Source: Victivallales bacterium
GTDB taxonomy: Bacteria > Verrucomicrobiota > Lentisphaeria > Victivallales > UBA1829
Direction: 5' to 3'
Assembly (NCBI GenBank): GCA_016285345.1
Contig: JAEEQN010000002.1
Span: 18,290-82,289, forward strand
DNA length: 64,000 nucleotides
Part shown: piece after piece, positions 1 to 64,000 of the stretch
Layout of the letters: each line of letters starts with the position of its first letter
How positions within the stretch are numbered: the first letter of the stretch is position 1
Position numbers and translations under genes: made by a program
Notes under the pieces: model-generated
What the model saw: only the letters and a program-made list of their open reading frames with translations
The model's database searches: none
What the model was told of the DNA's origin: nothing

Positions 1-1
1 C

Positions 2-1570
2 GCCTACGGGCATACGCTCGGCGTGATCCGCAGATTCAGCGGCATCGTGATCATCCTGATCTTCGCCGGGTGCTTCCTTATCATGCGCATGGTCCTGCCG
101 AACGTGAGCATGTCGTTCATCCCGGACAACGACAAGGGCGAAATCTCCATCGAACTGGAATTCCCGGCAAATTACAGCATTGATGAGACACGCGCCTGCA
201 CGCTCGCCGTTCTCAAGGACGTCCAGGCATTGCCGTGGGTGGTGAAGACCGGCGTGACCGTCGGCTACCGCAACGTGATGCCAGGCCAGGTGCCGGAGGG
301 CGTCCATCTGGCGGAGATCGCGATCATCGGCAAGCAGAAGAGCGAACGCGAGCCGATGCACGCGCTTGTGACGCAAATTCACAATCTTTTGAGCACGAAA
401 TACGAAAACGTGCTGTATTCGCTGACGCTCCCGAAGGCGACCGGTGTGTCCGGCGTGGATATGACGGCTTTTGTCTCCGGCGACGACTTCGACAAGCTGG
501 AGGAATACGCCCTGCTCGGCGCGAAAATCCTGCGCGAATCCGGCATGGCGCAGGATATCGACACCAGCGTCCGCACGCGCAAACCGCGTATCGTGCTGAA
601 ACCGAACCGCACGATTATCAAGGACCTCGGCGTGGACGCCTCCACGCTCGGCACTTCGCTGGTCGGCTACTACGAAGGCATCGAGTCCGGCACGTTCAAG
701 GTCGGCGGACGCAGCTACGACATCCGCGTGAAGACCGAGGACGTCCCCGGATTCGACCAGGCCGCGAACATCGTCGCCGGATCCGTCAACGGCAAGCCGA
801 TCGACCTGGACGTGGTCGCGACGCTCGAAGCCGACCCGGTCTCCATCGCGCTGATGCGCGAGGACAAGCTGCGCGGCGGCTGGATTTACGCGAACCCGGC
901 TCCCGGCTACACCATGAACGACGTGATGCAGCTGCTGGAACGCAAGCTCGCGCCGCGGCTGGACCAGGGCTACGAACTGAAGTTCTTCGGTCAGGCGGAA
1001 ATGATGCGCGACGGCGCAAACGAGTTCGTCTCGGTCTTCGCCATCGCCATCATCATGACCTACCTGCTGATCGCCGCGCTGCTCGAATCCTGGACGCGCC
1101 CGATCATCATCATGTTCACCGTGCCCCTCGGATTCGTCGGGCTCTTCCTGATCATCTTCCTCGCGCATTCCTCGCTCTCCATGGTCGGCATGCTCGGCGC
1201 CGTTATGATGATCGGCATCGTGGTGAACAACGCCATCCTGATCCTGGACGAAACGCGCATGCTGGAGCTCTCCGGCGTGACCTCGCACGAAGCCATGACG
1301 CAGGCTGCGAAAAACAAGTTCCGCCCCGTCGTGATGACCTCCATCGCGAGCGTCGCCGGCATGCTGCCGATGGCGTTCGGGCGCGGCCTCGGCTCCGAAC
1401 TCCGCTCCAGCTGCGGACTCGGCGTAGTCGGCGGCCTTGCCTTCGCTTCCGTCCTCACCGTCTACCTGATCCCGGCGCTGTTCTACAAGTTCGTCTATGA
1501 CACCGCGCTGCCGAAGGCGACCATCGGACGCCGTCTGATGTGCTTCTTCGGATTCCGTCCGAAAGCATAA
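2..1570 (+). CDS. RND (AcrB/HAE1-type) efflux transporter permease, C-terminal half; the 5' end lies outside the window
   Basis: The frame is open from nt 2 (AYGHTLG precedes the listed GTG at 23). A periplasmic porter-like segment is followed by a TM helix cluster (PIIIMFTVPLGFVGLFLIIF, MLGAVMMIGIVVNNAILILD, GLGVVGGLAFASVLTVYLIPALF) typical of TM7-12 of RND pumps. Confidence 0.85.
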   Translation, partial: AYGHTLGVIRRFSGIVIILIFAGCFLIMRMVLPNVSMSFIPDNDKGEISIELEFPANYSIDETRACTLAVLKDVQALPWVVKTGVTVGYRNVMPGQVPEGVHLAEIAIIGKQKSEREPMHALVTQIHNLLSTKYENVLYSLTLPKATGVSGVDMTAFVSGDDFDKLEEYALLGAKILRESGMAQDIDTSVRTRKPRIVLKPNRTIIKDLGVDASTLGTSLVGYYEGIESGTFKVGGRSYDIRVKTEDVPGFDQAANIVAGSVNGKPIDLDVVATLEADPVSIALMREDKLRGGWIYANPAPGYTMNDVMQLLERKLAPRLDQGYELKFFGQAEMMRDGANEFVSVFAIAIIMTYLLIAALLESWTRPIIIMFTVPLGFVGLFLIIFLAHSSLSMVGMLGAVMMIGIVVNNAILILDETRMLELSGVTSHEAMTQAAKNKFRPVVMTSIASVAGMLPMAFGRGLGSELRSSCGLGVVGGLAFASVLTVYLIPALFYKFVYDTALPKATIGRRLMCFFGFRPKA

Positions 1571-1576
1571 GAACGC

Positions 1577-1650
1577 GCCGCCGTGGGGCTTGCCTTCCTC
1601 CGTGTCCGAGCGGAGCCGGACACTGCCGCCGTGGAGGGCTTGCCCTCCCC
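1577..1650. repeat. Two tandem copies of a short hairpin-forming REP-like motif (core CGTGGAGGGCTTGCCYTCC) flanking a 7-bp hairpin (GTGTCCG..CGGACAC)
   Basis: Copy at 1577-1601 (degenerate) and copy at 1625-1650. GGAGGGC/GCCCTCC are self-complementary. A third copy lies at 34999-35017. Confidence 0.5.
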
Positions 1651-1688
1651 GAAAACAGCCGAAAGCGTGAAAAAAACGTGAAAGCGGC

Positions 1689-1717
1689 TTGAAAGAAACG
1701 GTTTTTGGTGTATATTA
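1689..1717 (+). promoter_or_regulatory. Candidate sigma70-type promoter for rpmB
   Basis: TTGAAA (1689-1694), 16-17 nt spacer, TG-tATATTA/TATATT (1709-1717), about 60 nt upstream of the rpmB start. Confidence 0.45.
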
Positions 1718-1779
1718 TATGTTACGTTTATCGGAAAAATCATACAAACAATACTCAATATAGCTCGGAGGAACCCATC

Positions 1780-2010
1780 ATGAGCAACGTTTGCGAAATC
1801 TGCGGAAAGCACAAAGTCCAGGGCGGACACATCATCCGCCGCGGTCTCGCCAAGAAAAAAGGCGGTATCGGTATGCACGTCGTGAAAAACACCACCCGCA
1901 CCTTCACGCCGAACATCCAGACCATCCGCGTGGTCGAGAACGGCAACACCGTCCGGAAAAAAGTCTGCACGGCTTGCATCCGGAGCGGAAAAGTCCAGAA
2001 AGCCTGCTGA
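1780..2010 (+). CDS. rpmB: 50S ribosomal protein L28
   Basis: MSNVCEICGKHKVQGGHIIRRGLAKKKGGIG...TFTPNIQTIRV matches the L28 pattern (M-S-x-x-C-x-x-x-GK, RxFxPN). GGAGGA RBS at 1767-1772. The listed ORF start at 1705 is an upstream in-frame extension. Confidence 0.75.
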   Translation: MSNVCEICGKHKVQGGHIIRRGLAKKKGGIGMHVVKNTTRTFTPNIQTIRVVENGNTVRKKVCTACIRSGKVQKAC

Positions 2011-2063
2011 GGAATCCTTTTCCCGGCGCTTCACGGCCTTTGCCTGAATCGCAACACAGAAAG

Positions 2064-2101
2064 CCGCTTCGGACGCAAGCCGGCGTCCCGGAGCGGTTTT
2101 T
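2064..2101 (+). terminator. Rho-independent terminator after rpmB
   Basis: CCGCTTCGGACGC (2064-2076) pairs with GCGTCCCGGAGCGG (2083-2096) with one bulge and one wobble, followed by TTTTT. Confidence 0.6.
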
Positions 2102-2113
2102 GTATTTTAAATT

Positions 2114-2141
2114 TTGACATTCCTTTTTTGTCTGCTATATT
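2114..2141 (+). promoter_or_regulatory. Candidate sigma70-type promoter for the 2238 gene
   Basis: Consensus -35 TTGACA (2114-2119), 16 nt spacer, TATATT (2136-2141). Confidence 0.5.
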
Positions 2142-2237
2142 ATTCTGCATAACGCATTCAATTCCATTTTCACCATTTCATACCGGCCGGGGTACTGAAA
2201 CGTTCCCGGCCGCCTCCAACCAGAAGGAGAAACCGTC

Positions 2238-3107
2238 ATGGCTAAAAGTAAAACCGGTCTGATCTTCAAAATCATCCTCGGCATCCTCGTCGTCCTCATC
2301 GCCCTCGTCGTTGTGGTCATCATCCTGATCGACCCGATTGCGAAGAACGCTTTGGAGAAGGGTGCGCCGCTGGTCCTCGGCACCAACGTCTCCGTGGAAC
2401 GCCTCCACATCGAACCGCTCAAAGGACGCGTGGAGATCACGAACCTGATCGTCGACAACCCGCAGGGCACGTATTCCTCCGAATACGCAATCAAGCTCGG
2501 CGACATCATTGCCGATGTCGACATCAACACCGTCATGAACCACAAGATCCGCATCGAAGAGATGTTCCTGAAGGACGTCGACATCGTTTATGAAACGAAC
2601 GTGCTCAACAGCAACCTGCAGGAGATCCTCGACAACGTGAAGAAGCTCGACACCGCCGAGAAGAAGGAACAGCAGGAGGACGAGGCCAAGGGCGAGAAGG
2701 ATGACGACAAGACGCTCCAGGTCGACCTCATCGAACTCAGCAGCGTCGGTGTCACGGTCCAGGCCAAGGGCGCCGCTACCGGTCTCCCGATCAAGGTCAC
2801 CATCGACCCGATGACCAACCTCGGCACGGATGAGGAAGGCATCACGCCCGTCGGCCTCACGCTCCGCATCCTCGGCGCCATCGTGACGACCGCGATCAAG
2901 ACAGCCGGCGGATCCGTCGGCGATGCCGCCGCCGCGATCGGCGACGCCACGTCCGCGGCAGTCGCCGGCGCTACCAGCGCCGCCGTCGATGCCGCCAACA
3001 ATGCCGTGAACGACGCGACCAATGCCGTCGGCGGCGCCATCAAGGGGCTTTTCGGAGGAAAGAAAGACGATGCCGCCGTCGAAGAAGCCCAGCCGCAGGG
3101 CAACTGA
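2238..3107 (+). CDS. N-terminally membrane-anchored hypothetical protein (AsmA/DUF748-like by eye) with an alanine-rich C-terminal tail
   Basis: 289-aa ORF. GGAGA RBS upstream. One N-terminal TM (IILGILVVLIALVVVVIILI). Acidic EKKEQQEDEAKGEKDDDK linker. Confidence 0.6.
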   Translation: MAKSKTGLIFKIILGILVVLIALVVVVIILIDPIAKNALEKGAPLVLGTNVSVERLHIEPLKGRVEITNLIVDNPQGTYSSEYAIKLGDIIADVDINTVMNHKIRIEEMFLKDVDIVYETNVLNSNLQEILDNVKKLDTAEKKEQQEDEAKGEKDDDKTLQVDLIELSSVGVTVQAKGAATGLPIKVTIDPMTNLGTDEEGITPVGLTLRILGAIVTTAIKTAGGSVGDAAAAIGDATSAAVAGATSAAVDAANNAVNDATNAVGGAIKGLFGGKKDDAAVEEAQPQGN

Positions 3108-3175
3108 TCTTAGACATTCAAAACTGAATCCGCCTGTCCGCTGAACGCGACGGCGGGGAAGAAAGGAAAACACTC

Positions 3176-6130
3176 ATGCGCAAAGCCATTTGCGGTCTGC
3201 TGTTCTTTTTGCTGACTGCCCTGCCGTTCCTCTGCGGAGCCTGGGAGACCAGACAGGCCGTCGACAAAGACGGATTCACCTACGAATACATCCCCGACGA
3301 TCCGTTCTCCACGCGCACCTACGTGCTGGAGAACGGCCTGAAGGTGTTCCTCTCCCGCAACACACTCGAACCCCGCATCACCTCGCTGATCTCCGTGCGT
3401 ACGGGCGGAGCCGATGATCCGGAAGCCTCGACCGGCCTCGCCCACTACTTCGAACACATGATGTTCAAGGGCAACGGCGTGCTGGCGTCGCTGGACTGGG
3501 AAAAGGAGGCTCCGCTGCTGGACAAGCTCGCGGAGCTTTTCGACCAGTACCGCAAGGAAACCGACACCGAAAAGCGCGCGGCCATCTACCGCGAGATCGA
3601 CAAAGTCTCCGGCGAGGCGGCCAAGTATTCCAACGATGAATACTGGACGCTCGTGCGCGGGCTCGGCGCGACCGACACCAACGCCTGGACCGGATACGAC
3701 GAGACGGTCTACATCAACAACATCCCGTCCAACGCGCTCGACAAGTATCTCTACCTCGAATCCGTGCGTTTCTCCTCCATTGCGCTCCGCAGATTCCACA
3801 CCGAACTCGAAGCCGTCTACGAGGAGTTCAACCGTTCCCAGAACAATGACGCCCGCCGCGCTTCCACCGCGCTCCGCAAAGAGCTTTTCAAGTCGCATCC
3901 GTACGGCCGCGACATCCTCGGGTTGCCGGAACACCTGAAGAGTCCGTCCATGAGCGACATCTCGCTTTTCTTCTTCGAGTATTACCAGCCTGCGAACATG
4001 GCGATCATCCTGGCCGGCGACCTCAATTATGAGGATGCCATGCGTTCCGTCCGCAAGTGTTTCGGCGTGTTCCGCACCGACACGGCCAAACAGCAGGAGG
4101 CCCGCAGGATTCTCGGCGAAAGCGGACGCGTCCGCCGCGAAGAGCCCATCGAATCCGTCCGCACCGCGGAAGTGTTCGGACCCGATGCCGAAAGCATCCA
4201 GCTGGCGTTCCGGTTCGAGGCGGACCGCGACACGGAAGTCATGCTGGAGATGATCAACAATATTTTGAATAACAACCTGTGCGGCATCATGGAACTGAAC
4301 CTGGAACTGCCGCGCAAGGTGATGTCCGAATCCAGCGGCGTCCACGCCATGCGCGATTATCTGCTGCACGTTTTCGCGGCGGAACCGGCGCAGGGCAAGA
4401 CGCTCGAAGAGACGCGCGACCTGATCCTCGGCGAGCTCGAAAAACTCAAACGCGGCGAGTTCCCCGACTGGCTGCCCGGCGCGATCGTGAACAACCAGCG
4501 CATGTCGCTCATCACGGTCTCCGAGGACGCCTCCACCGCCGCGCACGTGCTGAACAACGCGTTCATCGAGGGGCGTCCGCTGGTCGACCAGCTGAACGAC
4601 ATCGACGCGATGGAGAAGATCACGAAGGAGCAGATCACCGAGTTCGCGAAGAAGCACTACCGCGACAACTACGTGATCGTCTACAAGCGTCAGGGCGAGG
4701 CGAAGGATATCGTAAAGGCCGTGAAGCCTCCGATCACGCCCGTGCCCGTCCACGAGGATCTTTCCGAGTTCGGACGCAATTTCGAACTCCTCCCCGTCGA
4801 ACCTGAAAACGGCCCGGTTTACGCCGATCTTGAAAAAGACCTGCACATCACGCCGCTGGCCGACGGCATCACCCTTTTTACCTCCAAAAACGACATCAAC
4901 GAGCGGTTCTCCCTCTCGCTCCAGTTCCTCGTGGGAACGCGCATGGACAAGGAACTCGCGCTCGCGCTCGGCTGGATCGACGAGCTCGGCACCGACAAGT
5001 ACACCGCCGAGGAACTCCGCCAGGAATGGTTCAAGCTCGCCGCACGCATGGGGACGTTCGTGGAGACCGACCGCTGCGGCCTCACTCTGAGCGGCCTCCA
5101 GCGCAATTTCAAGGAATCCCTCGCGCTCTTCAACCACGTGATCTCCAACGTGAAGGCCGACGCGGAATCGTACAAGACGCTCGTCGACGCCGTCGAGAAG
5201 AGCCGTGCCGACCGCAGGTCGAGCCGGAGCTCGCGTCTTTCCGCCGCGTCCGGTTACGCGATCTACGGCGGCCCGGAGAACTATTCCGCCGACATCCTGC
5301 CGGTGAAGAAAATGCGCGAGATCGACCCCGAAAAGCTGATCGAGCGCGTCCACGGCCTGCGCGGATTCACGCACGACGTGGTGTATTACGGCCCCGTCGA
5401 CGACAAGGAAGTCAAGGAACTCCTGAGCGATGTCATCGACAAAAACGGCGCGCCCGGCACGTTCCCGAAGACGCGGTTCTTCCAGGCGGTCGAGCCGGAA
5501 GAAGATATGGTCTATGTGGTGGATTATCCCGGCGCGGCGCAGGCGGAGATCGAGGTCATCCGCCTCGACGGGAAATACAAGGAAAAGCCGTATGATTTCG
5601 AGGACATCTATTCCACGCTCGAATCCCGCACGTTCATGAACGAACTGCGCGAACGCCAGGCGCTGGCTTATTCGGTCGGCGCGGGGTATTCCAACCCCGG
5701 ACGCGACCCGAACGGCTATTCCATGTCCTACGGCGCGATCGGAACGCAACACGACAAGTTCTATACCTCGCTCGACGGCGTGCTCGCGCTGCTGAATAAT
5801 CCGGAAACCGGAGCCGCCGCGGCGTTCGAGTCCTCGCGCCAGAACCTGCTTTCCCAGTACCGCAATGTCCGCGTCCAGAAGGAGAACTACTACGGCGTCC
5901 GCCGCACGATGAAGAAGTTCGGCCTGAAGGAGGAGTCGCGCAAGACCGCCTACGAAGGACTGCTCAAAATGAGCATGGAACAGTATCTTGACGAGGCGAA
6001 AACGCGCGTCGCCGGAAAGAAGAACATCATCCTGATCCTCGCCGACCTGAAGCAGATCGACCAGGAGGGGCTCAAAAAGTACGGCAAGGTCCGCATTCTG
6101 GCGCTGGATGAACTCTTCCCGAACGACTGA
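3176..6130 (+). CDS. Secreted M16 (insulinase/pitrilysin family) zinc peptidase
   Basis: 984 aa with a signal peptide. The inverted zinc motif HxxEH is present as GLAHYFEHMMFKG. The length fits a tandem active plus inactive M16 half. Confidence 0.85.
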   Translation: MRKAICGLLFFLLTALPFLCGAWETRQAVDKDGFTYEYIPDDPFSTRTYVLENGLKVFLSRNTLEPRITSLISVRTGGADDPEASTGLAHYFEHMMFKGNGVLASLDWEKEAPLLDKLAELFDQYRKETDTEKRAAIYREIDKVSGEAAKYSNDEYWTLVRGLGATDTNAWTGYDETVYINNIPSNALDKYLYLESVRFSSIALRRFHTELEAVYEEFNRSQNNDARRASTALRKELFKSHPYGRDILGLPEHLKSPSMSDISLFFFEYYQPANMAIILAGDLNYEDAMRSVRKCFGVFRTDTAKQQEARRILGESGRVRREEPIESVRTAEVFGPDAESIQLAFRFEADRDTEVMLEMINNILNNNLCGIMELNLELPRKVMSESSGVHAMRDYLLHVFAAEPAQGKTLEETRDLILGELEKLKRGEFPDWLPGAIVNNQRMSLITVSEDASTAAHVLNNAFIEGRPLVDQLNDIDAMEKITKEQITEFAKKHYRDNYVIVYKRQGEAKDIVKAVKPPITPVPVHEDLSEFGRNFELLPVEPENGPVYADLEKDLHITPLADGITLFTSKNDINERFSLSLQFLVGTRMDKELALALGWIDELGTDKYTAEELRQEWFKLAARMGTFVETDRCGLTLSGLQRNFKESLALFNHVISNVKADAESYKTLVDAVEKSRADRRSSRSSRLSAASGYAIYGGPENYSADILPVKKMREIDPEKLIERVHGLRGFTHDVVYYGPVDDKEVKELLSDVIDKNGAPGTFPKTRFFQAVEPEEDMVYVVDYPGAAQAEIEVIRLDGKYKEKPYDFEDIYSTLESRTFMNELRERQALAYSVGAGYSNPGRDPNGYSMSYGAIGTQHDKFYTSLDGVLALLNNPETGAAAAFESSRQNLLSQYRNVRVQKENYYGVRRTMKKFGLKEESRKTAYEGLLKMSMEQYLDEAKTRVAGKKNIILILADLKQIDQEGLKKYGKVRILALDELFPND

Positions 6131-6142
6131 CCGGGGACAATA

Positions 6143-6760
6143 ATGAATTCCGCGTTCAAAGCCGTTGTCCTGCTCACTGTGGCGACGATTCTCTGTGCCG
6201 CCACGTTCATCCTCGTGCCGCGCCTGCGGAACTCTGCCGCTGTTTCCGACGGGTATGAGTCCACAGATGAAGAAGAAGTATTGGAAGATGAAGCCGAGGC
6301 GGAAAATTCCTTCACGGCGGATTCTTCCGGCACAAGCTCCCCTCGCACGAGGCAGTCCGCGCGGAACCGTTTTCCGGACTCATTTGACGGTGACCGCGAA
6401 CAATCCAAGTTCGATGTGGCGGAAATGCGGAACGAGCTCGAAGAGATGGTCCGTAAATTCCGCGGCACGCCAGAGGAACGTCAGGAAGTGATTGAGGAAT
6501 GCGAGGGCGGGAAAGAGCTGATCCGTCTGTTCGCCGAACTCAGCGAATCGTCTATCGAAAATATGTCGCCTGATGAGTTGGAAAAAGAACGCGAAAATTT
6601 CGAAAAGGAATACCGCGCACAGCTGGATTTCATTCAGACCGGACAGCTTCAGCGTATGCTCAGGACACCCGAGGAAGAGGAAGTCATCGGCAGCACGATC
6701 GAGGCGGTCCAGGAGTTCCTGGAACGGATCGACGGCGCACTTCATTCCGCCGGATACTGA
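6143..6760 (+). CDS. Hypothetical acidic protein with an N-terminal TM/signal anchor
   Basis: 205-aa ORF immediately after the peptidase. Hydrophobic N-terminus (VVLLTVATILCAATFILV), then Glu/Asp-rich sequence. No recognisable motif. Confidence 0.55.
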   Translation: MNSAFKAVVLLTVATILCAATFILVPRLRNSAAVSDGYESTDEEEVLEDEAEAENSFTADSSGTSSPRTRQSARNRFPDSFDGDREQSKFDVAEMRNELEEMVRKFRGTPEERQEVIEECEGGKELIRLFAELSESSIENMSPDELEKERENFEKEYRAQLDFIQTGQLQRMLRTPEEEEVIGSTIEAVQEFLERIDGALHSAGY

Positions 6761-7164
6761 TTCCGTTTTTTGAGGCATGAGAATAGCGATTTGTTTCAGC
6801 GGTAATTTGCACTCTTTTTTATGAAAATAGTATGGATGAGAGTGCTTTCTATCATCTTTATCCTGATAACAAGTGCTCTTATTATTCTTCTGTTTATGTT
6901 TCCGTTAATTCATTTTTGTTGAATATGATGGCATGTTTTTTTGTCTTTTATGAATAGATACTTTCCAAGTAAGGTATTTCCGTTTTTTTTCTATTTGCCG
7001 AAAAAAAGCCGGATGAAAACGAAAGAAAAAGTGTAAAAAAAAGCTAAAAAATGGTTGAAATGGAAAAAAACGGTTGATTTTTTGTGAATATGATGTATGT
7101 TATTAAAGAGTACGCGGCGCGTACGCCGCAATTTTGAAACAGTGAACCAGAAGAGAAAAAACAC

Positions 7165-7503
7165 ATGGAAATTTCCAATTTCGAAAACGATGGAATAGAG
7201 GTCATCCAGATCAAAGGCCATCTCTCTGCTGAAAATGCGGAAACGCTCCGGTCCAAGTTTCTTGAATTGTTTGCCACACAGCGCAAATTCGTGTTTGATT
7301 TGTCCGAGATGGAGAATCTGGACAGTACGGGGCTTGGAACGCTGGTGTTCTGCCTGAAAAGCTGCACGGAATTCAACGGGACTCTGAAGCTGGCGAACCT
7401 GACGCAGCGTGCGAGAATGATCTTCGAGATCACGAAGGCATTCCGTATTTTCGATATTTACGACGATTTGAGCGAAGCAATCAAGGCCGCCCGCGAGGCG
7501 TAA
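7165..7503 (+). CDS. STAS-domain protein (SpoIIAA-type anti-sigma-factor antagonist)
   Basis: 112 aa. FVFDLSEMENLDSTGLGTLV contains the conserved D-S-[ST]-G-L-G phosphorylatable-serine motif, and the length is typical. Confidence 0.8.
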   Translation: MEISNFENDGIEVIQIKGHLSAENAETLRSKFLELFATQRKFVFDLSEMENLDSTGLGTLVFCLKSCTEFNGTLKLANLTQRARMIFEITKAFRIFDIYDDLSEAIKAAREA

Positions 7504-7547
7504 CACGCCGTTTTGTCTGAAGCGGCGTATCGGCCAAGGAGGCTGAA

Positions 7548-8351
7548 ATGAGGCTGAACAGCCTGGAATCAGCGAATCGTGAAATGAGCGTATCCCGCCG
7601 GATACAGGACGCAAGCACGTCCGGGATTGATATGGCATCCGGTATGGGCGGTCTTTGCATGTTGCCTGATTCCCTGTCTTCTTCTTCCGGTTTCTTCCCG
7701 AAAACCCGCGCGCGCCTCAAAAAACGCATTCGCATTTGCTCCATGGACAGCGGCCGGATTTTCAAGCGGGGGATGGATGTGTGCGGCAGTTTGGCCGCGA
7801 TCATTCTGCTTCTTCCGCTTTTTCTGGCCGTCGCGGTCTGGCTCAAGCTTGATTCCCCCGGGCCGCTTTTTTTCCGTCAGGTCAGGATCGGACTGCATGG
7901 GCGTCCGTTTTATTTTTACAAGTTCCGTTCCATGTATATTGATTCCGAGGCGCGACGTGCCGCGCTTGAAAAGACAAACGAGTCGAAAGACGGCGTGATT
8001 TTCAAAATGAAAAACGACCCGCGCATTACAAGGTGCGGCCGGTTCATCCGGAAATACAGCATCGACGAAGCGCCGCAGTTTTTCAATGTTCTGCTTGGCG
8101 ATATGAGCCTGGTGGGACCGCGTCCGCCGTTGCCTGCCGAGGTCGCGCAGTATTCGCTCGACGACCGGAAGCGCCTGGATATTCTGCCCGGGATCACATG
8201 CATCTGGCAGATTTCCGGCCGGAGCGATATTCCGTTCCGGGAACAGGTCGTGCTGGACAAGGAGTATATCCGGGGGCAGGGATTCTGGAAGGACGTCCTG
8301 ATTCTGTTCAAGACGGTCCCGGCCGTGCTGACGGGGAAGGGGGCGTACTGA
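7548..8351 (+). CDS. Monotopic phosphoglycosyl (bacterial sugar) transferase, initiating enzyme of the polysaccharide locus
   Basis: KRGMDVCGSLAAIILLLPLFLAVAVWLKLDSPGPLFFRQVRIG...YKFRSM...IDEAPQFFNVLLGDMSLVGPRPP...PGITCIWQISGRS are the hallmark motifs. A start at the internal ATG 7743 (202 aa) is as likely as 7548. Confidence 0.85.
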   Translation: MRLNSLESANREMSVSRRIQDASTSGIDMASGMGGLCMLPDSLSSSSGFFPKTRARLKKRIRICSMDSGRIFKRGMDVCGSLAAIILLLPLFLAVAVWLKLDSPGPLFFRQVRIGLHGRPFYFYKFRSMYIDSEARRAALEKTNESKDGVIFKMKNDPRITRCGRFIRKYSIDEAPQFFNVLLGDMSLVGPRPPLPAEVAQYSLDDRKRLDILPGITCIWQISGRSDIPFREQVVLDKEYIRGQGFWKDVLILFKTVPAVLTGKGAY

Positions 8352-8352
8352 T

Positions 8353-9771
8353 ATGATGAAGGCGCTTCTTTACTGTCCTGTTCGCGGCAATACGGAATGG
8401 AACCGTTATTTTCCCGGATATCCGGTGTACATGCTGCCGTTCGCGAACAAACCGGCGATTGAGTTTATGCTGGATTATTGCATCCTGAGCGGAATCCGGG
8501 ATGTCCGGATCGTGTCCGACGAGGAATCGGACATCTTGCGTGCGCAGTACAGAAACGGCGAGATGTTCGGCCTGAACATTAGTTTTGGCGGGATGCCCCC
8601 CGGTCAGTCGATCAAGCTCACAATCCGGCAGAATATGGCATTTTGCCGCGGCTGCGATCTTCTCGTTTTTTCCGGGCTGTTCCTGCCCGAATACGACAAG
8701 CGGAATCCGCGCGAACTGAGCATAGGAGCGGATGAAGTGAAAGGTTGTTCGGACGGTTCCGCGGCCTGGTATTTGATAGGTCATGGAATACTTGACAATC
8801 TGCCGGACGACATGAGCGGACTCCGGGACGATGCTCCGGTATCCGGGGCATCCGTCACGGATATTCACGGGTACTACATGCACAACATGCGTCTGGCCGG
8901 AAGCGACATTGAGAAGTATAATCTTCCGGGATTCAGCGAGGGAAAACACAGTTTCGTCGGATACGATGTCCGGATTTCCCGTTCTGCCCGCGTCAAGTCT
9001 CCGGTCATCCTCGGGAACGGAATTCAGTTCGGGCACGGGGTCCATGCCGGACCGAACATCATTGTGGGCGACAACTGCATCATCGACAACGGCGCGACGG
9101 TTTTGAATTCGGTTGTCCTCGGCAATACCTATGTCGGACGGAATGTTGAGATCAGCGGGAAGATATGCAGCGGAAATCACCTCATTGATCCTGAATCGGG
9201 AACCTGTTTTGTCGTCCCGAACGAATCGGTTCTTTCCGAAGTTGAGCCGGACGAGTACGGCAGATGTCCGGTCTATCAGCGGATTCTTGCGCTGCTTCTG
9301 CTTCTGCTTCAGACTCTGCCTTATGTCCTGCTGAGGCCGTTTCTGGAGATTCACTCCACGCTGGCGGAATGCCTGATGGGGAACGGACGAAAACGTACTG
9401 TATCCGTGAACAGATATGTCCTGCCGCAGGACAGTCTGGCGGGGAGGCTTTTCCGCGGCCTGACCCTGAACAAATATCATCTGCTGTTCTTTGCCGTGGC
9501 CGGAAAACTTCGTCTGGTCGGAAACCGCCTTCTTGAGGTTACGGATCACAACGAAGCGTTCATCCGGGATTTGCCCGGTTATGCGCCCGGCGTTTTTTCC
9601 TGCAGCGAATATCTCGGCCACGAGAATGAACCATATCAAATCGAACTTGACGAGCATTTCTACGCATACGCGATGAACTGCTGGTTCAACATTAAGATAC
9701 TGCTGGGAGTTCTGCGGCACAATCTGAGCTCAGATGACCGTATTCCGCAACAGAGAGGAGTTTTTGAATGA
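8353..9771 (+). CDS. Three-part protein: nucleotidyltransferase-like N-terminus, left-handed beta-helix (hexapeptide) middle, degenerate sugar-transferase-like C-terminus
   Basis: The N-terminus resembles NDP-sugar pyrophosphorylases. Hexapeptide repeats are present (IGNGIQFGHGVHAGPNIIVGDNCIIDNGATVLNSVVLGNTYVG). The C-terminus aligns by eye to the upstream transferase, but LNKYHLLFFAVAGKLRLVGNRL replaces [22 protein letters not shown]. Confidence 0.65.
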   Translation: MMKALLYCPVRGNTEWNRYFPGYPVYMLPFANKPAIEFMLDYCILSGIRDVRIVSDEESDILRAQYRNGEMFGLNISFGGMPPGQSIKLTIRQNMAFCRGCDLLVFSGLFLPEYDKRNPRELSIGADEVKGCSDGSAAWYLIGHGILDNLPDDMSGLRDDAPVSGASVTDIHGYYMHNMRLAGSDIEKYNLPGFSEGKHSFVGYDVRISRSARVKSPVILGNGIQFGHGVHAGPNIIVGDNCIIDNGATVLNSVVLGNTYVGRNVEISGKICSGNHLIDPESGTCFVVPNESVLSEVEPDEYGRCPVYQRILALLLLLLQTLPYVLLRPFLEIHSTLAECLMGNGRKRTVSVNRYVLPQDSLAGRLFRGLTLNKYHLLFFAVAGKLRLVGNRLLEVTDHNEAFIRDLPGYAPGVFSCSEYLGHENEPYQIELDEHFYAYAMNCWFNIKILLGVLRHNLSSDDRIPQQRGVFE

Positions 9772-11858
9772 TTTTGTCAGACAAAGGCGATGCTGAAACC
9801 TTCCGGGACATTATTGCTACGGAACAGGAGAGTACCGAACCCGCGCTTATACGTTTTATCCGTTTGTTCAGGCGGGATATCTGGTGCTGGGTCAATGCCG
9901 TCCAGAAAATGTGGTGGCTGTTTGCTCTTTTCCCGTTCCTTTTTGCGGTCTCAATGTTCTTTATCCGCACAATGACCACTACCAACGTGTATGTGGCAAA
10001 TTGCGGTCTGATCCGTCAGCAGGTAACGGATACGAAAAATGGTATTTTGCCGCCCGGATATGTGAATATCCAGAAATCCGTTATCATGAATCTGTTCAAG
10101 AGTCGGGCCGTGCTGGAGGAGACGGTCAAGCGTCTTAGCCTTCCCTATTCGGCGGAACAGCTTTTCAACAATATCAGGGTTCAGTCGGAAAAGAACTCCG
10201 ATTACTTTTTTGTGTCCGCATCGTCCAAGGACCCGACGATGTCCGCGGCATTGGCCAATACGTTGGCCGACGTTTTTATTGAGGAGTACAAGAAACTGAT
10301 CCGGAAGAATCTGGAAGACCTGCGCGACAGCTATACCCGGACTCAAAACGAAATAGAAAAGCAACTGGAGGAGCTTAACGAAAAGCTCAAGACTTTATGT
10401 GCGGAGAACAATCTTACGACGATTGAGAGCGACATCGCGTTCAACAACCAGCGTTTGCTTCAGGTTGAAGATTTCCTGACGCGTTCCTCATCCACACTGG
10501 AATCATCAAAAGAGGCATTGTATGAATTGCAGGGCGAGCTCGCCAGTACTCCGGAGGAAGTTGTTACACATAGAGAAAAAAGCACTCTTGCGGAGGATAA
10601 ACTTACACAGGCGGAAGCGCTGTTGAGAGAGTATGAACAGATTTATGCAAGGAACAACCCGATCCTGATCCAACAGCGCGAGCTTGTAAAAAAAATGAGA
10701 AGCGACCTGGAAAAGGCACAGCAGGAAGAGGATACGCTGGAAAACGAGGCAAACAGCAAGATCATAGTATCGCGCAATTCGGCATATACGCAGATCCTGG
10801 TTGCCATTGCGAAACAAAGATCCGAAATAACGGCTTTGACAAATGACATCAAACTCAACAACGAGATAGCCATTCAGCTCCGTGCCAGACGTGAACTTCT
10901 TGCCCAGATACAGCCTGTCATCCGCCAGCTGGAAATCGACCTCGCCCAGGCCAAAGATCAAATCAATAAGAACAAGGTTCAGATTACGACGATACGCAAC
11001 TTCCTGGACCGTTCTTTCTCTGATATTTCCATTCAGGAGCTTGCGAAGCCGCCCAACACGTCTCTTTCACGCAAAAGAGGAATATGGGCCATTATCGGTT
11101 TCGTGCTGGGCGCTTTTGTCGCTATTTCGATAATCCTCGGCTGTGAATTGTTCAACCTGTCGGTCCGTTCCAGCGTTGACATCGAACAGGCCCTCAGAAT
11201 CAAAATGCTGGGGATGATTCCTGTGTTGGAACAGGCCTATCGCGCCAACTATTACAGTGCCCTTCAGACAATCATCACAAACGGAGAAGAATACTTTTCC
11301 AATATCTCGCCGGAGCATCCTCTTCTGGTCGTGTTCGCTCCGGACAAGCGCTCGGACATTGATGAAAAAATCCGCGAGGAGTTCTGCGAGACTCTGAAAA
11401 TACGTCTTGGCTGCAACTATGTGGTGATTGCGCCTGTTACAGATGATGAGGCCTCCGCATCGGCAACCCCGTCGCCGGTTCTGATCAATGACTATCTGTA
11501 TCAGTTTACCGATGATGCTCCAAAACCGGACAAGGAGCATAAAGTTTTCTTCAAGCTGGACGATCTTTCGTTCATTTCCCCGTTGACGGGCGAGCAGATC
11601 CAGCGCGTCAAAACCGCTTATAAGTCGAAGTCTGTTTCGCTGATTGTATGGGATCTGTTTAATTTTGAATTGCACCGGCAACTGTTCGCAGAAATTGCCC
11701 ACAATGCCGATCTTACCGTCATTCCGATGAAATATGCGCAGACCTCAAAACTGAGCGTTTACCGTATTCTTCAGTTCCTGAAAACGTTCCACGTTCAAAA
11801 TATCGTCGGATTCCTCTACAATGTCAACAACAAGCATTACAGCAAGGTGACTTTATGA
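9768..11858 (+). CDS. Polysaccharide co-polymerase (Wzz/GumC-type chain-length determinant) with a degenerate BY-kinase-like C-terminal domain
   Basis: Two TM segments flank a long coiled-coil periplasmic region. The C-terminal roughly 200 aa have the layout of a P-loop tyrosine kinase but carry no GK[ST] Walker A (LLVVFAPDKRSD). There is a 4-nt ATGA overlap with the upstream gene. Confidence 0.7.
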   Translation: MILSDKGDAETFRDIIATEQESTEPALIRFIRLFRRDIWCWVNAVQKMWWLFALFPFLFAVSMFFIRTMTTTNVYVANCGLIRQQVTDTKNGILPPGYVNIQKSVIMNLFKSRAVLEETVKRLSLPYSAEQLFNNIRVQSEKNSDYFFVSASSKDPTMSAALANTLADVFIEEYKKLIRKNLEDLRDSYTRTQNEIEKQLEELNEKLKTLCAENNLTTIESDIAFNNQRLLQVEDFLTRSSSTLESSKEALYELQGELASTPEEVVTHREKSTLAEDKLTQAEALLREYEQIYARNNPILIQQRELVKKMRSDLEKAQQEEDTLENEANSKIIVSRNSAYTQILVAIAKQRSEITALTNDIKLNNEIAIQLRARRELLAQIQPVIRQLEIDLAQAKDQINKNKVQITTIRNFLDRSFSDISIQELAKPPNTSLSRKRGIWAIIGFVLGAFVAISIILGCELFNLSVRSSVDIEQALRIKMLGMIPVLEQAYRANYYSALQTIITNGEEYFSNISPEHPLLVVFAPDKRSDIDEKIREEFCETLKIRLGCNYVVIAPVTDDEASASATPSPVLINDYLYQFTDDAPKPDKEHKVFFKLDDLSFISPLTGEQIQRVKTAYKSKSVSLIVWDLFNFELHRQLFAEIAHNADLTVIPMKYAQTSKLSVYRILQFLKTFHVQNIVGFLYNVNNKHYSKVTL

Positions 11859-12916
11859 TTTCCAAACTCCATCGGATTCTGTTTTTCTTTCTGCCGGTCA
11901 TTTTCCTTGTTACAACTGCATGTAATACTACACCGTTCGGGGGAATCGCCGTTCCCGGAATGACGTCTGTCGAACCGAAGCTGGAAGAGGATTATTATGC
12001 CATTCAAGAAGAGTTGAAGGCTTTGCATGTCGTGAATCCGACTCCATACGTCATTCAACCGGGCGACAGTTTTACAATGAATGTCTATAATCAACCTTCG
12101 CTTTCCTCGAGTTTTATCATTGCTCCGGATGGAACGGCGAGTTTGCCGTTGGTTGGGATTATTAAGTTGTCCGGATTGACGTTGGAAGATGCTACGGACC
12201 TGATCGAAAAACAGCTTACCAAATATTTGCGATCCCCGATAGTTTCTCTTGCTCCCCAGACCGTGAGCGGGTATTATTTTACGATTGCAGGCCGCGTGGT
12301 CAGGCCCGGGAATTTTACTGTTTCCCTTGGACAGACGAAGCTGCTTGATGCTATTGCATTGTCCGGGGGGTTTGAACGGGGATCGTTTCATGGCGATACC
12401 ATTGAGCTTGCTGATTTGGACAATGCCTATATCAAACGCGACGGCAGAAAATTACCCGTGGATTTCAAAAAAGTGGTCTATGAGGGCGACGATCTGCATA
12501 ATATTCCCGTCCTGAACGGAGATTACATTTATGTGCCGTCCACGATGAGCGGCTATATTATCTTCCTTGGAGAAGTCGGCAGCAATTCCTATGTCGGATT
12601 TACCGAAGGGATGACCCTGATGCAGGGACTGTCATATGTGGGGGGCTTGAGGGCCGAAACATACAGTTCCTTCATTCGGGTCATCCGCGGCGGTCAGGAT
12701 AATACAGTTGTTTATACGGTTGACATTGACAAGATACTGCGCGGGAAGATGAAAGACTTTGCTCTTAATGCAAATGACATCATCTATGTGCCGCAGGATG
12801 GTCTTACGAAGTGGAATAGGATTATCCGTAAGATTTTACCGACGATTCAGCTCATAAATTTGCTGGCGGGACCATTCGGTTCGAACATCAAAGGATTTTT
12901 TAATCTCTCAGAATGA
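11855..12916 (+). CDS. Polysaccharide export protein (Wza-like; Poly_export plus SLBB domains)
   Basis: VIQPGDSFTMNVYNQP...IIAPDGTASLPLVGIIKLSGLTLEDATDLIEKQL and FTIAGRVVRPGNFTVSLGQTKLLDAIALSGGF are typical motifs. Signal/lipoprotein-like N-terminus (LVTTAC). Confidence 0.8.
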   Translation: MISKLHRILFFFLPVIFLVTTACNTTPFGGIAVPGMTSVEPKLEEDYYAIQEELKALHVVNPTPYVIQPGDSFTMNVYNQPSLSSSFIIAPDGTASLPLVGIIKLSGLTLEDATDLIEKQLTKYLRSPIVSLAPQTVSGYYFTIAGRVVRPGNFTVSLGQTKLLDAIALSGGFERGSFHGDTIELADLDNAYIKRDGRKLPVDFKKVVYEGDDLHNIPVLNGDYIYVPSTMSGYIIFLGEVGSNSYVGFTEGMTLMQGLSYVGGLRAETYSSFIRVIRGGQDNTVVYTVDIDKILRGKMKDFALNANDIIYVPQDGLTKWNRIIRKILPTIQLINLLAGPFGSNIKGFFNLSE

Positions 12917-12954
12917 TGAGCCGTTTTTAAGATATATTTGGAAACAGCCTCTTT

Positions 12955-14358
12955 ATGCCGATAATCAAAATAGTAGCATTCCTGTTCCTTTTCCTGTATG
13001 TGATACCGATTATGACGGTATTATGCTGCATGTTTCCTGTATTCCGGCATGCCTGTTTTGCAGGAATGCTCTATTTTACCAGCAATGAGTATTCGCTCAA
13101 TTTCGTACCGATGCCGAAGTGGCGAGGTACGGCACGCGGTTATGCGTTTACCGCCGTGTCTCTTTTTGCTGTTCCGCTTCTGCTGAGTATGTTTTTCAGT
13201 ATCAGGTACAAGATAAAATTATTCCCGCCGGGTTCGTTTTTCTATTTTTTGTATTATCTGGCCATTTTGCTTTCCGGTATCAATGCGATCCACATGCATC
13301 AATGGGGGTTTGAAGTTTACAAGATGTTCTGGATGTATGTCACGTTCCTGGCGACATTTAATTATCTGAACAACTGCAAGAATCTGACATTTTTCGTTTA
13401 TCTGGTCTGCTGTATTCTTATTATTCTTTTTGTTGTTGGTTTCTATCAGAAATACAGAATGGGCATCTTTCAGATTCATTCGACTTTCGCCCATCAGAAT
13501 TCTCTTGCGTTATATCTTGAATTGTTCGGTCTTCTTTGTCTTGGAGTTCTGATGAACGAACAGATAAGCAGGATTCTGTTTTGTCTTTGTCTGTTTGCAT
13601 TCGGAGGATCCGTACTTCTGATCGTTTTTACCTATTCCCGCGGTGGTCTAGTCGTTTATTTCGGTGGCATAGCCATTGTTTGTGCGCTTTCGATTCTGTT
13701 CAACGGTTTTTCCACCAGACGTCTGACTCTCCTGTTGATCGGCCTCCTGGTGCTGCTGAGTATTGTAGGGTATGCTCTGCCCCATATTATCTTGCGATTC
13801 ACGAAAGCGCCGGCGGCTTCCAAAAACACCCGAATCGTGCTTGCGGTCGCATCAAAACGAATGGCAAACGATTATCGTCTCGGATTCGGTGCGAACAATT
13901 ACTCGGAATACTCCAGCGGACGTTATCCTTATGTAGGAAACTTCTACGCGGAACACGTTCAATACGGTGGTATTGTCGAAACCATTTATTTGTTGGTCGC
14001 GGCCGAATGCGGCTGGTGGGGGCTCGGTATGTTGATCCTCTGGTTCCTGTATTATTATCTTTCCGATATCATCAGCATGTTTGTCCTCAGGAAAAAACCT
14101 TGTTCCGGTATCGTGATCGGGCTGTTCAGCGGAATGACCTGCATTTACTGGCACTCATCCTTGGAATGGAGTCTGAAGCAGTGCAACAATTTTGCCGAAC
14201 AGATGGTAGTCTATGCCCTGGTCGGTGTGATTGCTGTCAACCGGAAAAATATCAAAAACGCCTATAAACGGAATCAGGCAAGAATCGAACAGCAGAGAAT
14301 CAAATTGCAGCAAGGCAGACAAAGTGCTCTGCAACAATCCCGGGGAAACAGTCGATGA
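12955..14358 (+). CDS. O-antigen ligase/polymerase-family (Wzy-like) polytopic membrane protein
   Basis: 467 aa with about 10 or more hydrophobic helices. A YSRGGLVVYFGG motif typical of the Wzy_C region. Confidence 0.7.
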   Translation: MPIIKIVAFLFLFLYVIPIMTVLCCMFPVFRHACFAGMLYFTSNEYSLNFVPMPKWRGTARGYAFTAVSLFAVPLLLSMFFSIRYKIKLFPPGSFFYFLYYLAILLSGINAIHMHQWGFEVYKMFWMYVTFLATFNYLNNCKNLTFFVYLVCCILIILFVVGFYQKYRMGIFQIHSTFAHQNSLALYLELFGLLCLGVLMNEQISRILFCLCLFAFGGSVLLIVFTYSRGGLVVYFGGIAIVCALSILFNGFSTRRLTLLLIGLLVLLSIVGYALPHIILRFTKAPAASKNTRIVLAVASKRMANDYRLGFGANNYSEYSSGRYPYVGNFYAEHVQYGGIVETIYLLVAAECGWWGLGMLILWFLYYYLSDIISMFVLRKKPCSGIVIGLFSGMTCIYWHSSLEWSLKQCNNFAEQMVVYALVGVIAVNRKNIKNAYKRNQARIEQQRIKLQQGRQSALQQSRGNSR

Positions 14359-14705
14359 AGATTGCCGACCGGAAACACCGTACCGAATGCGGAGCATATG
14401 CGGATGCGCGTCCTGTTTCCTGTTCTTTGATGATTCCGCCGGAAGAAGTGTTTCTCTTTCCGTCCATTGATGAATTGCGCCGCATCGGATGCGATGCCTG
14501 TGGAAAGGCCTGCCATGCGCTGAATCCCCCGGAAAAACGACGCCCGGAAAAAGTGTTTGCCGTCTGGCCAACGGATGATGCTGTCCGCACGTCCGGTTCC
14601 TCCGGCGGGGACTATTCCGCTCTCGGCGATTATGTGCTCGAAACAAGCAGTCTCCTTTCCGCAATCCATTGCGCGCCTGCAAACGGACTGTCCGGGATCT
14701 GCTGA
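14355..14705 (+). pseudogene. Truncated FrhB/FdhB-like (coenzyme F420 hydrogenase beta-like) protein of the kind that accompanies pyruvyl transferases; N-terminal remnant only
   Basis: A degenerate ferredoxin-like motif (GCDACGKACHALNPP) and VFAVWPTDDAVRTSGSSGGDYSALGDYVL resemble the first roughly 110 aa of roughly 400-aa homologues. The ORF then stops. Confidence 0.4.
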
Positions 14706-14722
14706 ACAGCAAATGAGAGTGC

Positions 14723-15955
14723 ATGGCTCTGAAAAGTGAAAGGATATTCGTGATGAAAATACTGTTGGGCGGCGTACCGTTCGGTTGCGACAATATCGGC
14801 GACGAGGCGATCCTGGCTTCTGTTATCGGTCTTGTCCGAGACCTTTGCCCGGATGCGGAGCTTATCGTGAGCACGGGCGACCGCGCCGGGACGGAACGTA
14901 AATTCGGGGTGAGGACTGTTCCTTTATACGGGTTCAATCCGGCTGTACCCGCGGATCGCCTCGGAGAAGCGCTGGATGGCGTTGATTATTATATTTGGGC
15001 GGGAGCCACCGGTTTGTCGGACTACCCGGAAATGGCCTGCACCCTGCTGGAATCCGCTCAGGCAAAAGGCGTCCGCACGATTGTCTGGAGTGTCGGAATG
15101 AACGATGTGTTCAATCCATATTTTTTCACGCTGCACGGCAAAAAGAAAAAACTGGCGGACATGCTCAAATCCTGCTTCGGTTTCGACATGGAAAAACGCT
15201 GGATCGAAAGGCGCGTTCGTTACATCCGACAACGTCTGGCGCAAACGCTCGGGCGTTGCGACCTGATCGTCCTGCGCGATCCGAAATCCCTTGAGGTACT
15301 TCGTCTGTGTGCGCCGTTCCCGGACGCCGTTGCCGGATCCGATACCGCAATCCTTCAAAAACAATGCGCGCCGGAAGCGCTTCCCTGGGGAGAATCCGAG
15401 CGGAATCTTTTCCGGTCGGCCTCAATTCGGATGGCCGTCTGCGTGTCGGAACAGAACCGTATCCGCGAGTTCGACAAGTTCACCGGCTGGCTTGACGGCA
15501 TGATCGAAACGCACCCCGGGCTGCTCATCGTGACGATCCCGATGAACCCGAAAAAGGATTTCCGTGTGATGGAGGAGATGAAACAGCGCTTGAGGCATCA
15601 GGACCGTATCCTGTCGCTTCGTTTCCTTGAACCGGAGGAAGTCCAGGCCGTTGCGGCGGAATGCTCCGTGATCGTGAGCAGCCGTCTGCACCTGCTGATC
15701 CTGGGACTGAACAACCTTGTGCCCGGCGTCGGCATCGCCCGCGGCAGCAAGATCGAATATTTCCTCTCCCGGTTCGGCCTTACGACCGCGGGGACCACCG
15801 ATGCGCTCGACCTGCCGCGCCTGACCGAATCCGTGGAATGGACGTTGACGCATCAGAATGAATTCAAACAGCGCGCCGCATCCGTCCGTGCCGGTCTGCT
15901 TGCGGACTTGGACCGTGCGAAAGAGCTTCTGAAACAGACATTGACATCCTCATAA
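14723..15955 (+). CDS. Polysaccharide pyruvyl transferase family protein (CsaB/WcaK-like)
   Basis: MKILLGGVPFGCDNIGDEAILASVIGLV is a typical N-terminus, and SSRLHLLILGL is a conserved C-terminal motif. The likely true start is ATG 14753. Confidence 0.7.
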   Translation: MALKSERIFVMKILLGGVPFGCDNIGDEAILASVIGLVRDLCPDAELIVSTGDRAGTERKFGVRTVPLYGFNPAVPADRLGEALDGVDYYIWAGATGLSDYPEMACTLLESAQAKGVRTIVWSVGMNDVFNPYFFTLHGKKKKLADMLKSCFGFDMEKRWIERRVRYIRQRLAQTLGRCDLIVLRDPKSLEVLRLCAPFPDAVAGSDTAILQKQCAPEALPWGESERNLFRSASIRMAVCVSEQNRIREFDKFTGWLDGMIETHPGLLIVTIPMNPKKDFRVMEEMKQRLRHQDRILSLRFLEPEEVQAVAAECSVIVSSRLHLLILGLNNLVPGVGIARGSKIEYFLSRFGLTTAGTTDALDLPRLTESVEWTLTHQNEFKQRAASVRAGLLADLDRAKELLKQTLTSS

Positions 15956-15985
15956 TCCGTCCCGGCATCGCCGGATTCGTTTTTC
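15954..15985 (+). terminator. Candidate rho-independent terminator at the end of the polysaccharide locus
   Basis: AATCCG (15954-15959) pairs with CGGATT (15972-15977), followed by CGTTTTTCTCC. Confidence 0.4.
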
Positions 15986-16004
15986 TCCTCAACTCGGATA
16001 CGCC

Positions 16005-17369
16005 ATGGCACTCATCGGAAAAATCATCGCATGGATTCTGCGGAACATCCTCACGATCGCCGCGATCACCGTGATCCTGTGCCTGCTGTTGCCGGGGATC
16101 CGTGTCGCGAAGGACAACGCGCTGAAACTGTCGGAACAGCGCGACGCGCTCCTCGTCGGCATCCAGTCGGCCGAGGAAGAGATCGCGAAGACGAAGGAAT
16201 CGCTCGAAAGCCGTCTCTCCATGCTCGACCATTGGAAAAAAGAGCGTCGGGAAATTCTGGAGAAGATGGATTCTCTGCCCAGCCCGTGGCGGCATCCGAT
16301 CGACCACTGGTCCGAATATGCCCGTCTCACCGCCGAACAGAAACGTCTGGAGCTTCAGATCGACACGCTGGAATCCACGATCGCGCGGTACAAGGATACC
16401 ATTGATCGGCTCGACAAAAACCGCCAGCTGCTGGTGTTTCAGCTTGAAAGCGTGACGCGGTCCCTAACGGAATCCGTCTCGAACGAGTGGAACACGAACG
16501 GCCTCCGCATCCTCCTTTTCACCATCTGTTTTGTGCTGCTCACCCCGCCGCTCTGGCTCGTGTTCATGTACTACGGCGTAGCCGCGCTGATCGAAAAGTT
16601 CCCGCCGATCCGCATCAAAGTCAAGGATGACGGTGCGCACGAGCCTGTGTTCCATCGCGCCGCCCGAAGTATCACGTTCACGATCCCCGAGGGGCGGAAG
16701 TTCTATCTGCGGGCGCAGGGCGGCGACTGGGGCAAGGAACGGCGCGACGTGACGTGCCGGACCAAGTTCATGTGGCGCTGGGGCGCGCCGCTTGTGTCCG
16801 TTGCGTCCGACCTGGTGGAACTGCTCGCCTACCGCAACGAACCCGGCGCGAAGAATTCCGGCCAGATCAAGCTGACGTCCCCGAAAGACGACGAGGTCTA
16901 CATCCAGCAGATCGAACTGAACGGCGGCCAGGGGCTGGTCCTGACGCCGCGCCACGTGATCGGCCTGACCGACGACGTGGAGGTCCGAACGATCTGGAGT
17001 TTCAAGCTCCATAACCTCATTTCCATGCGCCTGCGCCACATCGTCTTTTTCGGCACCGGCACGATCTTCATCATCGGCGGACGCGGCATCGACGTCCAGC
17101 GGATCGAACCGGGTTCCTCCGCGGTGCATAAGATCGAGGACGGCGTACTGGTCGGTTACGTGCCCGGCGCGGCGTATTCCCTTTGCCGCACGCAGACCTT
17201 CTGGGCGTATTTCCGCGGCATGACCTCGCTCTTGGATTACAAGCTCTGCGGCGGCACGTTCCTCACGCAGAATCTGGTCGGGCGGAACGAAAAGGAAGTC
17301 CTCGGGAGCGGCCTCGACCGGTTCCTGTCCGTCCTGCTGAACGGCATCGGAAAGCTGCTCGGTTTCTGA
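16005..17369 (+). CDS. Hypothetical membrane protein: N-terminal TM, coiled coil, TM hairpin, beta-rich C-terminal domain
   Basis: 454-aa ORF with good coding character. Heptad-like region (LKLSEQRDALLVGIQSAEEEIAKTKESLESRLSML). TM pair (ILLFTICFVLLTPPLWLVFMYYGVAALI). No catalytic motif recognised. Confidence 0.6.
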   Translation: MALIGKIIAWILRNILTIAAITVILCLLLPGIRVAKDNALKLSEQRDALLVGIQSAEEEIAKTKESLESRLSMLDHWKKERREILEKMDSLPSPWRHPIDHWSEYARLTAEQKRLELQIDTLESTIARYKDTIDRLDKNRQLLVFQLESVTRSLTESVSNEWNTNGLRILLFTICFVLLTPPLWLVFMYYGVAALIEKFPPIRIKVKDDGAHEPVFHRAARSITFTIPEGRKFYLRAQGGDWGKERRDVTCRTKFMWRWGAPLVSVASDLVELLAYRNEPGAKNSGQIKLTSPKDDEVYIQQIELNGGQGLVLTPRHVIGLTDDVEVRTIWSFKLHNLISMRLRHIVFFGTGTIFIIGGRGIDVQRIEPGSSAVHKIEDGVLVGYVPGAAYSLCRTQTFWAYFRGMTSLLDYKLCGGTFLTQNLVGRNEKEVLGSGLDRFLSVLLNGIGKLLGF

Positions 17370-17399
17370 GGCGTAAGAAAGAGGTGCGGATGTCCGGCC

Positions 17400-18914
17400 T
17401 CAGCGGAGGAAGGAACCGTACCCGGCGAGTCCGGCGAGGATGCCGGAGACGATCTTGTTCTGGTAGTCCGGCGAGGCGATCTTCTTGGCTTCGGCCTCGT
17501 TGGAGAGATAGCCGACTTCGACCAGGACCGCCGGACAGGTCGCGTTTCCGGTCACGTAGATTGCCTGATGGCGGGTGCCCCGGTCGGTTCCGCCTGTCGC
17601 CGCGAGCATACCCTTCTGGATTTCGTAGGCCAGACGCGAGTTGTTGGCGTCGAATTCGTTCGCGGACTGCTTTTCCGTCTTGACCTTGGAGCCTTTCGTC
17701 TCGGTGCCGCCGACGGGGACCGCGCGGTAGGTCTCGATTCCGGCGGGGGTCTTGTTCGTGGAGGAATTGCAGTGGATGGAGATGAAGAGGTCGGGTTTGT
17801 ACTTCTTGCACAGCGCGGCGCGTTCCTGAAGCGTGGGGTAGGTGTCCCCGGTGCGCGTCATGATCACGCGGAATCCGAGTTTTTCGAGCTGGGTCTGGAG
17901 GCGTTTCGCGATTTGCAGCGTGTAGACTTTCTCCTTGTGCGCGCCGTTGATCGCGCCGGGGTCGGTTCCGCCGTGTCCCGCGTCGATCATGATGGTCTTC
18001 ATGCCGAGCTTGACCGGGGTCTTGTAGCGCAGGAGCGGGTCGAGGCAGGTCAGGAAATCGACCTCGGAGATGTACGGCTCGCTGTTCTTGAGGAGCATCG
18101 GGTAGAGGAAATAGACCTGGACGCCGTTGACCGTGCCGTCGCGGTAGGTGGCAGAGAAAATGGCCTTGCGCGTCTTGTCGTAGATGACCGCGCCGGAAAC
18201 CTTGTTCGCTTTGTTTTTCGTGTAGGCGAACGTGAGGCCGTAGTTGACGGCGACGTCGCGCAGATGCACGTATTTGACCTTGTTCTGCATGATCTTGCGG
18301 AGCTTCATGGTCGCGATGTCCTTGTCCTTCGGCGTGGCCGTCTGCGCCGTCGTTGCGGCCGCCGCGGCTTTCTTCTTCGCATCGGCGGCTCTCTGTGCGG
18401 CGACCGCCTTCTCGATCGCCTTCGCGCGTTCGATCGCCAGCTGGCGCTGCCGTTGAAGTTCCTCCGGAGACATGTTTTTTGCCGAAACCGGGTCATCCTT
18501 CGCGGGCGGCGGGACGGATCCGGCGGAGCCGACCGCTTTTTCCGAAGCGGCTTTTTCGGCGGCGGCTTTCGCATCCGCTTCGGCTTTCGCCTTTGCTGCG
18601 GCCGCGGCGGCTTCCTGCTGACGCTGCACGAGGTCGGCTTTATACTTTTCCAGTGCGGCGCGTTCGGCGGCCAGAGCGGCGCGCATGCGTTCGAGGCGGG
18701 CGCGTTCGGCGGCGATCTCCTCGGCGGTCGGGAGTTTCTTCGTTGCTTCGGATGTCGCGCTCTGTGCCGCGTTCTGTGCTGCGTTCTGTACCGCGGATTT
18801 GATCTTGAGATCGGCATCGGAAAGCGGGACGTCCGTGACGGTCTGCGCCATGACGGAAACGGACGCGAAGAGGATGCAGGCGGCGAGGAAAGACAGGAGC
18901 AGGGATTTCGGCAT
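17400..18914 (-). CDS. N-acetylmuramoyl-L-alanine amidase (Amidase_3, AmiC-like) with an alanine/lysine/glutamate-rich N-terminal region
   Basis: IMIDAGHGGTDPGA...DLFISIHCNS...RGTRHQAIYVTGNATCPAVLVEVGYLSN are Amidase_3 hallmarks. A signal peptide is present. Confidence 0.85.
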   Translation of the reverse strand: MPKSLLLSFLAACILFASVSVMAQTVTDVPLSDADLKIKSAVQNAAQNAAQSATSEATKKLPTAEEIAAERARLERMRAALAAERAALEKYKADLVQRQQEAAAAAAKAKAEADAKAAAEKAASEKAVGSAGSVPPPAKDDPVSAKNMSPEELQRQRQLAIERAKAIEKAVAAQRAADAKKKAAAAATTAQTATPKDKDIATMKLRKIMQNKVKYVHLRDVAVNYGLTFAYTKNKANKVSGAVIYDKTRKAIFSATYRDGTVNGVQVYFLYPMLLKNSEPYISEVDFLTCLDPLLRYKTPVKLGMKTIMIDAGHGGTDPGAINGAHKEKVYTLQIAKRLQTQLEKLGFRVIMTRTGDTYPTLQERAALCKKYKPDLFISIHCNSSTNKTPAGIETYRAVPVGGTETKGSKVKTEKQSANEFDANNSRLAYEIQKGMLAATGGTDRGTRHQAIYVTGNATCPAVLVEVGYLSNEAEAKKIASPDYQNKIVSGILAGLAGYGSFLR

Positions 18915-18916
18915 GG

Positions 18917-20152
18917 TTATTCTTCCTTTTTCGCGTCAGACGAGGTTGTTGCGGAGGTGCGCGGGACGGCGGTTCTCAAGGTCTTGGCGGGCGGCTGCGC
19001 CAGAAGTTCCAGCAGTCCGGTCTTCAGCAGGAAAACACGCCCATTGGCTGTGCGTTTTTCGTATTCGGCGCGGGATGCGAGGCGTTTCTTGCGATGCTCG
19101 AACGCGTCGTCCGGCTCGCCGATGAGACGGTGCACGTTTTCAGGATCGAACGAGACGGTCAGGCGTCCGGCGTAGACGTCGGCGTCGGGATTCTCGGCGG
19201 GCATATCGACCTCGACCTTGGCGAATTCCAGCAGATACGCGAATCCGTCGCCCATGACCGTCTGAAATGCATCATTGAACTTCAGGTCCTTCGGCGGATT
19301 GTTCACGAGGTCGACGGAGAACGGCGCGGCGAGCGCGGCGTATTTCTGCGAGAACGCCTCCATGTCAAGTTCGCCCGAGGGCACGAGCAGCTCGAAGTCG
19401 TCCTTGCCCGAGTTCACGAACCAGACGACCGAGGCGGTTTCCGCGCCGGGACGTTTGCGCTGGAACCGCGCGTATACCGGATTCTCCGGCTTGGAGAGGA
19501 ACAGCGGTTCGATCCATTGGCGCGGGTTCGGCACGCATTTCTCGAAAACGCGCGAAATGAGGAAGACGCGGCTGGATTTGTCGGGATACCATACGCGGAT
19601 GTAACGGCCGTCGTAGCCCTGCACGGCGAGGTTGCCGATGCGGTCGGCGGCGAGGCGCGTGTGGCCGCGTCCGAGCATGATGCGGAGCAGTTCCGCGCCG
19701 TGTTCGTCGCGGAGGACGGCGAGGATGCCTTCGGAATTCTTCAGGCCGGATTCCGCGCCCGGCGCGGCAATCTCTTCCGGCGAGACCAGGTTCAGATCCT
19801 TGAGGTCGTTCATGCCGGAGATTTCCAGCTCCTTCAGCGGCGCGGCTTTCGCGAGGCCCTCCAGCAGTTCGGCGACCTGCGCGGACGCCGCCTGTGCTCC
19901 GGCGCGTTCCTTCACTGCCCAGTACTGGCCGTCCTGCATGAAATCCAGCGTGCTTTTCTGCGTGCGCCAGGAGATTTCGAGCGAACGGACGTCCTCCGGG
20001 CGAAATTCCGGCAGTTCGAGGCGCGCGGAGGCTGTGTTCGAGGCGGATTCGCGGCGGAGACGCAGTTCGGACACCGCGGCGAGCGCCGTGACGGCCGCGA
20101 GGAAAAGAATGATGAGGACTCTGCGCTTTTTCATGAGATGTGCCGTTTCCAT
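18917..20152 (-). CDS. DUF4340-like protein (usual partner of GldG-type ABC systems)
   Basis: 411 aa with an N-terminal TM. Its position directly downstream of and overlapping the GldG-fusion gene matches the common ABC-ATPase/ABC-2/GldG/DUF4340 gene order. Confidence 0.55.
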   Translation of the reverse strand: METAHLMKKRRVLIILFLAAVTALAAVSELRLRRESASNTASARLELPEFRPEDVRSLEISWRTQKSTLDFMQDGQYWAVKERAGAQAASAQVAELLEGLAKAAPLKELEISGMNDLKDLNLVSPEEIAAPGAESGLKNSEGILAVLRDEHGAELLRIMLGRGHTRLAADRIGNLAVQGYDGRYIRVWYPDKSSRVFLISRVFEKCVPNPRQWIEPLFLSKPENPVYARFQRKRPGAETASVVWFVNSGKDDFELLVPSGELDMEAFSQKYAALAAPFSVDLVNNPPKDLKFNDAFQTVMGDGFAYLLEFAKVEVDMPAENPDADVYAGRLTVSFDPENVHRLIGEPDDAFEHRKKRLASRAEYEKRTANGRVFLLKTGLLELLAQPPAKTLRTAVPRTSATTSSDAKKEE

Positions 20153-22746
20153 TTGAGTTTGCGGGCGATGCTCCAGACGATGCCGCAGAGGATGACGAAC
20201 GCGGGGATCAGGACGATGTTGATGAGGCGGACCGTGTTGTTGATGCGGTCAAGGTCCTGCCGCAGCTGGAGACGGATCTCGCGGATTTCGCGTTTGAGCG
20301 CGGCGTCCTTCTGTTCATAGGTGTTCAGCAGCTCGCGCTGTTCCTGCGTCAGACGCGCCGCGCCGCCGCTTACGATCAGCTGTTTGCGTATGGATTCCAC
20401 GCGGTCTTCCAGCCGCATGGATTCCTCGGCGAGGGCTAGGATGCGGTCCTTGAACGCGAGATCGGCGCGCATCTGGCTTTCGTTGATGCGCGTGAGCGGA
20501 CGGGACATCGGGATGCGGCTGCGGAGCGAGGAAAGCCTGCCGCCTCCGCAGAGTGATTCCACCACGTTCTCCATGAGCGTGATGTTGTCGTTGCTGCGGA
20601 CCACGATGGTCTGTCCGAATTCGTCCTTGGCCTGCGCGACGCAGGCGTCGTGGAAGAGCATGTCGGCATCGCCGAAGAGGTAGACTTCACCGGGCTTGAC
20701 GTTGGTTTCCTCCGAATCGTATGCGCTCGGGAACTGTCCCGTGATGTGCATAAGGAGATTGAGCTTTTCGCCGGAATGCTTGCCGGGTGCGGCGAAGTCC
20801 GCCAGGATCTTTTCCGGCTGGTCCGCCACGTCCGCGACCATGGAGTAGTCGGTCGTGTAGACCAGCGGCTCGAACGTCAGCGACTTCGGGGGATTCCGCA
20901 GGTCGAAGAACCCGGCGTAGTTCATGCGCAGCGAGGTCAGGCCGCCCGTGACCGGGTTGCCTCGGTCGATGCCCGTCTCGTTGATGAGGAGCGCGGTCGG
21001 GATCGTCCGGCGGACGCCGGATTTGTCCAGCTGGTCGTACTTGAAATTCATGTCGGCGGCGAGGCGCGACGGGGAATACGCCACGCCCCATTCCTTGAGA
21101 AGCGGCTCCAGCGTGGAGTCGGTCATGTTCACGTAGCTGTAGTCCTTCTGCGCCGAGGCGAGCGCGTAGGCGGACAGCGGATCCACGAACACCGCCATGC
21201 GGCCGCCATTCACCAGATAAGCGTCGATCGCCTCAAGCGTCCTCTGGTCGAATTCGTGCGGATGCACCACCAGCAGGGCGTCCAGTCCATCCGGGATCTC
21301 CTTCAGGTCCGTCGGGAGCTCCTTCAGCGTGTAGTCCTTGTTCAGTTCAGTGAAGAGGTACCAGGCCGCCGCGCCGGAACTCCCGGTCTGGGGCGACGGG
21401 GCGCGTCCGAGCACGGGGAACGGGCTCATCACGCCGACCGCGGGGCGTTTCGGATTCTGCGCGTGCATGACGCGCCGCAGAAGCTCGTATTCGAGCATGG
21501 ATTCGTTTTTCGGGGAGAGGAACGGCGCGGCGAGGCAGAGCTGACCGGAGGAAACGGTCATGCCGAGGAAGAACCGGTTGCCGCCGGCGTTCTTTGCGGG
21601 CTGAAGTCCCTCGATGATCGCGGCTTCCTCTTCGCGGGTGTCCGGGCCGGGCGTGATGATCTCAAGCGTGACCTTGCCGCCCGCTTCCTTGCTGAACTCG
21701 CGCAGAAGCCATTTCACGCGTTCGGCGTAGCCCAGCAGGTCTTTCGGCGTGTCCGCGCCCGGCGGCGAGACGTACAGGCGCACGGTCACGTGACGATCCA
21801 GCGAACGCGCCAGGGAACGCGCCTCTGGCGAGAGCGAATACGCCCGGTCGGCGGTGCAGTCGATGCGGACGCGGAACGCCTCGGCCGTGAGCGCGAGGCA
21901 GATGAAGACGTAGACGGCGACCACGAACGACAGCGCCATGGACAGGACGTTCTTCCACGTGTAGCGGTCGCGGAGCGCGCCGGGGAGGAAGAGTCCGCCG
22001 CCGCCCGACGCCGCGTAGGCCAGCACGGTCCGCGCGAAGTAGAGGAAGAGCAGCGTGATCAGGATGCTGTAGGTGAGTTCGGAAGTATCGAAAAGGCCGC
22101 GCTGGAACGCCTGGTAATGCGGCACGACCGTGCAGTAGGAGACGAGGCGGCAGACGCTTTCCGGGAGCCACTGGTACAGCAGGGCCGTCACGCGGTCCCA
22201 GCCGGTGAACATCAGCAACGCACACAGCAGGAGCGCGAGCAGGAAGCTGGCCGTCTGGCTTTTCGAGAGCGCGGAACAGAAGCTCGAAACGGCCAGAAAC
22301 GCCGAGCCGACGAGCAACGCCCCGGCATAGCCGCAGACGATCGCGCCGACGTCGGGCTGGCCGAGCACGGCGATGGTGACCGGGACCGGCAGTGTCAGGG
22401 CGAGCGCCGTTGCGACGAGCGCCATGCCCGCGAGGTATTTGCCGAAGACGAGTTCCCAGAGCGAGATCGGGTAGGAGAGGGTGAGCTCGAACGTGCCGAC
22501 GCGGCGTTCCTCCGCCCAGAGCGGCATGCCGAGCGCGGGCATCAGGAACATGAACAGCCACGGCATCCAGTTGAAGAACAGGCTGAGCTCGGCCTGCCCG
22601 AGCGCGAGGATGTCGCTGAAGACGAACGTGCAGACGTTCGCCATCACGAGGAAGATCACGAGGAAGACCCACGCGGCGGGCGAGGCGAGGCTCGCGAAGA
22701 ACTCGCGTGAGGCGACGGCGAAGATGCGGCGGAGGGAAGCGGTCAT
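20131..22746 (-). CDS. Fusion of an ABC-2-type permease (N-terminal about 260 aa) with a GldG-like domain
   Basis: The N-terminus has six hydrophobic helices. VTVRLYVSPPGADTPKDLLGYAERVKWLLREFSKEAGGKVTLEIITPGPD is the typical GldG start. There is a C-terminal TM anchor. Confidence 0.8.
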   Translation of the reverse strand: MTASLRRIFAVASREFFASLASPAAWVFLVIFLVMANVCTFVFSDILALGQAELSLFFNWMPWLFMFLMPALGMPLWAEERRVGTFELTLSYPISLWELVFGKYLAGMALVATALALTLPVPVTIAVLGQPDVGAIVCGYAGALLVGSAFLAVSSFCSALSKSQTASFLLALLLCALLMFTGWDRVTALLYQWLPESVCRLVSYCTVVPHYQAFQRGLFDTSELTYSILITLLFLYFARTVLAYAASGGGGLFLPGALRDRYTWKNVLSMALSFVVAVYVFICLALTAEAFRVRIDCTADRAYSLSPEARSLARSLDRHVTVRLYVSPPGADTPKDLLGYAERVKWLLREFSKEAGGKVTLEIITPGPDTREEEAAIIEGLQPAKNAGGNRFFLGMTVSSGQLCLAAPFLSPKNESMLEYELLRRVMHAQNPKRPAVGVMSPFPVLGRAPSPQTGSSGAAAWYLFTELNKDYTLKELPTDLKEIPDGLDALLVVHPHEFDQRTLEAIDAYLVNGGRMAVFVDPLSAYALASAQKDYSYVNMTDSTLEPLLKEWGVAYSPSRLAADMNFKYDQLDKSGVRRTIPTALLINETGIDRGNPVTGGLTSLRMNYAGFFDLRNPPKSLTFEPLVYTTDYSMVADVADQPEKILADFAAPGKHSGEKLNLLMHITGQFPSAYDSEETNVKPGEVYLFGDADMLFHDACVAQAKDEFGQTIVVRSNDNITLMENVVESLCGGGRLSSLRSRIPMSRPLTRINESQMRADLAFKDRILALAEESMRLEDRVESIRKQLIVSGGAARLTQEQRELLNTYEQKDAALKREIREIRLQLRQDLDRINNTVRLINIVLIPAFVILCGIVWSIARKLKWKRHIS

Positions 22747-23474
22747 GCCTGTTCTCCTTCCGTCATGACGGCGAAGAGTCCGGCGAGGTCGGTGTGGAGC
22801 GCGTCGGCCTTCGCCCGGAATTCATCTTTCGCGCCGTCGAACAGTGTTTTGCCCCTGCAGAGCAGGAAGACGCGGGAGCAGACGGCGTCGACCTCCTCCA
22901 GGATGTGCGTGGAGATGATGACGGCGGTTTCCTCCTTGAGCGAGAGGATCAGCTCGCGGATCTGGCGTTTCTGGTTCGGGTCGAGACCGTCGGTCGGCTC
23001 GTCCATGATGAGCGCCTTCGGGTCGTGCAGGATGGACTGCGCCAGACAGACACGGCGCTTATAGCCCTTCGACAGGGATTCGATCTCCTGCCCGGCGGCT
23101 TCCTTCAGCGCACAGCGTTCGACGGCGCGGTCCACGCGGCGGGCGAGTTCGCGCCCGGAGAACCCGTGCAGACGGCCCGTGTAGGCGAGGAACGCGCGGA
23201 CGGTCATGGTCATGTGGAGCGGGGCGTTTTCGGGCAGGAATCCGATGCGGGCTTTCGCGAGGCGCGGTTCGGCCTCGATGTCGATGCCGTCGATGCGGAC
23301 CCGACCCGCGTAGGGCGGCATGACGCCGCTGATCATCTTCATGGTCGTGGTCTTGCCCGCGCCGTTCGGCCCGATGAAGCCAAGCACGTCGCCGACGTTC
23401 ACGTGCAGCGAGAGGTCGTCGACCACGAGCCGCGTGCCGTAGCGCTTGAAAAGGTGTTCCGCTTCGATCATCAT
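22743..23474 (-). CDS. ABC transporter ATP-binding protein
   Basis: Walker A GPNGAGKTT, signature LSKGYKRRV, Walker B LIMDEPTDGLD, H-loop STHIL. 4-nt overlap with the downstream permease gene. Confidence 0.92.
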   Translation of the reverse strand: MMIEAEHLFKRYGTRLVVDDLSLHVNVGDVLGFIGPNGAGKTTTMKMISGVMPPYAGRVRIDGIDIEAEPRLAKARIGFLPENAPLHMTMTVRAFLAYTGRLHGFSGRELARRVDRAVERCALKEAAGQEIESLSKGYKRRVCLAQSILHDPKALIMDEPTDGLDPNQKRQIRELILSLKEETAVIISTHILEEVDAVCSRVFLLCRGKTLFDGAKDEFRAKADALHTDLAGLFAVMTEGEQA

Positions 23475-23499
23475 GCCGGGACTTGCTCCGATTTCGGGG

Positions 23500-24483
23500 T
23501 CAGCGGGTGTCGCGGGCGAGTTCGCTGTCCTGGAACAGGAAGAACGCCCAGCCGATCCAGGCGGCGCAGTACAGGACGGAGTAGGTCGCGGTCCAGACGA
23601 AATACGACGCGGGGATGTGGACGCGGTTCGACAGTACGTCGGCCATCCAGAAGAGCTGCCAGTTCGGGACCAGCGAGGTGCAGAGCAGCGCGCTCACGGA
23701 ACCCGTGCCGAACACCCGCGCTGCGAAATAATGCAGCACCATCCCGATCAGGAAGAGGATCAGGCACACCATCAGGTTGCCCACGATCTCCATCCTGGTC
23801 GCCAGCGCCGAGCTGATCACACCCATGATCCAGACGGCGAAGAACAGCATGCACAGGGCCGGAAGCAGAACGTCCGCCGCCATGAACGTTTCCTTGTCCG
23901 TCAGCTGATAGTCGGACAGCGTTTTCATGCGGACGACGTGCGAGACCGCGGCGATCACAGGGAACAGGACGGCCATGGCCGCGACGGCGTTGGACGAGAA
24001 GGATTTCTGTGCGATGAAATTGCGGACGCCGCCGTAGACCGCGGCCGCGCAGATCGCGCCGAAATAGCACCAGACGAGCGGCTTGCTCAGTTTGAACTGG
24101 TCGACCGCGATCAGGACGGAGAGCCAGGTGGCGGCGTTGCAGACGAGGACAAAGATGGTGAGCGAGACCAGGATGCCGATGACCTTCGAGATCACGAAGG
24201 AGAACCGCGACACGGGTTTCGACATCAGCAGCAGGACCGTGCCGTTCTTCATCTCGCGGCTGATCGTGCGCGCCGAACAGAGGACCGCGGCGAAGAGGCC
24301 GAACAGCATGGTCGTGGCCATGGAGCTGTCGCAGACCAGGCGTATCTGCTGACGGAACACGAACAGCGAGAAGTACGGGAACAGTCCGATCATGATCAGC
24401 GCCGCCAGCAGCATCAGGTAGTACACCGGTTCGCGCAGACACTCCCGGCAGGCGTTCATGGAAAGGCGGAAGATCGTGAACAT
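23500..24483 (-). CDS. ABC-2-type/NosY-like permease-family membrane protein
   Basis: 327 aa, polytopic. The REMKNGTVLLLMSKPVSR motif is typical of ABC-2 permease subunits. Confidence 0.6.
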   Translation of the reverse strand: MFTIFRLSMNACRECLREPVYYLMLLAALIMIGLFPYFSLFVFRQQIRLVCDSSMATTMLFGLFAAVLCSARTISREMKNGTVLLLMSKPVSRFSFVISKVIGILVSLTIFVLVCNAATWLSVLIAVDQFKLSKPLVWCYFGAICAAAVYGGVRNFIAQKSFSSNAVAAMAVLFPVIAAVSHVVRMKTLSDYQLTDKETFMAADVLLPALCMLFFAVWIMGVISSALATRMEIVGNLMVCLILFLIGMVLHYFAARVFGTGSVSALLCTSLVPNWQLFWMADVLSNRVHIPASYFVWTATYSVLYCAAWIGWAFFLFQDSELARDTR

Positions 24484-24489
24484 CGTGGA

Positions 24490-25815
24490 TCACTCCGCGT
24501 TGCGTTTGCCCTGATTCTGCAGGTAGTCCAGATAGTGGTCGGAGAGATTGGTCTTCAGCGTCCGGCGGAAGAACTCGTCGAGGCGCGCCGTGTTGACCTT
24601 CCATTCGGAGTCGGAGAAATCGACCTTGCGGACGCCTTCCGGGACGGCCAGACGGTACACGGGGTTGATGTAGGATTCATCGCCCAGGAAGATGACCGTT
24701 TCGGGGCGGAGATAGGCGATGAACTGCGAGAGCTGGGGCGCGAACAGGGCGACTTCCAGTTCGCCGGAATTCTTCCTGCCGCCGCTGAAATAGACCTGAT
24801 CGTCCTTCGAGGGTTTGCCGGGGTTGGACGGCAGCAGGATGTACGGCACGTCGTATTCCGTGCGGAGGTACTCGGCGATCACCTTGCGCGGGATGCGGTA
24901 GTTCGCGACGACCACGAGATAGGGGAGCGGTTTGTGCTTCTTGTAGCCCCAGAACGGTTCCTTGCGTTCCTTCGCGGCCTTGACGGGTTCCGCCTCGGTC
25001 GCGGCGTCGGCCTTCACGTACTTCTCTTCGAGTTCGCGGAGCTGGTCCGAGTCGATCTTGCCTTCCTCGAACTCCTTCTGGGCGAGGAGCAGACGGTCTT
25101 CGCGGGCGGTATGGAGCTCAAGCTGCTTGTCGGTCAGGAGCGTTTCGTTTTCGGGGGAGGGGACGGCGGCGAGGATGGCCGTGTAGTTCGTGAGGCATTC
25201 GATCTCTGCATCAAGTTTCTCGGCAGGCTGGGCGTTTCCGGCGGCCTCGCGGGCAGTGACTTCGGCGAGCGCGTCGCTGCTGGCCATGAGGTTGGCGGAA
25301 AGGACGTCGACTTCGGCCTTCTTTTCGGCGGAGAGATCGGCGTCGGCGATCATCGTTGCGAGTTCGGGGAAACGTTCCTCGAACGCCGTGGCGACTTTTT
25401 CCTCGGCGGCTTTCTTTTTTTCTTCGGCAGAGGCCTTGGCTTCAGCTTCGGCTTTTGCCTTCTCGGCGGCGGCCTTTGCCTCGGCCTCGGCTTTCGCCTT
25501 ATTCGCGGCGGCCTTGGCCTCGGCTTCCTTCTTCGCCTTCTGGGCCTCTACTTCGGCTTTCAAAGCAGCCTGCGCCTTTTCGGCAGCCTTTTCGGCAGCC
25601 TCTTCTTTCGCCTTATCGCGACGTTTCATGATCTGTTCCGCCTCAGCGGCGGCCTTTGCCTCGGCTTCGGCATTAGCCTGCTCGGTCGCGGGAACTGCGG
25701 CGGGGATTGCCGCCGGAGCGGGCTTTTCTGCCACATCATCGGCGGCGAATGAGAGCGCGGCGAGTGCGCAGAGGATCATGCAGAGGGGTACGGAGGAATA
25801 TTTTGGAAGCTTCAT
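24490..25815 (-). CDS. Secreted hypothetical protein with a long Ala/Glu/Lys-rich low-complexity region and a globular C-terminal domain
   Basis: 441 aa. Signal peptide (MILCALAALSFA). AEAEAKAAAEKAKAEAEAKA-type repeats. First gene of the minus-strand operon. Confidence 0.6.
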   Translation of the reverse strand: MKLPKYSSVPLCMILCALAALSFAADDVAEKPAPAAIPAAVPATEQANAEAEAKAAAEAEQIMKRRDKAKEEAAEKAAEKAQAALKAEVEAQKAKKEAEAKAAANKAKAEAEAKAAAEKAKAEAEAKASAEEKKKAAEEKVATAFEERFPELATMIADADLSAEKKAEVDVLSANLMASSDALAEVTAREAAGNAQPAEKLDAEIECLTNYTAILAAVPSPENETLLTDKQLELHTAREDRLLLAQKEFEEGKIDSDQLRELEEKYVKADAATEAEPVKAAKERKEPFWGYKKHKPLPYLVVVANYRIPRKVIAEYLRTEYDVPYILLPSNPGKPSKDDQVYFSGGRKNSGELEVALFAPQLSQFIAYLRPETVIFLGDESYINPVYRLAVPEGVRKVDFSDSEWKVNTARLDEFFRRTLKTNLSDHYLDYLQNQGKRNAE

Positions 25816-25937
25816 TTCATGTCTCCAGCAGAAAATTTTGGAATAAAAACGAAAAAAGTCGGTGAATCGATTTGCGAAACGAAAATCACCGTTTATATTT
25901 TAAACACAAAATCGCAAAAATCAAATGAAAGAACGCC

Positions 25938-26816
25938 ATGTCTTCCACTTTTTTTCAAACTTTTCCGGAAAAACCGGCCGCGGCCGTGTTTTTGAGCGGG
26001 ACCGGCACGAACGCCGCCAAGCTGCTTGAGGGGTGGCACTCCGGCGCATTTTCCGGCTGGACTCCGCGCGTCCTGGTGACCGACAAACCCGAAACGAGCC
26101 GCGCCCGCGCCCTGGCGGCGCAGTACGGACTGCCGCTCGTCGAACACGACATCGCGAATTTCTACCGCGAACGCGGGTTGGAAAAGATCGCGCTGACCTC
26201 GGAACGAGCCCTTCAGGTGCGCGAGGAATGGACCGGCGCGCTGATCCGCCTGCTCATGCCGTTCAGCGTCCAGTTCGGCATCCTCGCCGGATTCGTGCCG
26301 CTCTCCAACATCACGTGCGTCCTGCCGTGCCTGAACGTCCATCCCGGCGACCTCACGCTCGAGGAGGACGGACGGCGTTATCTGGCGGGACTTCAGCGTC
26401 TCCCGGTCGAAACGGCTCTGCTCCGCGGCCACACGAGCCTCCGCAGCAGCGTCATCATCGCGCAGGCGTTCACCGGCGGCGCGAAGGAGATGGACTCCGG
26501 CCCGGTGCTGGGAATCTCCGCTCCGGTCCCGGTCGACCTCATGGGCGCGACCGTCGACGAGCTCAGGGCGTGCCAGGCGGCGCGTCAGGGGAAGAAGCCG
26601 GCGGAATACCGCGGCGACCTGCTGATGCAGGCGGCGGAATGCAACCTGGAGAACCTGAAGGAACACGGCGACTGGGTCGTCTTCCCTCAGACGGTCGACG
26701 ATTTCGCGCGGAACAAGTTCTCGCTGGACCAGGACGGCACGCTGCGTTACGAGGGGAATCCCGTGAAGACGGTGGAATATTCGGAAAACGCCGCGCCGCG
26801 TCCGGTCGCCATCTAA
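25938..26816 (+). CDS. Formyltransferase-domain protein (PurN-like)
   Basis: VFLSGTGTNAAKLLEG resembles the PurN N-terminal motif, and LNVHPGDL resembles N[IV]HPSLLP. There is an extra C-terminal extension of about 80 aa. Confidence 0.55.
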   Translation: MSSTFFQTFPEKPAAAVFLSGTGTNAAKLLEGWHSGAFSGWTPRVLVTDKPETSRARALAAQYGLPLVEHDIANFYRERGLEKIALTSERALQVREEWTGALIRLLMPFSVQFGILAGFVPLSNITCVLPCLNVHPGDLTLEEDGRRYLAGLQRLPVETALLRGHTSLRSSVIIAQAFTGGAKEMDSGPVLGISAPVPVDLMGATVDELRACQAARQGKKPAEYRGDLLMQAAECNLENLKEHGDWVVFPQTVDDFARNKFSLDQDGTLRYEGNPVKTVEYSENAAPRPVAI

Positions 26817-26932
26817 TCCGCCAGTTTAGAAACAAATTTGAGATAAAACACCCGTTTTTCCACTTGTAAAAAGGCGGAAACGGGTGTATTATTATTGTTT
26901 GGTTTGACAACTTACATGGAGACAGCCATATC

Positions 26933-28741
26933 ATGATTACCACAGCCGCTCAACTTCGCGAAAAGTACCTGCAATTCTTCCAGTCCAAGGGCCACGCGGT
27001 CATCCGCAGCGCCTCCCTGGTGCCGGACAACGACCCGACCGTGCTCTTCACGACCGCCGGGATGCACCCGCTGGTGCCGTATCTCCTCGGCGAAAAACAC
27101 CCGCAGGGGACCCGCCTCACCGACGTCCAGAAGTGCATCCGCACGGGCGACATCGACGACGTCGGCGACGCCGTACACCTCACGTTCTTCGAGATGCTGG
27201 GCAACTGGTCCCTCGGCGACTACTTCAAGAAAGAGGCGATCGCGTTCAGCTACGAATTCCTGACTTCGCCCGACTACCTCGGATTCCCGCTCGAAATGCT
27301 CGGGTTCACCGTGTTCGCGGGCGACGAGGACGCCCCGTTCGACGAGGAGGCCTACAACGAATGGCGCAACCACGGCGTGAGCGAGAAACGCATCGCCAAG
27401 CTTCCGAAAAAGGATAACTGGTGGGGACCCGCCGGCATCACCGGCCCGTGCGGACCCGACACCGAATTCTTCTACTGGACCGGCCCGAAGCCCGCGCCCG
27501 AAGTCTTCGATCCCTCCGACAAGCGCTGGGTCGAGATCTGGAACAACGTCTTCATGCAGTATTTCAAGCAGGCGGACGGCACGTTCACCCCGCTGGCGCA
27601 GAAGAACGTCGACACGGGCATGGGCCTCGAACGTGTGACCGCGATCCTGCAGGGCAAGGACAACTGCTACGAGACCGAGCTCTTCACCCCGATCTTCGCC
27701 AAGCTCGACGAGATCCGCGGCGCAACGCATGAGCCCGGCACGCCCAGGACCGCGCCCGAACGCATCGTGGCCGACCACATCCGCGCCGCCGTGTTCATCA
27801 TCGCCGACGGCGTCGTGCCCGACAAGAACGGCCGCGAGTATGTGCTCCGCCGCATCATCCGCCGCGCCATCCGCGAGGGCAGCAACAACCTCGGCATCAA
27901 GGAGGCGTTCACCGCGAAGATCGCCGAAGTCGTGATCTCCGTCATGGGCGGGTTCTACCCCGAACTGAACGCCCAGCGCGAGACGATCCTTTCCGAGCTC
28001 AACCGCGAGGAGGAGACGTTCCAGCGCACGCTCGAACGCGGCACCCGCGAGTTCGAGAAGATGGTGGCCCGCGTGCCGGACTTCGTGACGAACAAGGTCA
28101 TTTCCGGCAAGAACGCGTTCAACCTGTACGAGACCTACGGATTCCCGATCGAGCTCACCGTGGAGATGGCGAAGGAAAAGAACTTCACCGTCGACATGAA
28201 GGGCTACGAGGAAGCCCGCCAGAAGCACATCGCCGACTCCCAGACCGCCGAAAAGGGCCAGAACAAGGGCGGACTCGCCGACCATTCCGAGGCGTCCGCC
28301 GAGCTCCACACCGCCACGCATCTGCTCCACAAGGCGCTCCGCCTCGTGCTCGGCGACCATGTGGCGCAGAAGGGCTCCAACATCGACGGCATCCGCCTCC
28401 GCTTCGACTTCTCCCACCCCGAAAAGATGACGCCGGAACAGATCGCCGAGGTCGAACGCATCGTGAACGAGCAGATCAAGGCCGACCTCCCGGTCGTCTG
28501 CCGCGAGATGTCCCCCGACGCCGCCCGCGCCGAGGGCGCCATCGGCCTCTTCGGCAACAAGTACGGCGACATCGTGAAAGTCTACAGCATGGGCGATTTC
28601 TCCAAGGAGATCTGCGGCGGTCCGCACGCCACGCACACCGGCGCGCTCGGCGGCTTCAAGATCATGAAGGAGGAAAGCTCCAGCCGCGGCGTCCGCCGCA
28701 TCAAGGCCGTGCTCGTCAAGGACGGCGCTGAACAGAAATAA
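26933..28741 (+). CDS. alaS: Alanine--tRNA ligase, short form (catalytic, tRNA-recognition and editing domains; no C-Ala domain)
   Basis: REKYLQFFQSKGHAVIRSASLVPDNDPTVLFTTAGM and FFEMLGNWSLGDYFK are class II AlaRS motifs. Editing-domain HxxxH (HTATHLLH) and CGGPH are present. The ORF ends at 602 aa. Confidence 0.9.
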   Translation: MITTAAQLREKYLQFFQSKGHAVIRSASLVPDNDPTVLFTTAGMHPLVPYLLGEKHPQGTRLTDVQKCIRTGDIDDVGDAVHLTFFEMLGNWSLGDYFKKEAIAFSYEFLTSPDYLGFPLEMLGFTVFAGDEDAPFDEEAYNEWRNHGVSEKRIAKLPKKDNWWGPAGITGPCGPDTEFFYWTGPKPAPEVFDPSDKRWVEIWNNVFMQYFKQADGTFTPLAQKNVDTGMGLERVTAILQGKDNCYETELFTPIFAKLDEIRGATHEPGTPRTAPERIVADHIRAAVFIIADGVVPDKNGREYVLRRIIRRAIREGSNNLGIKEAFTAKIAEVVISVMGGFYPELNAQRETILSELNREEETFQRTLERGTREFEKMVARVPDFVTNKVISGKNAFNLYETYGFPIELTVEMAKEKNFTVDMKGYEEARQKHIADSQTAEKGQNKGGLADHSEASAELHTATHLLHKALRLVLGDHVAQKGSNIDGIRLRFDFSHPEKMTPEQIAEVERIVNEQIKADLPVVCREMSPDAARAEGAIGLFGNKYGDIVKVYSMGDFSKEICGGPHATHTGALGGFKIMKEESSSRGVRRIKAVLVKDGAEQK

Positions 28742-28753
28742 GGAGACCCGACC

Positions 28754-29254
28754 ATGGAAAAAGGCGAAGTTTTCATTTCCGAAAAGGACGGGATCACGTT
28801 CATCCGCGCGAAAGGCAACGCCTCGTTCGTCTGCGCCCCGCCGCTCCGTGAGCTCGCGAAAAAGCTCGCCGCGGAACCGTTCGGCGGCCTGAAGATCGAC
28901 CTGGAGGAATGCACCTGGATGGACAGCACGTTCATGGGCATGCTCGCCATGCTCGGCCTGAACGCGAAAAAGAAGAACGTCCCGGCCGAGATCTGGAACG
29001 CATCCGAACAGAACGAAAAACTGCTCTGCGGCCTTGGCCTGAAGAAGGTCTTCGCGTTCCAGAACGGCGAGTTCGGCGATGCGGACAACGCGGCGGCGGC
29101 ATCCAATGCCACGACCGCGGAAAGCAATGCCCGGAACGTGCTCGACGCCCACCAGACGCTGATGGACATCGACGAGGGCAACGTTCAGAAATTCGAGAAG
29201 GTCGTCGAGTTCGTCAAGAAAGACATCGACAGAATGGAACAGAAGAAGGACTGA
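28754..29254 (+). CDS. STAS-like domain protein
   Basis: LKIDLEECTWMDSTFMGMLAML...NASEQNEKLLCGLGLKKVF follows the STAS fold pattern. 166 aa with an extra C-terminal tail. Confidence 0.55.
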   Translation: MEKGEVFISEKDGITFIRAKGNASFVCAPPLRELAKKLAAEPFGGLKIDLEECTWMDSTFMGMLAMLGLNAKKKNVPAEIWNASEQNEKLLCGLGLKKVFAFQNGEFGDADNAAAASNATTAESNARNVLDAHQTLMDIDEGNVQKFEKVVEFVKKDIDRMEQKKD

Positions 29255-29306
29255 GGCGGATTCCTCATTTCCGTATTAGCCCGAACCGAACAGGATTACG
29301 CCCGAA

Positions 29307-30695
29307 ATGGCAGAGCGCATTGAAACCGACAGCATGGGACCGATCGCCGTCCCCGCCGAACACTACTGGGGCGCGCAGACGCAGCGTTCCCTGATCCATT
29401 TCAACATCGGGGACGACCTGATCCCGCGCGAGGTAATCCGCGGATTCGCCGTCCTGAAAAAGGCGTGCGCCCTCGCCAACCGCGGCCTCGGCAAGCTCGA
29501 TCCCGCCCTGGCCGACGCGATCTGCGCCGCCTGCGACGAGATCCTCGCCGGGAAGTTCGACGGCGAATTCCCGCTGAAAGTCTGGATGACCGGAAGCGGC
29601 ACGCAGTCCAACATGAACGTGAACGAGGTCATCTCCAACCGCGCGAACGAACTGCTCGGCGGCGAACGCGGCGCGAAAAAGCCCGTCCACCCGAACGACC
29701 ACGTCAACAAATCCCAGTCGTCCAACGATACGTTCCCGGCGGCCATGCACATCGCCGCCGCCTGCGCCCTTGTGCGGACGCTTCTGCCCGCCGTCCGCGA
29801 GCTCCGCGACGCCGTCGCGAAGAAGGAAGCCGAGTTCGCCGACATCGTGAAGATCGGCCGTACGCACCTTCAGGACGCCGTGCCTCTTACGCTCGGACAG
29901 GAATTCTCCGGCTACCGCGCCCAGCTCGACGCCGCGCTCGCGCGCATCGAAGGCGTCCTGCCGGAACTCTATGAACTCGCGCTCGGCGGAACCGCCGTCG
30001 GGACCGGCCTCAACGCGCCGGAAGGCTTCGCCGAAGCCGCCGCGAAGGAGATCGCCGCCCTGACCGGACTGCCGTTCGTCTCCGGCCGCAACAAGTTCGC
30101 GCTCCTCGCCGGACACGACGCGATCGCCGCCGCCAGCGGCACGCTCCGCACGCTCGCCTGTGCCCTCATGAAAATGGCGAACGACATCCGGTGGCTTGCC
30201 AGCGGTCCGCGCTGCGGCCTCGGCGAGCTGATCCTCCCTGAAAACGAGCCCGGCTCGTCCATCATGCCCGGCAAGGTGAACCCGACCCAGTGCGAGGCGA
30301 TGACCATGGTCTGCGTGCAGGTGATCGGACTTGATACGGCGGTCGCCATGGCGGGGACGCAGGGCAATTTCGAGCTGAACGTCTTCAAGCCCGTGATGAT
30401 CTTCGACCTGCTGACCGAGATCCGCCTTATCGCGGATTCCTGCCGCTCGTTCACGAAATACGCACTCGACGGCCTCCGCGCCGACACCGTCCGCATCGGC
30501 GAACTCCTGAACCGTTCCCTGATGCTCGTGACCGCGCTGTCGCCCGTCATCGGCTACGACAACGCCGCCGCGATCGCGAAGACCGCCCACAAGAAAGGCC
30601 TCACGCTGAAGGAAGCCGCGCTCGCCAGCGGGCTCATCGACGAAGCCGCGTTCGACGCCGCCGTCCGCCCGGAAAAGATGGTCGGCAGGAAGTAA
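29307..30695 (+). CDS. fumC: Class II fumarate hydratase
   Basis: The [17 protein letters not shown] signature is present, along with an N-terminus typical of FumC ([22 protein letters not shown]). Confidence 0.93.
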
Positions 30696-30913
30696 AAGAC
30701 TTTTTTCGTGCGCGAGCGTCAGCCGCGCACTATGACAGTGGAGGACTTCTCCTCCGGGGCCGCCGGATCGACCGACGGTCCCGTTTCTTTTTACCTTGAC
30801 TCAAACTTTCCCGAAACAAGGAATGGAACAATAGAATTGATCTCAGGTCGCAGAAGAAATCAGTTTTATTTTACTAAATAACTAAAATTCAGAAAAAAGG
30901 TCCAAGTTTTTTC

Positions 30914-30942
30914 TTGATGTTTCTGTTGAGTAGTGATATATT
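30914..30942 (+). promoter_or_regulatory. Candidate sigma70 promoter for the Sel1-repeat gene
   Basis: TTGATG (30914-30919), 17 nt spacer, extended -10 TGaTATATT (30934-30942). Confidence 0.45.
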
Positions 30943-30984
30943 ATTATTCTTACAAAAGCCCTTATGCCACACAAGGAGATTGTC

Positions 30985-33900
30985 ATGAAACCTTTCAGCC
31001 GCGTGCTTTTTTTGTTCTCCATCGTTATTGCCGCTTCGTTTTCAGCATGCTCCGACAGCACGTCAGAAGATCCCGGTCAGAATATAAACGAGCTCCGGAA
31101 AGCCGCCGAACAGGGCGAAGCCAGGGCGCAATGCGATCTCGCAGCATGCTATTACTACGGCGATGGCGTCGAACAGGACAAGGCCGAGGCTGTGAAATGG
31201 ATGCGCATGGCTGCCGAACAGGGTTTTCCCAAGGCGCAATGCGATCTCGGCATCCTCTATGCAAAAGGCAATGGCGTTGAACAGGACTATGCCGAGGCGG
31301 CGAAATGGTTCCGAAAAGCAGCCGAACAGGGCGAAGCCGGGGCACAATACTTTCTCGGCAGTTGCTATTACGATGGCAAGGGCGTTGAACAAAACTATGC
31401 CGAGGCGGTGAAATGGTTCCGCAAAGCCGCGGCATACGAGATCGCCGCGGCACAAAGCGTTCTCGGCTTTTGCTATTACAAAGGCGATGGCGTCGAAAAG
31501 GACTGTGCTGAGGCGGTGAAATGGTTCCGCAAAGCCGCGGAACAGGGCGATGTCCAGGCGCAATTCAATCTCGCCACCTGCTATTACTACGGCGAAGGCG
31601 TCAAACAGGACGATGCCAAGGCGGCAGAATGGTACCGCAAAGCCGCGGAACAGGGCGATGTTCAGGCGCAAAACAATCTCGCAGCATGCTATTTCCACGG
31701 CACGGGCATCGAACAGGACATAACAGAAGCCGTGAAATGGTCCCGCAAAGCTGCCGAACAGGGCCATGTCCAGGCGTTATGCGATCTCGGCTTCTACTAT
31801 GAAACCGGCAGGGGCGTTGAACAGGACTATGCCGAGGCGGTGAAATGGTACCGCATAGCTGCGGACCAAGGCAATGCCAAGGCACAATGCTATCTCGGCA
31901 ACTGCTATTACTATGGCAGGGGCATTGAACAAAACTATGCCGAGGCGGTGAAATGGAATCGAAAGGCCGCCGAACAAGGTTTTGCCGAGGCGCAAAACAA
32001 TCTCGGCAACTGCTATCGAAACGGCAGGGGCGTCGAACAGGAGTATGCCGAGGCAGTGAATTGGTATCGAAAAGCTGCCGAACAAGGGCTTGCCATTGCT
32101 CAAAACAATCTCGGCGCCTGCTATCTCATGGGCGATGGTGTTGAGAAAGACGAAAAAGAGGCCGCGAAATGGTTTCGAAAAGCTGCCGAACAAGGCGAAG
32201 CCATTGCTCAAAACAATCTCGGCGGCTGCTATCTCAAGGGCGATGGAGTAGAAAAAAACGCCGGGGAGGCGGTGAAATGGTTTCGCAAAGCCGCCGAACA
32301 AGGAAATGTCGACGCACAACGGCACCTCGGTTTTTGCTATGAAAACGGCGAAGGCGTCGAAAAGGACGAGGCTGAAGCCTTGAAATGGTACACCAAAGCT
32401 GCGGAACAACATTTCGCCGACGCACAATACGATCTCGCCACCAACTTAGAAAACGGCAGGGGCATCGAACAGGACTATGTCGAGGCGGTGAAATGGTATC
32501 GCAAAGTTGCTGAGCAGGGATATGCCCAGGCGCAATGCAATCTCGGCGGATGCTATTACTACGGCAGGGGCATCGAACAGGACTATGCCGAGGCGGTGAA
32601 ATGGTTCCGGAAAGCCGCGGAACAAGGGCTTGCCGAGGCACAATACAAACTCGGGGTCTGCTATCGAAACGGCAAGGGCGTCGAACAGGACAATGCCGAG
32701 GCTGTGAATTGGTATCGCAAGGCTGCCGATCAAGGGCTTGCCGACGCACAGTTCATTCTCGGCTTTTGCTATCACAACGGCGAAGGCGTCAAACAGGACG
32801 ATGCCGAGGCGGCGAAATGGTTCCGAAAAGCAGCGGATCAAGGCTATGCCCAGGCACAACACAATCTCGGTGTCTGCTATGAACAAGGCATGGGCGTCGA
32901 ACAAAACTTTGCCGAGGCGGTGAAATGGTTCCGAAAAGCCGCGGATCAAGGGCATGCCGAGGCACAAACCAGCCTCGGCCAGTACTATGGAGACGGCAGG
33001 GGCGTTGAGCAAGACTATGCCGAGGCGCTGAAATGGTATCGCAAGGCTGCCGAAAAAGGTTCTGCCGGCGCGCAATTCAGTCTCGGCAATTTCTATCACC
33101 ACGGCAAGGGCGTTGAACAGGACAATGCCGAGGCGGTGAAATGGTATCGCAAGGCTGCCGAACAAGGCTTTGGCAAGGCGCAAAACAATCTCGGCATCTG
33201 CTATGCAAAAGGCGAAGGCGTCGAACAGGACCATGCGGAAGCCGTGAAATGGTATCGCAAAGCCGCGGAACAGGGTTTTGCTCTGGCGCAAAACAATCTC
33301 GGCACCTGCTATGCAAAAGGCGAAGGCGTCGAACAGGACCATGCCGAGGCGGTGAATTGGTATCGCAAAGCTGCCGATCAAGGTCTTGCCGACGCACAAT
33401 ACAATCTCGGCCAATGCTATTACTTCGGCATGGGCGTTGAACAAAATGGTGCGGAGGCGGTGAAATGGTTCCGAAAGGCTGCCGAACAAGGGATTGCCGA
33501 CGCGCAATACAATCTCGGCCACTTCTATCACAACGGCGAAGGCGTCGAACAGGATTATGCCGAGGCGGCGAACTGGTATCGCAAAGCCGCCGAACAGGGA
33601 ATTGCCATGGCACAACACAATCTTGCGCTTTTCTATAATGATGGTACGGGCGTCAGACAGGACTATGCCGAGGCTGTGAAATGGTTTCGCAAAGCAGCCG
33701 AACAGGGAATTGCTGTCGCGCAATACAGTCTTGGTTATTGCTATGACAAAGGCAATGGCGTCGAGCAGGATCATGACGAGGCGATGAAATGGTATTACAA
33801 GGCCGCGGAACAGGGCTTTGGGCCTGCAAAAGAAGCTCTGAAAAAGATGATCTCGCAAAATCAGGAGAAAGATGCGAAAAAGCTGCAGGATGCCGCGGAA

Positions 33901-34812
33901 CAGGGCGATGCAAAGGCGCAATTTTCACTGGGTCTCCACTATCACGCGGGTATAGGCGTCAAACAGGACTATGCCGAAGCAGTAAAATGGTACCGCAAAG
34001 CCGCCGAACAGGGACTTGCCGAAGCACAATACAATCTTGGCGTCTGCTATCACGATGGTTCAGGCATTGAACAGGACTTTGCAGAGGCAGTGAAATGGTA
34101 CCGCAAAGCTGCGGAACAGGGTTTTGCCGGGGCACAATTCAATCTTGGCGGCTGTTACAAGAAAGGTACAGGCGTCAAACAGGACGATGCCGAAGCAGTA
34201 AAATGGTGGAGCAAAGCGGCGGAACAGGAATTTGCCGGGGCGCAATACAATCTTGGCGTCTGCTACGAAAACGGCGATGGTGTCGAACAGGACGATGCCA
34301 AGGCGGCGGAATGGTGGCGCAAAGCCGCGGAACAGGGCCATGCCGAGGCGCAATACAATCTTGGCATCTGCTATGAAGACGGCAAGGGCGTTGAACAAGA
34401 CTTTGCCGAGGCAGTGAAATGGTACCGCAAAGCCGCGGAACAGGGCCATGCCGAGGCGCAAGTCAGACTCGGCATCTGCTATGAAGACGGTAAGGGCGTT
34501 GAACAAGACTTTGCCGAGGCAGTGAAATGGTACCGCAAAGCCGCGGAACAGGGGCATGCCGGGGCGCAAATTATAATTGGTTCCTGTTATTCATCAGGCA
34601 GGGGCGTTGAACAGGACAAGGCTGAGGCCGTGAAATGGTTCCGCAAGGCTGCCGAACAGGGGAATGCCACGGCGCAATGCAAACTCGGCCAATGCTATCA
34701 CAACGGCGAAGGCGTCGAACAGGACGATGCCAAGGCGGCGGAATGGTACCGCAAAGCCGCGGATCAGGGCTTCGAACTGGCAAAAGAATATTTGGAGAAA
34801 ATGGAAAACTGA
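30985..34812 (+). CDS. Giant Sel1-like repeat (SLR/TPR-related) lipoprotein
   Basis: AAGGAG RBS 6 nt before ATG 30985. Lipobox FSAC. About 34 consecutive 36-aa units of consensus AEAVKWYRKAAEQGxAxAQxNLGxCYxxGxGVEQDY. The listed start at 30964 is less likely. Confidence 0.9.
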   Translation: MKPFSRVLFLFSIVIAASFSACSDSTSEDPGQNINELRKAAEQGEARAQCDLAACYYYGDGVEQDKAEAVKWMRMAAEQGFPKAQCDLGILYAKGNGVEQDYAEAAKWFRKAAEQGEAGAQYFLGSCYYDGKGVEQNYAEAVKWFRKAAAYEIAAAQSVLGFCYYKGDGVEKDCAEAVKWFRKAAEQGDVQAQFNLATCYYYGEGVKQDDAKAAEWYRKAAEQGDVQAQNNLAACYFHGTGIEQDITEAVKWSRKAAEQGHVQALCDLGFYYETGRGVEQDYAEAVKWYRIAADQGNAKAQCYLGNCYYYGRGIEQNYAEAVKWNRKAAEQGFAEAQNNLGNCYRNGRGVEQEYAEAVNWYRKAAEQGLAIAQNNLGACYLMGDGVEKDEKEAAKWFRKAAEQGEAIAQNNLGGCYLKGDGVEKNAGEAVKWFRKAAEQGNVDAQRHLGFCYENGEGVEKDEAEALKWYTKAAEQHFADAQYDLATNLENGRGIEQDYVEAVKWYRKVAEQGYAQAQCNLGGCYYYGRGIEQDYAEAVKWFRKAAEQGLAEAQYKLGVCYRNGKGVEQDNAEAVNWYRKAADQGLADAQFILGFCYHNGEGVKQDDAEAAKWFRKAADQGYAQAQHNLGVCYEQGMGVEQNFAEAVKWFRKAADQGHAEAQTSLGQYYGDGRGVEQDYAEALKWYRKAAEKGSAGAQFSLGNFYHHGKGVEQDNAEAVKWYRKAAEQGFGKAQNNLGICYAKGEGVEQDHAEAVKWYRKAAEQGFALAQNNLGTCYAKGEGVEQDHAEAVNWYRKAADQGLADAQYNLGQCYYFGMGVEQNGAEAVKWFRKAAEQGIADAQYNLGHFYHNGEGVEQDYAEAANWYRKAAEQGIAMAQHNLALFYNDGTGVRQDYAEAVKWFRKAAEQGIAVAQYSLGYCYDKGNGVEQDHDEAMKWYYKAAEQGFGPAKEALKKMISQNQEKDAKKLQDAAEQGDAKAQFSLGLHYHAGIGVKQDYAEAVKWYRKAAEQGLAEAQYNLGVCYHDGSGIEQDFAEAVKWYRKAAEQGFAGAQFNLGGCYKKGTGVKQDDAEAVKWWSKAAEQEFAGAQYNLGVCYENGDGVEQDDAKAAEWWRKAAEQGHAEAQYNLGICYEDGKGVEQDFAEAVKWYRKAAEQGHAEAQVRLGICYEDGKGVEQDFAEAVKWYRKAAEQGHAGAQIIIGSCYSSGRGVEQDKAEAVKWFRKAAEQGNATAQCKLGQCYHNGEGVEQDDAKAAEWYRKAADQGFELAKEYLEKMEN
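31080..34790 (+). repeat. Tandem 108-nt coding repeats (Sel1 units); approximate bounds
   Basis: Recurrent gccgaggcggtgaaatggt(a/t)ccg(c/a)aaagc(c/t)gc(g/c)gaacaggg strings occur at 108-nt spacing throughout the ORF. Confidence 0.85.
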
Positions 34813-34908
34813 GCGGAAGACGGCTTTAAGATCGTTCAATTTGCCTCCGGGATGGCACTCGCACCGTTCCGGAGGCTTCTTTCGTGCGCCCGGCAGGGTA
34901 CAAAAAAC

Positions 34909-34948
34909 AGCCCCCGGAACCTTCAGCAGGCCCGGGGGCTTCCTTTTC
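34909..34948. terminator. Bidirectional rho-independent terminator between the convergent Sel1 gene and metY
   Basis: AGCCCCCGG (34909-34917) pairs with CCGGGGGCT (34932-34940). It is followed by TCCTTTTC on the + strand and preceded by CAAAAAAC (a T-run on the - strand). Confidence 0.6.
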
Positions 34949-34998
34949 ACTTAACCCTAACTTTTTTTGTGCTCAAGCGAAGCTGAGCGCGCTACCCA

Positions 34999-35017
34999 CG
35001 TGGAGGGCTTGCCTTCC
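34999..35017. repeat. Third copy of the CGTGGAGGGCTTGCCYTCC hairpin motif, directly after the metY stop
   Basis: cgtggagggcttgccttcc matches 1630-1648 with one C/T difference. Confidence 0.5.
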
Positions 35018-36295
35018 TTAAATGAGCTTCAGGGCATCGTCCAGCGCGCCGATGATGTCGTCGACGTTTTCGAGGCCGATGGAGAGGCGGATGAGCTCGG
35101 GCGGAAGTCCGGCCTTGATCTGGTCCTCCTCGCTCAGCTGCGAGTGCGTCGTGCTGGCGGGGTGGATGATGAGGCTCTTGGCGTCGCCGACGTTCGCGAT
35201 GATCGTGAAGAGGGAAACGTTGTCCACGAGCTTCTGCGCGGCTTCCGCGCCGCCCTTCACGCCGAAGACGACCATGCCGTTCGCGCCGTTCGGCAGATAT
35301 TTCTGCGCCAGCGGCTGGAATCCCGGATACTTGACCCAGGCGGCCTTCGGATGGTTCTTCAGGAAGTTCGCGACCGCGAGGCCGTTTTCGCTGTGGCGCG
35401 CGGTGCGGAGCGGGAGGGATTCGAGGCCCTGGAGGAAGATCCAGGCGGCGTCCGGGGCGAGCGTCGGGCCCTGGTTGCGGAGTCCGACCGTGCGGAGGCG
35501 CAGGATGAACGCGAGCGGGTTGTTCGGGCCGAGGTCGTGCGCGAAGCGCAGTCCGTGGTAGCCGCGGTCGGGTTCGTTGTACAGGGCGAACTTCGGGTCG
35601 GTCCAGTCGAAATTGCCCGCGTCGACGACCGCGCCGCCGATGGCCGTGCCGTGTCCGCCGATCCACTTCGAGAGCGAGTGGATCACGATATTCGCGCCGT
35701 GTTCGATCGGGCGGAGCAGGGTGGGCGGCGTGAAGGTGGAGTCGACGATGAGCGGCAGGTGGTGCTTCTGCGCGATCTTCGCATAGGCTTCGATGTCGGC
35801 GATGTCGAGGCCGGGATTGCCGACTGTTTCGATGTAGATGGCGCGGGTGCGCTCGTTGATTGCGGCTTCGACGGCTGCGAAATCGTTCACGGGCGTGAAA
35901 TTGACCTTGATGCCGCTCTGGGGCAGGATGGCGTCGAACTGCGTGTAGGTGCCGCCGTAGAGGTTGTTCGCCGCCACGATCTCGTCGCCCTGTTTCGCGA
36001 TGTTCGTGATGGTGAAGTAGATCGCCGCCGTGCCGGAGGAGACGGCCAGCGCCGCCTTGCCGCCGTCGAGCGCGGCCAGACGCTGTTCGAGCACGTCCTC
36101 GGTCGGGTTCATGAGGCGGGCGTAGATGTTGCCGGTTTCGCGCAGGCCGAAGAGGTCGGCGCCGTGCTTGGAGTTGCGGAACGCGTAGGCCGTGGTGCGG
36201 TAGACCGGGACGGCGCGGGAAAGCGTGGTCGGATCGGGGACCTGTCCGGCGTGGATGGCGAGGGTTTCGATGCGGTATTGTTTGTTGTCGGCCAT
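35018..36295 (-). CDS. metY: O-acetylhomoserine sulfhydrylase (aminocarboxypropyltransferase), PLP-dependent
   Basis: YRIETLAIHAGQ...VPVYRTTAYAF...NPTEDVLEQRLAALDGG...SLSKWIGGHG (PLP lysine motif) are typical of MetY/Cys-Met metabolism enzymes. Confidence 0.9.
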   Translation of the reverse strand: MADNKQYRIETLAIHAGQVPDPTTLSRAVPVYRTTAYAFRNSKHGADLFGLRETGNIYARLMNPTEDVLEQRLAALDGGKAALAVSSGTAAIYFTITNIAKQGDEIVAANNLYGGTYTQFDAILPQSGIKVNFTPVNDFAAVEAAINERTRAIYIETVGNPGLDIADIEAYAKIAQKHHLPLIVDSTFTPPTLLRPIEHGANIVIHSLSKWIGGHGTAIGGAVVDAGNFDWTDPKFALYNEPDRGYHGLRFAHDLGPNNPLAFILRLRTVGLRNQGPTLAPDAAWIFLQGLESLPLRTARHSENGLAVANFLKNHPKAAWVKYPGFQPLAQKYLPNGANGMVVFGVKGGAEAAQKLVDNVSLFTIIANVGDAKSLIIHPASTTHSQLSEEDQIKAGLPPELIRLSIGLENVDDIIGALDDALKLI

Positions 36296-36452
36296 GGTAG
36301 TATCTCCTTATGCGAACGGAATAGGAATTGTTCGTTGGTTCGTTTTTGTGTTCAGTACGGATTTCTGCGGTTGTTGAGCGTGGGGATTACTTGATCGGAC
36401 TCCTGACAGGTTGTTTGCTTTAATCTCTATCAAAAAAGTTGTGAATTGGTTC

Positions 36453-36525
36453 AGAAAAAATCCCGGAGCGGACTCCGGAAGCGGGTCGATGTGAACTAAT
36501 ATAGCACGAAAAATGGAGAAGTCAA
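36453..36525 (-). promoter_or_regulatory. Candidate promoter followed almost immediately by an intrinsic-terminator-like hairpin, upstream of metY
   Basis: On the minus strand: TTGACT (36520-36525), 16 nt spacer, TATATT (36498-36503), then CCGGAGTCCGCTCCGG (36463-36478) followed by GATTTTTT. Confidence 0.35.
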
Positions 36526-36649
36526 GAGAAAAAGGCGATAAAATTAGTAGATTTTTTTGTTCGTGTGCGGATTTAACCTCGAATTATGCCGAAAATAAAA
36601 CGGCGGACTTGCTTTTTTGAAAAAAAGGCTGTATTGTAAGGGATGATAA

Positions 36650-37612
36650 ATGCTTAAAACAGATTTGACGGAGTATATAATGAAAAACAATACGGTCGTA
36701 ACGGTCGGCGACATCAACTATCTGTGGGGCCTTTTCATGCTCATCGCCTCCATGCGGAAATCCGGCATGGACGAGCCGGTCCTGGTCGGGGCTCATAAGT
36801 TCACGCCCGAGGCGGAGGAGATACTGAAACAGCTCGGCGATGTGACCATCTACACGCTGAAAGATATCGACCATTCGCTCACCTGCTACAAGCCGCTTGT
36901 GATGCTTCAGGCGCAGACCGAATACATCACCTGGGCGGACAGCGACGGGTATTTCGTGGGAAACTGCTCGAAGCGCCTGCCGCCGCTTTCGCCGGAGGAG
37001 ATCCATGTCCGCATGCGGTCGCCGGAGGAACAGCCCGGTGCATTCCGCGGCTACGAATACGGCGAGGACGGGCGGAGCATCCCGAAAGTGATCCTGGACG
37101 TATGGAAAGCGGACATCGGCGGCAATTCCGAACCTCGCACGCACCGGAGCTGTTCCGCGTGCTGCATGTCCGTACATCAAAGCGCCCGCCCGTTTCTGGA
37201 GAAATGGCACAGCCAGATGATGAAGGTGCTGCCTGCCGGGAACAAAGGCGTGGAAGACCGTTCGTTGAAATACTACCACCAGCTTGATGAATCCGTCCTG
37301 AACAGCATTTTGAGCTTCTGGCCGCAGGCGCCGCGCGTTTCGGACACATACCGTCTGGACAAGGACCGTAACGAGCTGTTTGTTCATTTTGTCGGAATCC
37401 CGAAACCGTGGATCGGCTGGACGCCAAACTCGTTCCGACATTTCGATACGTATACGGCTGTCGCAGACTGGGCGGTTAAACAGGGGTTCAAACTCCCCGG
37501 TCCGCTTCCGTACAGCCTGAATCCGGCGCACAGGACCATGTGCCGTCTGCTGCTGCATCCTGTCAACATCTGCACGAAGGTCAAACGTCGTCTGAAAAAG
37601 ATGTGCCGTTAA
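36650..37612 (+). CDS. Putative nucleotide-diphospho-sugar glycosyltransferase (GT8-like)
   Basis: The TVVTVGDINYLWGLFMLIASMRKSG N-terminus and a DxD-like WADSDGY are reminiscent of GT8/GT-A enzymes. Alternative start at ATG 36680. Confidence 0.5.
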   Translation: MLKTDLTEYIMKNNTVVTVGDINYLWGLFMLIASMRKSGMDEPVLVGAHKFTPEAEEILKQLGDVTIYTLKDIDHSLTCYKPLVMLQAQTEYITWADSDGYFVGNCSKRLPPLSPEEIHVRMRSPEEQPGAFRGYEYGEDGRSIPKVILDVWKADIGGNSEPRTHRSCSACCMSVHQSARPFLEKWHSQMMKVLPAGNKGVEDRSLKYYHQLDESVLNSILSFWPQAPRVSDTYRLDKDRNELFVHFVGIPKPWIGWTPNSFRHFDTYTAVADWAVKQGFKLPGPLPYSLNPAHRTMCRLLLHPVNICTKVKRRLKKMCR

Positions 37613-37646
37613 AGACGGCCGCGCAGAGCTTTTCCGCGGTTCAGGC

Positions 37647-37680
37647 AAAAAGAAAACCGCAACGGGATAGCCCTTTGCGG
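37647..37680 (-). terminator. Rho-independent terminator downstream of the displaced tRNA-Arg 3' segment (ancestral tRNA terminator)
   Basis: On the minus strand: CCGCAA..TTGCGG stem (37657-37680) followed by TTTTCTTTTT (complement of 37647-37656). Confidence 0.5.
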
Positions 37681-37695
37681 CAGCAGAACAAGGCA

Positions 37696-37751
37696 AAAAA
37701 GTGGTGCACCCGGCGGGGCTCGAACCCACCACCTACTGCTCCGGAGGCAGT
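37696..37751 (-). repeat. att direct repeat, left copy: 3'-terminal 50 nt of tRNA-Arg plus 6 nt of flank
   Basis: 56/56 nt identical to 51498-51553 (aaaaagtggtgcacccggcggggctcgaacccaccacctactgctccggaggcagt). Confidence 0.9.
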
Positions 37752-37791
37752 GTGTCTTAAACTCAAAAATGGCTTAAGAAGGTGGTTTTTT

Positions 37792-37813
37792 CACGATTTT
37801 TCCACGATTCGTG
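37792..37813 (+). repeat. Arm-type-site-like motif pair (CACGATTTTTCCACGATTCGTG) near the left att
   Basis: The same ACGATTTTTC word recurs at 37953-37962, 51405-51444 (three tandem copies) and inverted at 51220-51243. Confidence 0.55.
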
Positions 37814-38022
37814 TTTGAAAAAGACCAAAATGTAAAGTATAGTATCCCTGTGATTCAAACCATATCAACCCTTCTGTTGTCCGGCATGGAGGTTGGGGGG
37901 TGCGAGTGATAGAGCATGAACGAGGGGCACCTAACTCCGTATTATTATAGCACCATTTTACGATTTTTCAAGCATCGAAATCATAAAGCCGGACAACGGG
38001 GATAAAAAACAAGGAGTCAATC

Positions 38023-39357
38023 ATGGTAAGACAACGGCGGCAGGGCGGAGCATGGTACTATCAGTTTATCCGAGGCGGCAAAGCATACCGTGGGTGTTGC
38101 GAGGGCGCGACAACTAAACGCGAAGCGGAAAGCTACGAAAGGGAAATCATCGCGACGGTGGAGAGCGCAGCCAAGCAGAAAACGGTAAAGGCGCTACTCG
38201 ACAATTTCAGAGAAGAATTGACCGGGGGCGAGAAGATCACCCTTAATGAAGCATTTGAACTGGCCGAACAGAAACCTCGTTCTCGGATTCCCGCCGAGAA
38301 GTATGCTGCAACGAAACGGGCCGTGTGGAACGATTTTCTGGCGTTCATGCGAGGCGAGCACCCGGATATCGAAAATCTGATCGACGTAACGGGAGCGCAT
38401 GCACAGGAGTACATCGCTCTCCTTCAGAAGTCAGGGCGGTATCAAAAGACCGTCAGCTATAGTCGTGGGGCGGGCCGGGGAGCAAGAACCATCATCACGC
38501 AGGCCGCTGATGGTGCATTGTCGGCGAGGACCGTCCGGCTTCATCAAACTGTATGTGCCGAGGTGTTCACGCTGCTTGCGAAGGACGCCGGATTGCAGGA
38601 AAATCCCTTTTCCGGGATCCGAATGATGAAGTCGGACACAGAGACGCGCGAAGCTTTCACTCCAGACGAACTCAAGACCATCTACGACAACCTCGACGAC
38701 TTCACTCGCCCGCTGTTCATGATGGCAGTATGGACGGGTTTTCGTGAGGGCGACATCTGCACGCTCAAATGGAGCGAAGTTGACCTCGTTCGTCGTTTGA
38801 TTACGCGGAGGACGCGCAAAACCAAAGTCGAGGTGCAGATCCCCATATCGAACCAGCTCTACGGGCTGTTGACCGCTACACCACGAACAGAATCCGAGTT
38901 TGTTTTTCCGAAACACGCCGAAATGTATCTGTCGAACCCAGACGGGGTCTCCTACAGAGTGAAGAGGTTTCTTGAGGGGCTGGGGATCGAGACAACTCGA
39001 ATTCCGGAAGGTCGGACGCGGGCAATCAGTGTGAAGGACCTCCACTCATGCCGCCACACATTCTGTTACTACGCCGGACTTGCGGGGATTCCTCTCGCGG
39101 TCGTTCAATCCATCGTCGGGCACATGAGCCCGGAGATGACGAAGCACTACTCGGCCCACGCTTCCATCGAGGACAAGCGGCGCGGCATGGAGCGTCTTTC
39201 ATTCTTCACGCAGGATGCGCTTCCAGAAGCGAAAGCAGACGAACCGGAACGGATAGAACTCCGGCAGCGGATCGAGACTCTGCCGATAGATACAGTCCGC
39301 GCTGTGCTCCAGTTTTTAAATGCACAGGGAATGACTGTTCAGATGGAGTTATTCTAA
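38023..39357 (+). CDS. Tyrosine recombinase / phage-type integrase
   Basis: The C-terminal catalytic region has WTGFREGDICTLKW (Arg I), HSCRHTF (HxxR), VGHMS and TKHY (Tyr nucleophile). The N-terminal SAM-like domain is typical of tRNA-targeting integrases. Confidence 0.9.
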   Translation: MVRQRRQGGAWYYQFIRGGKAYRGCCEGATTKREAESYEREIIATVESAAKQKTVKALLDNFREELTGGEKITLNEAFELAEQKPRSRIPAEKYAATKRAVWNDFLAFMRGEHPDIENLIDVTGAHAQEYIALLQKSGRYQKTVSYSRGAGRGARTIITQAADGALSARTVRLHQTVCAEVFTLLAKDAGLQENPFSGIRMMKSDTETREAFTPDELKTIYDNLDDFTRPLFMMAVWTGFREGDICTLKWSEVDLVRRLITRRTRKTKVEVQIPISNQLYGLLTATPRTESEFVFPKHAEMYLSNPDGVSYRVKRFLEGLGIETTRIPEGRTRAISVKDLHSCRHTFCYYAGLAGIPLAVVQSIVGHMSPEMTKHYSAHASIEDKRRGMERLSFFTQDALPEAKADEPERIELRQRIETLPIDTVRAVLQFLNAQGMTVQMELF

Positions 39358-39717
39358 CGGGTGACACGAAAGACGCACATGATCATCTTCGAGCCATAGG
39401 TTGGAGGATACTGCGTCGACTCTCAGCAATGAATATATACATTGCTGGTCTATTCTTTCATCGTCGCGACCATGCGAAGCATGTCGTTGGCGCTGAGGCT
39501 GTTCTTTTGTCAACCGGAAAAGCCACGCCTCACCGCCCTTGCTGGGGAGATGAGGCGCGGATTGTGTTATGAGGCAGTGCTTACAGGCTCGCGAGGATGC
39601 CCTTGCCGGACGCATCGAAGATGCGCTCCGTAGTGGCATCAAGGATGGCACTGACCAAAAAGAAAAACGCCGCAACAGATCGCTCTGCTACGGCGCTAAG
39701 GTTATCTGTTCTTGTTT

Positions 39718-40440
39718 TTATGCGATGACGGTCCACTCCATGCTGACGCCGTAGCCGAGGACGTTCCACTGGGTAGTGTCGCCGGAGGCGTAGTAGCCGA
39801 GCATGCCGGTGGAATACTGACGGACCAGGAGATCGTCCTGCTGATCGCCGTTGTAATCGCCCGCGCCGACGACGAACCAGTCCTCGGCATCCAGCTGATC
39901 GAGGCTAATGTACTTGCCTTCATCGGCAATACCGTCGGCAATCATGACCATGGAGCCGGATTCCTTGTGGAACAGGACCAGATCGTCTTTGCCATCACCC
40001 TTGAAGTCGCCGATGGCACGGACTTCCCAGCCAGACCAGTTGGCGGAGCCGAGCGAGGCCGAGGTGCCGTCGAGGTTGGCCGCGTAGAAGTACGTGCCAT
40101 TCGCGCCGGACATCACGATGGAGTCCTTGCCGTCGCCGTCGAAGTCACCGCAGCCGACCAGCGTCCAGTCGTCGCCGCCGAAGTTGCCGGAGAGAGAGAC
40201 CCAGTCCTCCTTGCCGTCTTTCCACGCACCGAGCGAGTAAAGCTCAGGCGCGTACCAGACGATGGAGTTCACGCCGGACGCATTGCCCGTGAGGTTGCCG
40301 ACCGCGTTCTTCCAGTCGATGTTTTTCTCGTTCGTGAGGTAACCGATGTTCACCCAGGTGGAGCCGTCCGGGAGGTCGTTCGAGTCGGCGTAATACCCGA
40401 TGTACGCGCCTTTGATCCCGGCATCGCTCGGACTCCGCTG
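39718..40440 (-). pseudogene. FG-GAP/VCBS-repeat protein fragment lacking an N-terminus
   Basis: GDFDGDGKDSIV, GDFKGDGKDDLVLF and GDYNGDQQDDLLV repeats. The frame stays open upstream of the listed GTG (40353) to a stop at 40441-40443, with no ATG or signal peptide. Confidence 0.55.
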
Positions 40441-40543
40441 TTAGGCTTTGGCGCTCCCGTTGCGGCTCCTGCGCCTCAGGGTGGCTTCAGCGGCGGAAAG
40501 GACATTGCTCTTTCATCCGTGCCGACTTAAAATTCCCTTTCCG

Positions 40544-41950
40544 TTACCAATCCATTCCATTTTGACAATATGAATCATCCGTGAAACTTGTTACTCCATA
40601 TTCCATCAATTCCTTCAATGATACGGCATTTTTTGAACTTGTAATCGTGTAGCATCCACATTGAAAACCAACAGCAAGCACAGAAGCTACGTATGCCGAA
40701 TCAATCGTGTTGATACTTTTTTCTGACACAATCCGTGTTTTTGTCAGGTCAATATTGTTTCTCTGTACAAATTCTGTCAATTCTGGCAGTGTAACGTAAC
40801 TGTCCCCGTGTTCCCCGGTATATCCCTCAATTTCTTCACCAAACACATCAAATGCCGTCTGAAGTATGCTTTCATCAAACGCTTTCACATGAAACTTTTT
40901 CAGCAGTCCATGTTTCATCAGCATAGACTTTACAGATTGCCACTGTTCCGTTGTAAGCGCAGGATGGGTGCTGAACATCGGACTCATTCCGTACCTTGCG
41001 CAGATCGCAAAGAAATCGTCAACCGTCAGAATCTTTGTTCCTGTCCAGTATGCGTTTTTATATCGTCCGAAATCCCATTCAAGCAGTTGTGCATATGTCA
41101 TATCGGAAACCCCCATTTTCGTTGACGGGGGATTCCCTTCCGCATCCCGTGCCGTTGCGTTGATCGTATCATCATGGATGCACACAAGCACACCGTCAGA
41201 CGTTGCCTTCGGAACAACGATACACACTGGGTATCCAAGCAGTCCTGCCATTTCAACCGCCGGACGGGTATTTTCCGGGCACAATTGACGGAATCCGAGA
41301 TGAGAACAGAAAATCGGTCTTGCGTCGGCCACTGTCGGATTGTATACCGCTTCCTCGCTGAACAGATAATCAATCGCAACCGTTACGTCTGCCCCAACCG
41401 TAATGGTGATTGTTGTTGTGTCCTGACTTAATGCAGGCGGTATTCTCCACGAATGTATTTCGTATTCGCTCCCATAACTGATATTGTAAACAGGAGAAGA
41501 GTACAATCCATTCTGGAATGTGATGGCAGCATTGCCGCCAGTGCATTTTGCACGGCATCTGACAATCTGCGGAAACGGCGATCTTGTTGTCAGCGTATAT
41601 CTTTGTGTACTCTTCCCGGTCAATGTAACATTGCGGAGTTTAATCCCTCTATACATATCGCCGATAATTCCGAACAGATATTCTTCCTTTTCTCTTGCGG
41701 TATAGTCTTTTGCATCCTTATTCAGTTTCTCTGCCTCTTCTACTGTCACGACAGGCACAGCGGCGGGATTGCCCATTTCTTCGGGTTTCGTTTCGGGAAC
41801 AGAGACTGCCGGTTTCCTGTCGGTCGCGGGGCTTTCGCTTTGAACCGTCTGAACAACAGCATTATCATGGCGATTGAATTCCTTGCAGCCGACAACAAGG
41901 AAAACAATCAAGGTAACTGTTATTGAAATCGGAGCGATCAGTCGTTTCAT
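40544..41950 (-). CDS. Lipoprotein with a C-terminal glycerophosphodiester-phosphodiesterase-like (GDPD) domain
   Basis: Lipobox LVVGC. SHLGFRQLCPENTRPAVEMA...SDGVLVCIHDDTINATARD resembles the GDPD H-R-G/ENT/..DG..V..HD motifs, although partly substituted. The gene is markedly AT-richer than its surroundings. Confidence 0.55.
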   Translation of the reverse strand: MKRLIAPISITVTLIVFLVVGCKEFNRHDNAVVQTVQSESPATDRKPAVSVPETKPEEMGNPAAVPVVTVEEAEKLNKDAKDYTAREKEEYLFGIIGDMYRGIKLRNVTLTGKSTQRYTLTTRSPFPQIVRCRAKCTGGNAAITFQNGLYSSPVYNISYGSEYEIHSWRIPPALSQDTTTITITVGADVTVAIDYLFSEEAVYNPTVADARPIFCSHLGFRQLCPENTRPAVEMAGLLGYPVCIVVPKATSDGVLVCIHDDTINATARDAEGNPPSTKMGVSDMTYAQLLEWDFGRYKNAYWTGTKILTVDDFFAICARYGMSPMFSTHPALTTEQWQSVKSMLMKHGLLKKFHVKAFDESILQTAFDVFGEEIEGYTGEHGDSYVTLPELTEFVQRNNIDLTKTRIVSEKSINTIDSAYVASVLAVGFQCGCYTITSSKNAVSLKELMEYGVTSFTDDSYCQNGMDW

Positions 41951-43184
41951 TTGTCAAGGATCCCCGGATTCTTAAAAACTGAAATCCCGGAACAGAAAGA
42001 CAAACTTCCATTCCGGGAAAAAGGTTCAAAGGCACGAGGCAGCTGCCGGACTAAAGGTTTTCCGGCAGGGAAGAAATATGCGCTGGATGAAGATATGAAC
42101 AGGAACACTGCGGCCTCGAACGGGTGACATTATACGCATGAGGCAACGCCTGGACAAAAAAAGCCGGACATTTCACATGCGCGGTGATGAAGGTCCGACC
42201 AAGAACCTGCTACTAGGACACAGAGAAACGCCCAGCAAAACATGAAGATACAATCTTCCTGTGCTGGTTTTTCATCCCTAGTAGCAAAAGAGGTCTTTTT
42301 GAAACTTGGTCGGTTTTCATCACCTTTTGCTGAAAAACGATGTAATGAGCTCGGAAACCGTCCTCCACTGGGTGCGGAGCCGGAATCCGGGGATAATTTA
42401 CCCCCAAGTCGCGAAAAAGTCAAGCCCCAATCCGGTGCTTTTCTCATCTTTTTCCGGATTTTCCGTCACCAGGACCGTCACAATACATCCACATAGAACA
42501 CAAAGGAATCTACATTTTCATATATTGAGCTTATCCCGCCTCGGATATTCTTTGTGCGATACAGGGCCGTAACATCCAAATGATTGACAGGCTGTCCGTT
42601 ATCTTATCCTGCTTGCTCTTTGCTTATGTGTCGTCCTATTTAGAGATGCAATGTTTATAATTACGAGTTCTAAAACAATCACTCTATACTTTCATTGTAT
42701 TTCAATTAATGTGTTTCCATTTCAAACTGGATCATTCTCTACACGATTTGAACTGACTAAAACGAAATTTTTCCCTGTTGGAATACATCTGCAAAAATTC
42801 AACTTGAAGTTGAAAATCTCTCTTCACATACGAGAAATGGTGTCGACACAATCTGATTGTAATATCGATAGAGCGTAATAATCAACAAATATTATCAATA
42901 CTCTTTGCTGCACATTATATTGTATTTCTATCTCGCCGCAATATGCAACAGAGATAAAGGTCAGATTATGGAAAACACATCGTCAGACCTCTGACGATGT
43001 GATCTATTGTTGCACCGATGGAGCCAGAATGTTTCTCCCGTCAAACAAAAATGCGCCTCTTCACGTCGTTTTCAGCCATTTTTGCCTCGTTTAAGCTTAA
43101 TTTTTCTCATTTTTGTGAGAATAATATGATGACGGGATTGGATTCGCCAGTCCCGCAATAAAACAACCATAGGAGTACAAAACT

Positions 43185-43901
43185 ATGAAAAAAACTAATG
43201 TGCTTGTCCTCGCTGGGCTAGCACTCGCTGTCCTTTTGGCTGCAGCCGGTATGCGTACCAATAGGACAACCACAAAATTCGCCGGAAATGCCTCCAGCCT
43301 TACGGAACTGGATCAGCGTGCGCGTCCATTCTTCGAGGAAGCCGAGAAAAGCATTCCGAATGTCGTCTCGGAACTCAGCGGCACTCAGGAGTTCCTGAAC
43401 ATGTGTGGACTGGCCGTTGTCGACAAGATCAGCGGTTCAAACAAGATGGAGCAGAAACTCGCTTCCGTGATAGACGGTTCGATTCTGGCCCCGTGTCGAA
43501 AGGGAGCCTCCGTCTACGGGTGCAACATCAATCCGGTTTTGGCTCGTGGCTCTCTGTCGGACCTTCATCGGGACGCGATGACTTCCGTTCTCTATGCGTC
43601 AGGGGGATTGGCTCTGGAAGCGGCATTCCTGAAGACGACCTTGAAGTCGGTGCAATGCGTCATTGGTCCGATCGCGGAAAAAAACGCCGCGAAAATCGGA
43701 ACTGGAGCCACACTTGCCGCAGCTGACGGGCCGCTCCCCATTGGCGACACCATCGGTGTCATTCTGGCTGTCGGTGGTTCCGCGTGGTCAGTTCATGACC
43801 TGCTTGCTCTTCGTCGAGACCTGCCGGGCGCAATTTCTGCCGCACTCCGGCAGGCAATCCAGGAGTATTGGAAACAGTGCAGATTGGAGGCCGCTCAATG
43901 A
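43185..43901 (+). CDS. Hypothetical secreted/membrane protein
   Basis: 238 aa. AGGAG RBS. N-terminal signal anchor (VLVLAGLALAVLLAAAG). Gly/Ala-rich hydrophobic C-terminal segment. Confidence 0.6.
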   Translation: MKKTNVLVLAGLALAVLLAAAGMRTNRTTTKFAGNASSLTELDQRARPFFEEAEKSIPNVVSELSGTQEFLNMCGLAVVDKISGSNKMEQKLASVIDGSILAPCRKGASVYGCNINPVLARGSLSDLHRDAMTSVLYASGGLALEAAFLKTTLKSVQCVIGPIAEKNAAKIGTGATLAAADGPLPIGDTIGVILAVGGSAWSVHDLLALRRDLPGAISAALRQAIQEYWKQCRLEAAQ

Positions 43902-44239
43902 AGACTCTCCTGATTCTGTTACTGGCCCTGATGACGGGCTTCGTTTCCGCCATGCCTGCGCGCCGCCCCTATCGGAAGCCGCTGAAGCCCGCCCGTGTCG
44001 TGGAGACAAACCGACCTGTCTCATGGAAGGCCGTGGCCGCCGCTGGAGCCGCCGCCACAGGCGTGGTAGCGGCCTACAAAATCGGGTCCGGCGTTGAGGA
44101 CGGCTTGTCTACCACAGCCAAAGAAGCCCCCGTGGCGTTCCTCAGCTCGATCACGCTGTCATCGCTCTTCATCCCCCTGATCACTGTCGTGGGCATCCCT
44201 GTCGTCGGATATCTGATCTGGCAGAAACTCTCAAATTAA
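43898..44239 (+). CDS. Small membrane protein (signal peptide plus C-terminal TM)
   Basis: ATGA overlap with the upstream stop. MKTLLILLLALMTGFVSA signal sequence. C-terminal TM LFIPLITVVGIPVVGYLIW. Confidence 0.55.
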   Translation: MKTLLILLLALMTGFVSAMPARRPYRKPLKPARVVETNRPVSWKAVAAAGAAATGVVAAYKIGSGVEDGLSTTAKEAPVAFLSSITLSSLFIPLITVVGIPVVGYLIWQKLSN

Positions 44240-44261
44240 CCTCAAACCGAAAGGATACAAC

Positions 44262-45803
44262 ATGGAAATCTCTTTGAACAAAACCGAGCTGACCGGAGCG
44301 CTTCCTGCCTTGGGGAAACTTGTCTCCCGGACGTCCCTTATCAAGGCGTATCAGGCGATCCAAATCGAAGGTAGGGCGCACACGCTCTTCTTCCGTACCC
44401 GCAACGTCGTCGAAGGAATCGAATTCCGAATGGACGCCGATTTGGAAGATGACTTTCCTGCGGTTCTCGTAGAATTCGAGCAGTTCCGACTGGCCGTCCG
44501 CAACAGCAAGAAAAAAACGCTGGACCTGGAAGTCGAGAATGGCGAGGTCTTCATTGATGACGTCATGCTCGCACCTGTGAACGGACACTTTCCCGTGCCA
44601 GAGAACATCCCGGATCAGGATGCCACGGTTACGGAACTGCCCGCCGACACGCTGGCCGCGCTGTCACTGCTTGCCCCGCTCACAGACAAAGGGCAGGACA
44701 TTCGCAAGGTTCTCGGCGGAATCAACATCAGCCGGGACGGGCTCACCGCGACCAACGGCAAGGAGCTGTCGAATATCCCGCTCTCACTGGAGATGACCGG
44801 TAACGTCACGATTCCGTTCCCGCTCGCTCTGCTTGCCACAAAAGCATTCGGCGAATCCGGCAGGCTCACGACCTGGCAGAAGGACGAGGACACGCGCTTC
44901 GAGCTTTCGCTTGGTAACTGGACCTGGCGGGCGAAGGCGTACAAAGAGAACTACCCGAACTGGAAGCTCGTCGTGCCGGACCGGACAGAGGCCACGCACT
45001 ATGTGAGCTTCCAGGACGACCGCGCCGAACTGCTCCAGCGTTACCTAAAAAGCGTTCCTGACGACCCGCAGAACAACAACGGCATCAAGCTGAGCCGTCT
45101 CGAAGTCCCGGACAACCTTCATCTGGAAAGTTCGAACGGGATGCTGTTCAGCGTTCTCGCCGAATTCGACGATGCTTGGGGCGACCTGAGTTTCACCGTC
45201 AGGAAAGAATTCCTCCTGCATCTGCTGAACGCCGGACACCGGAAGATCGAGCTCAACGATGCCTACGGTCCGATTGTCGGAACTGGTGGCAATGGCGAAT
45301 ATATCGCCATGCCTATCATCACCAAAAGACCGCAAGCTCAAACCGAGCAGAAGCCGGAAGAGACCGCATCCAGCCAGACGGATACAAACGTTGCTGTTCA
45401 GGCTGAACAGACCGCACCTCAACCCATTCCCGAACAAACGGAATCCGTCACCGAGCAGATTCCGAATCACGAACAGGAAACATCCCCCACAAACAAAACC
45501 AATACCACACCCTCAACGAAGGAAAACACCACCATGATCGACACCAACACCATCACGCACGTCGTGTCTGCCCCCGTGCAGACGTCCGCCCAGAACAACA
45601 AACCCGAATCCAAGTTGAACCCGATGGACGAACTGATCATCAGCATCGAAGCGTTCAAGGCCAAGCTCAAGGCCATGGTCGATGAATCCACCGCCATGAG
45701 CCGTAAGGTCTGCGAGGTCGCCATCTCCCAGAGGCAGAAGGAACGCGAGTACGCGCGGACGAAGAAGACCATCGAAAAAATCCGGGTGGCCAGCGGCTTC
45801 TGA
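44262..45803 (+). CDS. Divergent DNA polymerase III beta sliding-clamp (DnaN)-like protein with a C-terminal extension of about 140 aa
   Basis: Collinear by eye with E. coli DnaN: ISLNKTELTGALPALGKLV / FTVEREHLLKPLQQVSG; HFPVPENIP / DFPNLDDW; LTATNGKEL / VATDGHRLA; ENYPNWKLVVP / GRFPDYRRVLP; GEYIAMPI / AAYVVMPM. This is followed by a Thr/Pro/Gln-rich linker and a coiled coil. Confidence 0.65.
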   Translation: MEISLNKTELTGALPALGKLVSRTSLIKAYQAIQIEGRAHTLFFRTRNVVEGIEFRMDADLEDDFPAVLVEFEQFRLAVRNSKKKTLDLEVENGEVFIDDVMLAPVNGHFPVPENIPDQDATVTELPADTLAALSLLAPLTDKGQDIRKVLGGINISRDGLTATNGKELSNIPLSLEMTGNVTIPFPLALLATKAFGESGRLTTWQKDEDTRFELSLGNWTWRAKAYKENYPNWKLVVPDRTEATHYVSFQDDRAELLQRYLKSVPDDPQNNNGIKLSRLEVPDNLHLESSNGMLFSVLAEFDDAWGDLSFTVRKEFLLHLLNAGHRKIELNDAYGPIVGTGGNGEYIAMPIITKRPQAQTEQKPEETASSQTDTNVAVQAEQTAPQPIPEQTESVTEQIPNHEQETSPTNKTNTTPSTKENTTMIDTNTITHVVSAPVQTSAQNNKPESKLNPMDELIISIEAFKAKLKAMVDESTAMSRKVCEVAISQRQKEREYARTKKTIEKIRVASGF

Positions 45804-45883
45804 ACCGTCATCTCCCGACATCACCCCAACACCGCCCTCGGCAGCTCACTGTTGCTGGGGGCAATCTTTGAAAGGAAACCATC

Positions 45884-46360
45884 ATGCTCAAACTCAATGC
45901 ATCCTACAGCAAGAAAATCCCCGCACAATCTGAGTATTCTTCTCAGTCCTACCACGCCTCAGTCGAGGTCGAGCTTCCTGATGGACTCACGACCGAACAA
46001 TTGAATGCGAAGATCCACGAGACATTCGCGCTCGTCCGCGACAGCGTGGAAACGGAACTGCACGGAAACACGGTTCAGCAGTCCGCTCCGATCCCCCAGA
46101 CCTCGAACGCGCAGCCCCAACCGGGTCTGTACGAAAACCAGCCGCAAAACGCGTCGAAGCCCATCTACGGCAAGAAGAACGGCACGACCTCGGACGCTCC
46201 CGCTTCTCCCAAGCAGGTCAAGTACCTCCTTGATCTCGCCCGCCAGTTCGGAATCAATCCGGAGCAAATCAAGGCCAAGTTCAACGTGCCAGCGCTCGAA
46301 AGTCTAACGAAGACGCAGTGCAGCCGTGCCATTGATGAGCTCAACGGAAAGGCGGCCTGA
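45884..46360 (+). CDS. Hypothetical island protein
   Basis: 158-aa ORF with an RBS. Gln/Pro-rich middle section. The C-terminal ASPKQVKYLLDLARQFGINPEQI...LTKTQCSRAIDEL looks like a small helical DNA/protein-binding module. No assignment made. Confidence 0.55.
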   Translation: MLKLNASYSKKIPAQSEYSSQSYHASVEVELPDGLTTEQLNAKIHETFALVRDSVETELHGNTVQQSAPIPQTSNAQPQPGLYENQPQNASKPIYGKKNGTTSDAPASPKQVKYLLDLARQFGINPEQIKAKFNVPALESLTKTQCSRAIDELNGKAA

Positions 46361-46361
46361 T

Positions 46362-47153
46362 ATGGAACGCACAATTGAAACTGTCCGCGAGGCACCGCAC
46401 TGGTCGTACAGCTCGTTGCAGCTTTTTTTGAACTGCCCCTTGCGTTACTACTTCCGGTACGTTGAAAAAGCTGAGGTGGAAAGGACAAGTGTAAGCCTGC
46501 CGTTCGGGCGGGCTTTCCACGCCGTCTTGAGCCTTCGCGCGGAGAAAGGCTCGGTTTACAGCGCCGAGGACGCGAAAGAAGACTTTGCCGTGTACTTCCG
46601 AGGCGAAACCGAGGTCAGCGAGAACCTGACGTACAAGCAGGATGAGGACTATTGGTTCTGGGAACAGCGCGGATGCGACATGCTGGAGGTCGCTTTTGCA
46701 GAATGGCCGGACGATTATTCGGTCAAATCTGTGGCGGAGGCGTTCAGCGTGGACGTTCCAGGACTGAGCAAGCCTCTCATCGGCGAGTTCGATCTCGTCG
46801 TTAATGACGGCGGGGACGAAACGATCTGCGATTTTAAAACGGCGTCGACGAAGTGGCCGACCGGGAAAGCTGACAGAGATCTGCAGGCGACTGCCTTCTC
46901 ATTCGCATATCAGAAGCGCCACGGCAAAATCCCGATCTTCCGCTTCGACGTCTTCACGAAGGCGAAGAATCCGGTTCACCAGCAACTCTACACGCTCAGG
47001 ACGAACGATGATTTCGACCGTTTCGTCTACCTCGCCAACAAAATTGAGGCGGCAGTGAACACCGGCATCTTCCTCCCGGTAGAATCGTGCATGAACTGTG
47101 CTGAATGCGCCTACGGGGACCGCTGCAAAGCGGTCCACAGAAAGGCGGCGTAA
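46362..47153 (+). CDS. PD-(D/E)XK nuclease of the Cas4/RecB(AddB) type with a Fe-S cysteine cluster
   Basis: N-terminal FLNCPLRYYF, FDLVV...ICDFKT (D..(D/E)xK core) and C-terminal CMNCAECAYGDRC. Start taken at ATG 46362, 1 nt after the upstream stop. Confidence 0.7.
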   Translation: MERTIETVREAPHWSYSSLQLFLNCPLRYYFRYVEKAEVERTSVSLPFGRAFHAVLSLRAEKGSVYSAEDAKEDFAVYFRGETEVSENLTYKQDEDYWFWEQRGCDMLEVAFAEWPDDYSVKSVAEAFSVDVPGLSKPLIGEFDLVVNDGGDETICDFKTASTKWPTGKADRDLQATAFSFAYQKRHGKIPIFRFDVFTKAKNPVHQQLYTLRTNDDFDRFVYLANKIEAAVNTGIFLPVESCMNCAECAYGDRCKAVHRKAA

Positions 47154-47154
47154 C

Positions 47155-47883
47155 ATGGGACTGATTATGCAGGAAGGCAAATACGTCAGCCGTGATGAAG
47201 TCGCGTGTATCGACACCCCAAGTTCGACTGAAACATGGAGACCTGTGCCGCACATTGATGTCATCGAGGCCGTAACCGAAGTTGTCAAGGCTCACCGCTG
47301 GGATATTGCGGACGAACGGTTCGGCCTCGCCAGCGAAGGACAGAAGATGTTCGGCGTCATGGAAATCTCCCGTTCATCTTCGCCTCAATGGCATCGCTGT
47401 ATCGGCATCCGCAACAGCCACGACAAAACCCTTGCCGTTGGACTGTCTGCCGGAATCGTCGTTCTTGTCTGCTCCAACCTCGCTTTCGGCGGAACCACCG
47501 TCATCAAGCGCAAGCACACCAGCCGGTTTGAACTGACCGATCTGATCGACCGTGCCGTGGCATCGCTGGAGGACGACTTCCTGATGACCGAAACCGTGTG
47601 CGAGGACCTGAAGGACATCCACCTCAAAAACGATGACGAAGCCCGGAGTAGCATTGTGCGTGCTGCCGAGCTCGGCGTCATCAATTCCTGTGACATTCTT
47701 CCGGTCTACCGTGAATTCAAGTCCCCGTCACATGCCGAGTTCAAGGAGCCAACACGATGGAGCCTGTTGAATGCATTTACGGAAACCGTGAAGAAGTACA
47801 CGCCTCAGCGTGTGGACCACAGCTATCTCGCCCTGAACCGGGCGTTCGGGCTGGACGGTCGCCCTGCCGCCATCTTCACCTGA
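47155..47883 (+). CDS. DUF932-family protein (phage/plasmid-associated)
   Basis: IGIRNSHDKTLAVGLSAGIVVLVCSNLAF and the overall length resemble DUF932/TIGR03299 proteins. Start at ATG 47155, just after the upstream TAA. Confidence 0.6.
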   Translation: MGLIMQEGKYVSRDEVACIDTPSSTETWRPVPHIDVIEAVTEVVKAHRWDIADERFGLASEGQKMFGVMEISRSSSPQWHRCIGIRNSHDKTLAVGLSAGIVVLVCSNLAFGGTTVIKRKHTSRFELTDLIDRAVASLEDDFLMTETVCEDLKDIHLKNDDEARSSIVRAAELGVINSCDILPVYREFKSPSHAEFKEPTRWSLLNAFTETVKKYTPQRVDHSYLALNRAFGLDGRPAAIFT

Positions 47884-47910
47884 CGGCGAGAACGAGCAAC
47901 CCGGCATGGT

Positions 47911-47951
47911 CGGAGGTCGAAGGAGTGCAAGCCTTCCCTCCGGTTTTTTTT
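47911..47951 (+). terminator. Strong rho-independent terminator ending the clamp/nuclease/DUF932 operon
   Basis: CGGAGG+GAAGG (47911-47923) pair with CCTTC+CCTCCG (47932-47942), followed by eight T. Confidence 0.75.
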
Positions 47952-48014
47952 ATATTGAGGTTGCGCGAGCTGTCAAATCGACAAAAAAAGTTTCAGAAAA
48001 AATCGTTGTTTCGC

Positions 48015-48043
48015 TTGATTTCTCCTGTCGACGATGTTAAATT
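48015..48043 (+). promoter_or_regulatory. Candidate sigma70 promoter with an extended -10
   Basis: TTGATT (48015-48020), 17 nt spacer, TGtTAAATT (48035-48043). It lies between a terminator and a 0.7 kb non-coding stretch. Confidence 0.5.
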
Positions 48044-48049
48044 ATTTCT

Positions 48050-48760
48050 CGGCTGAAACAAGAGCGGCATCCCCGTTACCACCAACATCGGGGCGAAGCG
48101 CTCCAGACAGCCACCACACATCGTGATCTAACGGCGGACACCAGACTGAACCAAGGGTCGGACGCACCGAACCTCCAGCAGTGATCGGGCGGGAACATCC
48201 TCTCAGCCGGGCAAACAGAACGCTTGGATCGCGGTCACAGACTACAGCACATAGGTGAACGTTCAGCGCCTGCACTCGCAGCCCAAGAACGTCAGCTGTT
48301 CCCCAGAAGGCATCGGACCAAACCTATACGGTCGGCGATGCGAACAGCGCATAGGCGATGTCAAAACCGGCCAAAGCGGTCAAGACATCGGGCTGTCCCC
48401 AGATAGCATCGGGCCACCTATTCGGCCGAAATGCTATACCTCCCCAACACGACGTACCAATGACCGCCACTGCGGCGAGTCAGCGGGCGCGTACTGTTGT
48501 CCACGGCAGCAAACGACCCCAAAGGCCGGATGCCAACCGTCCAGAGCGAAGCATTGGACCACCAATGGTCTCAGATGCTTGGGAACAGCAGGGCCCGGAA
48601 ACATCCCGGAGCGAACTCAGGCCAGAAGCCTGAGCAAGGTTCGGAGTGCAACCGGGGCAACAACGGGCACAGGCCGAAAGGTCTGGGCAAAGCACTCGGT
48701 GAAGACCTCGCAGAAGCGGAATCGGCATCGGGAACAAACCTATGAAACAGGAGTCTTACA
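48050..48760 (+). ncRNA. Candidate large structured non-coding RNA / long 5' leader of the Xis-like gene
   Basis: About 710 nt with no plausible ORF. The + strand is T-poor. Local hairpins are dense: CATTGG-ACCA-CCAATG at 48552-48567, CTCAGGC-CAGAA-GCCTGAG at 48616-48634, AGGCC-GAAA-GGTCT at 48671-48684. A duplicated hairpin module lies at 48310-48341 and 48405-48435. Confidence 0.3.
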
Positions 48761-49105
48761 ATGAGCAACATGCTCGAACATACGCCCCAAAACGGGGAGA
48801 CAACGGACGGCCTCAAATCGGTCGTTCCGCAGAACGTACTGGATATCATCCGGTGCGCCATCTCGCCGTACCCCGTCCCTTGGAGCAGAATCCGTAATGC
48901 TATCTTATCAGAAGAGGACGGCAATTCAAAGTCTATTCTGCCAGATGATCTCATGGACACCGCAGAGGCCATTAAGGCTCTGAAAATCTCGCGTGTCACA
49001 CTTCATCGTCGTGTGCGGGAAGGAACCATCCCCGTACACAAATTAGGACGCAGAAATCTCTATTCTCTGAAGGAGATAAGGGAAGTCCTGCAGGTGGAGA
49101 ACTAA
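48761..49105 (+). CDS. Excisionase/AlpA-family helix-turn-helix DNA-binding protein
   Basis: LMDTAEAIKALKISRVTLHRRVREGTIPVHKLGRRNLYSLKEIREVL matches the excisionase-family HTH pattern. AGGAG RBS at 48750-48754. Confidence 0.7.
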   Translation: MSNMLEHTPQNGETTDGLKSVVPQNVLDIIRCAISPYPVPWSRIRNAILSEEDGNSKSILPDDLMDTAEAIKALKISRVTLHRRVREGTIPVHKLGRRNLYSLKEIREVLQVEN

Positions 49106-49407
49106 CGACCATCATAGATCATCCCACAAGACCACGACAGGTCCCGCGATCTCGTGACAAATCGCTGGTAGGCAGCAAACCATGGTAGGCTCCTTCACTC
49201 CTGGCGAGCTGTCTCCGGTGAGCGTCCGGCTCTGCTAACTGAAAGCCCATTGCCGCTACATCGGCTCACACAGGCGAACAGCCCAGCGAACCCGACGATG
49301 CGTCACAACAAGGTCTCGACTTATGATCTACACGGCAGCCACCCCAACTGTCTCTGTGAGAATCGTTCCTGTCTGGCAAAGGACAACGAACACCGTCTGA
49401 AAATAAC

Positions 49408-51029
49408 ATGCAAAACAAAACAACCAATATCCATGCGCCGAGGGACAACTCCCACGGTGCGAACACCCCTGGCTCAGACCAGTCTTCGGACACCGAGAAT
49501 CGTACCAAGCTCTCGCGAGAAGTCCAGACCGACCGGATCAAGCAATTTCCCGAAGAATCGGGAATTGATACGGAACGGTGTAACAATCGCGTTGAGAATG
49601 ACACGACCGCTTCGGCGTACGACTGGCTGCCCAAGCCGATCAAATACAACTCCAAAACGCGCGAGGACCAGACCGACAGGTGTATTCTCCGCAATGGGAA
49701 ACAGGGAAGTGCGCCTGAAACACTGCCGAAGAAAGAGAGCGTGAAAACGGCAGCCAAGCACAACCCGCAAATCGGACAGCAGAATACCAGACAGACTGAC
49801 TCCTTCTGGACCGGTGGTTCTGAACGCTCCGGCAGTTCATCAAAGCAGAAACACAAACAGCGGTACTATGATCCGCTAATCGGAAATCATGTCATCCCGA
49901 TCATCTGGAATCATGACCTCCTGGAACGAATCGCGGACAGGGACAATCTCCTACAAGCAATCGCCTTCTTAGCCCGTCACAAGGAGAAAACTCCTGGTCC
50001 GGACCACAAGAGCGTGGAGGAGACCTGCATCATGCTTTCCGATCCGGAGAACCTGGAACGCCTTCGGCAACAGCTTCTTCAGGAAACATACCGACCCGGT
50101 AATGTCCAATCAACACAAATCCCCAAATCCAACGGAAAGACGCGGCCCTTAAAGATCGCGACTGTGATGGATCGCTGCGTACAGCGTGCAATCCTACAGC
50201 AGGTAATCACGAACCTACCGAAGAATCCGTGGTGCCCCTACTCCTTTGCATACCACCACGGGCAAAACACGACCGACGCAATCGAAGAAGTCAACAGGAT
50301 CCGGGAAGAGGGATACAAGTACGCTATCGAACTGGACCTCGAGTCCTTCTTCGACAATGTACGGCATACCAGACTCCTGAAGAAACTCCGTAGACATATC
50401 GCCGATAAGAGGGTAGTCCGAATGATCTCTCACATCATATCGGCCCTTATCATCAATAATCACGGGGAGCTGACGAAAAACCGCAAAGGCACACCGCAAG
50501 GCTTCGCGATTTCCTCATGGCTCGCAGCAGACCTATACCTGGATGAAATGGATCAGGAAATGACACGGCGCAACCTGCGCTTCGTCCGTTTCGCTGACGA
50601 CATTACTATATTCACCCGCTCGAAGAAGTCGGCCAAGCGTGTCAAGGCCAGAATCATCGAGTTCACTGAAAACGTAATGGAATGTCCGGTCAACAAGAAG
50701 AAAACCAGAATCGTCACCATTGAGAACGTCTCCCCTCCCTCTTGGGAGTCGAACTCAGGGATGGCCACTGGAGAATCCTTCGCGAAAAGGTCCGCAACCA
50801 CTGCGGCGAATACATGAAGGACATAGCCAAGTATAAGAAAACGAAGAATGACTACTACATCCGCAAGGCAGCCCAGAGCATGCAGGGATTCATCGGCGGT
50901 TACACCAGGATTCCTGACATCTGCCTGAGACAAATTCGGGCACTGAGATGCTGGTGCATGAACAGGTGGTGGGCCACGGGTGAACGCAAGCTGTTCTTCG
51001 CCCAGAAACGCTGGATGGTGCCAGACTAA
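49408..51029 (+). pseudogene. Group-II-intron-type reverse transcriptase (RT plus thumb/X, no endonuclease domain), interrupted by a frameshift near 50735
   Basis: RT0 LLERIADRDNLLQA; RT2 IPKSNGKTRPLKIATVMDRCVQRA; RT4 LDLESFFDNVRH; RT5 GTPQGFAISSWLAADLYL; FADD; KTRIV. The thumb continues in the -1 frame (50742-51029: LGVELRDGHWRI...MQGFIGGY). The first roughly 165 codons are low-complexity and probably not genuine protein. Confidence 0.75.
49457..51029 (+). mobile_element. Group II intron-like retroelement remnant: 5' GUGCG, domain-I-like RNA and an intron-encoded RT; no domain V/VI recognised
   Basis: GTGCG at 49457-49461. GATACGGAAC (49567), GCGTTGAG (49589) and GTACGACTG (49617) occur in the same order and roughly the same spacing as GAUACGGGAAC/GCGAUGAG/GUACGACUG in Ll.LtrB domain I, as I recall that sequence. 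Confidence 0.4.
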
Positions 51030-51091
51030 CCACGGGACGCAAACGCTACTCTGCAAAGATGAACTGAATTACCGCTCTATTAACTGAGCCT

Positions 51092-51135
51092 GAGCAGCGC
51101 TTCAGGTGTGAATGACCTGGAGTGCTGCTCTTTTT
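51092..51135 (+). terminator. Strong rho-independent terminator after the RT
   Basis: GAGCAGCGCTTCAGG (51092-51106) pairs over 15 bp (two G-U) with CCTGGAGTGCTGCTC (51116-51130), followed by TTTTT. Confidence 0.75.
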
Positions 51136-51219
51136 GATTTCGCTGACGGCACTCGTCTTTGGCTTCCGAAGAACAATTAACCTCAACCCAAGCAACCGAA
51201 ATGCCGTTTTTAACCTCAG

Positions 51220-51243
51220 ATCGTGGCAAAATCGTGGAAAAGG
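51220..51243 (-). repeat. Inverted copies of the arm-type motif (ATCGTGGCAAAATCGTGGAAAAGG)
   Basis: The reverse complement reads CCTTTTCCACGATTTTGCCACGAT, related to the direct copies at 51405-51444 and 37792-37813. Confidence 0.5.
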
Positions 51244-51404
51244 TCCCCATTTCCACAATTGTCGTGGCGAATGATCGCTGCTGTTTTCAGCACGATGGGA
51301 CGTACCAGACAGGAACCGGAGGCATATCGCGGAAGGCTCGGTTTTCCACGGACATACATGAATGCTTGAGCAGGAAGGGCGAAAAATCTGAGCTCAAAAG
51401 CCTG

Positions 51405-51444
51405 CCACGATTTTTCCACGATTTTTCCACGATTTGTGTCACGA
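51405..51444 (+). repeat. Three tandem arm-type motifs (CCACGATTTTT x2, CCACGATTTGTGTCACGA) next to the right att
   Basis: ccacgatttttccacgatttttccacgatttgtgtcacga lies 54 nt from the direct repeat. Confidence 0.55.
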
Positions 51445-51497
51445 AACATAAAAAAACACCATGTTTCACGATGTATGAAAAATGGTGATTTAAGCTC

Positions 51498-51553
51498 AAA
51501 AAGTGGTGCACCCGGCGGGGCTCGAACCCACCACCTACTGCTCCGGAGGCAGT
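51498..51553 (-). repeat. att direct repeat, right copy (inside the intact tRNA-Arg)
   Basis: Identical to 37696-37751. Confidence 0.9.
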
Positions 51554-51580
51554 CGCTCTATCCAAATGAGCTACGGGTGC
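51504..51580 (-). tRNA. tRNA-Arg (anticodon CCG)
   Basis: The reverse complement folds as a 77-nt cloverleaf: GCACCCG/TA/GCTC-ATTTGGATA-GAGC/G/ACTGC-CTCCGGA-GCAGT/AGGTG/GTGGG-TTCGAGC-CCCGC/CGGGTGC/A/CCA. Anticodon loop C-U-CCG-G-A. CCA is encoded. Confidence 0.9.
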
Positions 51581-51675
51581 ACTGCATAACGCAGTCAAAT
51601 AATATAGCGCAAAGTCAAAAAAAAGCAAATCCTCGTCTCGAAAAAGCAGGAAAAACGTTGAGGAAGGGGGGCGGA

Positions 51676-53874
51676 TCAGAAGATGTTCGGGGCTGTGACG
51701 GTTGCAGTGACGTCGATCTTTTCGATGTAGTACCAGTCCTGGCTGGGGAGGTAGTTCACGCAATAGATGATACGGCGGCCGTTCTCGATGCGCGAGATCG
51801 TGCCGTATTTGGTCTCGGTGAACTGTTCGAAGAGGCCGGCGTCGTCGAAGCTGATGGTCAGGGAGTCTTCCTTGTTCGTTTCCGTGGCTCCGGCGAACCG
51901 GGCTCCGGTGGAGACCAGGATCAGCCCTTTGTTGTCCAGCAGGGTCTTTTCCAGGACGTTGTTCCCGACGTTGCCGTTCGTCTTCAGGTCGTGAATGATC
52001 GTGTTCAGGTGCAGGTCGAATCCGGCGACGCCGAGGAAATTGCCGGCGGTATCCAGCATGGGGACGTTGCAGGAGAGCAGATAGCCCGCGGCGGCGGTAT
52101 TGCCGGGGTAGGGTTTGCTCCAGGCGAATTCGCCGCTGCTGGACTGGGCGGTCTTGTACCAGTGGCGGCTGCGCGGATCGTAGCTTGATGCATAGACGCC
52201 GCTGCCGGGGTACACGACGTACTGGCCGTCGGGGAATCCGAAGAGCAGCAGATGAAGCGGGATGCCGTTGAGGCGGAGATATTCGTTCTTTTCGGCGTCG
52301 GAGGCGTCCGCGAGCTTTTCCGGCAGGCGTTCGCTGAAGACGCCCATGATCGTATCCTTCAGATGCGCCAGGATGTGCAGGCGGCGTTTCTCGACGGCGG
52401 TCAGTTCCTCTCCGTGGATGGTTTTGTGGGCGAAGTGCGAGAAATCGATCTTGCGGTGGTATACGGAGGAATACAGGAGCGAAGCGGGGGGATTGTTCGT
52501 GTCGCGGAGCGCGGAAACGGACATCATGCAGTCGGGGTTCGTTTCTCCGTCGTCCGGGTCGGTCTCGTAGAGGAAGACGAACTCCGAGGTGATGGACGAG
52601 AGGAACTGGGCGTTGCGCGCGATGTTCGTTTCGATGTAGTCGGCGCACGCGGTGGACTGGACCTGCGCGGTGGCGAGCTGCCGCGCGTATGCGTGAACCG
52701 CGTTAATCTGGCTGACGCGGCGGTAGGCTGTCACACCGATCGTGAGGAGCAGCATGAGGATGCAGACGACGGCGAACGCCAGCGAGGCGCGTTTGTGGTG
52801 GACGGCGAACGCGGAGATGCGCCCGAAAAGGTGATATGGGTTCGCGGAGGTCTCCTCGCCGCCCATGTAGCGGCGGATGTCGGCGCCCAGGTCGCGGACG
52901 TTCTGGTAGCGTTCGTCGCGGTTGTACGCGGTCGCCTTCGCGATGATCGCCTTCAGGTCGGGGTCGATCCTGAACCCGTATTTGTGGCGCGTTTCGGCGA
53001 TGCGGCCTTCGCGGATCATGGAGACGACCTCGGCGCTGGTGCGCGCCATGTAGGCTTCGCGGAGCGTGACGACCTCGAACAGAATGAGCCCGAGCGCGTA
53101 GATGTCCGCGCGCTGGTCGGTGTGTTCTCCCTGGATGGCTTCGGGCGACAGGAAACGCGGCGTGCCGGAGATCGTGCTTGGTTTTTCCCATGTGGCGGGG
53201 TCGTAACCGGGTTCTTCGATCTGGCGGGCGATGCCCCAGTCCATGATGTAGGTCTCGCGGAACTCGCCGATGAGGATGTTTTCCGGCTTGAGGTCGCAAT
53301 GCATGATGTTGCGGCTGTGGGCGTAGTCGAGGGCGTCGCATACGCGGAGCATGACCTCGAGGCGGAACATCAGGGACTTGCGTTCGTCGAACTGTCCGAT
53401 GCCGGCCTTGCGGTATTCGTAGTCGAGCTGGTCCAGATAGTCTTTCAGCGTCTTGCCGTCGACGAGCTTCATCACGAGGTGGAGCCCGTCCTTGTCGTCC
53501 GAGTTCAGCGAATAGATCGGGATGATCGCGGGGTGGCTGAGCTGGGCAGTGACGCGCGCCTCCTGGATGAACTGGCCGCGCGTGAACTGGTCCTCGGGCT
53601 GCGATTTGAGCGTCTTGATCGCCACGGGACGGCGGAGGTTCAGGTCGAGCCCCTCGCGGATGATGCCCTGTCCGCCTTCCGCGAAGACTTTGCCCTGCCG
53701 GTATTCCGCGTCGATGGGCTCCAGCTTGACGTCCAGCCGGTCGTCGAACCGGACGGTGGAGTGGTCCACGTGCGTGAACGTGACGGTGGTGTCCTGTTCG
53801 CGTCCGAGGTTCTTCAGCCCGACCCTGATCGAGGTTACGGTATGGACTTTGCCTGATGTCGCGCCCCGGCTCAT
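51676..53874 (-). CDS. Ser/Thr protein kinase (Hanks type) with a TM segment and a C-terminal extracytoplasmic Cache domain
   Basis: VAIKTLK (catalytic Lys), HCDLKPENILI, MDWGIA, GTPRFLSPEA. One TM (LAFAVVCILMLLLTIGVTAY). YDPRSRHWYKTA is the Cache hallmark. Confidence 0.85.
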   Translation of the reverse strand: MSRGATSGKVHTVTSIRVGLKNLGREQDTTVTFTHVDHSTVRFDDRLDVKLEPIDAEYRQGKVFAEGGQGIIREGLDLNLRRPVAIKTLKSQPEDQFTRGQFIQEARVTAQLSHPAIIPIYSLNSDDKDGLHLVMKLVDGKTLKDYLDQLDYEYRKAGIGQFDERKSLMFRLEVMLRVCDALDYAHSRNIMHCDLKPENILIGEFRETYIMDWGIARQIEEPGYDPATWEKPSTISGTPRFLSPEAIQGEHTDQRADIYALGLILFEVVTLREAYMARTSAEVVSMIREGRIAETRHKYGFRIDPDLKAIIAKATAYNRDERYQNVRDLGADIRRYMGGEETSANPYHLFGRISAFAVHHKRASLAFAVVCILMLLLTIGVTAYRRVSQINAVHAYARQLATAQVQSTACADYIETNIARNAQFLSSITSEFVFLYETDPDDGETNPDCMMSVSALRDTNNPPASLLYSSVYHRKIDFSHFAHKTIHGEELTAVEKRRLHILAHLKDTIMGVFSERLPEKLADASDAEKNEYLRLNGIPLHLLLFGFPDGQYVVYPGSGVYASSYDPRSRHWYKTAQSSSGEFAWSKPYPGNTAAAGYLLSCNVPMLDTAGNFLGVAGFDLHLNTIIHDLKTNGNVGNNVLEKTLLDNKGLILVSTGARFAGATETNKEDSLTISFDDAGLFEQFTETKYGTISRIENGRRIIYCVNYLPSQDWYYIEKIDVTATVTAPNIF

Positions 53875-56384
53875 TGCGGACCGCCTTTCTGTTTCAAGTC
53901 AAGACTCCGCATGAAATCCCTCAGCCGTATCTTTTCCACATACCATTCCTGCATGGCCGGGACGTCCGCGAAGCAGTAGACGAACGAGCCGCCCGGTTCC
54001 TTGCGGATGACGGCGCCGTAATCCTTTCCCTCCATCCATTCGAGGAGCCAGGGATCGGGATAAGCGCCTGTTTCGAGGTTGACCGTCGGACGCTTGTCCG
54101 GGCCGTTGTTGATGCGCTCCATTTTGACATCGCCGTCTTTCGCGAGGAAGTACTGCGCCTCCATGCCGAGCGGGAGGTTCTGGGCTTCGCTCAGGATCTG
54201 GTCGATGTAGCGCCCGGAAACGAGGAACACCGCGGCTCCGAGCGGGGTTATGGGCGGCCCCAGCCGGATCGAGACAGGCAGGACGACATGCTCCGATTCG
54301 GGAGCCTCGTTTTCCAGCCGGAAGGGGAGATGCCAGACAGGCCGGTCGAAGCGCTGGGGAAGGGTCATGCCGTACCATTCCGACCCGTGGCCGGGAACGG
54401 ACTCGGTTTTCACTGTGAAGGGATAAAGCAGGGACGAGCCGTCGACCAGCAGTATCTGGATGCGGTAGATCGGGCTGACGCTTTGCGTGAGGCGGTGGAT
54501 CTGCCTGTCCGTGCTTTCCTTGGTGACATAGGCGTTCAGCGGGGCCTGCAGCATGTAGCGGAAGAGCGTGGGCAGGAGCATGCCGAGGCATTTGAACTCT
54601 TTTTTCTGCATGTCCTCCGCGCGCCCGGCCTCCATTTTGCGGAAACTGACGGAGTCGCCGTAGTAGGGGGAGTATTCGGTCTGGATGCCGTCGTTTCCGG
54701 AGACAGCCGCGTCGTCCGGGGGCGCGAGATATTTGATGCCGGCGTCGCGGTTTCCTCCGTTCTCGGCGAGCAGGAACTCGGTTTCGAACTTGATGGATTC
54801 GAGCATGTCGTTGAATTTTTCCGCCTGAAGATTGAACTGGTGGGCGGTTTTCCGGCATGCGGACTGCGCCTTGCCGAGCACATGGTCGTCGAGGTAGGAG
54901 GTCTGCGCCATGCGGACGTCGTTGAAGATGTTGTAGGCGAAGAGCGCGCCGACCAGGCAGATCAGCGTCAGAAATCCGAAGAACATGCGGCGGTGGTGTG
55001 CCCGGATGAGCTTGGCGAAGCGTTTCGAGAGGCTGATCTTCCGCACGGTGACTTCCTCAGAATGCATGAAACGGCGGAGGTCTTCGGCCAGTGCGTTCAC
55101 GGATTCATAGCGGTCCTCCGGATTCGGCGCGATGGCTTTCCGGATGATCGCCCGCATGTCCGGGTCGATCGCGCCGCCGAAACGGTGTTCGATCGCCGGC
55201 TCGACGCCGTTGCGGAGATGCTCCAGAACTTCCGGGTTGGGTTCGTCATGGAACGGCGGATGGAGCGTAACGATCTCGTAGAGCAGCATGCCGAGGGCAT
55301 AGATGTCGGACTTGATATTCGGTTCCGCGCCGGAAATGATTTCGGGCGCGATGAACCGGGGATCGGTCATCTCGGGCGGTTTGCGTTTCGCCTGCGCTTC
55401 CTTGTCGTGCGAAGCGAGGAAAATGGCGAACCCCCAGCCCTTGATGTAGACCTCGTGGTATTCGCCGATCAGGATGTTCTGGGGATGAAGATTGGCATGC
55501 ACGACGTTCCGGCTGTGGGCGTAGAGGATGCCGTCCGTGATGCCGAGGACGAGTTCGAGGCGGAAATTCAGCGCGGCCGCTTCCTCCGCCGCGCGGAATC
55601 CGGCGCTGCGGTAGTGCGACGTGATGCGTTCCATGTATTTGCGGAGGTCCGTGCCGTCGGTCATCTTCACGGCGGAATGCAGGCCGCCGCGGTAGTCGCG
55701 GTTGACGCTGTAGACAGGCAGGACGGACGGGTGGTCGAGCTGGGCGGAGATCTCCGCCTCGGCGATGAAGCTGGCGCGTTCGTTCGGATCCAGAAGCCTT
55801 TCGTCGCGCAGCGAGTAGATCGCCACCTCGCGTTCGAGGCCGAGGTCCTCGCCGATGGAGACCACGTACCGGCCGCCTTCGGCGAGCTTGCGTTCGATCT
55901 CGAAACGGTCCTCCAGATCGGTCAGGTGCGCCTGAGTTTCCTCCTGATGTCCGACTTCGGCGCGTTCGCGGTGGTGGTCGTGCCCCTCGATCTCCGCGCC
56001 GACGTCGCGCTTGCCCGTGCCGCTCCCGGTCAAGGAAGACAGAATCGAGGTCGGCTTGTGCAGGATGTTATGAATCTTCGTGCGGGTTTCCCTGATAACG
56101 GACTGCGTGTCCTCGGAATTGACCCGCGTGATGCCGTTTTCCGGGCTCAGGACGATGGTCCGGTCGATCGATTCTTCGCTCATGACCATGGTGCGGTCGG
56201 GCGAATCTTCGCTCATGACCATGGTGCGGTCGATCTGATCCGTTTCCATGACCATCGTGCGGTCGGGAGTTCCCTGCGCAACGGACGATCCGGCGGGCTG
56301 AGCGCCGGAAGTCTTGCCGTTCGGTTCGGCGGCGGGATCAGGTCTGAGTTCGTCCGTCACGGGGTGCTTCTCCGGTGAGTTCAA
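53871..56384 (-). CDS. Paralogous receptor pseudokinase (kinase fold with catalytic residues replaced), TM segment and Cache-like domain
   Basis: Aligns to the downstream kinase, but VAIYSLR replaces VAIKTLK, HANLHPQNILI replaces HCDLKPENILI, and KGWGFA replaces MDWGIA. The N-terminus has four DRT[MI]V[ML] repeats. 4-nt overlap with the kinase gene. Confidence 0.8.
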   Translation of the reverse strand: MNSPEKHPVTDELRPDPAAEPNGKTSGAQPAGSSVAQGTPDRTMVMETDQIDRTMVMSEDSPDRTMVMSEESIDRTIVLSPENGITRVNSEDTQSVIRETRTKIHNILHKPTSILSSLTGSGTGKRDVGAEIEGHDHHRERAEVGHQEETQAHLTDLEDRFEIERKLAEGGRYVVSIGEDLGLEREVAIYSLRDERLLDPNERASFIAEAEISAQLDHPSVLPVYSVNRDYRGGLHSAVKMTDGTDLRKYMERITSHYRSAGFRAAEEAAALNFRLELVLGITDGILYAHSRNVVHANLHPQNILIGEYHEVYIKGWGFAIFLASHDKEAQAKRKPPEMTDPRFIAPEIISGAEPNIKSDIYALGMLLYEIVTLHPPFHDEPNPEVLEHLRNGVEPAIEHRFGGAIDPDMRAIIRKAIAPNPEDRYESVNALAEDLRRFMHSEEVTVRKISLSKRFAKLIRAHHRRMFFGFLTLICLVGALFAYNIFNDVRMAQTSYLDDHVLGKAQSACRKTAHQFNLQAEKFNDMLESIKFETEFLLAENGGNRDAGIKYLAPPDDAAVSGNDGIQTEYSPYYGDSVSFRKMEAGRAEDMQKKEFKCLGMLLPTLFRYMLQAPLNAYVTKESTDRQIHRLTQSVSPIYRIQILLVDGSSLLYPFTVKTESVPGHGSEWYGMTLPQRFDRPVWHLPFRLENEAPESEHVVLPVSIRLGPPITPLGAAVFLVSGRYIDQILSEAQNLPLGMEAQYFLAKDGDVKMERINNGPDKRPTVNLETGAYPDPWLLEWMEGKDYGAVIRKEPGGSFVYCFADVPAMQEWYVEKIRLRDFMRSLDLKQKGGPQ

Positions 56385-56385
56385 A

Positions 56386-57042
56386 TCACTTTGTGAGTCC
56401 GATGGCCTGCGCGAGGATGACGGTCATCTTGTCGTCGAGCTTGAAGACCTTGCGGACGCCCTTCTCGTCATACATGCCGAGGGAGACGGTGCCGAGCCCC
56501 TTCGAGGCGCAGTAGAGGTAGACGTCCTGCGAGGCTTCGCCCACGTGGATCGCTGGGAACTTGATGTCGTTCGGGAACTTGGTGGAATCGCTGGCGTAAA
56601 CGAGGATCGCGGCGGAGTTCTTCGCCATGTTTTTGTTCATGATGAGGTCCGCGCGGAAGTCGCCCGCGTCGATGCGCACGAGCTTGTTCGCCTTCGCGTC
56701 ATAGTGGTAGGCCGCGCCCGGCAGCGCCACATAGACTTCGAGGTCCTGCTTGTTCATCGCGGTCGGGATCGTGCGCTTGCCGTCGGGACGGTTCACGCCG
56801 TTGGCGGCGTAGAGGATTTCGGAAAGCGTGGCGGCGTCGAGTTCGCCGGGCTTGTAGTCGCGGATCGTCTTGCGTTCCGCGAGCGCCTGCATGAGCGGCA
56901 TGCCGCCGGTCTTGGCGGGGGCGGGGAGGGCGACCGTTTCGGCTTTCGGGTCGATCTTCGCGGAAGCGGCATCCTGCGCGGGGCAGACAATTACGGCGAG
57001 GAGAGCGAGCGAGGCGGCGGCGAGAATGGTGAGATGTTTCAT
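56386..57042 (-). CDS. Secreted nitroreductase-family protein
   Basis: Start at ATG 57042 (AAGGAG RBS); the listed longer ORF runs into panB. Signal peptide MKHLTILAAASLALLAVIVCPA. LAERKTIRDY and YAANGVNRP are motifs typical of the nitroreductase/SagB-like fold. Confidence 0.65.
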   Translation of the reverse strand: MKHLTILAAASLALLAVIVCPAQDAASAKIDPKAETVALPAPAKTGGMPLMQALAERKTIRDYKPGELDAATLSEILYAANGVNRPDGKRTIPTAMNKQDLEVYVALPGAAYHYDAKANKLVRIDAGDFRADLIMNKNMAKNSAAILVYASDSTKFPNDIKFPAIHVGEASQDVYLYCASKGLGTVSLGMYDEKGVRKVFKLDDKMTVILAQAIGLTK

Positions 57043-57089
57043 GGGGAAGGCTCCTTTCTTGCTGGAGTATTTAGGTTGAAACGGGTGGT

Positions 57090-57899
57090 TCAGAAACTGT
57101 TTTCCTGAGTTGGGAAGGTCTTTCCTTTGACTTCGGCGATGTAGGCGGCGATGGCCTCCTGCGCCATGGTCCCGACGTGGCAGAACCGTCTGGCATGCTT
57201 CGGCAGGAATCCTTCGGTGTAGCCGAGCAGATCGCTGACGACCTGCACCTGGCCGTCGCAGTCCGGGCCGGCGCCGATCCCGATGGTCGGCACGCCGACG
57301 GAAGCTGTGATCTTCGCGGCGAGTTCGGCGGGGACGCATTCCAGCACCATGGAGAAGACGCCGGCGTCCTCAAGCTCTTTGGCGCGGGCGATGAGTTCGG
57401 CGGCCTCTTCTTCGCCGCGTCCCTGCACCCGGTAGCCGCCGGAGGTCTTCACGGACTGCGGCAGCAGGCCGATGTGCCCCTGCACGGGAATCCCGGCCTC
57501 GACCAGCGCGCGGACGGCGGGCAGGGTGGACGGCGTGCATTCGAGCTTGATCGCGTCGCATCCGGCTTCCTGCATGAACCGCGCAGCCTCGCGGAGAGTG
57601 TTCTCCACGCCGAGGTGGCAGGTCATGAACGGCATGTCGCCGACGATGAAGGTGTTCGGGGCGCCGCGCCGGACGCACTGCGCGTGGTGGACCATTACGT
57701 CCATGGTGGCGGGAATGGTGTCGGTATAGCCGAGGGTATTCATGGAAAGCGAGTCGCCCACGAGGATGAAGTCGATCCCGGCGGCCTCGGCGAACGCCGC
57801 GGTCGGCGCGTCGTAGGCGGTGATCATCACGATCTTCTCGCCGTCCTGCTTCATTTTCCGGAACGACCGGACTGTTTTCTTTACGATGCTGTCCGCCAT
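57090..57899 (-). CDS. panB: 3-methyl-2-oxobutanoate hydroxymethyltransferase
   Basis: KIVMITAYDAPTAAFAEAAGIDFILVGDSLSMNTLGY...VGDMPF...GHIGLLPQS...ECVP...PTIGIGAG are canonical PanB motifs. Start at ATG 57899. Confidence 0.9.
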   Translation of the reverse strand: MADSIVKKTVRSFRKMKQDGEKIVMITAYDAPTAAFAEAAGIDFILVGDSLSMNTLGYTDTIPATMDVMVHHAQCVRRGAPNTFIVGDMPFMTCHLGVENTLREAARFMQEAGCDAIKLECTPSTLPAVRALVEAGIPVQGHIGLLPQSVKTSGGYRVQGRGEEEAAELIARAKELEDAGVFSMVLECVPAELAAKITASVGVPTIGIGAGPDCDGQVQVVSDLLGYTEGFLPKHARRFCHVGTMAQEAIAAYIAEVKGKTFPTQENSF

Positions 57900-58157
57900 G
57901 CGGCACCTCCGTATCTGAATTGAAATTATGTTTGTTCGCTGTTCCGGGGCAGGATGAATATGCAATGGAGCCCCTGTATCGGCTCTTTGCCTCATGCGCC
58001 CGCGTACGTCCTGACTATTTTCGGTCGGGACGGCCCTGATAACAACAATATAACACGAAAACCAAAAAAGTACAACAAAAAAAGGGCGGGAATGCGGAAA
58101 AAGATTTGAAATTCTTCCTTTTCGGAGTAGTTTATCAAGAGGAAAGGCTTTTCAGGT

Positions 58158-60125
58158 ATGGCTAAATCGAAAAAACAATCCAAGCAGTCCCGTGCTCCGC
58201 GCCGGGTTCTCTACGGCGGCGTCTTCTCCGCCGCGGCCGCCGGGTTCGGCTTCGTCAAGGTTCCCGGCGATCCGTCCATTGAGTTCTTCATCCCGCGCAA
58301 GTACACCGGGCACGCCCTGGACGGCGACACGGTCGAGGTCGAGCAGATCCCGGACGAACGCGACACGACGTACTCGAAACGCAAAACCGGCCCGGTCGGA
58401 CGCATCGTGTCCGTGACCGGACGCAACCGCGAATTCGTGGTCGGATGCCTGGATTCTCTGCACGAGATACGCCCGCTGGACAAACACCTGCCGGAGACCA
58501 TCCGCGTGAACTCCGCGCCGCGCAACGCGAAGAAGGGCGACTGGGTGCAGGTGCGGCTGCTCGACGACGGCGCGAACCATACGGAACAGCTTCGCGGCCA
58601 TGTGGAGCGTTCGCTCGGTTCCGCTGGCGACGTGGCGCACGACCTGAATGCAATCGCCGCCGAATTCGGCCTGCCTCCGGCCTACACGGCCGAGGACGAG
58701 GCGGAGGCGATGAAGATCGCGCCGCTGGAGATCGAACGAGAAGACCTTTCCTCCCTGTACACGCTCACGATCGACCCGGCGGACGCGCACGATTTTGACG
58801 ACGCCATCTCCGTTCAGCCCGCGGCCAAAGCGGGCGAGATCACACTCGGCGTCCACATCGCCGACGTCGCGACCTGGATCCGCCCGGGATCCAAGTTCGA
58901 CAAGGCCGCCGCGTACCGTTCGTTCTCCTCGTATCTCCCCGGCAAATTCCTGCCGATGCTCCCGAAACCGCTCACCGCGAAGATCAGCCTCCGCGAAAAA
59001 GTCCTGTCTCCTGCTCACAGCGTGGTCTTCACCGTGCGCCTCCGCGACGGCAAGATCCTTTCCTCGCGCCGCGTTCACTCGCTGGTGAAAGTGAACCGCC
59101 GTATGGACTACGATACCGTCCAGGCGTTCCTGGACGACCCGACGAAACGTCCGAAGGGCTGGAACAAGCAGGATGCTGAGAACGTGCGGCTCCTGCACAA
59201 ACTCATCAAAAAGATGCGCGGCTGGCGCGCGAAGCACGAACAGTTCCTGTGGATCGACGTGCCGGAGATCCGTGTGCTCTGCGACGAGTCCACGCACGAG
59301 ATCAAGGGGCTTCTGCGCCGCGTCCCGTGCGCCGCGGACGGCATCGTGGAGGAGTGCATGCTCGCCGCGAATTCGGCAGTCGCGAACGAGCTGATCGAAC
59401 GCGGCGCCGGCGGGCTCTTTCGCGTCCACCCGGAACCCGATCCCGAGAAGCTCGCCGAGTTCGAAGGCTTTGTCTCCGAGGCGTTCGGCGTTTCCACGGG
59501 CGACCTCTCGTCCGGACGCGCCGCCTGCATGCATTTCCTCGAAAACATCCCGGACGACCACCGTAAACCCGTGATCCTGTCGCGGTTCCTGCGTTCGATG
59601 GCGCGCGCGAGCTACAGCGAGAACCCGGAACTTCATTTCGGCCTCGGCAAGACGCGCTATTCGCACTTCACCAGCCCGATCCGGCGTTATCCCGACCTGG
59701 CGCTCCATCAGCAGCTCCTTGCCCTCGACCTGAACAAGCGTCTGCGTTTCAAACGCATGCTTGCGGAGATCGCCGTGCTGTGCTCGAAGAAGGAGGAGCG
59801 CAACGACAATGCGTTCTACGCCGCGAACGACCGCCTGAAGCTGCACTTCCTGAAGAACAGCGGCGCTCTGGAGAACACCACCATGTACGAGGCGATCATC
59901 CAGAAAGTCACCTCGTCCGGCCTCATGTGCGAGATCCCCGAGCTGGGCATGATCGGATTCGTGCCGACCTCGCGTTTCCGCACGCCCGTCACGCGCCGCA
60001 ATTCGCGATATTCCTCGCGTATGGAGAACGGCCACACCGGATACCGTCCCGGCGATTTCATCTACATCGCGCTGGACAGCATCGACCTCGTGCGCGGCCA
60101 TGCGCAGTTCCGTCCCGTCATTTAA
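58158..60125 (+). CDS. rnr: RNase II/R-family 3'-5' exoribonuclease
   Basis: RNB-domain motifs: TIDPADAHDFDDAISV, LPGKFLPMLP, HFGLGKTRYSHFTSPIRRYPDLALHQQL. C-terminal S1-like segment. Confidence 0.85.
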   Translation: MAKSKKQSKQSRAPRRVLYGGVFSAAAAGFGFVKVPGDPSIEFFIPRKYTGHALDGDTVEVEQIPDERDTTYSKRKTGPVGRIVSVTGRNREFVVGCLDSLHEIRPLDKHLPETIRVNSAPRNAKKGDWVQVRLLDDGANHTEQLRGHVERSLGSAGDVAHDLNAIAAEFGLPPAYTAEDEAEAMKIAPLEIEREDLSSLYTLTIDPADAHDFDDAISVQPAAKAGEITLGVHIADVATWIRPGSKFDKAAAYRSFSSYLPGKFLPMLPKPLTAKISLREKVLSPAHSVVFTVRLRDGKILSSRRVHSLVKVNRRMDYDTVQAFLDDPTKRPKGWNKQDAENVRLLHKLIKKMRGWRAKHEQFLWIDVPEIRVLCDESTHEIKGLLRRVPCAADGIVEECMLAANSAVANELIERGAGGLFRVHPEPDPEKLAEFEGFVSEAFGVSTGDLSSGRAACMHFLENIPDDHRKPVILSRFLRSMARASYSENPELHFGLGKTRYSHFTSPIRRYPDLALHQQLLALDLNKRLRFKRMLAEIAVLCSKKEERNDNAFYAANDRLKLHFLKNSGALENTTMYEAIIQKVTSSGLMCEIPELGMIGFVPTSRFRTPVTRRNSRYSSRMENGHTGYRPGDFIYIALDSIDLVRGHAQFRPVI

Positions 60126-60152
60126 CCCTTCATTCAAAAAAGGATTCCCGAT

Positions 60153-60806
60153 ATGAGACTTCCCCTTCGTTTCCTGCCCGCGGCCGTACTCGGTATGACT
60201 CTGCTGGCCTCCTGCTATTCGACGACGTTCGAGGTGCCGAAGATCGGCTCGCGCTTCGAAGATACGAAAAAATACCTGGAATATGATACGTCCGTGAACA
60301 CGTACGTCATCCCGCTCGAAAAGTACGAGACGCTCGAATACGAGCATTTCGACCTCACCGTCCCGAAGGACGATGTGGTTGAATACTATGCCCCGGCTCT
60401 CTCCAATTCCTCCCATCATGCCGAGCTTTATGTGCGGAATCTGCCGGTCCAGACCGATTTCTTCGGCCGCGCCATATACGCTCAGAATCAAGAGGGCTGG
60501 CAGGGCCTTGCCGACATCCAGAAGTTCTACAAGGAAAAGTACACGCCGGACAAGTACACCATCAGCCTCGAAACGCGCATCACGAAGCATGACGGCTACA
60601 ACTGCGTGGAATACGACATCGTGGCGCGTCTGCCCGAGACCGGCAAGCTCATGGCGGTGCATGGTTTCTGCATGTTCGATCCGAAGAACCCCGGCTACAT
60701 CTTCGACGTCGGCGCCGGTCGCACGGCTTATGAAAAGGACATCGACAACGATTTCCTGATCCGGGCGTCCGGCCTCTTCTTCGAGGCCGTGAAGTTCCGC
60801 AAGTGA
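60153..60806 (+). CDS. Hypothetical lipoprotein
   Basis: Lipobox LLASC. 217 aa. No recognisable motif. Confidence 0.6.
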   Translation: MRLPLRFLPAAVLGMTLLASCYSTTFEVPKIGSRFEDTKKYLEYDTSVNTYVIPLEKYETLEYEHFDLTVPKDDVVEYYAPALSNSSHHAELYVRNLPVQTDFFGRAIYAQNQEGWQGLADIQKFYKEKYTPDKYTISLETRITKHDGYNCVEYDIVARLPETGKLMAVHGFCMFDPKNPGYIFDVGAGRTAYEKDIDNDFLIRASGLFFEAVKFRK

Positions 60807-60840
60807 GCGGGACGGGTTAAGCCGATTTCTGTAAAAGAAC

Positions 60841-60878
60841 CGGGCGGTGCGGAGATACAGTATAATCCGCGCCGCCCG
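60841..60878. terminator. 13-bp hairpin between convergent genes (probable terminator, better T-tract on the minus strand)
   Basis: CGGGCGGTGCGGA (60841-60853) pairs with TCCGCGCCGCCCG (60866-60878). On the minus strand it is followed by GTTCTTTTAC. Confidence 0.45.
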
Positions 60879-60967
60879 AACTGTTTCCGCTCAGTTCAGA
60901 AAAAAGTGCTGTTATCAGGTTTCCAATTCCGAGGAAGAGAACAGTTTTTCTTTTTTTGCCGGTATTG

Positions 60968-63256
60968 TTATTCTCTCGGAAGAAGGAGTTTCCGGACTTT
61001 CTCCAGATTCGTTTTTCCGAATTCATCGTCCGGCAGTATGATCAGCAGATGATTGCACTGCGCCTCCGCCTGAAGATATTTCCGGTCGGCAATGCTCTTT
61101 TCAATGACATGGTGCATGCAGTCGCGCCACAGCTCCACAATATCCTCGCGGTAGTCCACTTCATGGCGGGGAAAGTGCAGAATACTCACAGCATCTTCAA
61201 AACGCCCCGCTTCGGACAGCCTTTTCGCATAGATAAATGCCGGGAGCAGAGATTCCTTTTCAAGCTCAAATGCCGTCTTTGCGGCCTCCAGAGCCTTCTG
61301 CTCTTCGCCTTTTGCATGGTAGATGCCGGAAAGATTGGCATAAACCAGAGACGGGTTGCGGTAGGTTTTCAGGATCGCGTCGTATTTCGCCCTGGCTTCA
61401 TCAAGCCGGTCATGTCCGCACAGGCTGTTCGCCGCATAAAACGTGAAATCGGGTGCGTCATCAGGAGTCGAGGCAAGCAGATCAAGAGCGTCTTTTTCCT
61501 TTGATTTGTCTCCGGTCTGAAGCATTGCCGCCGCGCGGAAAAAAACACCGAATTGCTCCAGTTTTCCGTCCTTCGAGGCATCCAGCCTGTCGGCCATGGA
61601 TACCAGATCCTCTGTTCGCTTGTTATTGACACAGAACAGGAAATACTGCCTCAGCAGCTCCGGATCGAATTCGGAGAAAACCACCAGTTCCCGGAAGATA
61701 TCCGCGGCTTCTTCATGCTGCCCGGTCTGATCCAGTGCCAGCATGTTGAGGATTCTGATTTCGCGATCAGGCTGCCGGTCCGCTGTCTTTTCGGTATCCA
61801 GCACCTGTTCGATGATCGGCAGCGCTTTTTCCGCCTTTCCGCGAAAGATCAGGAACTCCGCGGCAATACGCTGCAACAGGGCATCGTCGGGGAAATACTC
61901 CAGGGCACTCAGCAGGTATTCCTCTTTCACAACTTCTTTTTGATACTGATCCAGGAGGATGATCTCCGTAAGCAGTCTGTTTCCATGGAGATAGACGGAC
62001 AGGACCTTTGCCAGGTCAGCCATCCGCGAGGGGTTTTTCCGGTTTTCCGTCTTCTTCATCTCTTCCTCAATATACCCTAGGCAGATGAACAGCGCCCTGT
62101 CGTGCAGATCATAGAACGGCGGACTGGAGAATATCTCCTGTGCAACGGATCGGATTTCATCGAACGATCTGTGCGACATAGCCACACGCAGACGGATGAA
62201 GCGTGAAAGCGGGGAATCAATGCGTTTGCCGGTTCTGCGGACTTCGGCGGCCAGCTTCTTCTCATCGTTTTCGAGATACGCGATCAGAATTACACAATAA
62301 TCAGCCATAAAAGGTAGAACGCCCGGTTTCCGGCGCAGTTTCTTTTCCAGCTCTTTGAGTTCGTCCAGTTTCCCCTCGAAGACACAACTCTCCGCATATA
62401 TGAGATAAAGATCAATATCATCGACGTTTTTCAGGTACGGCTCCAGGATATTGATCGTTTCGGCAAAATTGCCTTTTGAAAAGTAATAATCCGCCAGGAT
62501 CGCCGATCCGGCGATATGATTGGCTTTCACAGCCTGTTTCAGAAGCCTCTCTGTTTTTTTGTCGTTATCAGGATCGTCGCCTCCGTTTTTTTCCATGAGG
62601 CGGAGAGCGCAATACAATGCCTCGAATTGGACCATCGGATCTTCCGACTGCATGGCGCTGTTCAAAAAAGCATTGCGTTCATTGTCGTTCATGGCATTCT
62701 GCTCAGCCAGAAACTCCGCCATTCGTCCCAGATCGTCCTTGTGAAATGCCTCGGGATTCTTCCTGATAGACTCCATGTAGGCGTCATCCCCATTTTTGGG
62801 ATAGCCGGATCGGTAGGAGGAAATCACAAACAGGTAAAGCTCCCGGTCTGTGAATTCGTTGCCCAGGATGGCTTTTCGGCTCAGAAGGTTGTGCAAGACA
62901 GCATAGTTCGCGGTTCTGAGAGCATTGTTCAGCATGTTGTCGAGGTATTCCTGATTCTGCGGATTCAAGGAACTGGCCGCCTGCCACATCTGAGCTTCCA
63001 TTTCCGCGTTGCCGGATTCGCGATAGATGTTCGCGAGTGCGGCATATCCCGCTTCGAAATCCGGATCCGTTTGTAGATACTGAAGCAGGAGACGTTCCGC
63101 CGACGCATAATCACCTTTTTCATACGCGGTCATCGATTCATGGCGAAGACGGATACGCCGTCTTATTTTTATACCGAAATAACCGCATCCCAGAAGACCT
63201 GCGAAAAAGACTAGTCCCAGCAGGATGAATGAGATCTTTCTCCAGTTCAAAGTCAT
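60968..63256 (-). CDS. TPR-repeat protein with an N-terminal membrane anchor
   Basis: 762 aa. TM ISFILLGLVFFAGLLGCGYFGI. Repeated 34-aa helical-pair patterns (YASAERLLLQYLQTDPDFEAGYAALANIY and similar). Confidence 0.7.
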   Translation of the reverse strand: MTLNWRKISFILLGLVFFAGLLGCGYFGIKIRRRIRLRHESMTAYEKGDYASAERLLLQYLQTDPDFEAGYAALANIYRESGNAEMEAQMWQAASSLNPQNQEYLDNMLNNALRTANYAVLHNLLSRKAILGNEFTDRELYLFVISSYRSGYPKNGDDAYMESIRKNPEAFHKDDLGRMAEFLAEQNAMNDNERNAFLNSAMQSEDPMVQFEALYCALRLMEKNGGDDPDNDKKTERLLKQAVKANHIAGSAILADYYFSKGNFAETINILEPYLKNVDDIDLYLIYAESCVFEGKLDELKELEKKLRRKPGVLPFMADYCVILIAYLENDEKKLAAEVRRTGKRIDSPLSRFIRLRVAMSHRSFDEIRSVAQEIFSSPPFYDLHDRALFICLGYIEEEMKKTENRKNPSRMADLAKVLSVYLHGNRLLTEIILLDQYQKEVVKEEYLLSALEYFPDDALLQRIAAEFLIFRGKAEKALPIIEQVLDTEKTADRQPDREIRILNMLALDQTGQHEEAADIFRELVVFSEFDPELLRQYFLFCVNNKRTEDLVSMADRLDASKDGKLEQFGVFFRAAAMLQTGDKSKEKDALDLLASTPDDAPDFTFYAANSLCGHDRLDEARAKYDAILKTYRNPSLVYANLSGIYHAKGEEQKALEAAKTAFELEKESLLPAFIYAKRLSEAGRFEDAVSILHFPRHEVDYREDIVELWRDCMHHVIEKSIADRKYLQAEAQCNHLLIILPDDEFGKTNLEKVRKLLLPRE

Positions 63257-63354
63257 TTCTCCTTATCTTTTACAAACCTTCTGTTTAATCATCACGGACC
63301 TCTTTTTCCGGCATTTTATATGCATAAAGCTTTTTGATCCTGCGGTTTTCTGTT

Positions 63355-64000
63355 TTAAAACTCTTTTTTCCCGGTCGATGTGAACATTGTTAAAAGGATA
63401 CCGGTTCCAATCGCCAAGAAGAGCATTGAAAGCGGTAATGCAAACGGAACGCTGTTCTCATCATCATCGCCGTCAATTTTTTTGAATTTCTTTTTGTAAT
63501 CTCCTCCGAACAGGATCTGTCCCCTGTTCGGACTGTTGTGAAAAGCCTTTTTTTCAAAGACGAGGAAGGAATAGGGGCCGTTTTCCGACTGCTGTGAATC
63601 ATCCGGATCCTTGTCCTCGTTCCTCAGAAAACCGAGTTCATTTTCATCGTCGCTGTCATAAAGTCCTGTAAAGCCGATTTCTTCCGTAATGCTTTCATCA
63701 AAGGGAATGGAGAAGTCGTAGACAGGAAAACAGTCCTCGTCAACAACGCGGTTTCCAGCCGGAGCGGCCGTTTCAGTTTCCGCCTGCCTGCTTCCGTCAT
63801 CGGATTGAGGCGTCTTGACATCGGAAAGAGGTACATCCTCATCCGATGAGTTCCGGGGGTTGCTCTTGCTTATATATCCGGCGGAGTAAAGACTCTGTAC
63901 TTTTTCTGTCTCTGTTATGCCGATGTATGGATTCAGTATTATGGTCAGAGTATTGTTTCCGTCATTATCAAAAAAATAACGGGCAAAGATATTATTGCGC
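63355..64000 (-). CDS. 3' part of an acidic protein with a C-terminal TM anchor; the 5' end lies beyond the window (not in the supplied ORF track)
   Basis: Hand translation of the minus strand from 63999 gives 214 sense codons without a stop (RNNIFARYFFDNDGNNTLTII...DDENSVPFALPLSMLFLAIGTGILLTMFTSTGKKEF), ending at TAA 63355-63357. The track misses it because no start codon lies inside the window. Confidence 0.55.
   Translation of the reverse strand, partial: RNNIFARYFFDNDGNNTLTIILNPYIGITETEKVQSLYSAGYISKSNPRNSSDEDVPLSDVKTPQSDDGSRQAETETAAPAGNRVVDEDCFPVYDFSIPFDESITEEIGFTGLYDSDDENELGFLRNEDKDPDDSQQSENGPYSFLVFEKKAFHNSPNRGQILFGGDYKKKFKKIDGDDDENSVPFALPLSMLFLAIGTGILLTMFTSTGKKEF

Follow-up and report, generated by a model that had tools for sequence, protein, structure and literature searches.

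Gene content and boundaries of the island

The locus is located in a 64,000-nucleotide stretch (the window) of the chromosome of a rumen Lentisphaeria bacterium belonging to the order Victivallales. A region of 13.8 kb, bounded by two copies of the 3' end of a tRNA-Arg, contains a tyrosine integrase gene, two slots of accessory genes, a structured non-coding RNA, six backbone genes and a gene coding for a helix-turn-helix (HTH) protein (Table 1). The first slot, adjoining the integrase, carries surface-protein cargo, and the second, proximal to the tRNA, carries a reverse transcriptase (RT).

Table 1. Features of the island and of its borders (positions in the window)
Feature	Position	Strand	Evidence
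Ancestral intrinsic terminator of tRNA-Arg	37646-37681	-	Hairpin 37656-37681, T-run 37646-37655; fold and sequence
Distal att repeat, displaced tRNA-Arg 3' copy (50 nt + 6 nt)	37696-37751	-	Repeat search
Arm-type repeats, TTTTTCCACGA, 2.2 copies	37786-37814	+	Beside int promoter-like site 37815-37843
Tyrosine integrase, 444 aa, intact	38023-39357	+	PF00589 3.9e-21; phrog_1 4.7e-48
FG-GAP repeat ORF, 211 aa	39718-40353	-	Pfam
Cargo lipoprotein, glycerophosphodiester phosphodiesterase domain, 468 aa	40544-41950	-	PF03009 5.2e-9; NF006989
Conserved structured non-coding RNA, ~180 nt, three nested helices	42168-42345	+	Alignments A4, A5
Conserved backbone gene, 238 aa, function unassigned by family	43185-43901	+	Syntenic homologues
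Conserved backbone gene, 123 aa, function unassigned by family	43868-44239	+	Syntenic homologues
Sliding-clamp (DnaN)-like protein, 513 aa	44262-45803	+	phrog_947 processivity factor 3.8e-17
Conserved backbone protein, 158 aa	45884-46360	+	68-84% identical homologues in sister elements
PD-(D/E)XK (Cas4/RecB-like) exonuclease	46326-47153	+	PF12705 2.4e-23; phage exonuclease PHROGs
DUF932 protein	47098-47883	+	PF06067 3.7e-11
A/C-rich non-coding spacer, 877 nt	47884-48760	+	
Excisionase-family HTH protein (HTH_17), 114 aa, candidate Xis/regulator	48761-49105	+	PHROG, PF12728
Group-II-intron-like RT, frameshifted	49408-51029	+	RVT_1 1e-34; TIGR04416 222 bits
Intrinsic terminator after RT, 15-bp hairpin and T-run	51092-51135	+	Sequence; conserved in many family loci
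tRNA-proximal arm	51217-51439	.	Inverted repeats 51217-51241; about three direct CCACGATTTTT units 51405-51437
Proximal att repeat, 3' part of functional tRNA-Arg	51498-51553	-	Repeat search
tRNA-Arg(CCG), intact, integration target	51504-51580	-	ARAGORN; Rfam agrees

The tRNA-Arg(CCG) is the only tRNA detected by ARAGORN in the 64-kb window. The two att copies are in direct orientation and identical at 56 of 56 positions, covering the tRNA bases 51504-51553 and 6 nt past the 3' end; a 56-nt match is expected by chance about 1e-25 times in 64 kb (~2e9 position pairs x 4^-56). The perfect repeat and the single intact tRNA described in the initial annotation are thus borne out, as is its statement that the left copy precedes the tRNA's own terminator. 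The latter folds into a hairpin of -14.9 kcal/mol (z-score of -1.26, by itself not significant) with a T-run; it was missed by a consensus terminator scan because of an internal mismatch in the hairpin. In the sense of the tRNA, this terminator stands downstream of the left repeat copy and the island now separates it from its gene. The displaced 3' copy retains the ancestral downstream sequence GCCTTG..., which also follows tRNA-Arg in the related loci L011 and L009, and the intact tRNA is directly followed by island sequence. A pair of tRNA 3'-end repeats, one at each end, together with an intact tRNA, is the arrangement expected of a tRNA-targeting genomic island.

Uninterrupted site and junctions in other assemblies

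The initial annotation had proposed that the island split the ancestral 3' end of the tRNA and that an empty site be sought in related genomes. Such a site was found in the genome RUG12414 (locus L011), a different species-level relative and not a conspecific strain, where the gene order is kinase, tRNA-Arg and left-flank genes. The flanking kinase is 94% identical and the orthologue of the window region 34901-37615 comes directly after tRNA-Arg; therefore the 13.8 kb represent an insertion, in agreement with the ancestral sequence kept by the displaced fragment. Exact-protein look-ups for a conspecific empty site returned solely island-bearing contigs.

It is extremely unlikely that the repeat results from mis-assembly, or is a tRNA pseudogene with no connection to an insertion. 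One public contig (L001) stops within the repeat, indicating that assemblers have trouble there. However, the same island, with identical junctions and flanking genes, is found in contigs from two further public assemblies (GCA_016648615.1, GCA_016295205.1), which argues against the assembly artefact considered in the initial annotation. Moreover, the boundaries match the empty site of L011 exactly, and a second island (L143 and L050) has the same layout.

Integrase, arm-type repeats and HTH gene

The integrase was aligned to the Tn1549 and lambda integrases, and the conserved Arg, His-x-x-Arg, His and Tyr were found in the motifs TGFR, HSCRH, GH and KHY. More than 550 homologues were detected at E<=1e-60. 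An 11-nt unit, CCACGATTTTT, is repeated 2.2 times at 37786-37809 and 2.8 times at 51405-51435, and is inverted at 51220-51241. These repeats are putative integrase-binding arm sites located within both ends of the island. The motif at 37786-37814 is also present in the arms of three other elements (L050, L084 and L070), to which the tRNA-proximal arm is 86-88% identical.

The HTH protein matches the excisionase families phrog_66/4691/1840 (1e-7 to 3e-4) and, below the cutoff of 28.8 bits, TIGR01764 (6.7e-4, 20 bits); PF12728 is precomputed for an identical gene. A sequence search for a relative of solved structure detected none. On these matches, a role in transcriptional regulation is as plausible as one in excision. 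The intact integrase, the intact Xis-like HTH gene and the arm-type repeats reported from the initial inspection were all recovered, and the position of the integrase distal to the intact tRNA, also reported there, is a trait of the family and no oddity.

Backbone and DNA-metabolism module

All six backbone ORFs are intact. The genes of 238 and 123 aa have syntenic homologues in L037, L062/L074, L068, L076 and L088 and had no match in family searches (Pfam, PHROG and others); hydrophobic N-termini, read by eye in the translations, suggest membrane or secreted products. The 158-aa protein likewise had no match in family searches. The clamp-like protein matches TIGR00663 (dnaN) at 1.4e-10, under the cutoff. 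The DUF932 protein has only distant matches among phages and plasmids (25-29% identity); its homologue in the Salinibacter phage M8CRM-1 adjoins a RecE-like exonuclease, an SSB and an ERF protein, and in this respect the DUF932 gene and the neighbouring nuclease gene are reminiscent of the recombination region of a phage. The spacer that follows contains one diverged copy (~48137-48201) of a 123-nt unit that forms a tandem array of three copies in the sister element L049.

Searches against Pfam and PHROG identified no capsid, terminase, portal or tail protein among the ORFs of the island, and family searches identified no relaxase, coupling protein, type IV secretion system (T4SS) or recognisable oriT. 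A prophage was rejected on the lack of virion and packaging genes and on the size of 13.8 kb, which is too small; an integrative conjugative element (ICE) was rejected on the missing relaxase, coupling protein and T4SS. The absence of virion and transfer genes, the RT with its frameshift and the structured RNA are additions to the initial annotation.

DUF5906 and DUF3987 occur in satellite primase-helicases, and proteins with one or the other domain follow the HTH gene in sister elements. The island might be a phage satellite, P4-like or PICI-like, excised and replicated upon infection by a helper phage and packaged in helper capsids, with the RT and the cargo serving in phage interference. 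The small size (within the range of 7-15 kb), the integrase, the AlpA/Xis-like HTH gene, the phage-like DNA-metabolism module without structural genes and the defence-like cargo of sister elements (e.g. PDC-S01 and SLFN/AlbA_2 ATPases) fit this reading. We nevertheless consider it unlikely: a helper phage, a cos/pac site, a capsid-redirecting gene and a replication initiator or primase were not recognised for the present copy, nor were helper-interaction genes; a tblastn search of phages with the clamp-like protein gave no match; and nothing related was retrieved from IMG/VR by scans for the RT family, for the arm sequence or for the ncRNA pattern. The description that fits the island best is a small integrative element, satellite-like or mobilisable, and neither a prophage nor an ICE.

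Surface-protein cargo and mosaicism

The FG-GAP ORF is 62-64% identical to the C-termini of a 2429-aa ORF of L009 and of a 1567-aa protein of L148. As its similarity is confined to the C-terminal end of these giant FG-GAP proteins, it is probably a leftover piece of cargo. Identity to a sister assembly is complete up to ~43,700 and falls to 69-76% thereafter, in keeping with the mosaic cargo noticed from the start.

Reverse transcriptase

The RT ORF extends from 49408 to 50817; its frame is shifted at a 5-bp tandem duplication (CTCCC x2, 50730-50739), and the thumb/X-like C-terminus carries on in another frame to 51029. The intact homologues P0001 and P0002 are 537 aa long and lack the duplication. 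Since the duplication has no counterpart in homologues (92% and 87% identical in protein) and recurs in another assembly (GCA_016648615.1, with an identical 469-aa product), the frameshift was read as a mutation, and both a programmed frameshift and a sequencing error were rejected. At the terminator following the RT, the alignment to sister elements with other integrases (L048 and L049) stops.

The best NCBIfam match of the RT is TIGR04416 and its nearest structures in the PDB are group II RTs (GsI-IIC RT, 3.6e-68). Its active site, Y/FADD, is conserved. An N-terminal extension of ~90 aa, also conserved, is peculiar to the family and is protein-coding sequence rather than ribozyme; the family matches neither the maturase domain PF08388 nor, except distantly (1e-15), G2L4. 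Rfam group II models gave no match at E<=1 in 17 kb or at E<=10 in 3.7 kb. Judged from these comparisons, the RT is of the free-standing group-II-like type, closest to group II intron RTs and devoid of intron RNA.

Three other types of retroelement were rejected: a mobile group II intron, given the unmatched ribozyme models and the plain terminator past the RT ORF; a retron, given that retron RT models score 60-63 bits versus 222 for group II and that no retron RNA family was found; and a diversity-generating retroelement, given that the region 36000-53000 contains no imperfect repeat of at least 60 nt besides the att repeat.

Structured RNA

The RNA upstream of the backbone genes has no match in Rfam, and sequence conservation extends past it to ~42430. 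With RNAalifold, 20 of 57 pairs are compensatory; 94.5% of the cells are paired, whereas slid controls reach 30-45%; both sides are altered in 15 of 44 pairs, and none of 500 shuffles attains the observed value. The strand was set by invariant G-U pairs. The covariance model recovers the RNA in four other elements with 156-201 bits.

Every locus with this RNA also has the RT, except L009, a decayed remnant without RT. Where both are present the RNA precedes the RT in the same orientation (abutting its start in L050), L037 excepted. Together with the integrase association of the RT loci described below, this pattern might suggest that the RT, perhaps with this RNA as its partner, serves the propagation of the element and is not cargo. 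Against this, most RT loci with long flanks have no such RNA, and the present RT is disrupted in an otherwise intact element.

Distribution of the element family

The island is one of a large family of small elements that target tRNA genes in rumen Lentisphaeria. Another member, also complete (L143 and L050), is a ~22-kb island with 58-nt repeats in tRNA-Arg(CCG), with the integrase distal and the RT proximal. Sister elements were also found at tRNA-Thr, tRNA-Pro, tRNA-Met and tRNA-Arg(TCT). The RT family comprises ~39 clusters, to date found solely on integrative elements of Lentisphaeria. All of its ~40 loci are in integrase-bearing contexts, adjacent to a tRNA or directly past the integrase gene, an association that is partly circular because these loci were found via the RT. 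Elements were also sampled through the integrase, using four homologues; two of the four (L147 and L148) are complete elements with neither RT nor ncRNA. The RT was thus rejected as a core gene and is optional cargo of the family. These RT-less sister elements largely refute a role of the RT in propagating the element, which we regard as very improbable.

Proposed history and significance

Taken together, these data make us highly confident that the region ~37696-51553 is an integrated mobile element of the tRNA-targeting, tyrosine-recombinase type. From the way such integrases work, a circular form would have recombined through its attP at the 3' end of tRNA-Arg(CCG). In attP, the 56 nt copied from the tRNA 3' end would have lain between arms bearing the CCACGATTTTT repeats, the presumed binding sites of the integrase; the copy brought by the element would have restored the tRNA, and the original 3' end with its terminator would have been pushed 13.8 kb away. 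With the integrase and the HTH protein, excision could still be possible; neither an excised circle nor a contig with an attP junction was seen.

The island is present in all near-identical strains and is for this reason possibly fixed. It could then be an immobile relic, integrated once, now decaying and no longer able to excise. Two signs of decay are visible, the RT frameshift and the FG-GAP fragment, and the same tRNA in L009 and L012 is occupied by clearly decayed remnants of related islands (gene fragments of 25-26 aa and a truncated ncRNA). We give this possibility some weight but consider it doubtful: the repeat is perfect although no tRNA selection acts on the displaced copy, the integrase, the HTH gene and the six backbone ORFs are whole, and the arm repeats are kept at both ends.

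In the integrated element as we describe it, the RT would be a dispensable accessory function, most plausibly with a role in conflicts with phages or other mobile elements. Tentatively, the RT and the co-oriented ~180-nt RNA may together constitute an RT-based accessory system that has not been described before and that arose recently from group IIC introns. Anti-phage or inter-element conflict is a candidate role for such a system, in which the RNA might be a leader, a regulator or a template.

The island itself is a textbook case, chiefly of annotation value. At a broader scale, tRNA-Arg(CCG) stands out as a hotspot of repeated integration in the Lentisphaeria of the rumen, and the small integrative elements make up a large, as yet undescribed family in an uncultured and little-studied phylum. 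Two passengers, the RT clade and the structured RNA, are modestly novel. A free-standing RT clade near true intron RTs and carried by integrase elements could illustrate the domestication of an intron RT; the strongly covarying RNA without Rfam family is a second lead.

Comparison with known systems

The island shares with ICEs and integrative mobilisable elements a site-specific integrase, an excisionase-like gene and cargo, and differs from them in lacking the conjugation functions searched for above. DUF932 proteins are common on conjugative elements.

The tRNA-linked islands and satellites with lambda/P4-type integrases include P4-like elements and the retron-carrying phiR73 at the selC tRNA. 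As in these systems, integration is at the tRNA 3' end and leaves the tRNA restored, the direct repeats derive from this 3' end, arm-type sites are present, a small HTH protein (excisionase or regulator) is encoded, and accessory genes, an RT among them, lie near an att end. In contrast, the present integrase gene lies at the end away from the intact tRNA, homologues of P4 alpha primase, sid, psu or delta were not found, and a clamp-like, PD-(D/E)XK and DUF932 module forms the backbone. Unlike that of phiR73, the RT is group-II-like and not a retron RT, and the host belongs to Lentisphaeria.

Group IIC intron RTs are not known to have an endonuclease domain, and such a domain is also absent from the present RT, whose nearest solved structures are of this group. 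However, no match to domains V/VI or D1-D4 was obtained, even at E<=10, and the 15-bp hairpin past the ORF lacks the bulge of domain V and is a plain terminator. Free-standing group-II-like (G2L) RTs have been described previously (Simon & Zimmerly 2008, PMC2602772; Gonzalez-Delgado et al. 2021, PMC8632793). The present RT differs from them by its N-terminal extension, by the lack of PF08388 and of an endonuclease (En) domain, and by its location on integrative elements, and from G2L4 by its Y/FADD motif, the G2L4 active site being given as YIDD in the abstract of the preprint 10.1101/2022.03.14.484287. It resembles the G2L RTs in being nearest to group II, in its thumb/X-like C-terminus and in standing apart from any ribozyme.

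Integration of the island in the tRNA-Arg(CCG) gene

ARAGORN detected a single tRNA in the whole window, tRNA-Arg(CCG), in concordance with Rfam. The initial annotation had placed at this gene a 13.8-kb island bounded by perfect repeats, and its coordinates and description are correct. A repeat search of the window recovered a perfect 56-nt direct repeat, which consists of 50 nt of the 3' part of the tRNA and 6 nt past the tRNA end (by simple arithmetic, the chance expectation for such an exact repeat in 64 kb is about 1e-25). In the sense of the tRNA, GCCTTG adjoins the left copy and precedes a hairpin (37656-37681) and a T-run; the intact tRNA instead runs into a sequence beginning with GAGCTTAAATCACC.

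The flanking kinase gene was used as query to retrieve related genomes, which were MAGs of rumen Lentisphaeria/Victivallales and thereby establish the lineage of the host. An empty site, which the initial annotation had proposed to search for, is present in L011 (genome RUG12414), whose kinase is 94% identical to that of the window: the kinase is followed by tRNA-Arg(CCG), about 180 nt and an orthologue of window positions 34901-37615 (89.5% identity), and the 13.8-kb island is absent. The sequence directly past the tRNA in L011 and in the related locus L009 (CTTTTTTTGCCTT / ATTGCCTTG) agrees with the window DNA past the displaced copy and not with that past the intact tRNA. Such agreement is the mark left by recombination-mediated integration inside the tRNA 3' end. 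The island thus split the ancestral 3' end, as had been claimed, with the downstream sequence kept at the displaced copy.

An assembly artefact was one of the alternatives considered. Contigs from two other assemblies display this island between identical flanking genes, and it is therefore not a mis-join; one of the two contigs stops within the att repeat. In eight other relatives (L003-L008, L010 and L013; kinase 82-92% identical), the 10 kb downstream of the kinase contain no tRNA-Arg, and the homology with the window ends at about 51670-51700; the synteny of this junction therefore varies within the lineage.

Features of the island, in window orientation, and of its surroundings
Feature	Position	Strand	Remarks
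Block with polysaccharide biosynthesis/export cluster	6000-15000		Low GC (44-53%); Bac_transf, Wza-like Poly_export/SLBB, pyruvyl transferase
Repeat protein, 1282 aa	30964-34812		Many near-identical units, Sel1/TPR-like by eye; DNA periodicity ~108 nt, dense self-matches at 70-78% identity
Distal att copy	37696-37751
Distal arm-type repeats	37786-37814		After distal att copy; abut promoter-like site
int	38023-39357		Tyrosine integrase
FG-GAP ORF (cargo)		minus	Homology restricted to the C-terminal 211 residues of giant proteins elsewhere
Lipoprotein with GDPD domain (cargo)		minus	Second of two minus-strand cargo genes
Low-GC spacer			1.2 kb; holds structured RNA
Structured RNA	42168-42345	plus	~180 nt
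Palindrome	42976-43001		Perfect, 11-bp arms
Operon		plus	Two unknown proteins (hydrophobic N-termini), DnaN-like clamp, 158-aa unknown, PD-(D/E)XK nuclease, DUF932
A/C-rich spacer			877 nt; between DUF932 operon and HTH_17 gene
HTH_17 excisionase-family gene	48761-49105		114 aa; after 877-nt spacer, before RT gene
RT gene and terminator	49408-50817 (ORF)		Next after HTH_17 gene; RVT_1 domain
Tandem duplication	50730-50739		CTCCC x2, in RT gene
tRNA-proximal arm			After RT terminator; inverted and direct CCACGATTTTT units
att core	51498-51553		Core inside intact tRNA, 6 nt of the repeat copy beyond its 3' end; tRNA-proximal end of island
tRNA-Arg(CCG)	51504-51580	minus	Intact
Kinase gene	51676-53874		Flanking
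Right end of window	60000-64000		GC falls to 45-54%

Gene content of the island

The integrase carries a Phage_integrase domain. Its alignment with Tn1549 Int, Brujita gp33 and lambda Int reveals the conservation of the catalytic positions Arg (TGFR), His-x-x-Arg (HSCRH), His (GH) and Tyr (KHY), in agreement with its initial assignment as a tyrosine integrase, and it is distal to the intact tRNA as described. The announced arm-type repeats are found in both arms. Concerning the Xis-like protein, the HTH assignment stands, with matches to excisionase PHROGs and to TIGR01764; since these matches are weak, we only infer its function as Xis.

No capsid, terminase, tail, relaxase or T4SS families were detected among the island genes. 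A DUF932 homologue of Salinibacter phage M8CRM-1 adjoins a RecE-like exonuclease, an SSB and an ERF annealase; because it sits among recombination genes, the island backbone resembles a DNA-metabolism module of phage type. Upstream of the backbone operon, the AT-rich spacer contains the palindrome CACATCGTCAGA CC TCTGACGATGTG, a possible operator or bidirectional terminator. In the sister locus L049, the spacer upstream of the HTH gene displays a tandem array of three 123-nt units (186-549), which could represent iterons, an origin or an RNA array; the window counterpart is a single diverged unit (~48137-48201) within the A/C-rich spacer.

The reverse transcriptase

The best score of the reverse transcriptase (RT) was obtained with the group II intron RT/maturase model TIGR04416 (222 bits), and among solved structures GsI-IIC and other group II RTs are closest to it; G2L4, DRT2 and retron RTs are all far from it. 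No group II ribozyme model matched. The thumb/X-like C-terminus resumes in a different frame. The intact homologues P0001 and P0002 (537 aa; loci L049 and L048) share 92% and 87% protein identity with the window RT, and their alignment shows that the frameshift is caused by the 5-bp duplication, missing from both. As this duplication shifts the frame and the same truncated product of 469 aa recurs in another assembly, the window copy is, on this alignment, a recent pseudogene.

The RT family comprises about 39 clusters at 90% identity. The Y/FADD motif is conserved, as is an N-terminal extension of about 90 residues containing the motifs R-x-VQA-xRRN, GQPG, PQDGQQDT, SASS and YDPLxGxH; the motif REVQ(A/T)(E/D)R is repeated two to three times in some members, and PF08388 has no match in the family. 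Among close relatives, substitutions in codons 1-170 (49408-49920) are evenly distributed over the codon positions (23/27/25), compared with 13/16/46 within the RT domain, and the ratio of nonsynonymous to synonymous changes in this region is 42:14. Its last ~90 residues are nevertheless conserved family-wide, and the most upstream part of the ORF may be fast-evolving or untranslated.

A structured RNA upstream of co-oriented genes

A block at ~42133-42462 recurs as a conserved sequence in four other elements, and L009 has a truncated version. It contains a structured RNA with strong covariation, with conservation reaching ~42430, that was found in L062/L074, L081, L037 and L050; covariance-model matches are confined to these loci, the window and L009, and Rfam gave no match. 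MAFFT alignments reveal three nested helices, with compensatory changes at 20 of 57 pairs (RNAalifold). In the five-sequence alignment, 94.5% of cells are paired, against 30-45% when the partners are slid, and 15 of 44 pairs have changed on both sides; none of 500 shuffles attained the observed value. Two never-varying G-U pairs, among others, fit the plus strand only.

In every case the RNA is at the head of a set of co-oriented genes, abutting the RT start in L050 and preceding HTH-DUF3987-RT in L081, int-RT in L074 and HTH_17 in L037. Except in L037, it is co-oriented with and upstream of the RT, at a distance of 7 kb on the same strand in the window. Most economically, it is read as a leader or a regulatory RNA belonging to the operon of the element. 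A function as partner of the RT is possible, though unsupported, since the RNA is missing from most RT loci.

A family of elements in rumen Lentisphaeria

Sister loci were collected by the RT and, independently, by the integrase, whose lineage counts more than 550 proteins; the two collections together reveal an extensive family of small elements in rumen Lentisphaeria. In the shared plan, a partial tRNA and int are followed by variable cargo, HTH_17 and a replication-type gene; then come a variable slot, the arm and, on the opposite strand, the intact tRNA. The targets include tRNA-Arg(CCG) (window, L050, L084), tRNA-Thr(TGT) (L048, L148), tRNA-Pro(GGG) (L070), tRNA-Arg(TCT) (L147) and tRNA-Met (L041). 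The contigs L143 and L050, 100% identical in their overlap and sharing a 58-nt repeat, join into a second complete island, about 22 kb long and located at tRNA-Arg(CCG), again with int distal and RT proximal. L147 and L148 are complete elements of the Int lineage without RT; the RT is thus an optional cargo of the tRNA-proximal slot. In L053-L057 and L060 (e.g. L060 7282-8619), a further RT-like gene, with high divergence (24-28% identity) and a weak RVT_1 match, lies after the HTH_17 gene, immediately upstream of the family RT; L060 also possesses a PDC-S01 candidate defence ATPase.

In L070 (3044-3237), an arm 88% identical to the tRNA-proximal arm of the window abuts tRNA-Pro(GGG) and not tRNA-Arg(CCG), which implies switching of the core site with conservation of the arm sites. 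The HTH-RT block of L048 is 85% identical to that of the window, the homology ending at the RT terminator with other arm repeats beyond. The sister assembly L002 (GCA_016295205.1), compared with window positions 35000-45213, is 100% identical up to ~43,700, but from the clamp-like gene on identity falls to 69-76%, which points to a recent module swap within the island. By these comparisons the elements are modular mosaics, and the mosaic cargo of the initial annotation is thereby confirmed.

Decayed remnants of related islands occupy the same tRNA-Arg in L009 (12368-22193) and L012 (12462-13100). They consist of arm-like repeats, PD-(D/E)XK and DUF932 gene fragments of 25-26 aa, and a truncated ncRNA; the L009 region also holds a giant FG-GAP gene (2429 aa). 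Since both loci keep island fragments there, this site is a recurrent hotspot.

Nature of the element

The initial interpretation is supported: the finding is real. The perfect repeats, together with an intact int and an intact HTH gene, would favour present-day excision; however, caution is advised by the presence of the island in all near-identical strains (fixation) and by two decayed genes. The novelty is modest and resides in the host phylum, the element family, the passenger G2L-type RT clade and the unannotated RNA. The island is of an ordinary kind, a tRNA-integrating tyrosine-recombinase element, neither prophage nor ICE; it may be satellite-like. Given the analogy with satellites that carry RTs and with defence hotspots, our best guess is that the RT would have a conflict-related role.

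Follow-up and report, generated by a model that had tools for sequence, protein, structure and literature searches.

A Divergent Beta Clamp With a Coiled-Coil Tail in Integrative Islands of Lentisphaerota

Sliding clamps are normally housekeeping factors of a host or a phage, and their partners dock on them through short motifs. An open reading frame (ORF) at positions 44262–45803 on the forward strand of a Victivallales contig (ATG start, 513 aa) seemed to place such a clamp in a mobile island and to extend it with a long C-terminal tail, raising the question of whether the product is a clamp at all and, if so, what an island would use it for. We analyzed the ORF within a 64,000-nt stretch of contig JAEEQN010000002.1, hereafter the window, and among its relatives in other genomes.

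An Island at tRNA-Arg

The island that carries the clamp gene spans 13.8 kb between the two copies of a perfect 56-nt direct repeat at a tRNA-Arg gene. The left att copy (37696–37751) is 100% identical to the right copy (51498–51553) at a spacing of 13802 nt, and the right copy overlaps the 3′ part of tRNA-Arg(CCG) (51504–51580, reverse strand, 61.4 bits). A tyrosine integrase is encoded at 38023–39357 on the forward strand (Pfam Phage_integrase, E = 3.9e-21), and together with the repeats it bears out the original prediction that the clamp gene sits in a mobile island. The carrier is a gut or rumen Lentisphaerota bacterium. Two small ORFs of 238 and 123 aa (43185–44239, forward strand, overlapping at 43868–43901) directly precede the clamp; they gave no Pfam, PHROG or NCBIfam match, and their homologues precede the clamp only in the related loci L007 and L008. 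Downstream are an AlpA/excisionase-like HTH_17 protein (48761–49105, forward strand; PF12728, E = 2.7e-9) and a reverse-transcriptase ORF (49408–50817), beside which Rfam returned no group II intron RNA. The earlier statement that the island lacks a polymerase and a clamp loader thus stands for clamp loaders and DNA-dependent polymerases, neither of which was found in the island, but does not stand for polymerases in general, given the reverse transcriptase. Promoter and terminator scans gave nothing above chance.

Clamp Core, Linker, and Tail

The product has three parts, all encoded on the forward strand: a beta-clamp core with three DnaN-like domains (residues 1–352; 44262–45317), a disordered linker (residues 353–452; 45318–45617) and a C-terminal coiled-coil helix (residues 453–513; 45618–45803). 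The best profile match of the core was to phrog_947, “DNA polymerase processivity factor” (E = 3.8e-17; residues 1–351 against positions 3–362 of 368), a PHROG family, for which no curated cutoff exists. TIGR00663 (dnaN) matched at E = 1.4e-10 with 40.7 bits, under its cutoff of 137.65; no Pfam family, the DNA_pol3_beta domains included, was found at E ≤ 0.1, and a PDB sequence search gave no match for the protein. Because the curated DnaN thresholds failed, we regard the protein as a distant paralogue of DnaN and not as an equivalog. Aligned with E. coli DnaN using hhalign, the family gave a probability of 98.9% over 342 aligned columns (1–353 against 1–365). The AlphaFold2 model had a pLDDT of ∼90 for residues 1–352, and the best 50 PDB matches listed by Foldseek were bacterial beta clamps (E ∼1e-21, TM 0.72–0.80) with which the core shares 13–19% identity; since these alignments span ∼380 columns, all three clamp domains are covered. 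By profile and predicted structure, clamp homology of residues 1 to ∼350 is therefore far beyond chance. The original prediction had proposed that the first ∼370 residues are strongly diverged from DnaN and collinear with it over three domains, with FP and YVVMP-like landmarks. Its picture was confirmed for residues 1–352, in which FP (110–111) aligns with the DFP of DnaN and YIAMP (347–351) with E. coli YVVMP (359–363), and the model, Foldseek and the profiles agree on a three-domain fold, the opposite of a missing or single-domain clamp.

The predicted hydrophobic cleft between domains II and III, which in canonical clamps receives clamp-binding motifs, is retained. Residues R148, L151, T164, G166, L169, and P232 align with E. 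coli R152, L155, T172, G174, L177, and P242, and W234, V237, P337, M350, and P351 with Y244, V247, S346, M362, and P363. All 11 positions are identical or conservatively replaced relative to E. coli and fall within the top 1–9% of core conservation among 88 divergent family members, making the peptide-binding cleft, as judged from these alignments, the best-conserved part of the core; conservation of the pocket had been named as a check on the clamp assignment. In neither the tail nor the cassette proteins described below was a conserved canonical clamp-binding motif found, and the ligands of the cleft would thus most simply be host proteins; conceivably, the C-terminal tip might itself be a pseudo-motif that docks in the cleft of its own protein. 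The basic residues K7, R80, R148, K194, K225, and K235, which align with R7, R80, R152, R205, K235, and R245 of the ring-lining helices of the E. coli clamp, are also strongly conserved in the family, and the core is acidic (net charge −16) like E. coli beta (−11). The island clamp thus shares with bacterial DnaN an end-to-end collinear three-domain fold, cleft residues, inner-helix basic residues and overall acidity, and differs from it in ∼160 additional C-terminal residues and in context, DnaN being encoded in dnaA-dnaN-recF and the island clamp in a cassette of an att-bounded mobile island.

Phage DnaN-like clamps (phrog_947) are likewise encoded by mobile elements, and those in BFVD matched the model structurally at E ∼1e-20. 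Among the matches listed, however, phage clamps are mostly 320–395 aa long and lack a tail, with a few reaching 440–470 aa. They are encoded near replication genes in phage genomes, whereas the island clamp occurs in integrase-bearing chromosomal islands, and tblastn searches of 50,697 phage and 72,556 plasmid records found nothing that matches it.

The C-terminal extension predicted to set this protein apart from chromosomal DnaN, a Thr/Pro/Gln/Glu-rich linker followed by a helical tail, was recovered in composition, pLDDT and heptad pattern. Residues 355–450 have pLDDT <50 in the AlphaFold2 model, indicating predicted disorder; the linker is rich in Thr, Gln, Glu, and Pro (15 T, 10 Q, 10 E, and 8 P in the 70 residues 355–424), is encoded by A/C-rich, G-poor DNA, and varies in length among homologues. 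Residues 454–511 were modeled as a single 58-residue helix (pLDDT ∼90) of about eight heptads, in which hydrophobic residues follow 3-4 spacing without a break, as expected of a coiled coil, and which ends in the hydrophobic tip ASGF immediately before the stop codon. This helix has the highest mean pairwise identity of all segments (0.36, vs. 0.24–0.31 for the clamp domains). A QKQKER motif and the hydrophobic ending are conserved across family representatives, and among the 74 representatives that are 400 aa or longer, ∼60 terminate with the tail helix, their last residue being hydrophobic. SSB is likewise built from a DNA-binding core, a disordered linker and a conserved C-terminal tip, and herpesvirus UL42/UL44 have long C-terminal tails. 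The arrangement of core, low-complexity linker and interaction module with a hydrophobic end is a conceptual analogy without homology: the modules are an acidic peptide in SSB, a nuclear-localization tail in UL42/UL44, and a 58-residue coiled coil here.

The tail may also be produced as a separate small protein. A candidate internal start at 45519–45536 (forward strand) consists of AAGGAA (45519–45524), a 9-nt spacer and the in-frame ATG of Met425 (45534–45536), from which an 89-aa tail protein is predicted. An in-frame ATG preceded by AAGGAR(G) at a distance of 5–9 nt was found in 15 of 16 loci, among them loci whose clamps are only 22–28% identical, although the surrounding linker is variable; 78 of 88 family members have Met at position 425, and among internal Met codons the site gave the best anti-Shine-Dalgarno match in 11 of 15 loci, sharing first place in the window. 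At the AT-rich locus L016 the site is composed of the rare codons AAG and GAG. The retention of the Shine-Dalgarno-like site and ATG in 15 of 16 loci suggests that the tail is probably translated alone as well as in the full-length clamp. Database proteins of 87–89 aa that correspond to the tail were considered as a separate gene and rejected as gene calls at contig ends; for one of them (P0185), three contigs were examined, and each begins 27–36 nt before the ATG. Two clusters with seemingly split genes were also set aside, the breaks falling in domain I and not at the tail.

A Constant Cassette in CP4-57-Like Islands

The clamp is the first gene of a four-gene cassette, followed by a 158-aa protein (orf158), a Cas4-like nuclease and a DUF932 protein. 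The second gene, orf158 (45884–46360, forward strand), encodes a conserved 60-aa N-terminal domain, a low-complexity linker and a DUF3072-like C-terminal helical domain; it had no match in a PDB sequence search and comes after the clamp in every locus, at times with one or two ORFs inserted between them. The third gene (46326–47153, forward strand) encodes a PD-(D/E)XK exonuclease (PDDEXK_1, E = 2.4e-23) whose true start is likely the ATG at 46362, given that homologue alignments begin at residue 12–15. It has one N-terminal Cys and a C-terminal CxxCxxCx6C cluster, matches TIGR00372 (cas4) at E = 1e-7, under the cutoff, and is also matched by PHROG exonuclease families and PADLOC Cas4 models. 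The fourth gene (47098–47883, forward strand; likely true start ATG 47155) encodes a DUF932 protein (PF06067, E = 3.7e-11) of the same family as YfjQ of E. coli CP4-57. It is 80–92% identical across close loci, gave only chance-level matches in a PDB sequence search (best E = 0.35), and its structure model, built from a shallow alignment, had a mean pLDDT of 46.8.

ORF map, profiles and related loci agree with the operon-like grouping of the clamp with a small protein, a Cas4-like Fe-S nuclease and DUF932 that had been predicted for the window, and the suggested survey of co-occurrence found the Cas4-like and DUF932 genes in all related loci of sufficient length, with the order of the cassette constant even where the clamps are 22–28% identical. 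The tailed-clamp family comprises at least ∼480 sequence clusters. A second large protein search with a divergent alignment as query returned almost only close homologues that were already known; relatives in genomes were recovered by an alignment-based scan, a scan with the single clamp protein as query having found none. Equivalent islands elsewhere also carry the clamp gene, one MAG contains three copies, and no virion genes are among the annotated neighbors.

Larger relatives share a backbone of an AlpA-type HTH protein, an AAA_25 helicase-like protein, a YagK/YfjJ Rep-like protein and RadC, and two of them (L010 and L024) contain YagK/YfjJ-like and large primase/helicase-like proteins that tblastn did not find in the window. 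By gene content, the island in the window is a reduced version of these larger relatives. The backbone recalls E. coli islands of the CP4-57/CP4-6 type, which carry IntA, AlpA, YfjI, YfjJ/YagK, YfjQ (DUF932), antirestriction, RadC-like and toxin-antitoxin genes. The larger clamp islands share with CP4-57 both genes and order (AlpA-type HTH, large helicase-like, YagK/YfjJ-like, then DUF932 followed by RadC), and the island in the window resembles CP4-57 in its insertion at a small-RNA gene and in its integrase, AlpA-like gene and DUF932. CP4-57, an island of Enterobacteria, lacks the clamp, an orf158 homologue and the Cas4-like nuclease, whereas the clamp islands, found in Lentisphaerota, place that trio directly upstream of DUF932. 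A literature search found no description of the tailed-clamp family or its cassette, and the tailed clamps of Lentisphaerota integrative islands appear to be an undescribed family that apparently nobody has studied.

Proposed Function and Competing Explanations

We infer, with belief and doubt about evenly balanced, that the ORF encodes a functional beta-clamp paralogue that is loaded by the host and serves replication or establishment of island DNA through its adaptor tail. The host clamp loader would put the island clamp on island DNA, the conserved cleft would bind host polymerases, and an excised or newly arrived island would thereby have preferential access to processive synthesis. The coiled-coil tail, both tethered in the full-length protein and free as the ∼89-aa product of the internal start, would be a dedicated adaptor: tails would pair among themselves or with a partner from the cassette, this pairing would couple the Cas4-like exonuclease, DUF932 and orf158 to clamp-marked DNA, and the free tail would tune that coupling or compete with it. 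The original suggestion that the appended domain lets a mobile-element clamp recruit or hijack host replication or repair factors fits the data. The Rep-like and helicase-like genes of the larger relatives are missing from the island in the window, where a role in replication alone would therefore depend wholly on host or helper functions. A bolder extension, which we consider rather unlikely, is that the cassette is a self-contained mobile “clamp toolbelt” whose own coiled-coil adaptor, also expressed alone as a regulator, brings the Cas4-like nuclease and DUF932 to clamp-marked DNA.

The protein could instead be a decoy or hijacking clamp and not a processivity ring, its cleft titrating or redirecting host clamp-binding proteins (Pol III alpha, the clamp-loader delta subunit, repair polymerases, MutL, or Hda-like regulators) or absorbing clamp-targeting toxins or phage inhibitors, and its tail holding captured factors or localizing the decoy. 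Conservation concentrated in the cleft while the remaining core diverges quickly would suit such a protein. The core changes about twice as fast as the cassette partners (22–28% vs. 42–53% identity at the same loci), and this pace, which also separates it from DnaN, is not typical of a housekeeping-type processivity factor; it fits conflict or decoy scenarios. The canonical dimer-interface residues are also not conserved: the family has D267/D268 where E. coli has I272/L273, and D100/M102 where it has F106/L108, in a part of the alignment that is weak and uncertain at ∼15% identity. The missing initiator and helicase of the island in the window point the same way, and use of the host beta clamp by mobile elements has precedents in IS transposases and Tn7 TnsE (PMC4549789, PMC3971601, PMC4678854). 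A pure protein decoy, however, would not need the conserved basic residues that align with the DNA-facing helices, larger relatives have the clamp gene amid replication and establishment genes, and its invariable companions, genes for a nuclease and for two proteins that look DNA-associated, suggest that the product acts on DNA. On balance we consider a decoy unlikely.

Action on DNA could also take the form of a defense or anti-defense module, in which the clamp would load at primer-template junctions or DNA ends, the invader's or the host's, and the tail would bring the Cas4-like exonuclease and DUF932 to degrade or process them. The Fe-S exonuclease always lies two genes downstream of the clamp, the fast-evolving core is in keeping with such a role, and related islands hold defense cargo beside the cassette, including restriction-modification, SNF2/HEPN genes and an MmeI-type enzyme; in Variovorax, DUF932 variants were selected after phage exposure, according to one preprint (10.1101/2025.06.20.660599). 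We nevertheless doubt this explanation: no PADLOC defense-system model matches the clamp, orf158 or DUF932, the cassette is a constant backbone while the neighboring defense genes vary between loci, and it occupies the position of DUF932 in the CP4-57-type backbone, near RadC and other establishment-type genes.

Least probable, in our judgment, is a coiled-coil-assisted dimer or DNA bridge, in which a weakened head-to-tail interface would be compensated by a C-terminal coiled coil joining two protomers, either closing a second loop over the C-face or linking two clamps on two DNAs (e.g., for partition or pairing of island copies), with the free tail as a dominant-negative regulator; the unconserved interface residues, the unbroken eight-heptad repeat of the most conserved segment and a ∼100-aa linker long enough to span the ring favor it, but the polar a/d positions Q490 and K493 and the invariant hydrophobic tip suggest a specific partner over simple self-association. 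An internal start that yields the interaction module alone would, by analogy, recall truncated inhibitors such as Tn5 Inh. Such a bridge is compatible with a host-loaded clamp and does not exclude it.

Three points are absent from the original prediction: the conserved internal translation start, the tail as the most conserved segment, and the CP4-57-like backbone of the larger relatives. From the family alignment, the cleft residues as the most conserved positions of the core are new as well. Tailed clamps invert the usual logic of sliding clamps, in that the clamp of a mobile element itself bears, at the end of a long tether, a conserved coiled-coil adaptor and keeps a host-type cleft, and their gene appears to encode the adaptor twice, the second time as a nested small protein. 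From dnaX, two products arise from one replication-factor gene, and the nested start, if real, would be a further case. If the host-loaded clamp with its adaptor is as we propose, DUF932 (E. coli YfjQ/YafZ), non-CRISPR Cas4-like nucleases and CP4-57-type islands would be tied to one DNA transaction, and the toolbelt extension, if true, would give a first mechanistic handle on DUF932 and on islands of this type. Under the proposed model, integrative islands would have a new means of taking over the host replisome or of bringing enzymes of their own to DNA.

An Integrative Island Carrying a Divergent Beta Clamp

A perfect 56-nt direct repeat (37696-37751 and 51498-51553), whose right copy overlaps the 3' part of a tRNA-Arg(CCG) gene (51504-51580, -), together with a tyrosine integrase just inside the left copy (38023-39357), defines a 13.8-kb integrative island. 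The integrase is followed by two low-GC cargo genes running opposite to the backbone genes (39718-41950, -; an FG-GAP repeat protein and a 468-aa GDPD-like protein, GC 0.45-0.50), two small unassigned ORFs, and the clamp gene. The rest of the island encodes a 158-aa protein (orf158, 45884-46360), a Cas4-like PD-(D/E)XK nuclease (likely start 46362; PDDEXK_1, E = 2.4e-23), a DUF932 protein (likely start 47155; E = 3.7e-11), an AlpA/excisionase-like HTH_17 protein, and a reverse-transcriptase ORF. The nuclease and DUF932 starts, set from homologue alignments and Shine-Dalgarno-like sequences, each lie 2 nt past the preceding stop codon, and no terminator-like site was found on the + strand between the cassette genes (clamp, orf158, nuclease, and DUF932), an arrangement consistent with a single operon. 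A 29-nt repeat rich in TTTTTCCACGATT occurs just inside both att copies (37786-37814 and 51400-51439), as a tandem duplicate at the right end; these repeats may be arm-type sites bound by the integrase or excisionase.

The reverse-transcriptase region (49408-51029) has a low-complexity stretch of ∼170 aa followed by an RT domain at residues 172-440 (RVT_1, E = 1e-34; PADLOC generic RT model, E = 3.5e-59). Read by eye, the gene seems frameshifted toward its C-terminus, where another frame contains an ORF (50742-51029) that may be maturase-like and had no Pfam match; no group II intron RNA was found nearby with Rfam. Because the gene is absent from nine related islands (L001-L009), it is probably cargo. 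Just outside the island, adjoining the tRNA-Arg gene, lies a Ser/Thr protein kinase carrying a dCache sensor domain at its C-terminus (51676-53874, -). The region at 6000-15000, with GC of 0.45-0.55 vs. 0.60-0.65 in its flanks, may be another horizontally acquired segment.

The clamp ORF (44262-45803, +) begins with ATG and encodes 513 aa. It had no Pfam match at E ≤ 0.1, and its score against NCBIfam TIGR00663 (dnaN; E = 1.4e-10, 40.7 bits) is far below the equivalog cutoff of 137.65 bits. The PHROG profile phrog_947, "DNA polymerase processivity factor," aligned over residues 1-351 (profile positions 3-362 of 368, E = 3.8e-17). With a 12-sequence family alignment, which also served as AlphaFold2 input, hhalign matched Escherichia coli DnaN at 98.9% probability over 342 columns (1-353 to 1-365 of 366). 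The AlphaFold2 model comprises a core (residues 1-352, pLDDT about 90), a disordered linker (355-450), and a single long helix (454-511, pLDDT about 90). Bacterial DnaN clamps made up the 50 best Foldseek matches in the PDB (E about 1e-21, target TM 0.72-0.80), with 13-19% identity over about 380 aligned columns, and phage DnaN-like clamps in a viral structure library scored similarly. Profile and structure searches thus returned a clamp fold over three domains rather than no fold or a single domain. Taken together, the profile, hhalign, AlphaFold2, and Foldseek results indicate that the predicted architecture, a divergent three-domain beta clamp with an appended linker and helix, is real; the original prediction, which had described the protein in these terms, was correct.

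Conservation of the Core, the Family, and the Cassette

Per-position entropy was computed from an alignment of 88 family members and E. coli DnaN. Eleven positions that align with the E. coli peptide-binding cleft rank within the most conserved 1-9% of core positions: R148, L151, T164, G166, L169, P232, W234, V237, P337, M350, and P351, corresponding to E. coli R152, L155, T172, G174, L177, P242, Y244, V247, S346, M362, and P363. Basic residues K7, R80, R148, K194, K225, and K235 are likewise conserved (E. coli R7, R80, R152, R205, K235, and R245), in a core that is acidic overall (net charge -16 vs. -11 for E. coli beta). These features agree with a DNA-encircling clamp that would still dock canonical clamp-binding motifs. 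No conserved motif of this kind was found in the tail or the three cassette partners, so the simplest ligands of the cleft would be host proteins. By contrast, the pairs I272/L273 and F106/L108, from the hydrophobic dimer-interface core of E. coli DnaN, align with D267/D268 and D100/M102 and are not conserved, in regions where the alignment, at about 15% identity, is uncertain.

The best-supported reading, at roughly even confidence, is that the clamp is a host-loaded paralogue serving replication, repair, or establishment of island DNA. That it is instead a decoy titrating host clamp-binding proteins seems unlikely; the fast-evolving core and unconserved dimer-interface residues would fit such a role, but the conservation of the DNA-facing basic residues argues against it.

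Relatives of the clamp formed at least 480 clusters (E ≤ 1e-3) in a 90%-identity protein collection, the best 120 of which matched at full length with 68-92% identity. When 50%-identity representatives were searched exhaustively with HMMER, 435 proteins passed E ≤ 1e-3, 174 of these reached E ≤ 1e-10, and 51 reached E ≤ 1e-30. Even members as distant as about 20% identity retain the clamp core, the C-terminal helix, and between them a low-complexity linker whose length varies. By its genome records, the family belongs to uncultured Lentisphaerota/Victivallales of the rumen and gut, and tblastn searches of 72,556 plasmid and 50,697 phage records gave no match. One rumen MAG, RUG12414, carries three cassette copies on three contigs (L002, L003, and L005; clamps 70-74% identical to that of the window), which indicates several related islands in one genome. 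Members are labeled "hypothetical protein" by NCBI and "DNA polymerase III sliding clamp" by IMG auto-annotation, and full-text literature searches found no description of the family.

Wherever a related locus is long enough for the gene order to be read, it is clamp, orf158 homologue, nuclease, and DUF932, with one or two small ORFs inserted 3' of the clamp in some loci. Between the window and two loci with divergent clamps (L016 and L024), identities were 22-28% for the clamp vs. 42-46% for orf158, 40-46% for the nuclease, and 43-53% for DUF932; the clamp therefore diverges faster than its partners. Larger relatives also have a YagK/YfjJ-type Rep-like gene, which lies upstream and on the other strand; they further encode RadC behind DUF932, an AlpA-like HTH protein, an AAA_25 helicase-like protein of 777-810 aa, a DUF4942 methyltransferase, and defense cargo that varies. 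They match the backbone of the E. coli island CP4-57 (intA, alpA, yfjI, yfjJ, yfjQ [DUF932], and antirestriction and RadC-like genes), which lacks the clamp, orf158, and the nuclease. The window's island, without the Rep-like and helicase-like genes, is a reduced member of this type. A clamp-guided nuclease module for defense or anti-defense is similarly doubtful as an explanation of the cassette: a nuclease is present and the neighborhood is rich in defense genes, but the cassette has a constant position in the backbone and no PADLOC model matched the clamp, orf158, or DUF932.

Orf158 shares its design with an ORF that larger relatives have upstream of the clamp (L024, 9265-9813): in each, a low-complexity linker joins a small N-terminal domain to a C-terminal A[ST]xxQ(I/V)xx(L/V)xx(L/I) helical domain with weak likeness to DUF3072. 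Counting the clamp, three proteins of the region therefore have long disordered linkers. PDB sequence searches with orf158 and DUF932 gave no significant match; the DUF932 model had a mean pLDDT of 46.8 because its alignment was limited to near-identical sequences.

The Coiled-Coil Tail and a Probable Nested Gene

Hydrophobic residues in the tail helix (453-513) fall at 455, 458, 462, 465, 469, 472, 476, 479, 483, 486, 497, 500, 504, 507, and 510, a 3-4 spacing unbroken across eight heptads that is a coiled-coil signature. Q490 and K493 are conserved polar core positions within an almost invariant QKQKER motif. Mean pairwise identity was 0.36 for the helix vs. 0.24-0.31 for the three clamp domains, making the appended tail the most constrained part of the protein. 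Of the 74 representatives with a length of 400 aa or more, about 60 finish in a C-terminal helix with a hydrophobic last residue (ASGF, VSGF, RMAI, RMAV, AVKL, and similar). Mediation of a clamp dimer or DNA bridge by this coiled coil, while compatible with a host-loaded clamp, is quite improbable.

Met425 is conserved in 78 of the 88 members although the surrounding linker varies. In 15 of 16 loci, some of them with clamps that share just 22-28% identity with that of the window, the equivalent in-frame ATG is preceded at a distance of 5-9 nt by AAGGAR(G) (in the window, AAGGAA at 45519-45524 and ATG at 45534-45536, +). Ranked by anti-SD match among internal Met codons, this site came first in 11 of 15 loci and tied for first in the window; in L018 the nested start has a weak anti-SD site only. 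A real start is further supported by the resemblance of the site to the Shine-Dalgarno sequences of authentic gene starts on the island, by the motif AAGGAGG in AT-rich L016 (GC 0.33; Lys AAA:AAG = 42:14), which is made of rare codons, by the surrounding linker DNA, which is A/C-rich and almost without G, and by the predicted 82-96-aa product, with a short Pro-containing peptide ahead of the coiled coil. Judging from this conservation, the tail is probably also translated on its own. Database entries of 87-89 aa starting at Met425 were discounted as independent support, since the examined contigs of one entry begin just upstream of this Met. Three independent metagenome contigs (L020-L022) start 27-36 nt before the internal ATG; the variable low-complexity linker seems to be a place where assemblies break, giving rise to spurious "tail-only" database entries.

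In the host-loaded reading, host polymerases and the host clamp loader would bind at the cleft, and the coiled coil, both tethered and free, would act as an element-specific adaptor that pairs tails or recruits a cassette partner (the Cas4-like exonuclease, DUF932, or orf158). Members of the family are tailed, island-borne beta clamps that share a conserved partner cassette and, probably, a nested gene; their anatomy is unusual and testable, their function inferred.

Follow-up and report, generated by a model that had tools for sequence, protein, structure and literature searches.

A free-standing, group IIC-like reverse transcriptase and a covarying RNA within its reading frame in an integrative island of a Victivallales bacterium

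A terminator-bounded unit in the cargo slot of an island

Within the 64,000-nt stretch of DNA analysed here (the window), positions 47911-51135 form one terminator-bounded block on the + strand, predicted to be a single transcription unit (Table 1). As first read, it holds two protein-like reading frames: an HTH_17 gene recognised by Pfam, and an RVT_1 reverse transcriptase (RT) whose frame begins at 49408 with an N-terminal extension that leads into the RVT_1 core. An earlier note on this DNA had ranked both bracketing terminators among the strongest of the window. Both are real hairpin-plus-U-tract structures; top rank, however, was found for the downstream one only, which came first in a scan of 44-54 kb and has a 16-bp unbulged stem (-30.7 kcal/mol, z -6.3) that is kept in the homologous loci L002 and L001 with base changes preserving the pairing. 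The upstream terminator went uncalled in the consensus scan, yet its hairpin (47910-47943; 12 bp with a 2-nt bulge, -16.8 kcal/mol, z -2.3, then T8) is also present in the relative L006. The extended -10 promoter proposed at the head of the block matches at 8/12 positions, slightly below the threshold of the scan tool; its L006 counterpart (TTGACA-16-TGC-TACATT) has the same layout of -35, spacer, and TGn -10, with diverged flanks.

Table 1. Features of the unit and of the surrounding island, in window positions
Feature	Position	Strand	Basis or remark
Tyrosine integrase, far end of the island	38023-39357	+	Pfam Phage_integrase 3.9e-21
Intrinsic terminator, 5' boundary of the unit	47910-47951	+	Lies behind the DUF932 gene and ends the preceding island operon
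Promoter-like site	48015-48043	+	TTGATT, 17-nt spacer, extended -10 TGT-TAAATT; read from sequence
Leader, non-coding, T-poor, strongly structured	48045-48760	+	Fold z-score; comparison with L006
HTH_17 (excisionase/AlpA-type) protein, 114 aa	48761-49105	+	Pfam HTH_17 2.7e-9; PHROGs excisionase
HTH-RT spacer, no called ORF	49106-49407	+	Fast-evolving
Annotated N-terminal extension of the RT	49408-49866	+	Predicted to be translated through; constraint at RNA level
Marginal partial upstream copy of the motif's first stem-loop domain	49514-49592	+	43-nt inserted hairpin; R1 local match
Core RT-associated RNA motif, six helices, ~193 model positions	49644-49839	+	RNAalifold; covariance model R1
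RT core (fingers, palm, thumb), free-standing, group-IIC-like, frameshifted	49867-51029	+	RVT_1 1e-34; TIGR04416 222 bits
Perfect 5-nt tandem duplication (CTCCC CTCCC)	50730-50739	+	Frame shifted just before the thumb domain
Intrinsic terminator closing the unit	51092-51135	+	Hairpin 51092-51130, then T5
Arm-type repeats CCACGATTTTTCCACGATT between RT and attR	51217-51439		Repeat search; conserved in L002
tRNA-Arg(CCG) overlapping attR	51498-51580 (tRNA 51507-51580; attR 51498-51553)	-	Rfam tRNA 61 bits; 56-nt repeat

As first read, the unit does sit within an integrative island, at its tRNA-proximal end. The integrase-encoding block is flanked by a 56-nt direct repeat without mismatches (attL at 37696-37751, attR at the tRNA-Arg gene), as in tRNA-integrating tyrosine-recombinase islands, and direct or inverted arm-type repeats, probably binding sites for the integrase or Xis of the island, occur at 37786-37814, 51217-51241, and 51400-51439. 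The RT module is accessory cargo of this 13.8-kb island; the slot that it occupies, from the DUF932 gene to attR/tRNA-Arg, is variable. Three sister islands with the same c2-c4-clamp-c7-PDDEXK-DUF932 core were examined, and they have no RT within 10 kb; among the genes that sister islands carry in the equivalent slot instead are DUF4942, a dynamin-like GTPase, AAA_25, and HipA. In yet other islands, primase-helicase genes (DUF5906, DUF3987) occupy the slot behind an HTH_17 gene. Counted in protein clusters, the RT family is also much smaller than that of the clamp. The module follows the integrase in L007, DUF3987 in L100, and the HTH in the window; it lies beside tRNA genes in the window, L001, and L002, with no tRNA adjacency in 22 other loci.

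Most substitutions in the HTH_17 gene are third-position changes (50, vs 18 and 17 at the other two codon positions), and its orthologues adjoin the RT in L001, L006, L113, and L114; no HTH adjoins the RT in L002. The description of this protein as Xis-like stands at the level of the excisionase family (Pfam, PHROGs). It differs from the HTH_17 of RT-less islands, with L113 encoding both; it is an HTH_17 subtype of its own, which accompanies this RT clade, and not merely the generic HTH of the island.

The unit is T-poor, as had been noticed (10-15% T, AT skew 0.3-0.5); taken alone this is weak evidence, since coding strands across this genome generally have more A than T. Its supposed richness in hairpins applies to the leader (716 nt; MFE z -5.6 vs -0.8 and -1.2 for coding controls) and to 49420-49659 (z -6.4), but not to the 300-nt spacer behind the HTH gene, where local fold z-scores are unremarkable (-0.7, +0.6). 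This spacer is kept only in L001 and L006, at ~38% substitutions and with indels that are not multiples of 3. For the leader, comparison with L006 bears out the view that 48050-48760 is RNA-like with no protein-coding explanation: substitutions are spread flat over the codon phases (114/96/104), just 2 of 18 indels have a length divisible by 3, and stop codons interrupt all three frames. A homologue exists only in L006, the closest relative, and there contains a threefold repeat of a 123-nt unit; neither L001 nor L113 nor any other locus has the leader, which gives no Rfam or R1 match. Because it is lineage-specific, we place it outside the conserved RT module. The leader is also counted as the most strongly folded part of the unit, a point against RT plus RNA as a complete account of the locus.

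The reverse transcriptase and the RNA inside its reading frame

Intact 537-aa homologues of the window RT exist (P0001, encoded at L006, 93% identity; P0002, 86%). They belong to a family of ~79 protein clusters scoring at least 236 bits, followed by a gap to genuine group II RTs at 173 bits or less; these next-best matches all carry PF08388, which none of the ~79 clusters does. Members with names are all from Lentisphaeria or Victivallaceae. The catalytic motif is F/YADD, with ADD invariant, and substitutions in the RT core fall mainly at third codon positions (0.14/0.12/0.42 by codon position in group A), a pattern that places the family under purifying selection with its catalytic motif kept. 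The RT descends from group II (IIC-like) intron RTs, and its nearest relatives are those of group IIC introns. By both sequence and fold, the best PDB match is GsI-IIC RT (171 bits, 30% identity, TM 0.73 over fingers, palm, and thumb), and the fold contains a thumb resembling that of GsI-IIC RT despite the lack of a Pfam GIIM match.

Architectures vary within the family. One subgroup (L089-L092, L095, L096) encodes a tandem pair of RT paralogues along with the RNA; the upstream paralogue, at 29% identity, is a within-family duplicate whose catalytic residues are gone (YADD to YNNE). DUF3987 and the RT are both present in L097, L098, and L100. No effector gene is evident, in line with the first reading, and some members, such as L093, stand alone.

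That the window RT is broken had been recognised, with the lesion unspecified; it is now located to the CTCCC tandem duplication, which is absent from both close relatives (L006 and L001) in the alignment. The tblastn match to the window RT falls into two frames. The duplication truncates this copy before the thumb, and the copy is probably inactive, unless the duplication is an assembly error.

The ~450 nt fused in frame to the RT had also been taken as RNA-like, and this is borne out: the stretch contains a conserved structured RNA. Substitutions across the N-terminal extension lack codon periodicity (19/25/19 and 12/11/11); in group A they amount to 0.21/0.19/0.24 by codon position, vs the third-position excess of the RT core given above, and divergence is half the synonymous rate of the core. 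In the AlphaFold model, residues 1-148 have a pLDDT of ~30 and no secondary structure. Over the 3' part of this stretch, RNAalifold (18-26 loci) predicted 27-28 base pairs, 20-21 of them with compensatory changes. The proportion of cells paired was 90-91.5%, vs 30-43% in slid controls and 77% in shuffles, and covariation reached 0.42, vs at most 0.12 in controls. None of 500 shuffles matched the observed pairing, a comparison that phylogeny may have inflated, although the slid controls argue against inflation: double compensatory cells numbered 66-91, vs 8-21 with partners slid by 1-3 columns.

Covariance model R1, built on this motif, scores 169 bits in the window and 102-196 bits in every family locus, untrained ones included; its match lies directly 5' of every family RT, with 114-148 bits in the untrained loci L112-L114. 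Nine ordinary group II loci gave only one 30-nt match (10.3 bits, E 0.75), and RT-less islands just one weak match (15.5 bits). The RNA is often repeated two to four times, with extra upstream copies in L097, L098, L002, L112, and L113. For the window, a partial upstream copy is marginal (local R1 match of 10 bits, E 0.025, filters off; direct repeat with 49658-49680); upstream copies in relatives are clearer. The earlier proposal of an RT joined to a structured non-coding RNA, resembling no known family, thus holds in one part and shifts in another: the motif covaries and recurs in all family loci, the leader is confined to L006, and the conserved partner of the RT is the in-frame ~450 nt and not the 0.7-kb leader.

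This RNA does not lie upstream of the ORF. Motif instances (20/20) measure 190, 193, 196, 199, or 202 nt, each 1 mod 3; indels in the stretch preserve the reading frame, and no in-frame start exists 3' of the motif. On this reading-frame evidence, the motif is translated through. With an RNA of ~195 nt inside the 5' part of the RT frame, the "N-terminal extension" would thus be mainly RNA that ribosomes read through. A peptide motif, R-E-V-Q-A-x-R-R-N, recurs in it.

Comparison with known reverse transcriptase systems

Scans of the unit with covariance models gave no Rfam match to intron ribozyme, retron, or RT-motif families: Intron_gpII (RF00029, DV/DVI) matched nothing at the gathering threshold in 64 kb, nor at E<=10 in 47700-51400, and group-II-D1D4 matched nothing even at E up to 10. 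Rfam, PADLOC, and NCBIfam likewise give no family match to known RT-plus-ncRNA systems, as had been judged by eye. Nor is the unit a complete group II intron, another judgment that stood; the ribozyme domains are absent (Rfam), the 222 bits on TIGR04416 fall below its cut-off of 300 bits, and PF08388 is lacking.

With group IIC intron RTs (GsI-IIC RT, PDB 6AR1/6AR3), the window RT shares the QGxxxSP and F/YADD motifs, the absence of an endonuclease domain, and a structured RNA encoded around the start of the RT ORF. It differs in having no detectable DV/DVI or DI-DIV ribozyme and no Pfam GIIM, in that the six-helix, often tandem RNA lies inside the ORF, and in that the gene is single-copy island cargo and not an intron in a host gene. 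A mobile group II intron was rejected, the only 3' hairpin being the closing terminator with its 16-bp unbulged stem and T5, without DV/DVI. As with the intron DIVa element, RNA structure lies here where the RT coding sequence begins, and the encoded RT could bind it; DIVa, however, is a single small stem-loop at the ribosome-binding site and start codon, whereas here ~195 nt and six helices lie downstream of the start.

Other candidates were set aside. (i) A retron: NF038233 gave 63 bits vs a cut-off of 235, and PADLOC retron RT models at most 61 bits vs 198 for the group-II-type model; no Rfam msr/msd match was obtained, and the inverted repeats are internal helices of leader and spacer, with no a1/a2 pair flanking an msd. 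(ii) A diversity-generating retroelement: a repeat search of 36000-52000 gave no template and variable repeat pair, only att, arm repeats, and short chance matches. (iii) A CRISPR-associated RT: no locus has cas neighbours, the sole CRISPR-repeat match is at chance level (E 4.3), and the PADLOC match to Cas1_IIIb covers only the RT domain. (iv) Membership in class 2 UG/Abi DRT: Drt9 (121 bits), UG21 (120), UG17 (114), and Drt2 (59) stand against 198-222 bits for group II models, the window RT falls far below the NCBIfam cut-offs of Drt2, Drt3a, Drt4, and Drt5, and group II RTs outrank DRT9 and DRT2 in Foldseek. (v) A G2L4 repair RT: G2L4 structures match at only 40 bits, and the window family has F/YADD where G2L4 has YIDD.

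The G2L classes of free-standing group II-like RTs (Simon and Zimmerly 2008, PMC2602772) are nonetheless instructive. They too are free-standing, close to group II intron RTs, and without recognisable intron RNA. G2L4 is proteobacterial and serves DNA repair, no RNA partner being known for it; G2L1 and G2L2 are linked to CRISPR, and G2L5 combines a DN active site with an N-terminal extension of 500 aa. To our knowledge, no G2L class has been described with a covarying RNA inside its ORF.

Class 2 DRT systems (DRT2, DRT9, DRT10/UG17) offer the closest functional analogy. They pair an RT with an adjacent, structured, family-specific RNA, occupy variable cargo positions on mobile islands, and do not necessarily need a large effector (DRT2, DRT9). 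A structured RNA beside the RT is present here as well, the covarying motif directly preceding the RT core in every locus of the family. The known class 2 DRT ncRNAs, however, lie upstream of the ORF and not within it, and neither a template repeat nor a U-tract was identified here. The two-RT subgroup recalls DRT3 (UG3 + UG8 + ncRNA), which combines a class 1 with a class 2 RT, whereas here the pair is a within-family duplicate and the window has only one RT.

Possible roles of the module

With middling confidence, we favour the reading that the unit is a retro-module of RT and cognate RNA carried as island cargo, i.e., a DRT-like RT-RNA system. Its core would have two parts, the free-standing RT and the ~195-nt RNA, sometimes in tandem, with the HTH_17 protein encoded just upstream in this clade and presumably regulating expression. 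By analogy with group II introns, retrons, and class 2 DRT, the RT would bind the RNA element on its own transcript, and the bound RNA would act as scaffold, template, or both for cDNA synthesis. Protection from phages or rival elements would be the most probable benefit, given the location in the cargo slot; a replication or maintenance role would fit equally well, since DUF5906 or DUF3987 fills the equivalent slot elsewhere. Its place inside the ORF sets this RNA apart from the known ncRNAs of DRT systems and retrons, and it could thus also be a purely cis-regulatory or translational element.

A possible, if rather unlikely, alternative develops this last point: a domesticated RT with a DNA-level job (priming or repair, cf. 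G2L4), the RNA being a DIVa-derived cis operator that tunes translation and not a template. In group II introns, the DIVa binding site lies within the 5' part of the ORF; the RNA structure here is similarly placed, and the frame is maintained through it. The RT follows HTH_17 where RT-less islands have primase-helicases, on an island with no recognisable replication initiator yet with a clamp-like protein and an exonuclease, and the lack of an effector gene would also be accounted for. Six helices, often repeated, are nevertheless more than an operator needs, and G2L4 is distant. The RT is missing from the three sister islands and its clusters are few beside those of the clamp family; since L097, L098, and L100 have both DUF3987 and the RT, it is not a simple primase replacement.

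Improbable, in our view, is that the N-terminal extension is a true protein domain, disordered, basic, and binding nucleic acids, and the RNA structure a by-product of a repetitive peptide of skewed composition. Strict maintenance of the frame, recurrence of the peptide motif, and a T-poor composition that leaves several frames open would be expected of such a domain, and the AlphaFold disorder fits it; disorder, however, does not explain covariation between nucleotides, which sliding the partners largely abolished, and third positions are constrained like first and second ones, twice as much as the synonymous sites of the RT core.

Equally improbable is a new kind of autonomous retroelement that copies itself, via its structured transcript, into island or tRNA-proximal sites. 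Cis-preferring retroelements use RNA structure on the mRNA of their own RT, such structure is present here, and the module does vary in position relative to the island core (L007, L100, the window, L001, L002). Against this, neither target-site duplications nor defined ends of an element were found, homology breaks off at island ends or deletions and delimits no discrete unit, and there is no endonuclease domain; adjacency to tRNA genes is explained by the att site, and, by R1 hits per locus, neither any fetched locus nor the 64-kb window has multiple RT copies of this family.

Least probable, and largely refuted, is the competing explanation that the earlier note had kept, a group II intron that died or is decaying beside an excisionase gene, with an eroding ribozyme as its RNA. 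Group IIC introns insert after terminator hairpins, and the block has one such hairpin on its upstream side; the RTs nearest to this one are those of group IIC introns, and the window copy is frameshifted. Yet ribozyme models match nothing, the upstream RNA covaries where it should erode, close relatives have intact ORFs, and the distinct ~79-cluster family, under purifying selection with its ADD motif intact, recurs at one copy per locus in fixed island contexts with an HTH partner.

Ultimately, our analysis reveals the pairing of an enzyme with an RNA in a manner not previously described, whose function, as far as it can be inferred, is most likely that of a DRT-like RT-RNA system.

A conserved RNA element inside the RT reading frame

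The approximately 450 nt that the earlier note described as RNA-like sequence fused in frame to a group-II-type reverse transcriptase (RT) contain a conserved RNA, with the frame kept and the sequence constrained as RNA. Over 49408-49866, comparison with loci L001 and L006 (relatives' loci, the latter nearest to the window) reveals no third-position excess, substitutions being distributed 19/25/19 and 12/11/11 by codon position; the upstream HTH gene and the RT core of the same three loci show the expected excess, substitutions in the RT core falling mostly at third codon positions. In a deeper subgroup, the codon positions of the N-terminal stretch are equally diverged (0.21, 0.19 and 0.24), third-position divergence being about half that of synonymous sites in the adjacent RT core (0.42). 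AlphaFold modelling with the family alignment yielded a pLDDT near 30 and no secondary structure for RT residues 1-148, compared to near 90 for residues 150-534. A purely protein reading of this N-terminal extension, though its frame is maintained, is improbable.

Consensus folding (RNAalifold) of the 330 nt ahead of the conserved YDP codon in 18 loci produced 27 pairs in six helices, 20 of which display compensatory double changes. In this structure, (i) 91.5% of cells are paired, versus 77% after shuffling (0/500 shuffles reaching the observed value) and 31-43% when pairing partners are slid by 1-3 columns; (ii) 66 cells are changed on both sides, versus 17.8 (shuffled) and 8-16 (slid); and (iii) the covariation score is 0.42, versus 0.17 (shuffled) and at most 0.12 (slid). 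Shared ancestry may inflate the shuffle control, but both the slid controls and the matches at untrained loci argue against an artefact.

The 193-position core was made into a covariance model (R1), with which family loci, group II loci and RT-less islands were searched. Every family RT has a match immediately 5' of it (102-196 bits), with the loci outside the training set (L112-L114) scoring 114-148 bits, and weaker additional copies lie farther upstream in L097, L098, L002, L100, L112 and L113. Ordinary group II loci returned nothing except one 10-bit match at chance level, and RT-less sister islands only one weak match of 15.5 bits. In an enlarged alignment of 26 sequences, 89.6% of cells are paired (30-37% in slid controls) and 21 pairs carry compensatory changes. 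The comparison of homologous loci for covariation thus bears out the earlier proposal of RNA fused to the RT, as do the absent codon periodicity and the R1 matches.

In the window, one R1 copy is complete, and a second, marginal one covers only part of the first stem-loop domain. Long N-terminal extensions in other members (ORFs up to 729 aa; L097, L100) are arrays of the RNA element, lying in T-poor, strongly structured regions (z -4.9 to -5.9). Full-length instances measure 190, 193, 196, 199 or 202 nt, i.e., always 1 mod 3. From the motif to the RT core, the sequences read contain no in-frame ATG, GTG or TTG, which rules out an internal start there; the ribosome must thus read through the RNA element. 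A recurrent ATG within TAT-GAT is out of frame and unconserved.

Affinities of the RT family

The RT ORF of the window ends early, while its homologues P0001 (encoded intact at L006; 93% identity) and P0002 (86%) are uninterrupted at 537 aa. The frame is shifted just ahead of the thumb domain by a perfect tandem duplication of CTCCC that, in the alignment, is found in the window only. As no other damage was detected in this RT, the duplication is either a very recent change or an assembly error.

The family comprises approximately 79 protein clusters scoring at least 236 bits, across which the catalytic ADD is invariant and from which the maturase domain PF08388 is absent; below a gap, genuine group II intron RTs score no higher than 173 bits and all carry PF08388. 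Named members are Lentisphaeria and Victivallaceae metagenome-assembled genomes, only 2 of 185,579 species representatives encode the family, and all relatives of the locus are metagenomic. No member was found in the viral contigs scanned, and no relevant description of a Lentisphaerota RT module emerged from literature searches.

Against TIGR04416 the window RT scores 222 bits, below the cut-off of 300 bits, and retron, DRT, Abi and CRISPR-RT models score far lower. By both sequence and predicted fold, the nearest solved structure is the group IIC intron RT GsI-IIC, ahead of G2L4, DRT9, DRT2, DGR and retron RTs. The family does not match the described G2L classes (PMC2602772, PMC4244168). The defining features of retron, DGR, CRISPR-RT, G2L4 and UG/DRT families were each tested for and are lacking at this locus. 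Intron decay, the competing explanation in the earlier note, has the group II affinity of the RT on its side; ribozyme domains were tested for at the locus and are absent, so it is not an intron, and decay is an improbable account.

The transcription unit, its leader and its island setting

The block at 47911-51135 encodes just two protein families, an excisionase-like HTH_17 protein and the group-II-type RT, as originally described. Both bracketing terminators predicted in the earlier note fold well above shuffled controls, the upstream hairpin being kept in L006. At the start of the block, where a promoter had been proposed, lies a promoter-like site scoring slightly below the scan threshold, the layout of which recurs in L006 although the flanks diverge. 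Between these terminators the scan called no other on the plus strand, consistent with the block being transcribed as one unit. The Rfam scan that had been suggested returned only the neighbouring tRNA at gathering threshold and, within 47700-51400 at E up to 10, chance-level matches only.

Features of the window and of related loci (window coordinates unless a relative's locus is named)
Feature	Position	Details
Perfect 56-nt direct repeat	37696-37751; 51498-51553	Covers 3' part of tRNA-Arg(CCG)
Arm-like CCACGATTTTTCCACGATT repeats	37786-37814; 51217-51241; 51400-51439	Direct and inverted, near both island ends; conserved in L002
Tyrosine integrase	38023-39357	
Island cargo gene	39712-40530 (+)	272-aa protein, no family match
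Island cargo gene	40544-41950 (-)	468-aa protein with GDPD (glycerophosphodiester phosphodiesterase) domain, opposite strand
Non-coding element, ~300 nt	42100-42440 (+)	Upstream of first core gene; 72-81% nucleotide identity
Copies of ~300-nt element	L113 238-525; L106 6657-7000; L110 8493-8764; L112 55-338; L002 7831-8076	
AT-rich non-coding stretch	42500-43180	~0.7 kb; GC near 0.3-0.4 vs genome ~0.55; between ~300-nt element and first core gene
Clamp-like DNA polymerase processivity factor	44262-45803	513 aa; low-complexity C-terminal tail
Upstream terminator	47910-47951	Bulged 12-bp hairpin, then T8
Promoter-like site	48015-48043	TTGATT, 17-nt spacer, TGT-TAAATT
Leader	48045-48760	
123-nt leader unit, single copy	~48112-48234	Conserved core ACGCACCGAACCTCCAG.AGTGATCGG
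123-nt leader unit, three tandem copies	L006 186-549	75% matches
HTH_17 gene	48761-49105	Excisionase-like
Group-II-type RT	from 49408	
Partial R1 copy	49514-49592	First stem-loop domain
R1 core	49644-49839	
CTCCC duplication	50730-50739	
Downstream terminator	51092-51135	16-bp hairpin, then T5; rank 1 in 44-54 kb terminator scan
Island-type HTH_17 gene	L113 9990-10253	After RT; HTH types on either side of RT module
Catalytically dead RT paralogue	L089 2487-3824; also L090, L091, L092, L095, L096	Between HTH_17 gene and active RT

The 0.7-kb leader, which the earlier note counted among the RNA parts of the module, is real and non-coding but is not the conserved partner of the RT. A protein-coding explanation for 48050-48760, considered at the outset, was rejected: substitutions relative to L006 are spread evenly (114/96/104 by codon phase), just 2 of the 18 indels have lengths divisible by three, every frame contains stops, and a Pfam search of the longest ORF found no family. 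The leader is strongly folded (z -5.6; two coding controls gave -0.8 and -1.2), as is its L006 counterpart (z -3.8). Its 123-nt unit occurs once in the window and in tandem in L006; these four copies, i.e., four sequences only, contain 2 compensatory pairs with a positive covariation term. The claim of a structured non-coding leader therefore stands, whereas its role as conserved RT partner is ruled out, since its homologue is confined to L006: nhmmer over the loci and an exact search for the core motif both returned L006 alone, homology with L001 begins at 48749, an opposite-strand gene occupies the leader's place in L113, and at other loci the DNA upstream of the HTH gene is ordinary AT-rich intergenic sequence.

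The unit is the last transcription unit ahead of attR in a 13.8-kb integrative island, defined by the 56-nt att repeat, the tyrosine integrase and arm-type repeats near both ends. The short CCACGATTTTTCCACGATT repeats resemble arm-type sites of a recombinase or of Xis. Many contigs from Lentisphaerota share the core of the island, in which genes for a signal-peptide protein and for a small membrane protein are followed by those for the clamp-like processivity factor, a protein of 158 aa, a PD-(D/E)XK exonuclease and, last, a DUF932 protein. Clamp-like proteins form a very large family of high conservation, always encoded next to the exonuclease and the DUF932 protein.

The RT unit is accessory cargo in a variable slot rather than a core island function, given that other genes (including DUF4942, dynamin-like GTPase, AAA_25 and HipA) fill the slot after DUF932 in three RT-less sister islands. 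No RT was found in these within the 10 kb examined on each side, and at least 480 clamp clusters (at 68% identity or above) compare with the approximately 79 of the RT, ruling it out as a core gene. Nor is tRNA adjacency a property of the RT: it was seen in the window, L001 (tRNA-Thr) and L002 (tRNA-Arg) and in 0 of 22 other family loci, the tRNA lying next to the RT because the island att site is there. An autonomous retroelement is improbable.

Two types of HTH_17 protein can be distinguished in these islands. Members of the first share 50-72% identity and are also present in RT-less islands; those of the second share 36-89% identity and are encoded immediately upstream of the RT in the window, L001, L006, L113 and L114. 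Both occur in L113, and the window has the second alone. Elsewhere, a dead RT paralogue, 29% identical to the family RT and with YADD replaced by YNNE and DLKSFFD by KLKSALD, adjoins the active enzyme, and in a third subgroup a DUF3987 protein occupies the upstream position. As the upstream partner thus differs by clade, the invariant unit is RNA plus RT.

Further non-coding DNA lies upstream of the first core gene. A candidate second RT fragment (42130-42496), suggested by ORF clustering, turned out to be another conserved element of the island, non-coding and with no R1 match. The approximately 300-nt element is present in RT-containing and RT-less islands alike; eight copies are predicted (RNAalifold) to form one long hairpin, in which 12 of 42 pairs carry compensatory changes, making it a candidate for an ncRNA, a regulatory element or an origin element of the island. 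Similarity is seen between its 3' end and the 5' half of the first hairpin of the RT motif; the L002 copy lies immediately next to the RT RNA. The adjacent AT-rich stretch may have a regulatory function or serve as an origin.

Possible functions of the RT-RNA unit

RT-plus-ncRNA modules (retrons, DRT2, DRT9, DRT10, DRT3) have been a repeated source of new biochemistry and tools; to our knowledge, all characterised defence examples belong to retron or UG/Abi lineages. Our data support a domesticated group-IIC-intron-derived RT with its own conserved RNA, carried as island cargo. The undescribed RT/ncRNA module proposed earlier is thereby upheld as an RT with a conserved RNA that falls in no known class, but not with the leader as its partner; for the system as a whole we infer that RNA binding, templating and defence may be involved.

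The closest resemblance is to class 2 DRT systems and retrons, which likewise combine an RT and a cognate RNA encoded beside it on a mobile element. For this reason a DRT-like RT-RNA function is ranked first, at what we judge to be an even chance. Tentatively, and as something possible rather than probable, we propose a new RT-RNA class in which the coding sequence would double as ncRNA: the group-IIC-intron-derived RT would be translated through an array of its cognate RNA modules, the RNA would serve as scaffold and template for cDNA synthesis, and antiviral defence or island maintenance in Lentisphaerota would be the benefit, with a dead RT paralogue added in some lineages. A group II intron RT would here have been domesticated independently, along with a new RNA partner, in parallel to retrons, DGRs and UG/DRT but separately from them.

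In the main rival, the RNA would be a mere DIVa-like translational operator and the RT would serve the island at the DNA level. The module follows an HTH gene, a place where other islands have primase-helicases, and this is compatible with the rival; we nonetheless consider it unlikely.

For annotation, RT "N-terminal extensions" called at 100-350 aa are largely RNA element. The covariance model and the intact homologues at the P0001 and P0002 loci are available for experiments. An RNA inside the coding sequence of its own enzyme, sometimes in tandem, raises the question of how an intron RT is domesticated and whether such RNA acts as template, scaffold or operator. If the proposed RT-RNA class is correct, this RT family would represent a separate lineage near the group IIC intron RTs, one that has lost the ribozyme and kept or gained a different conserved RNA.
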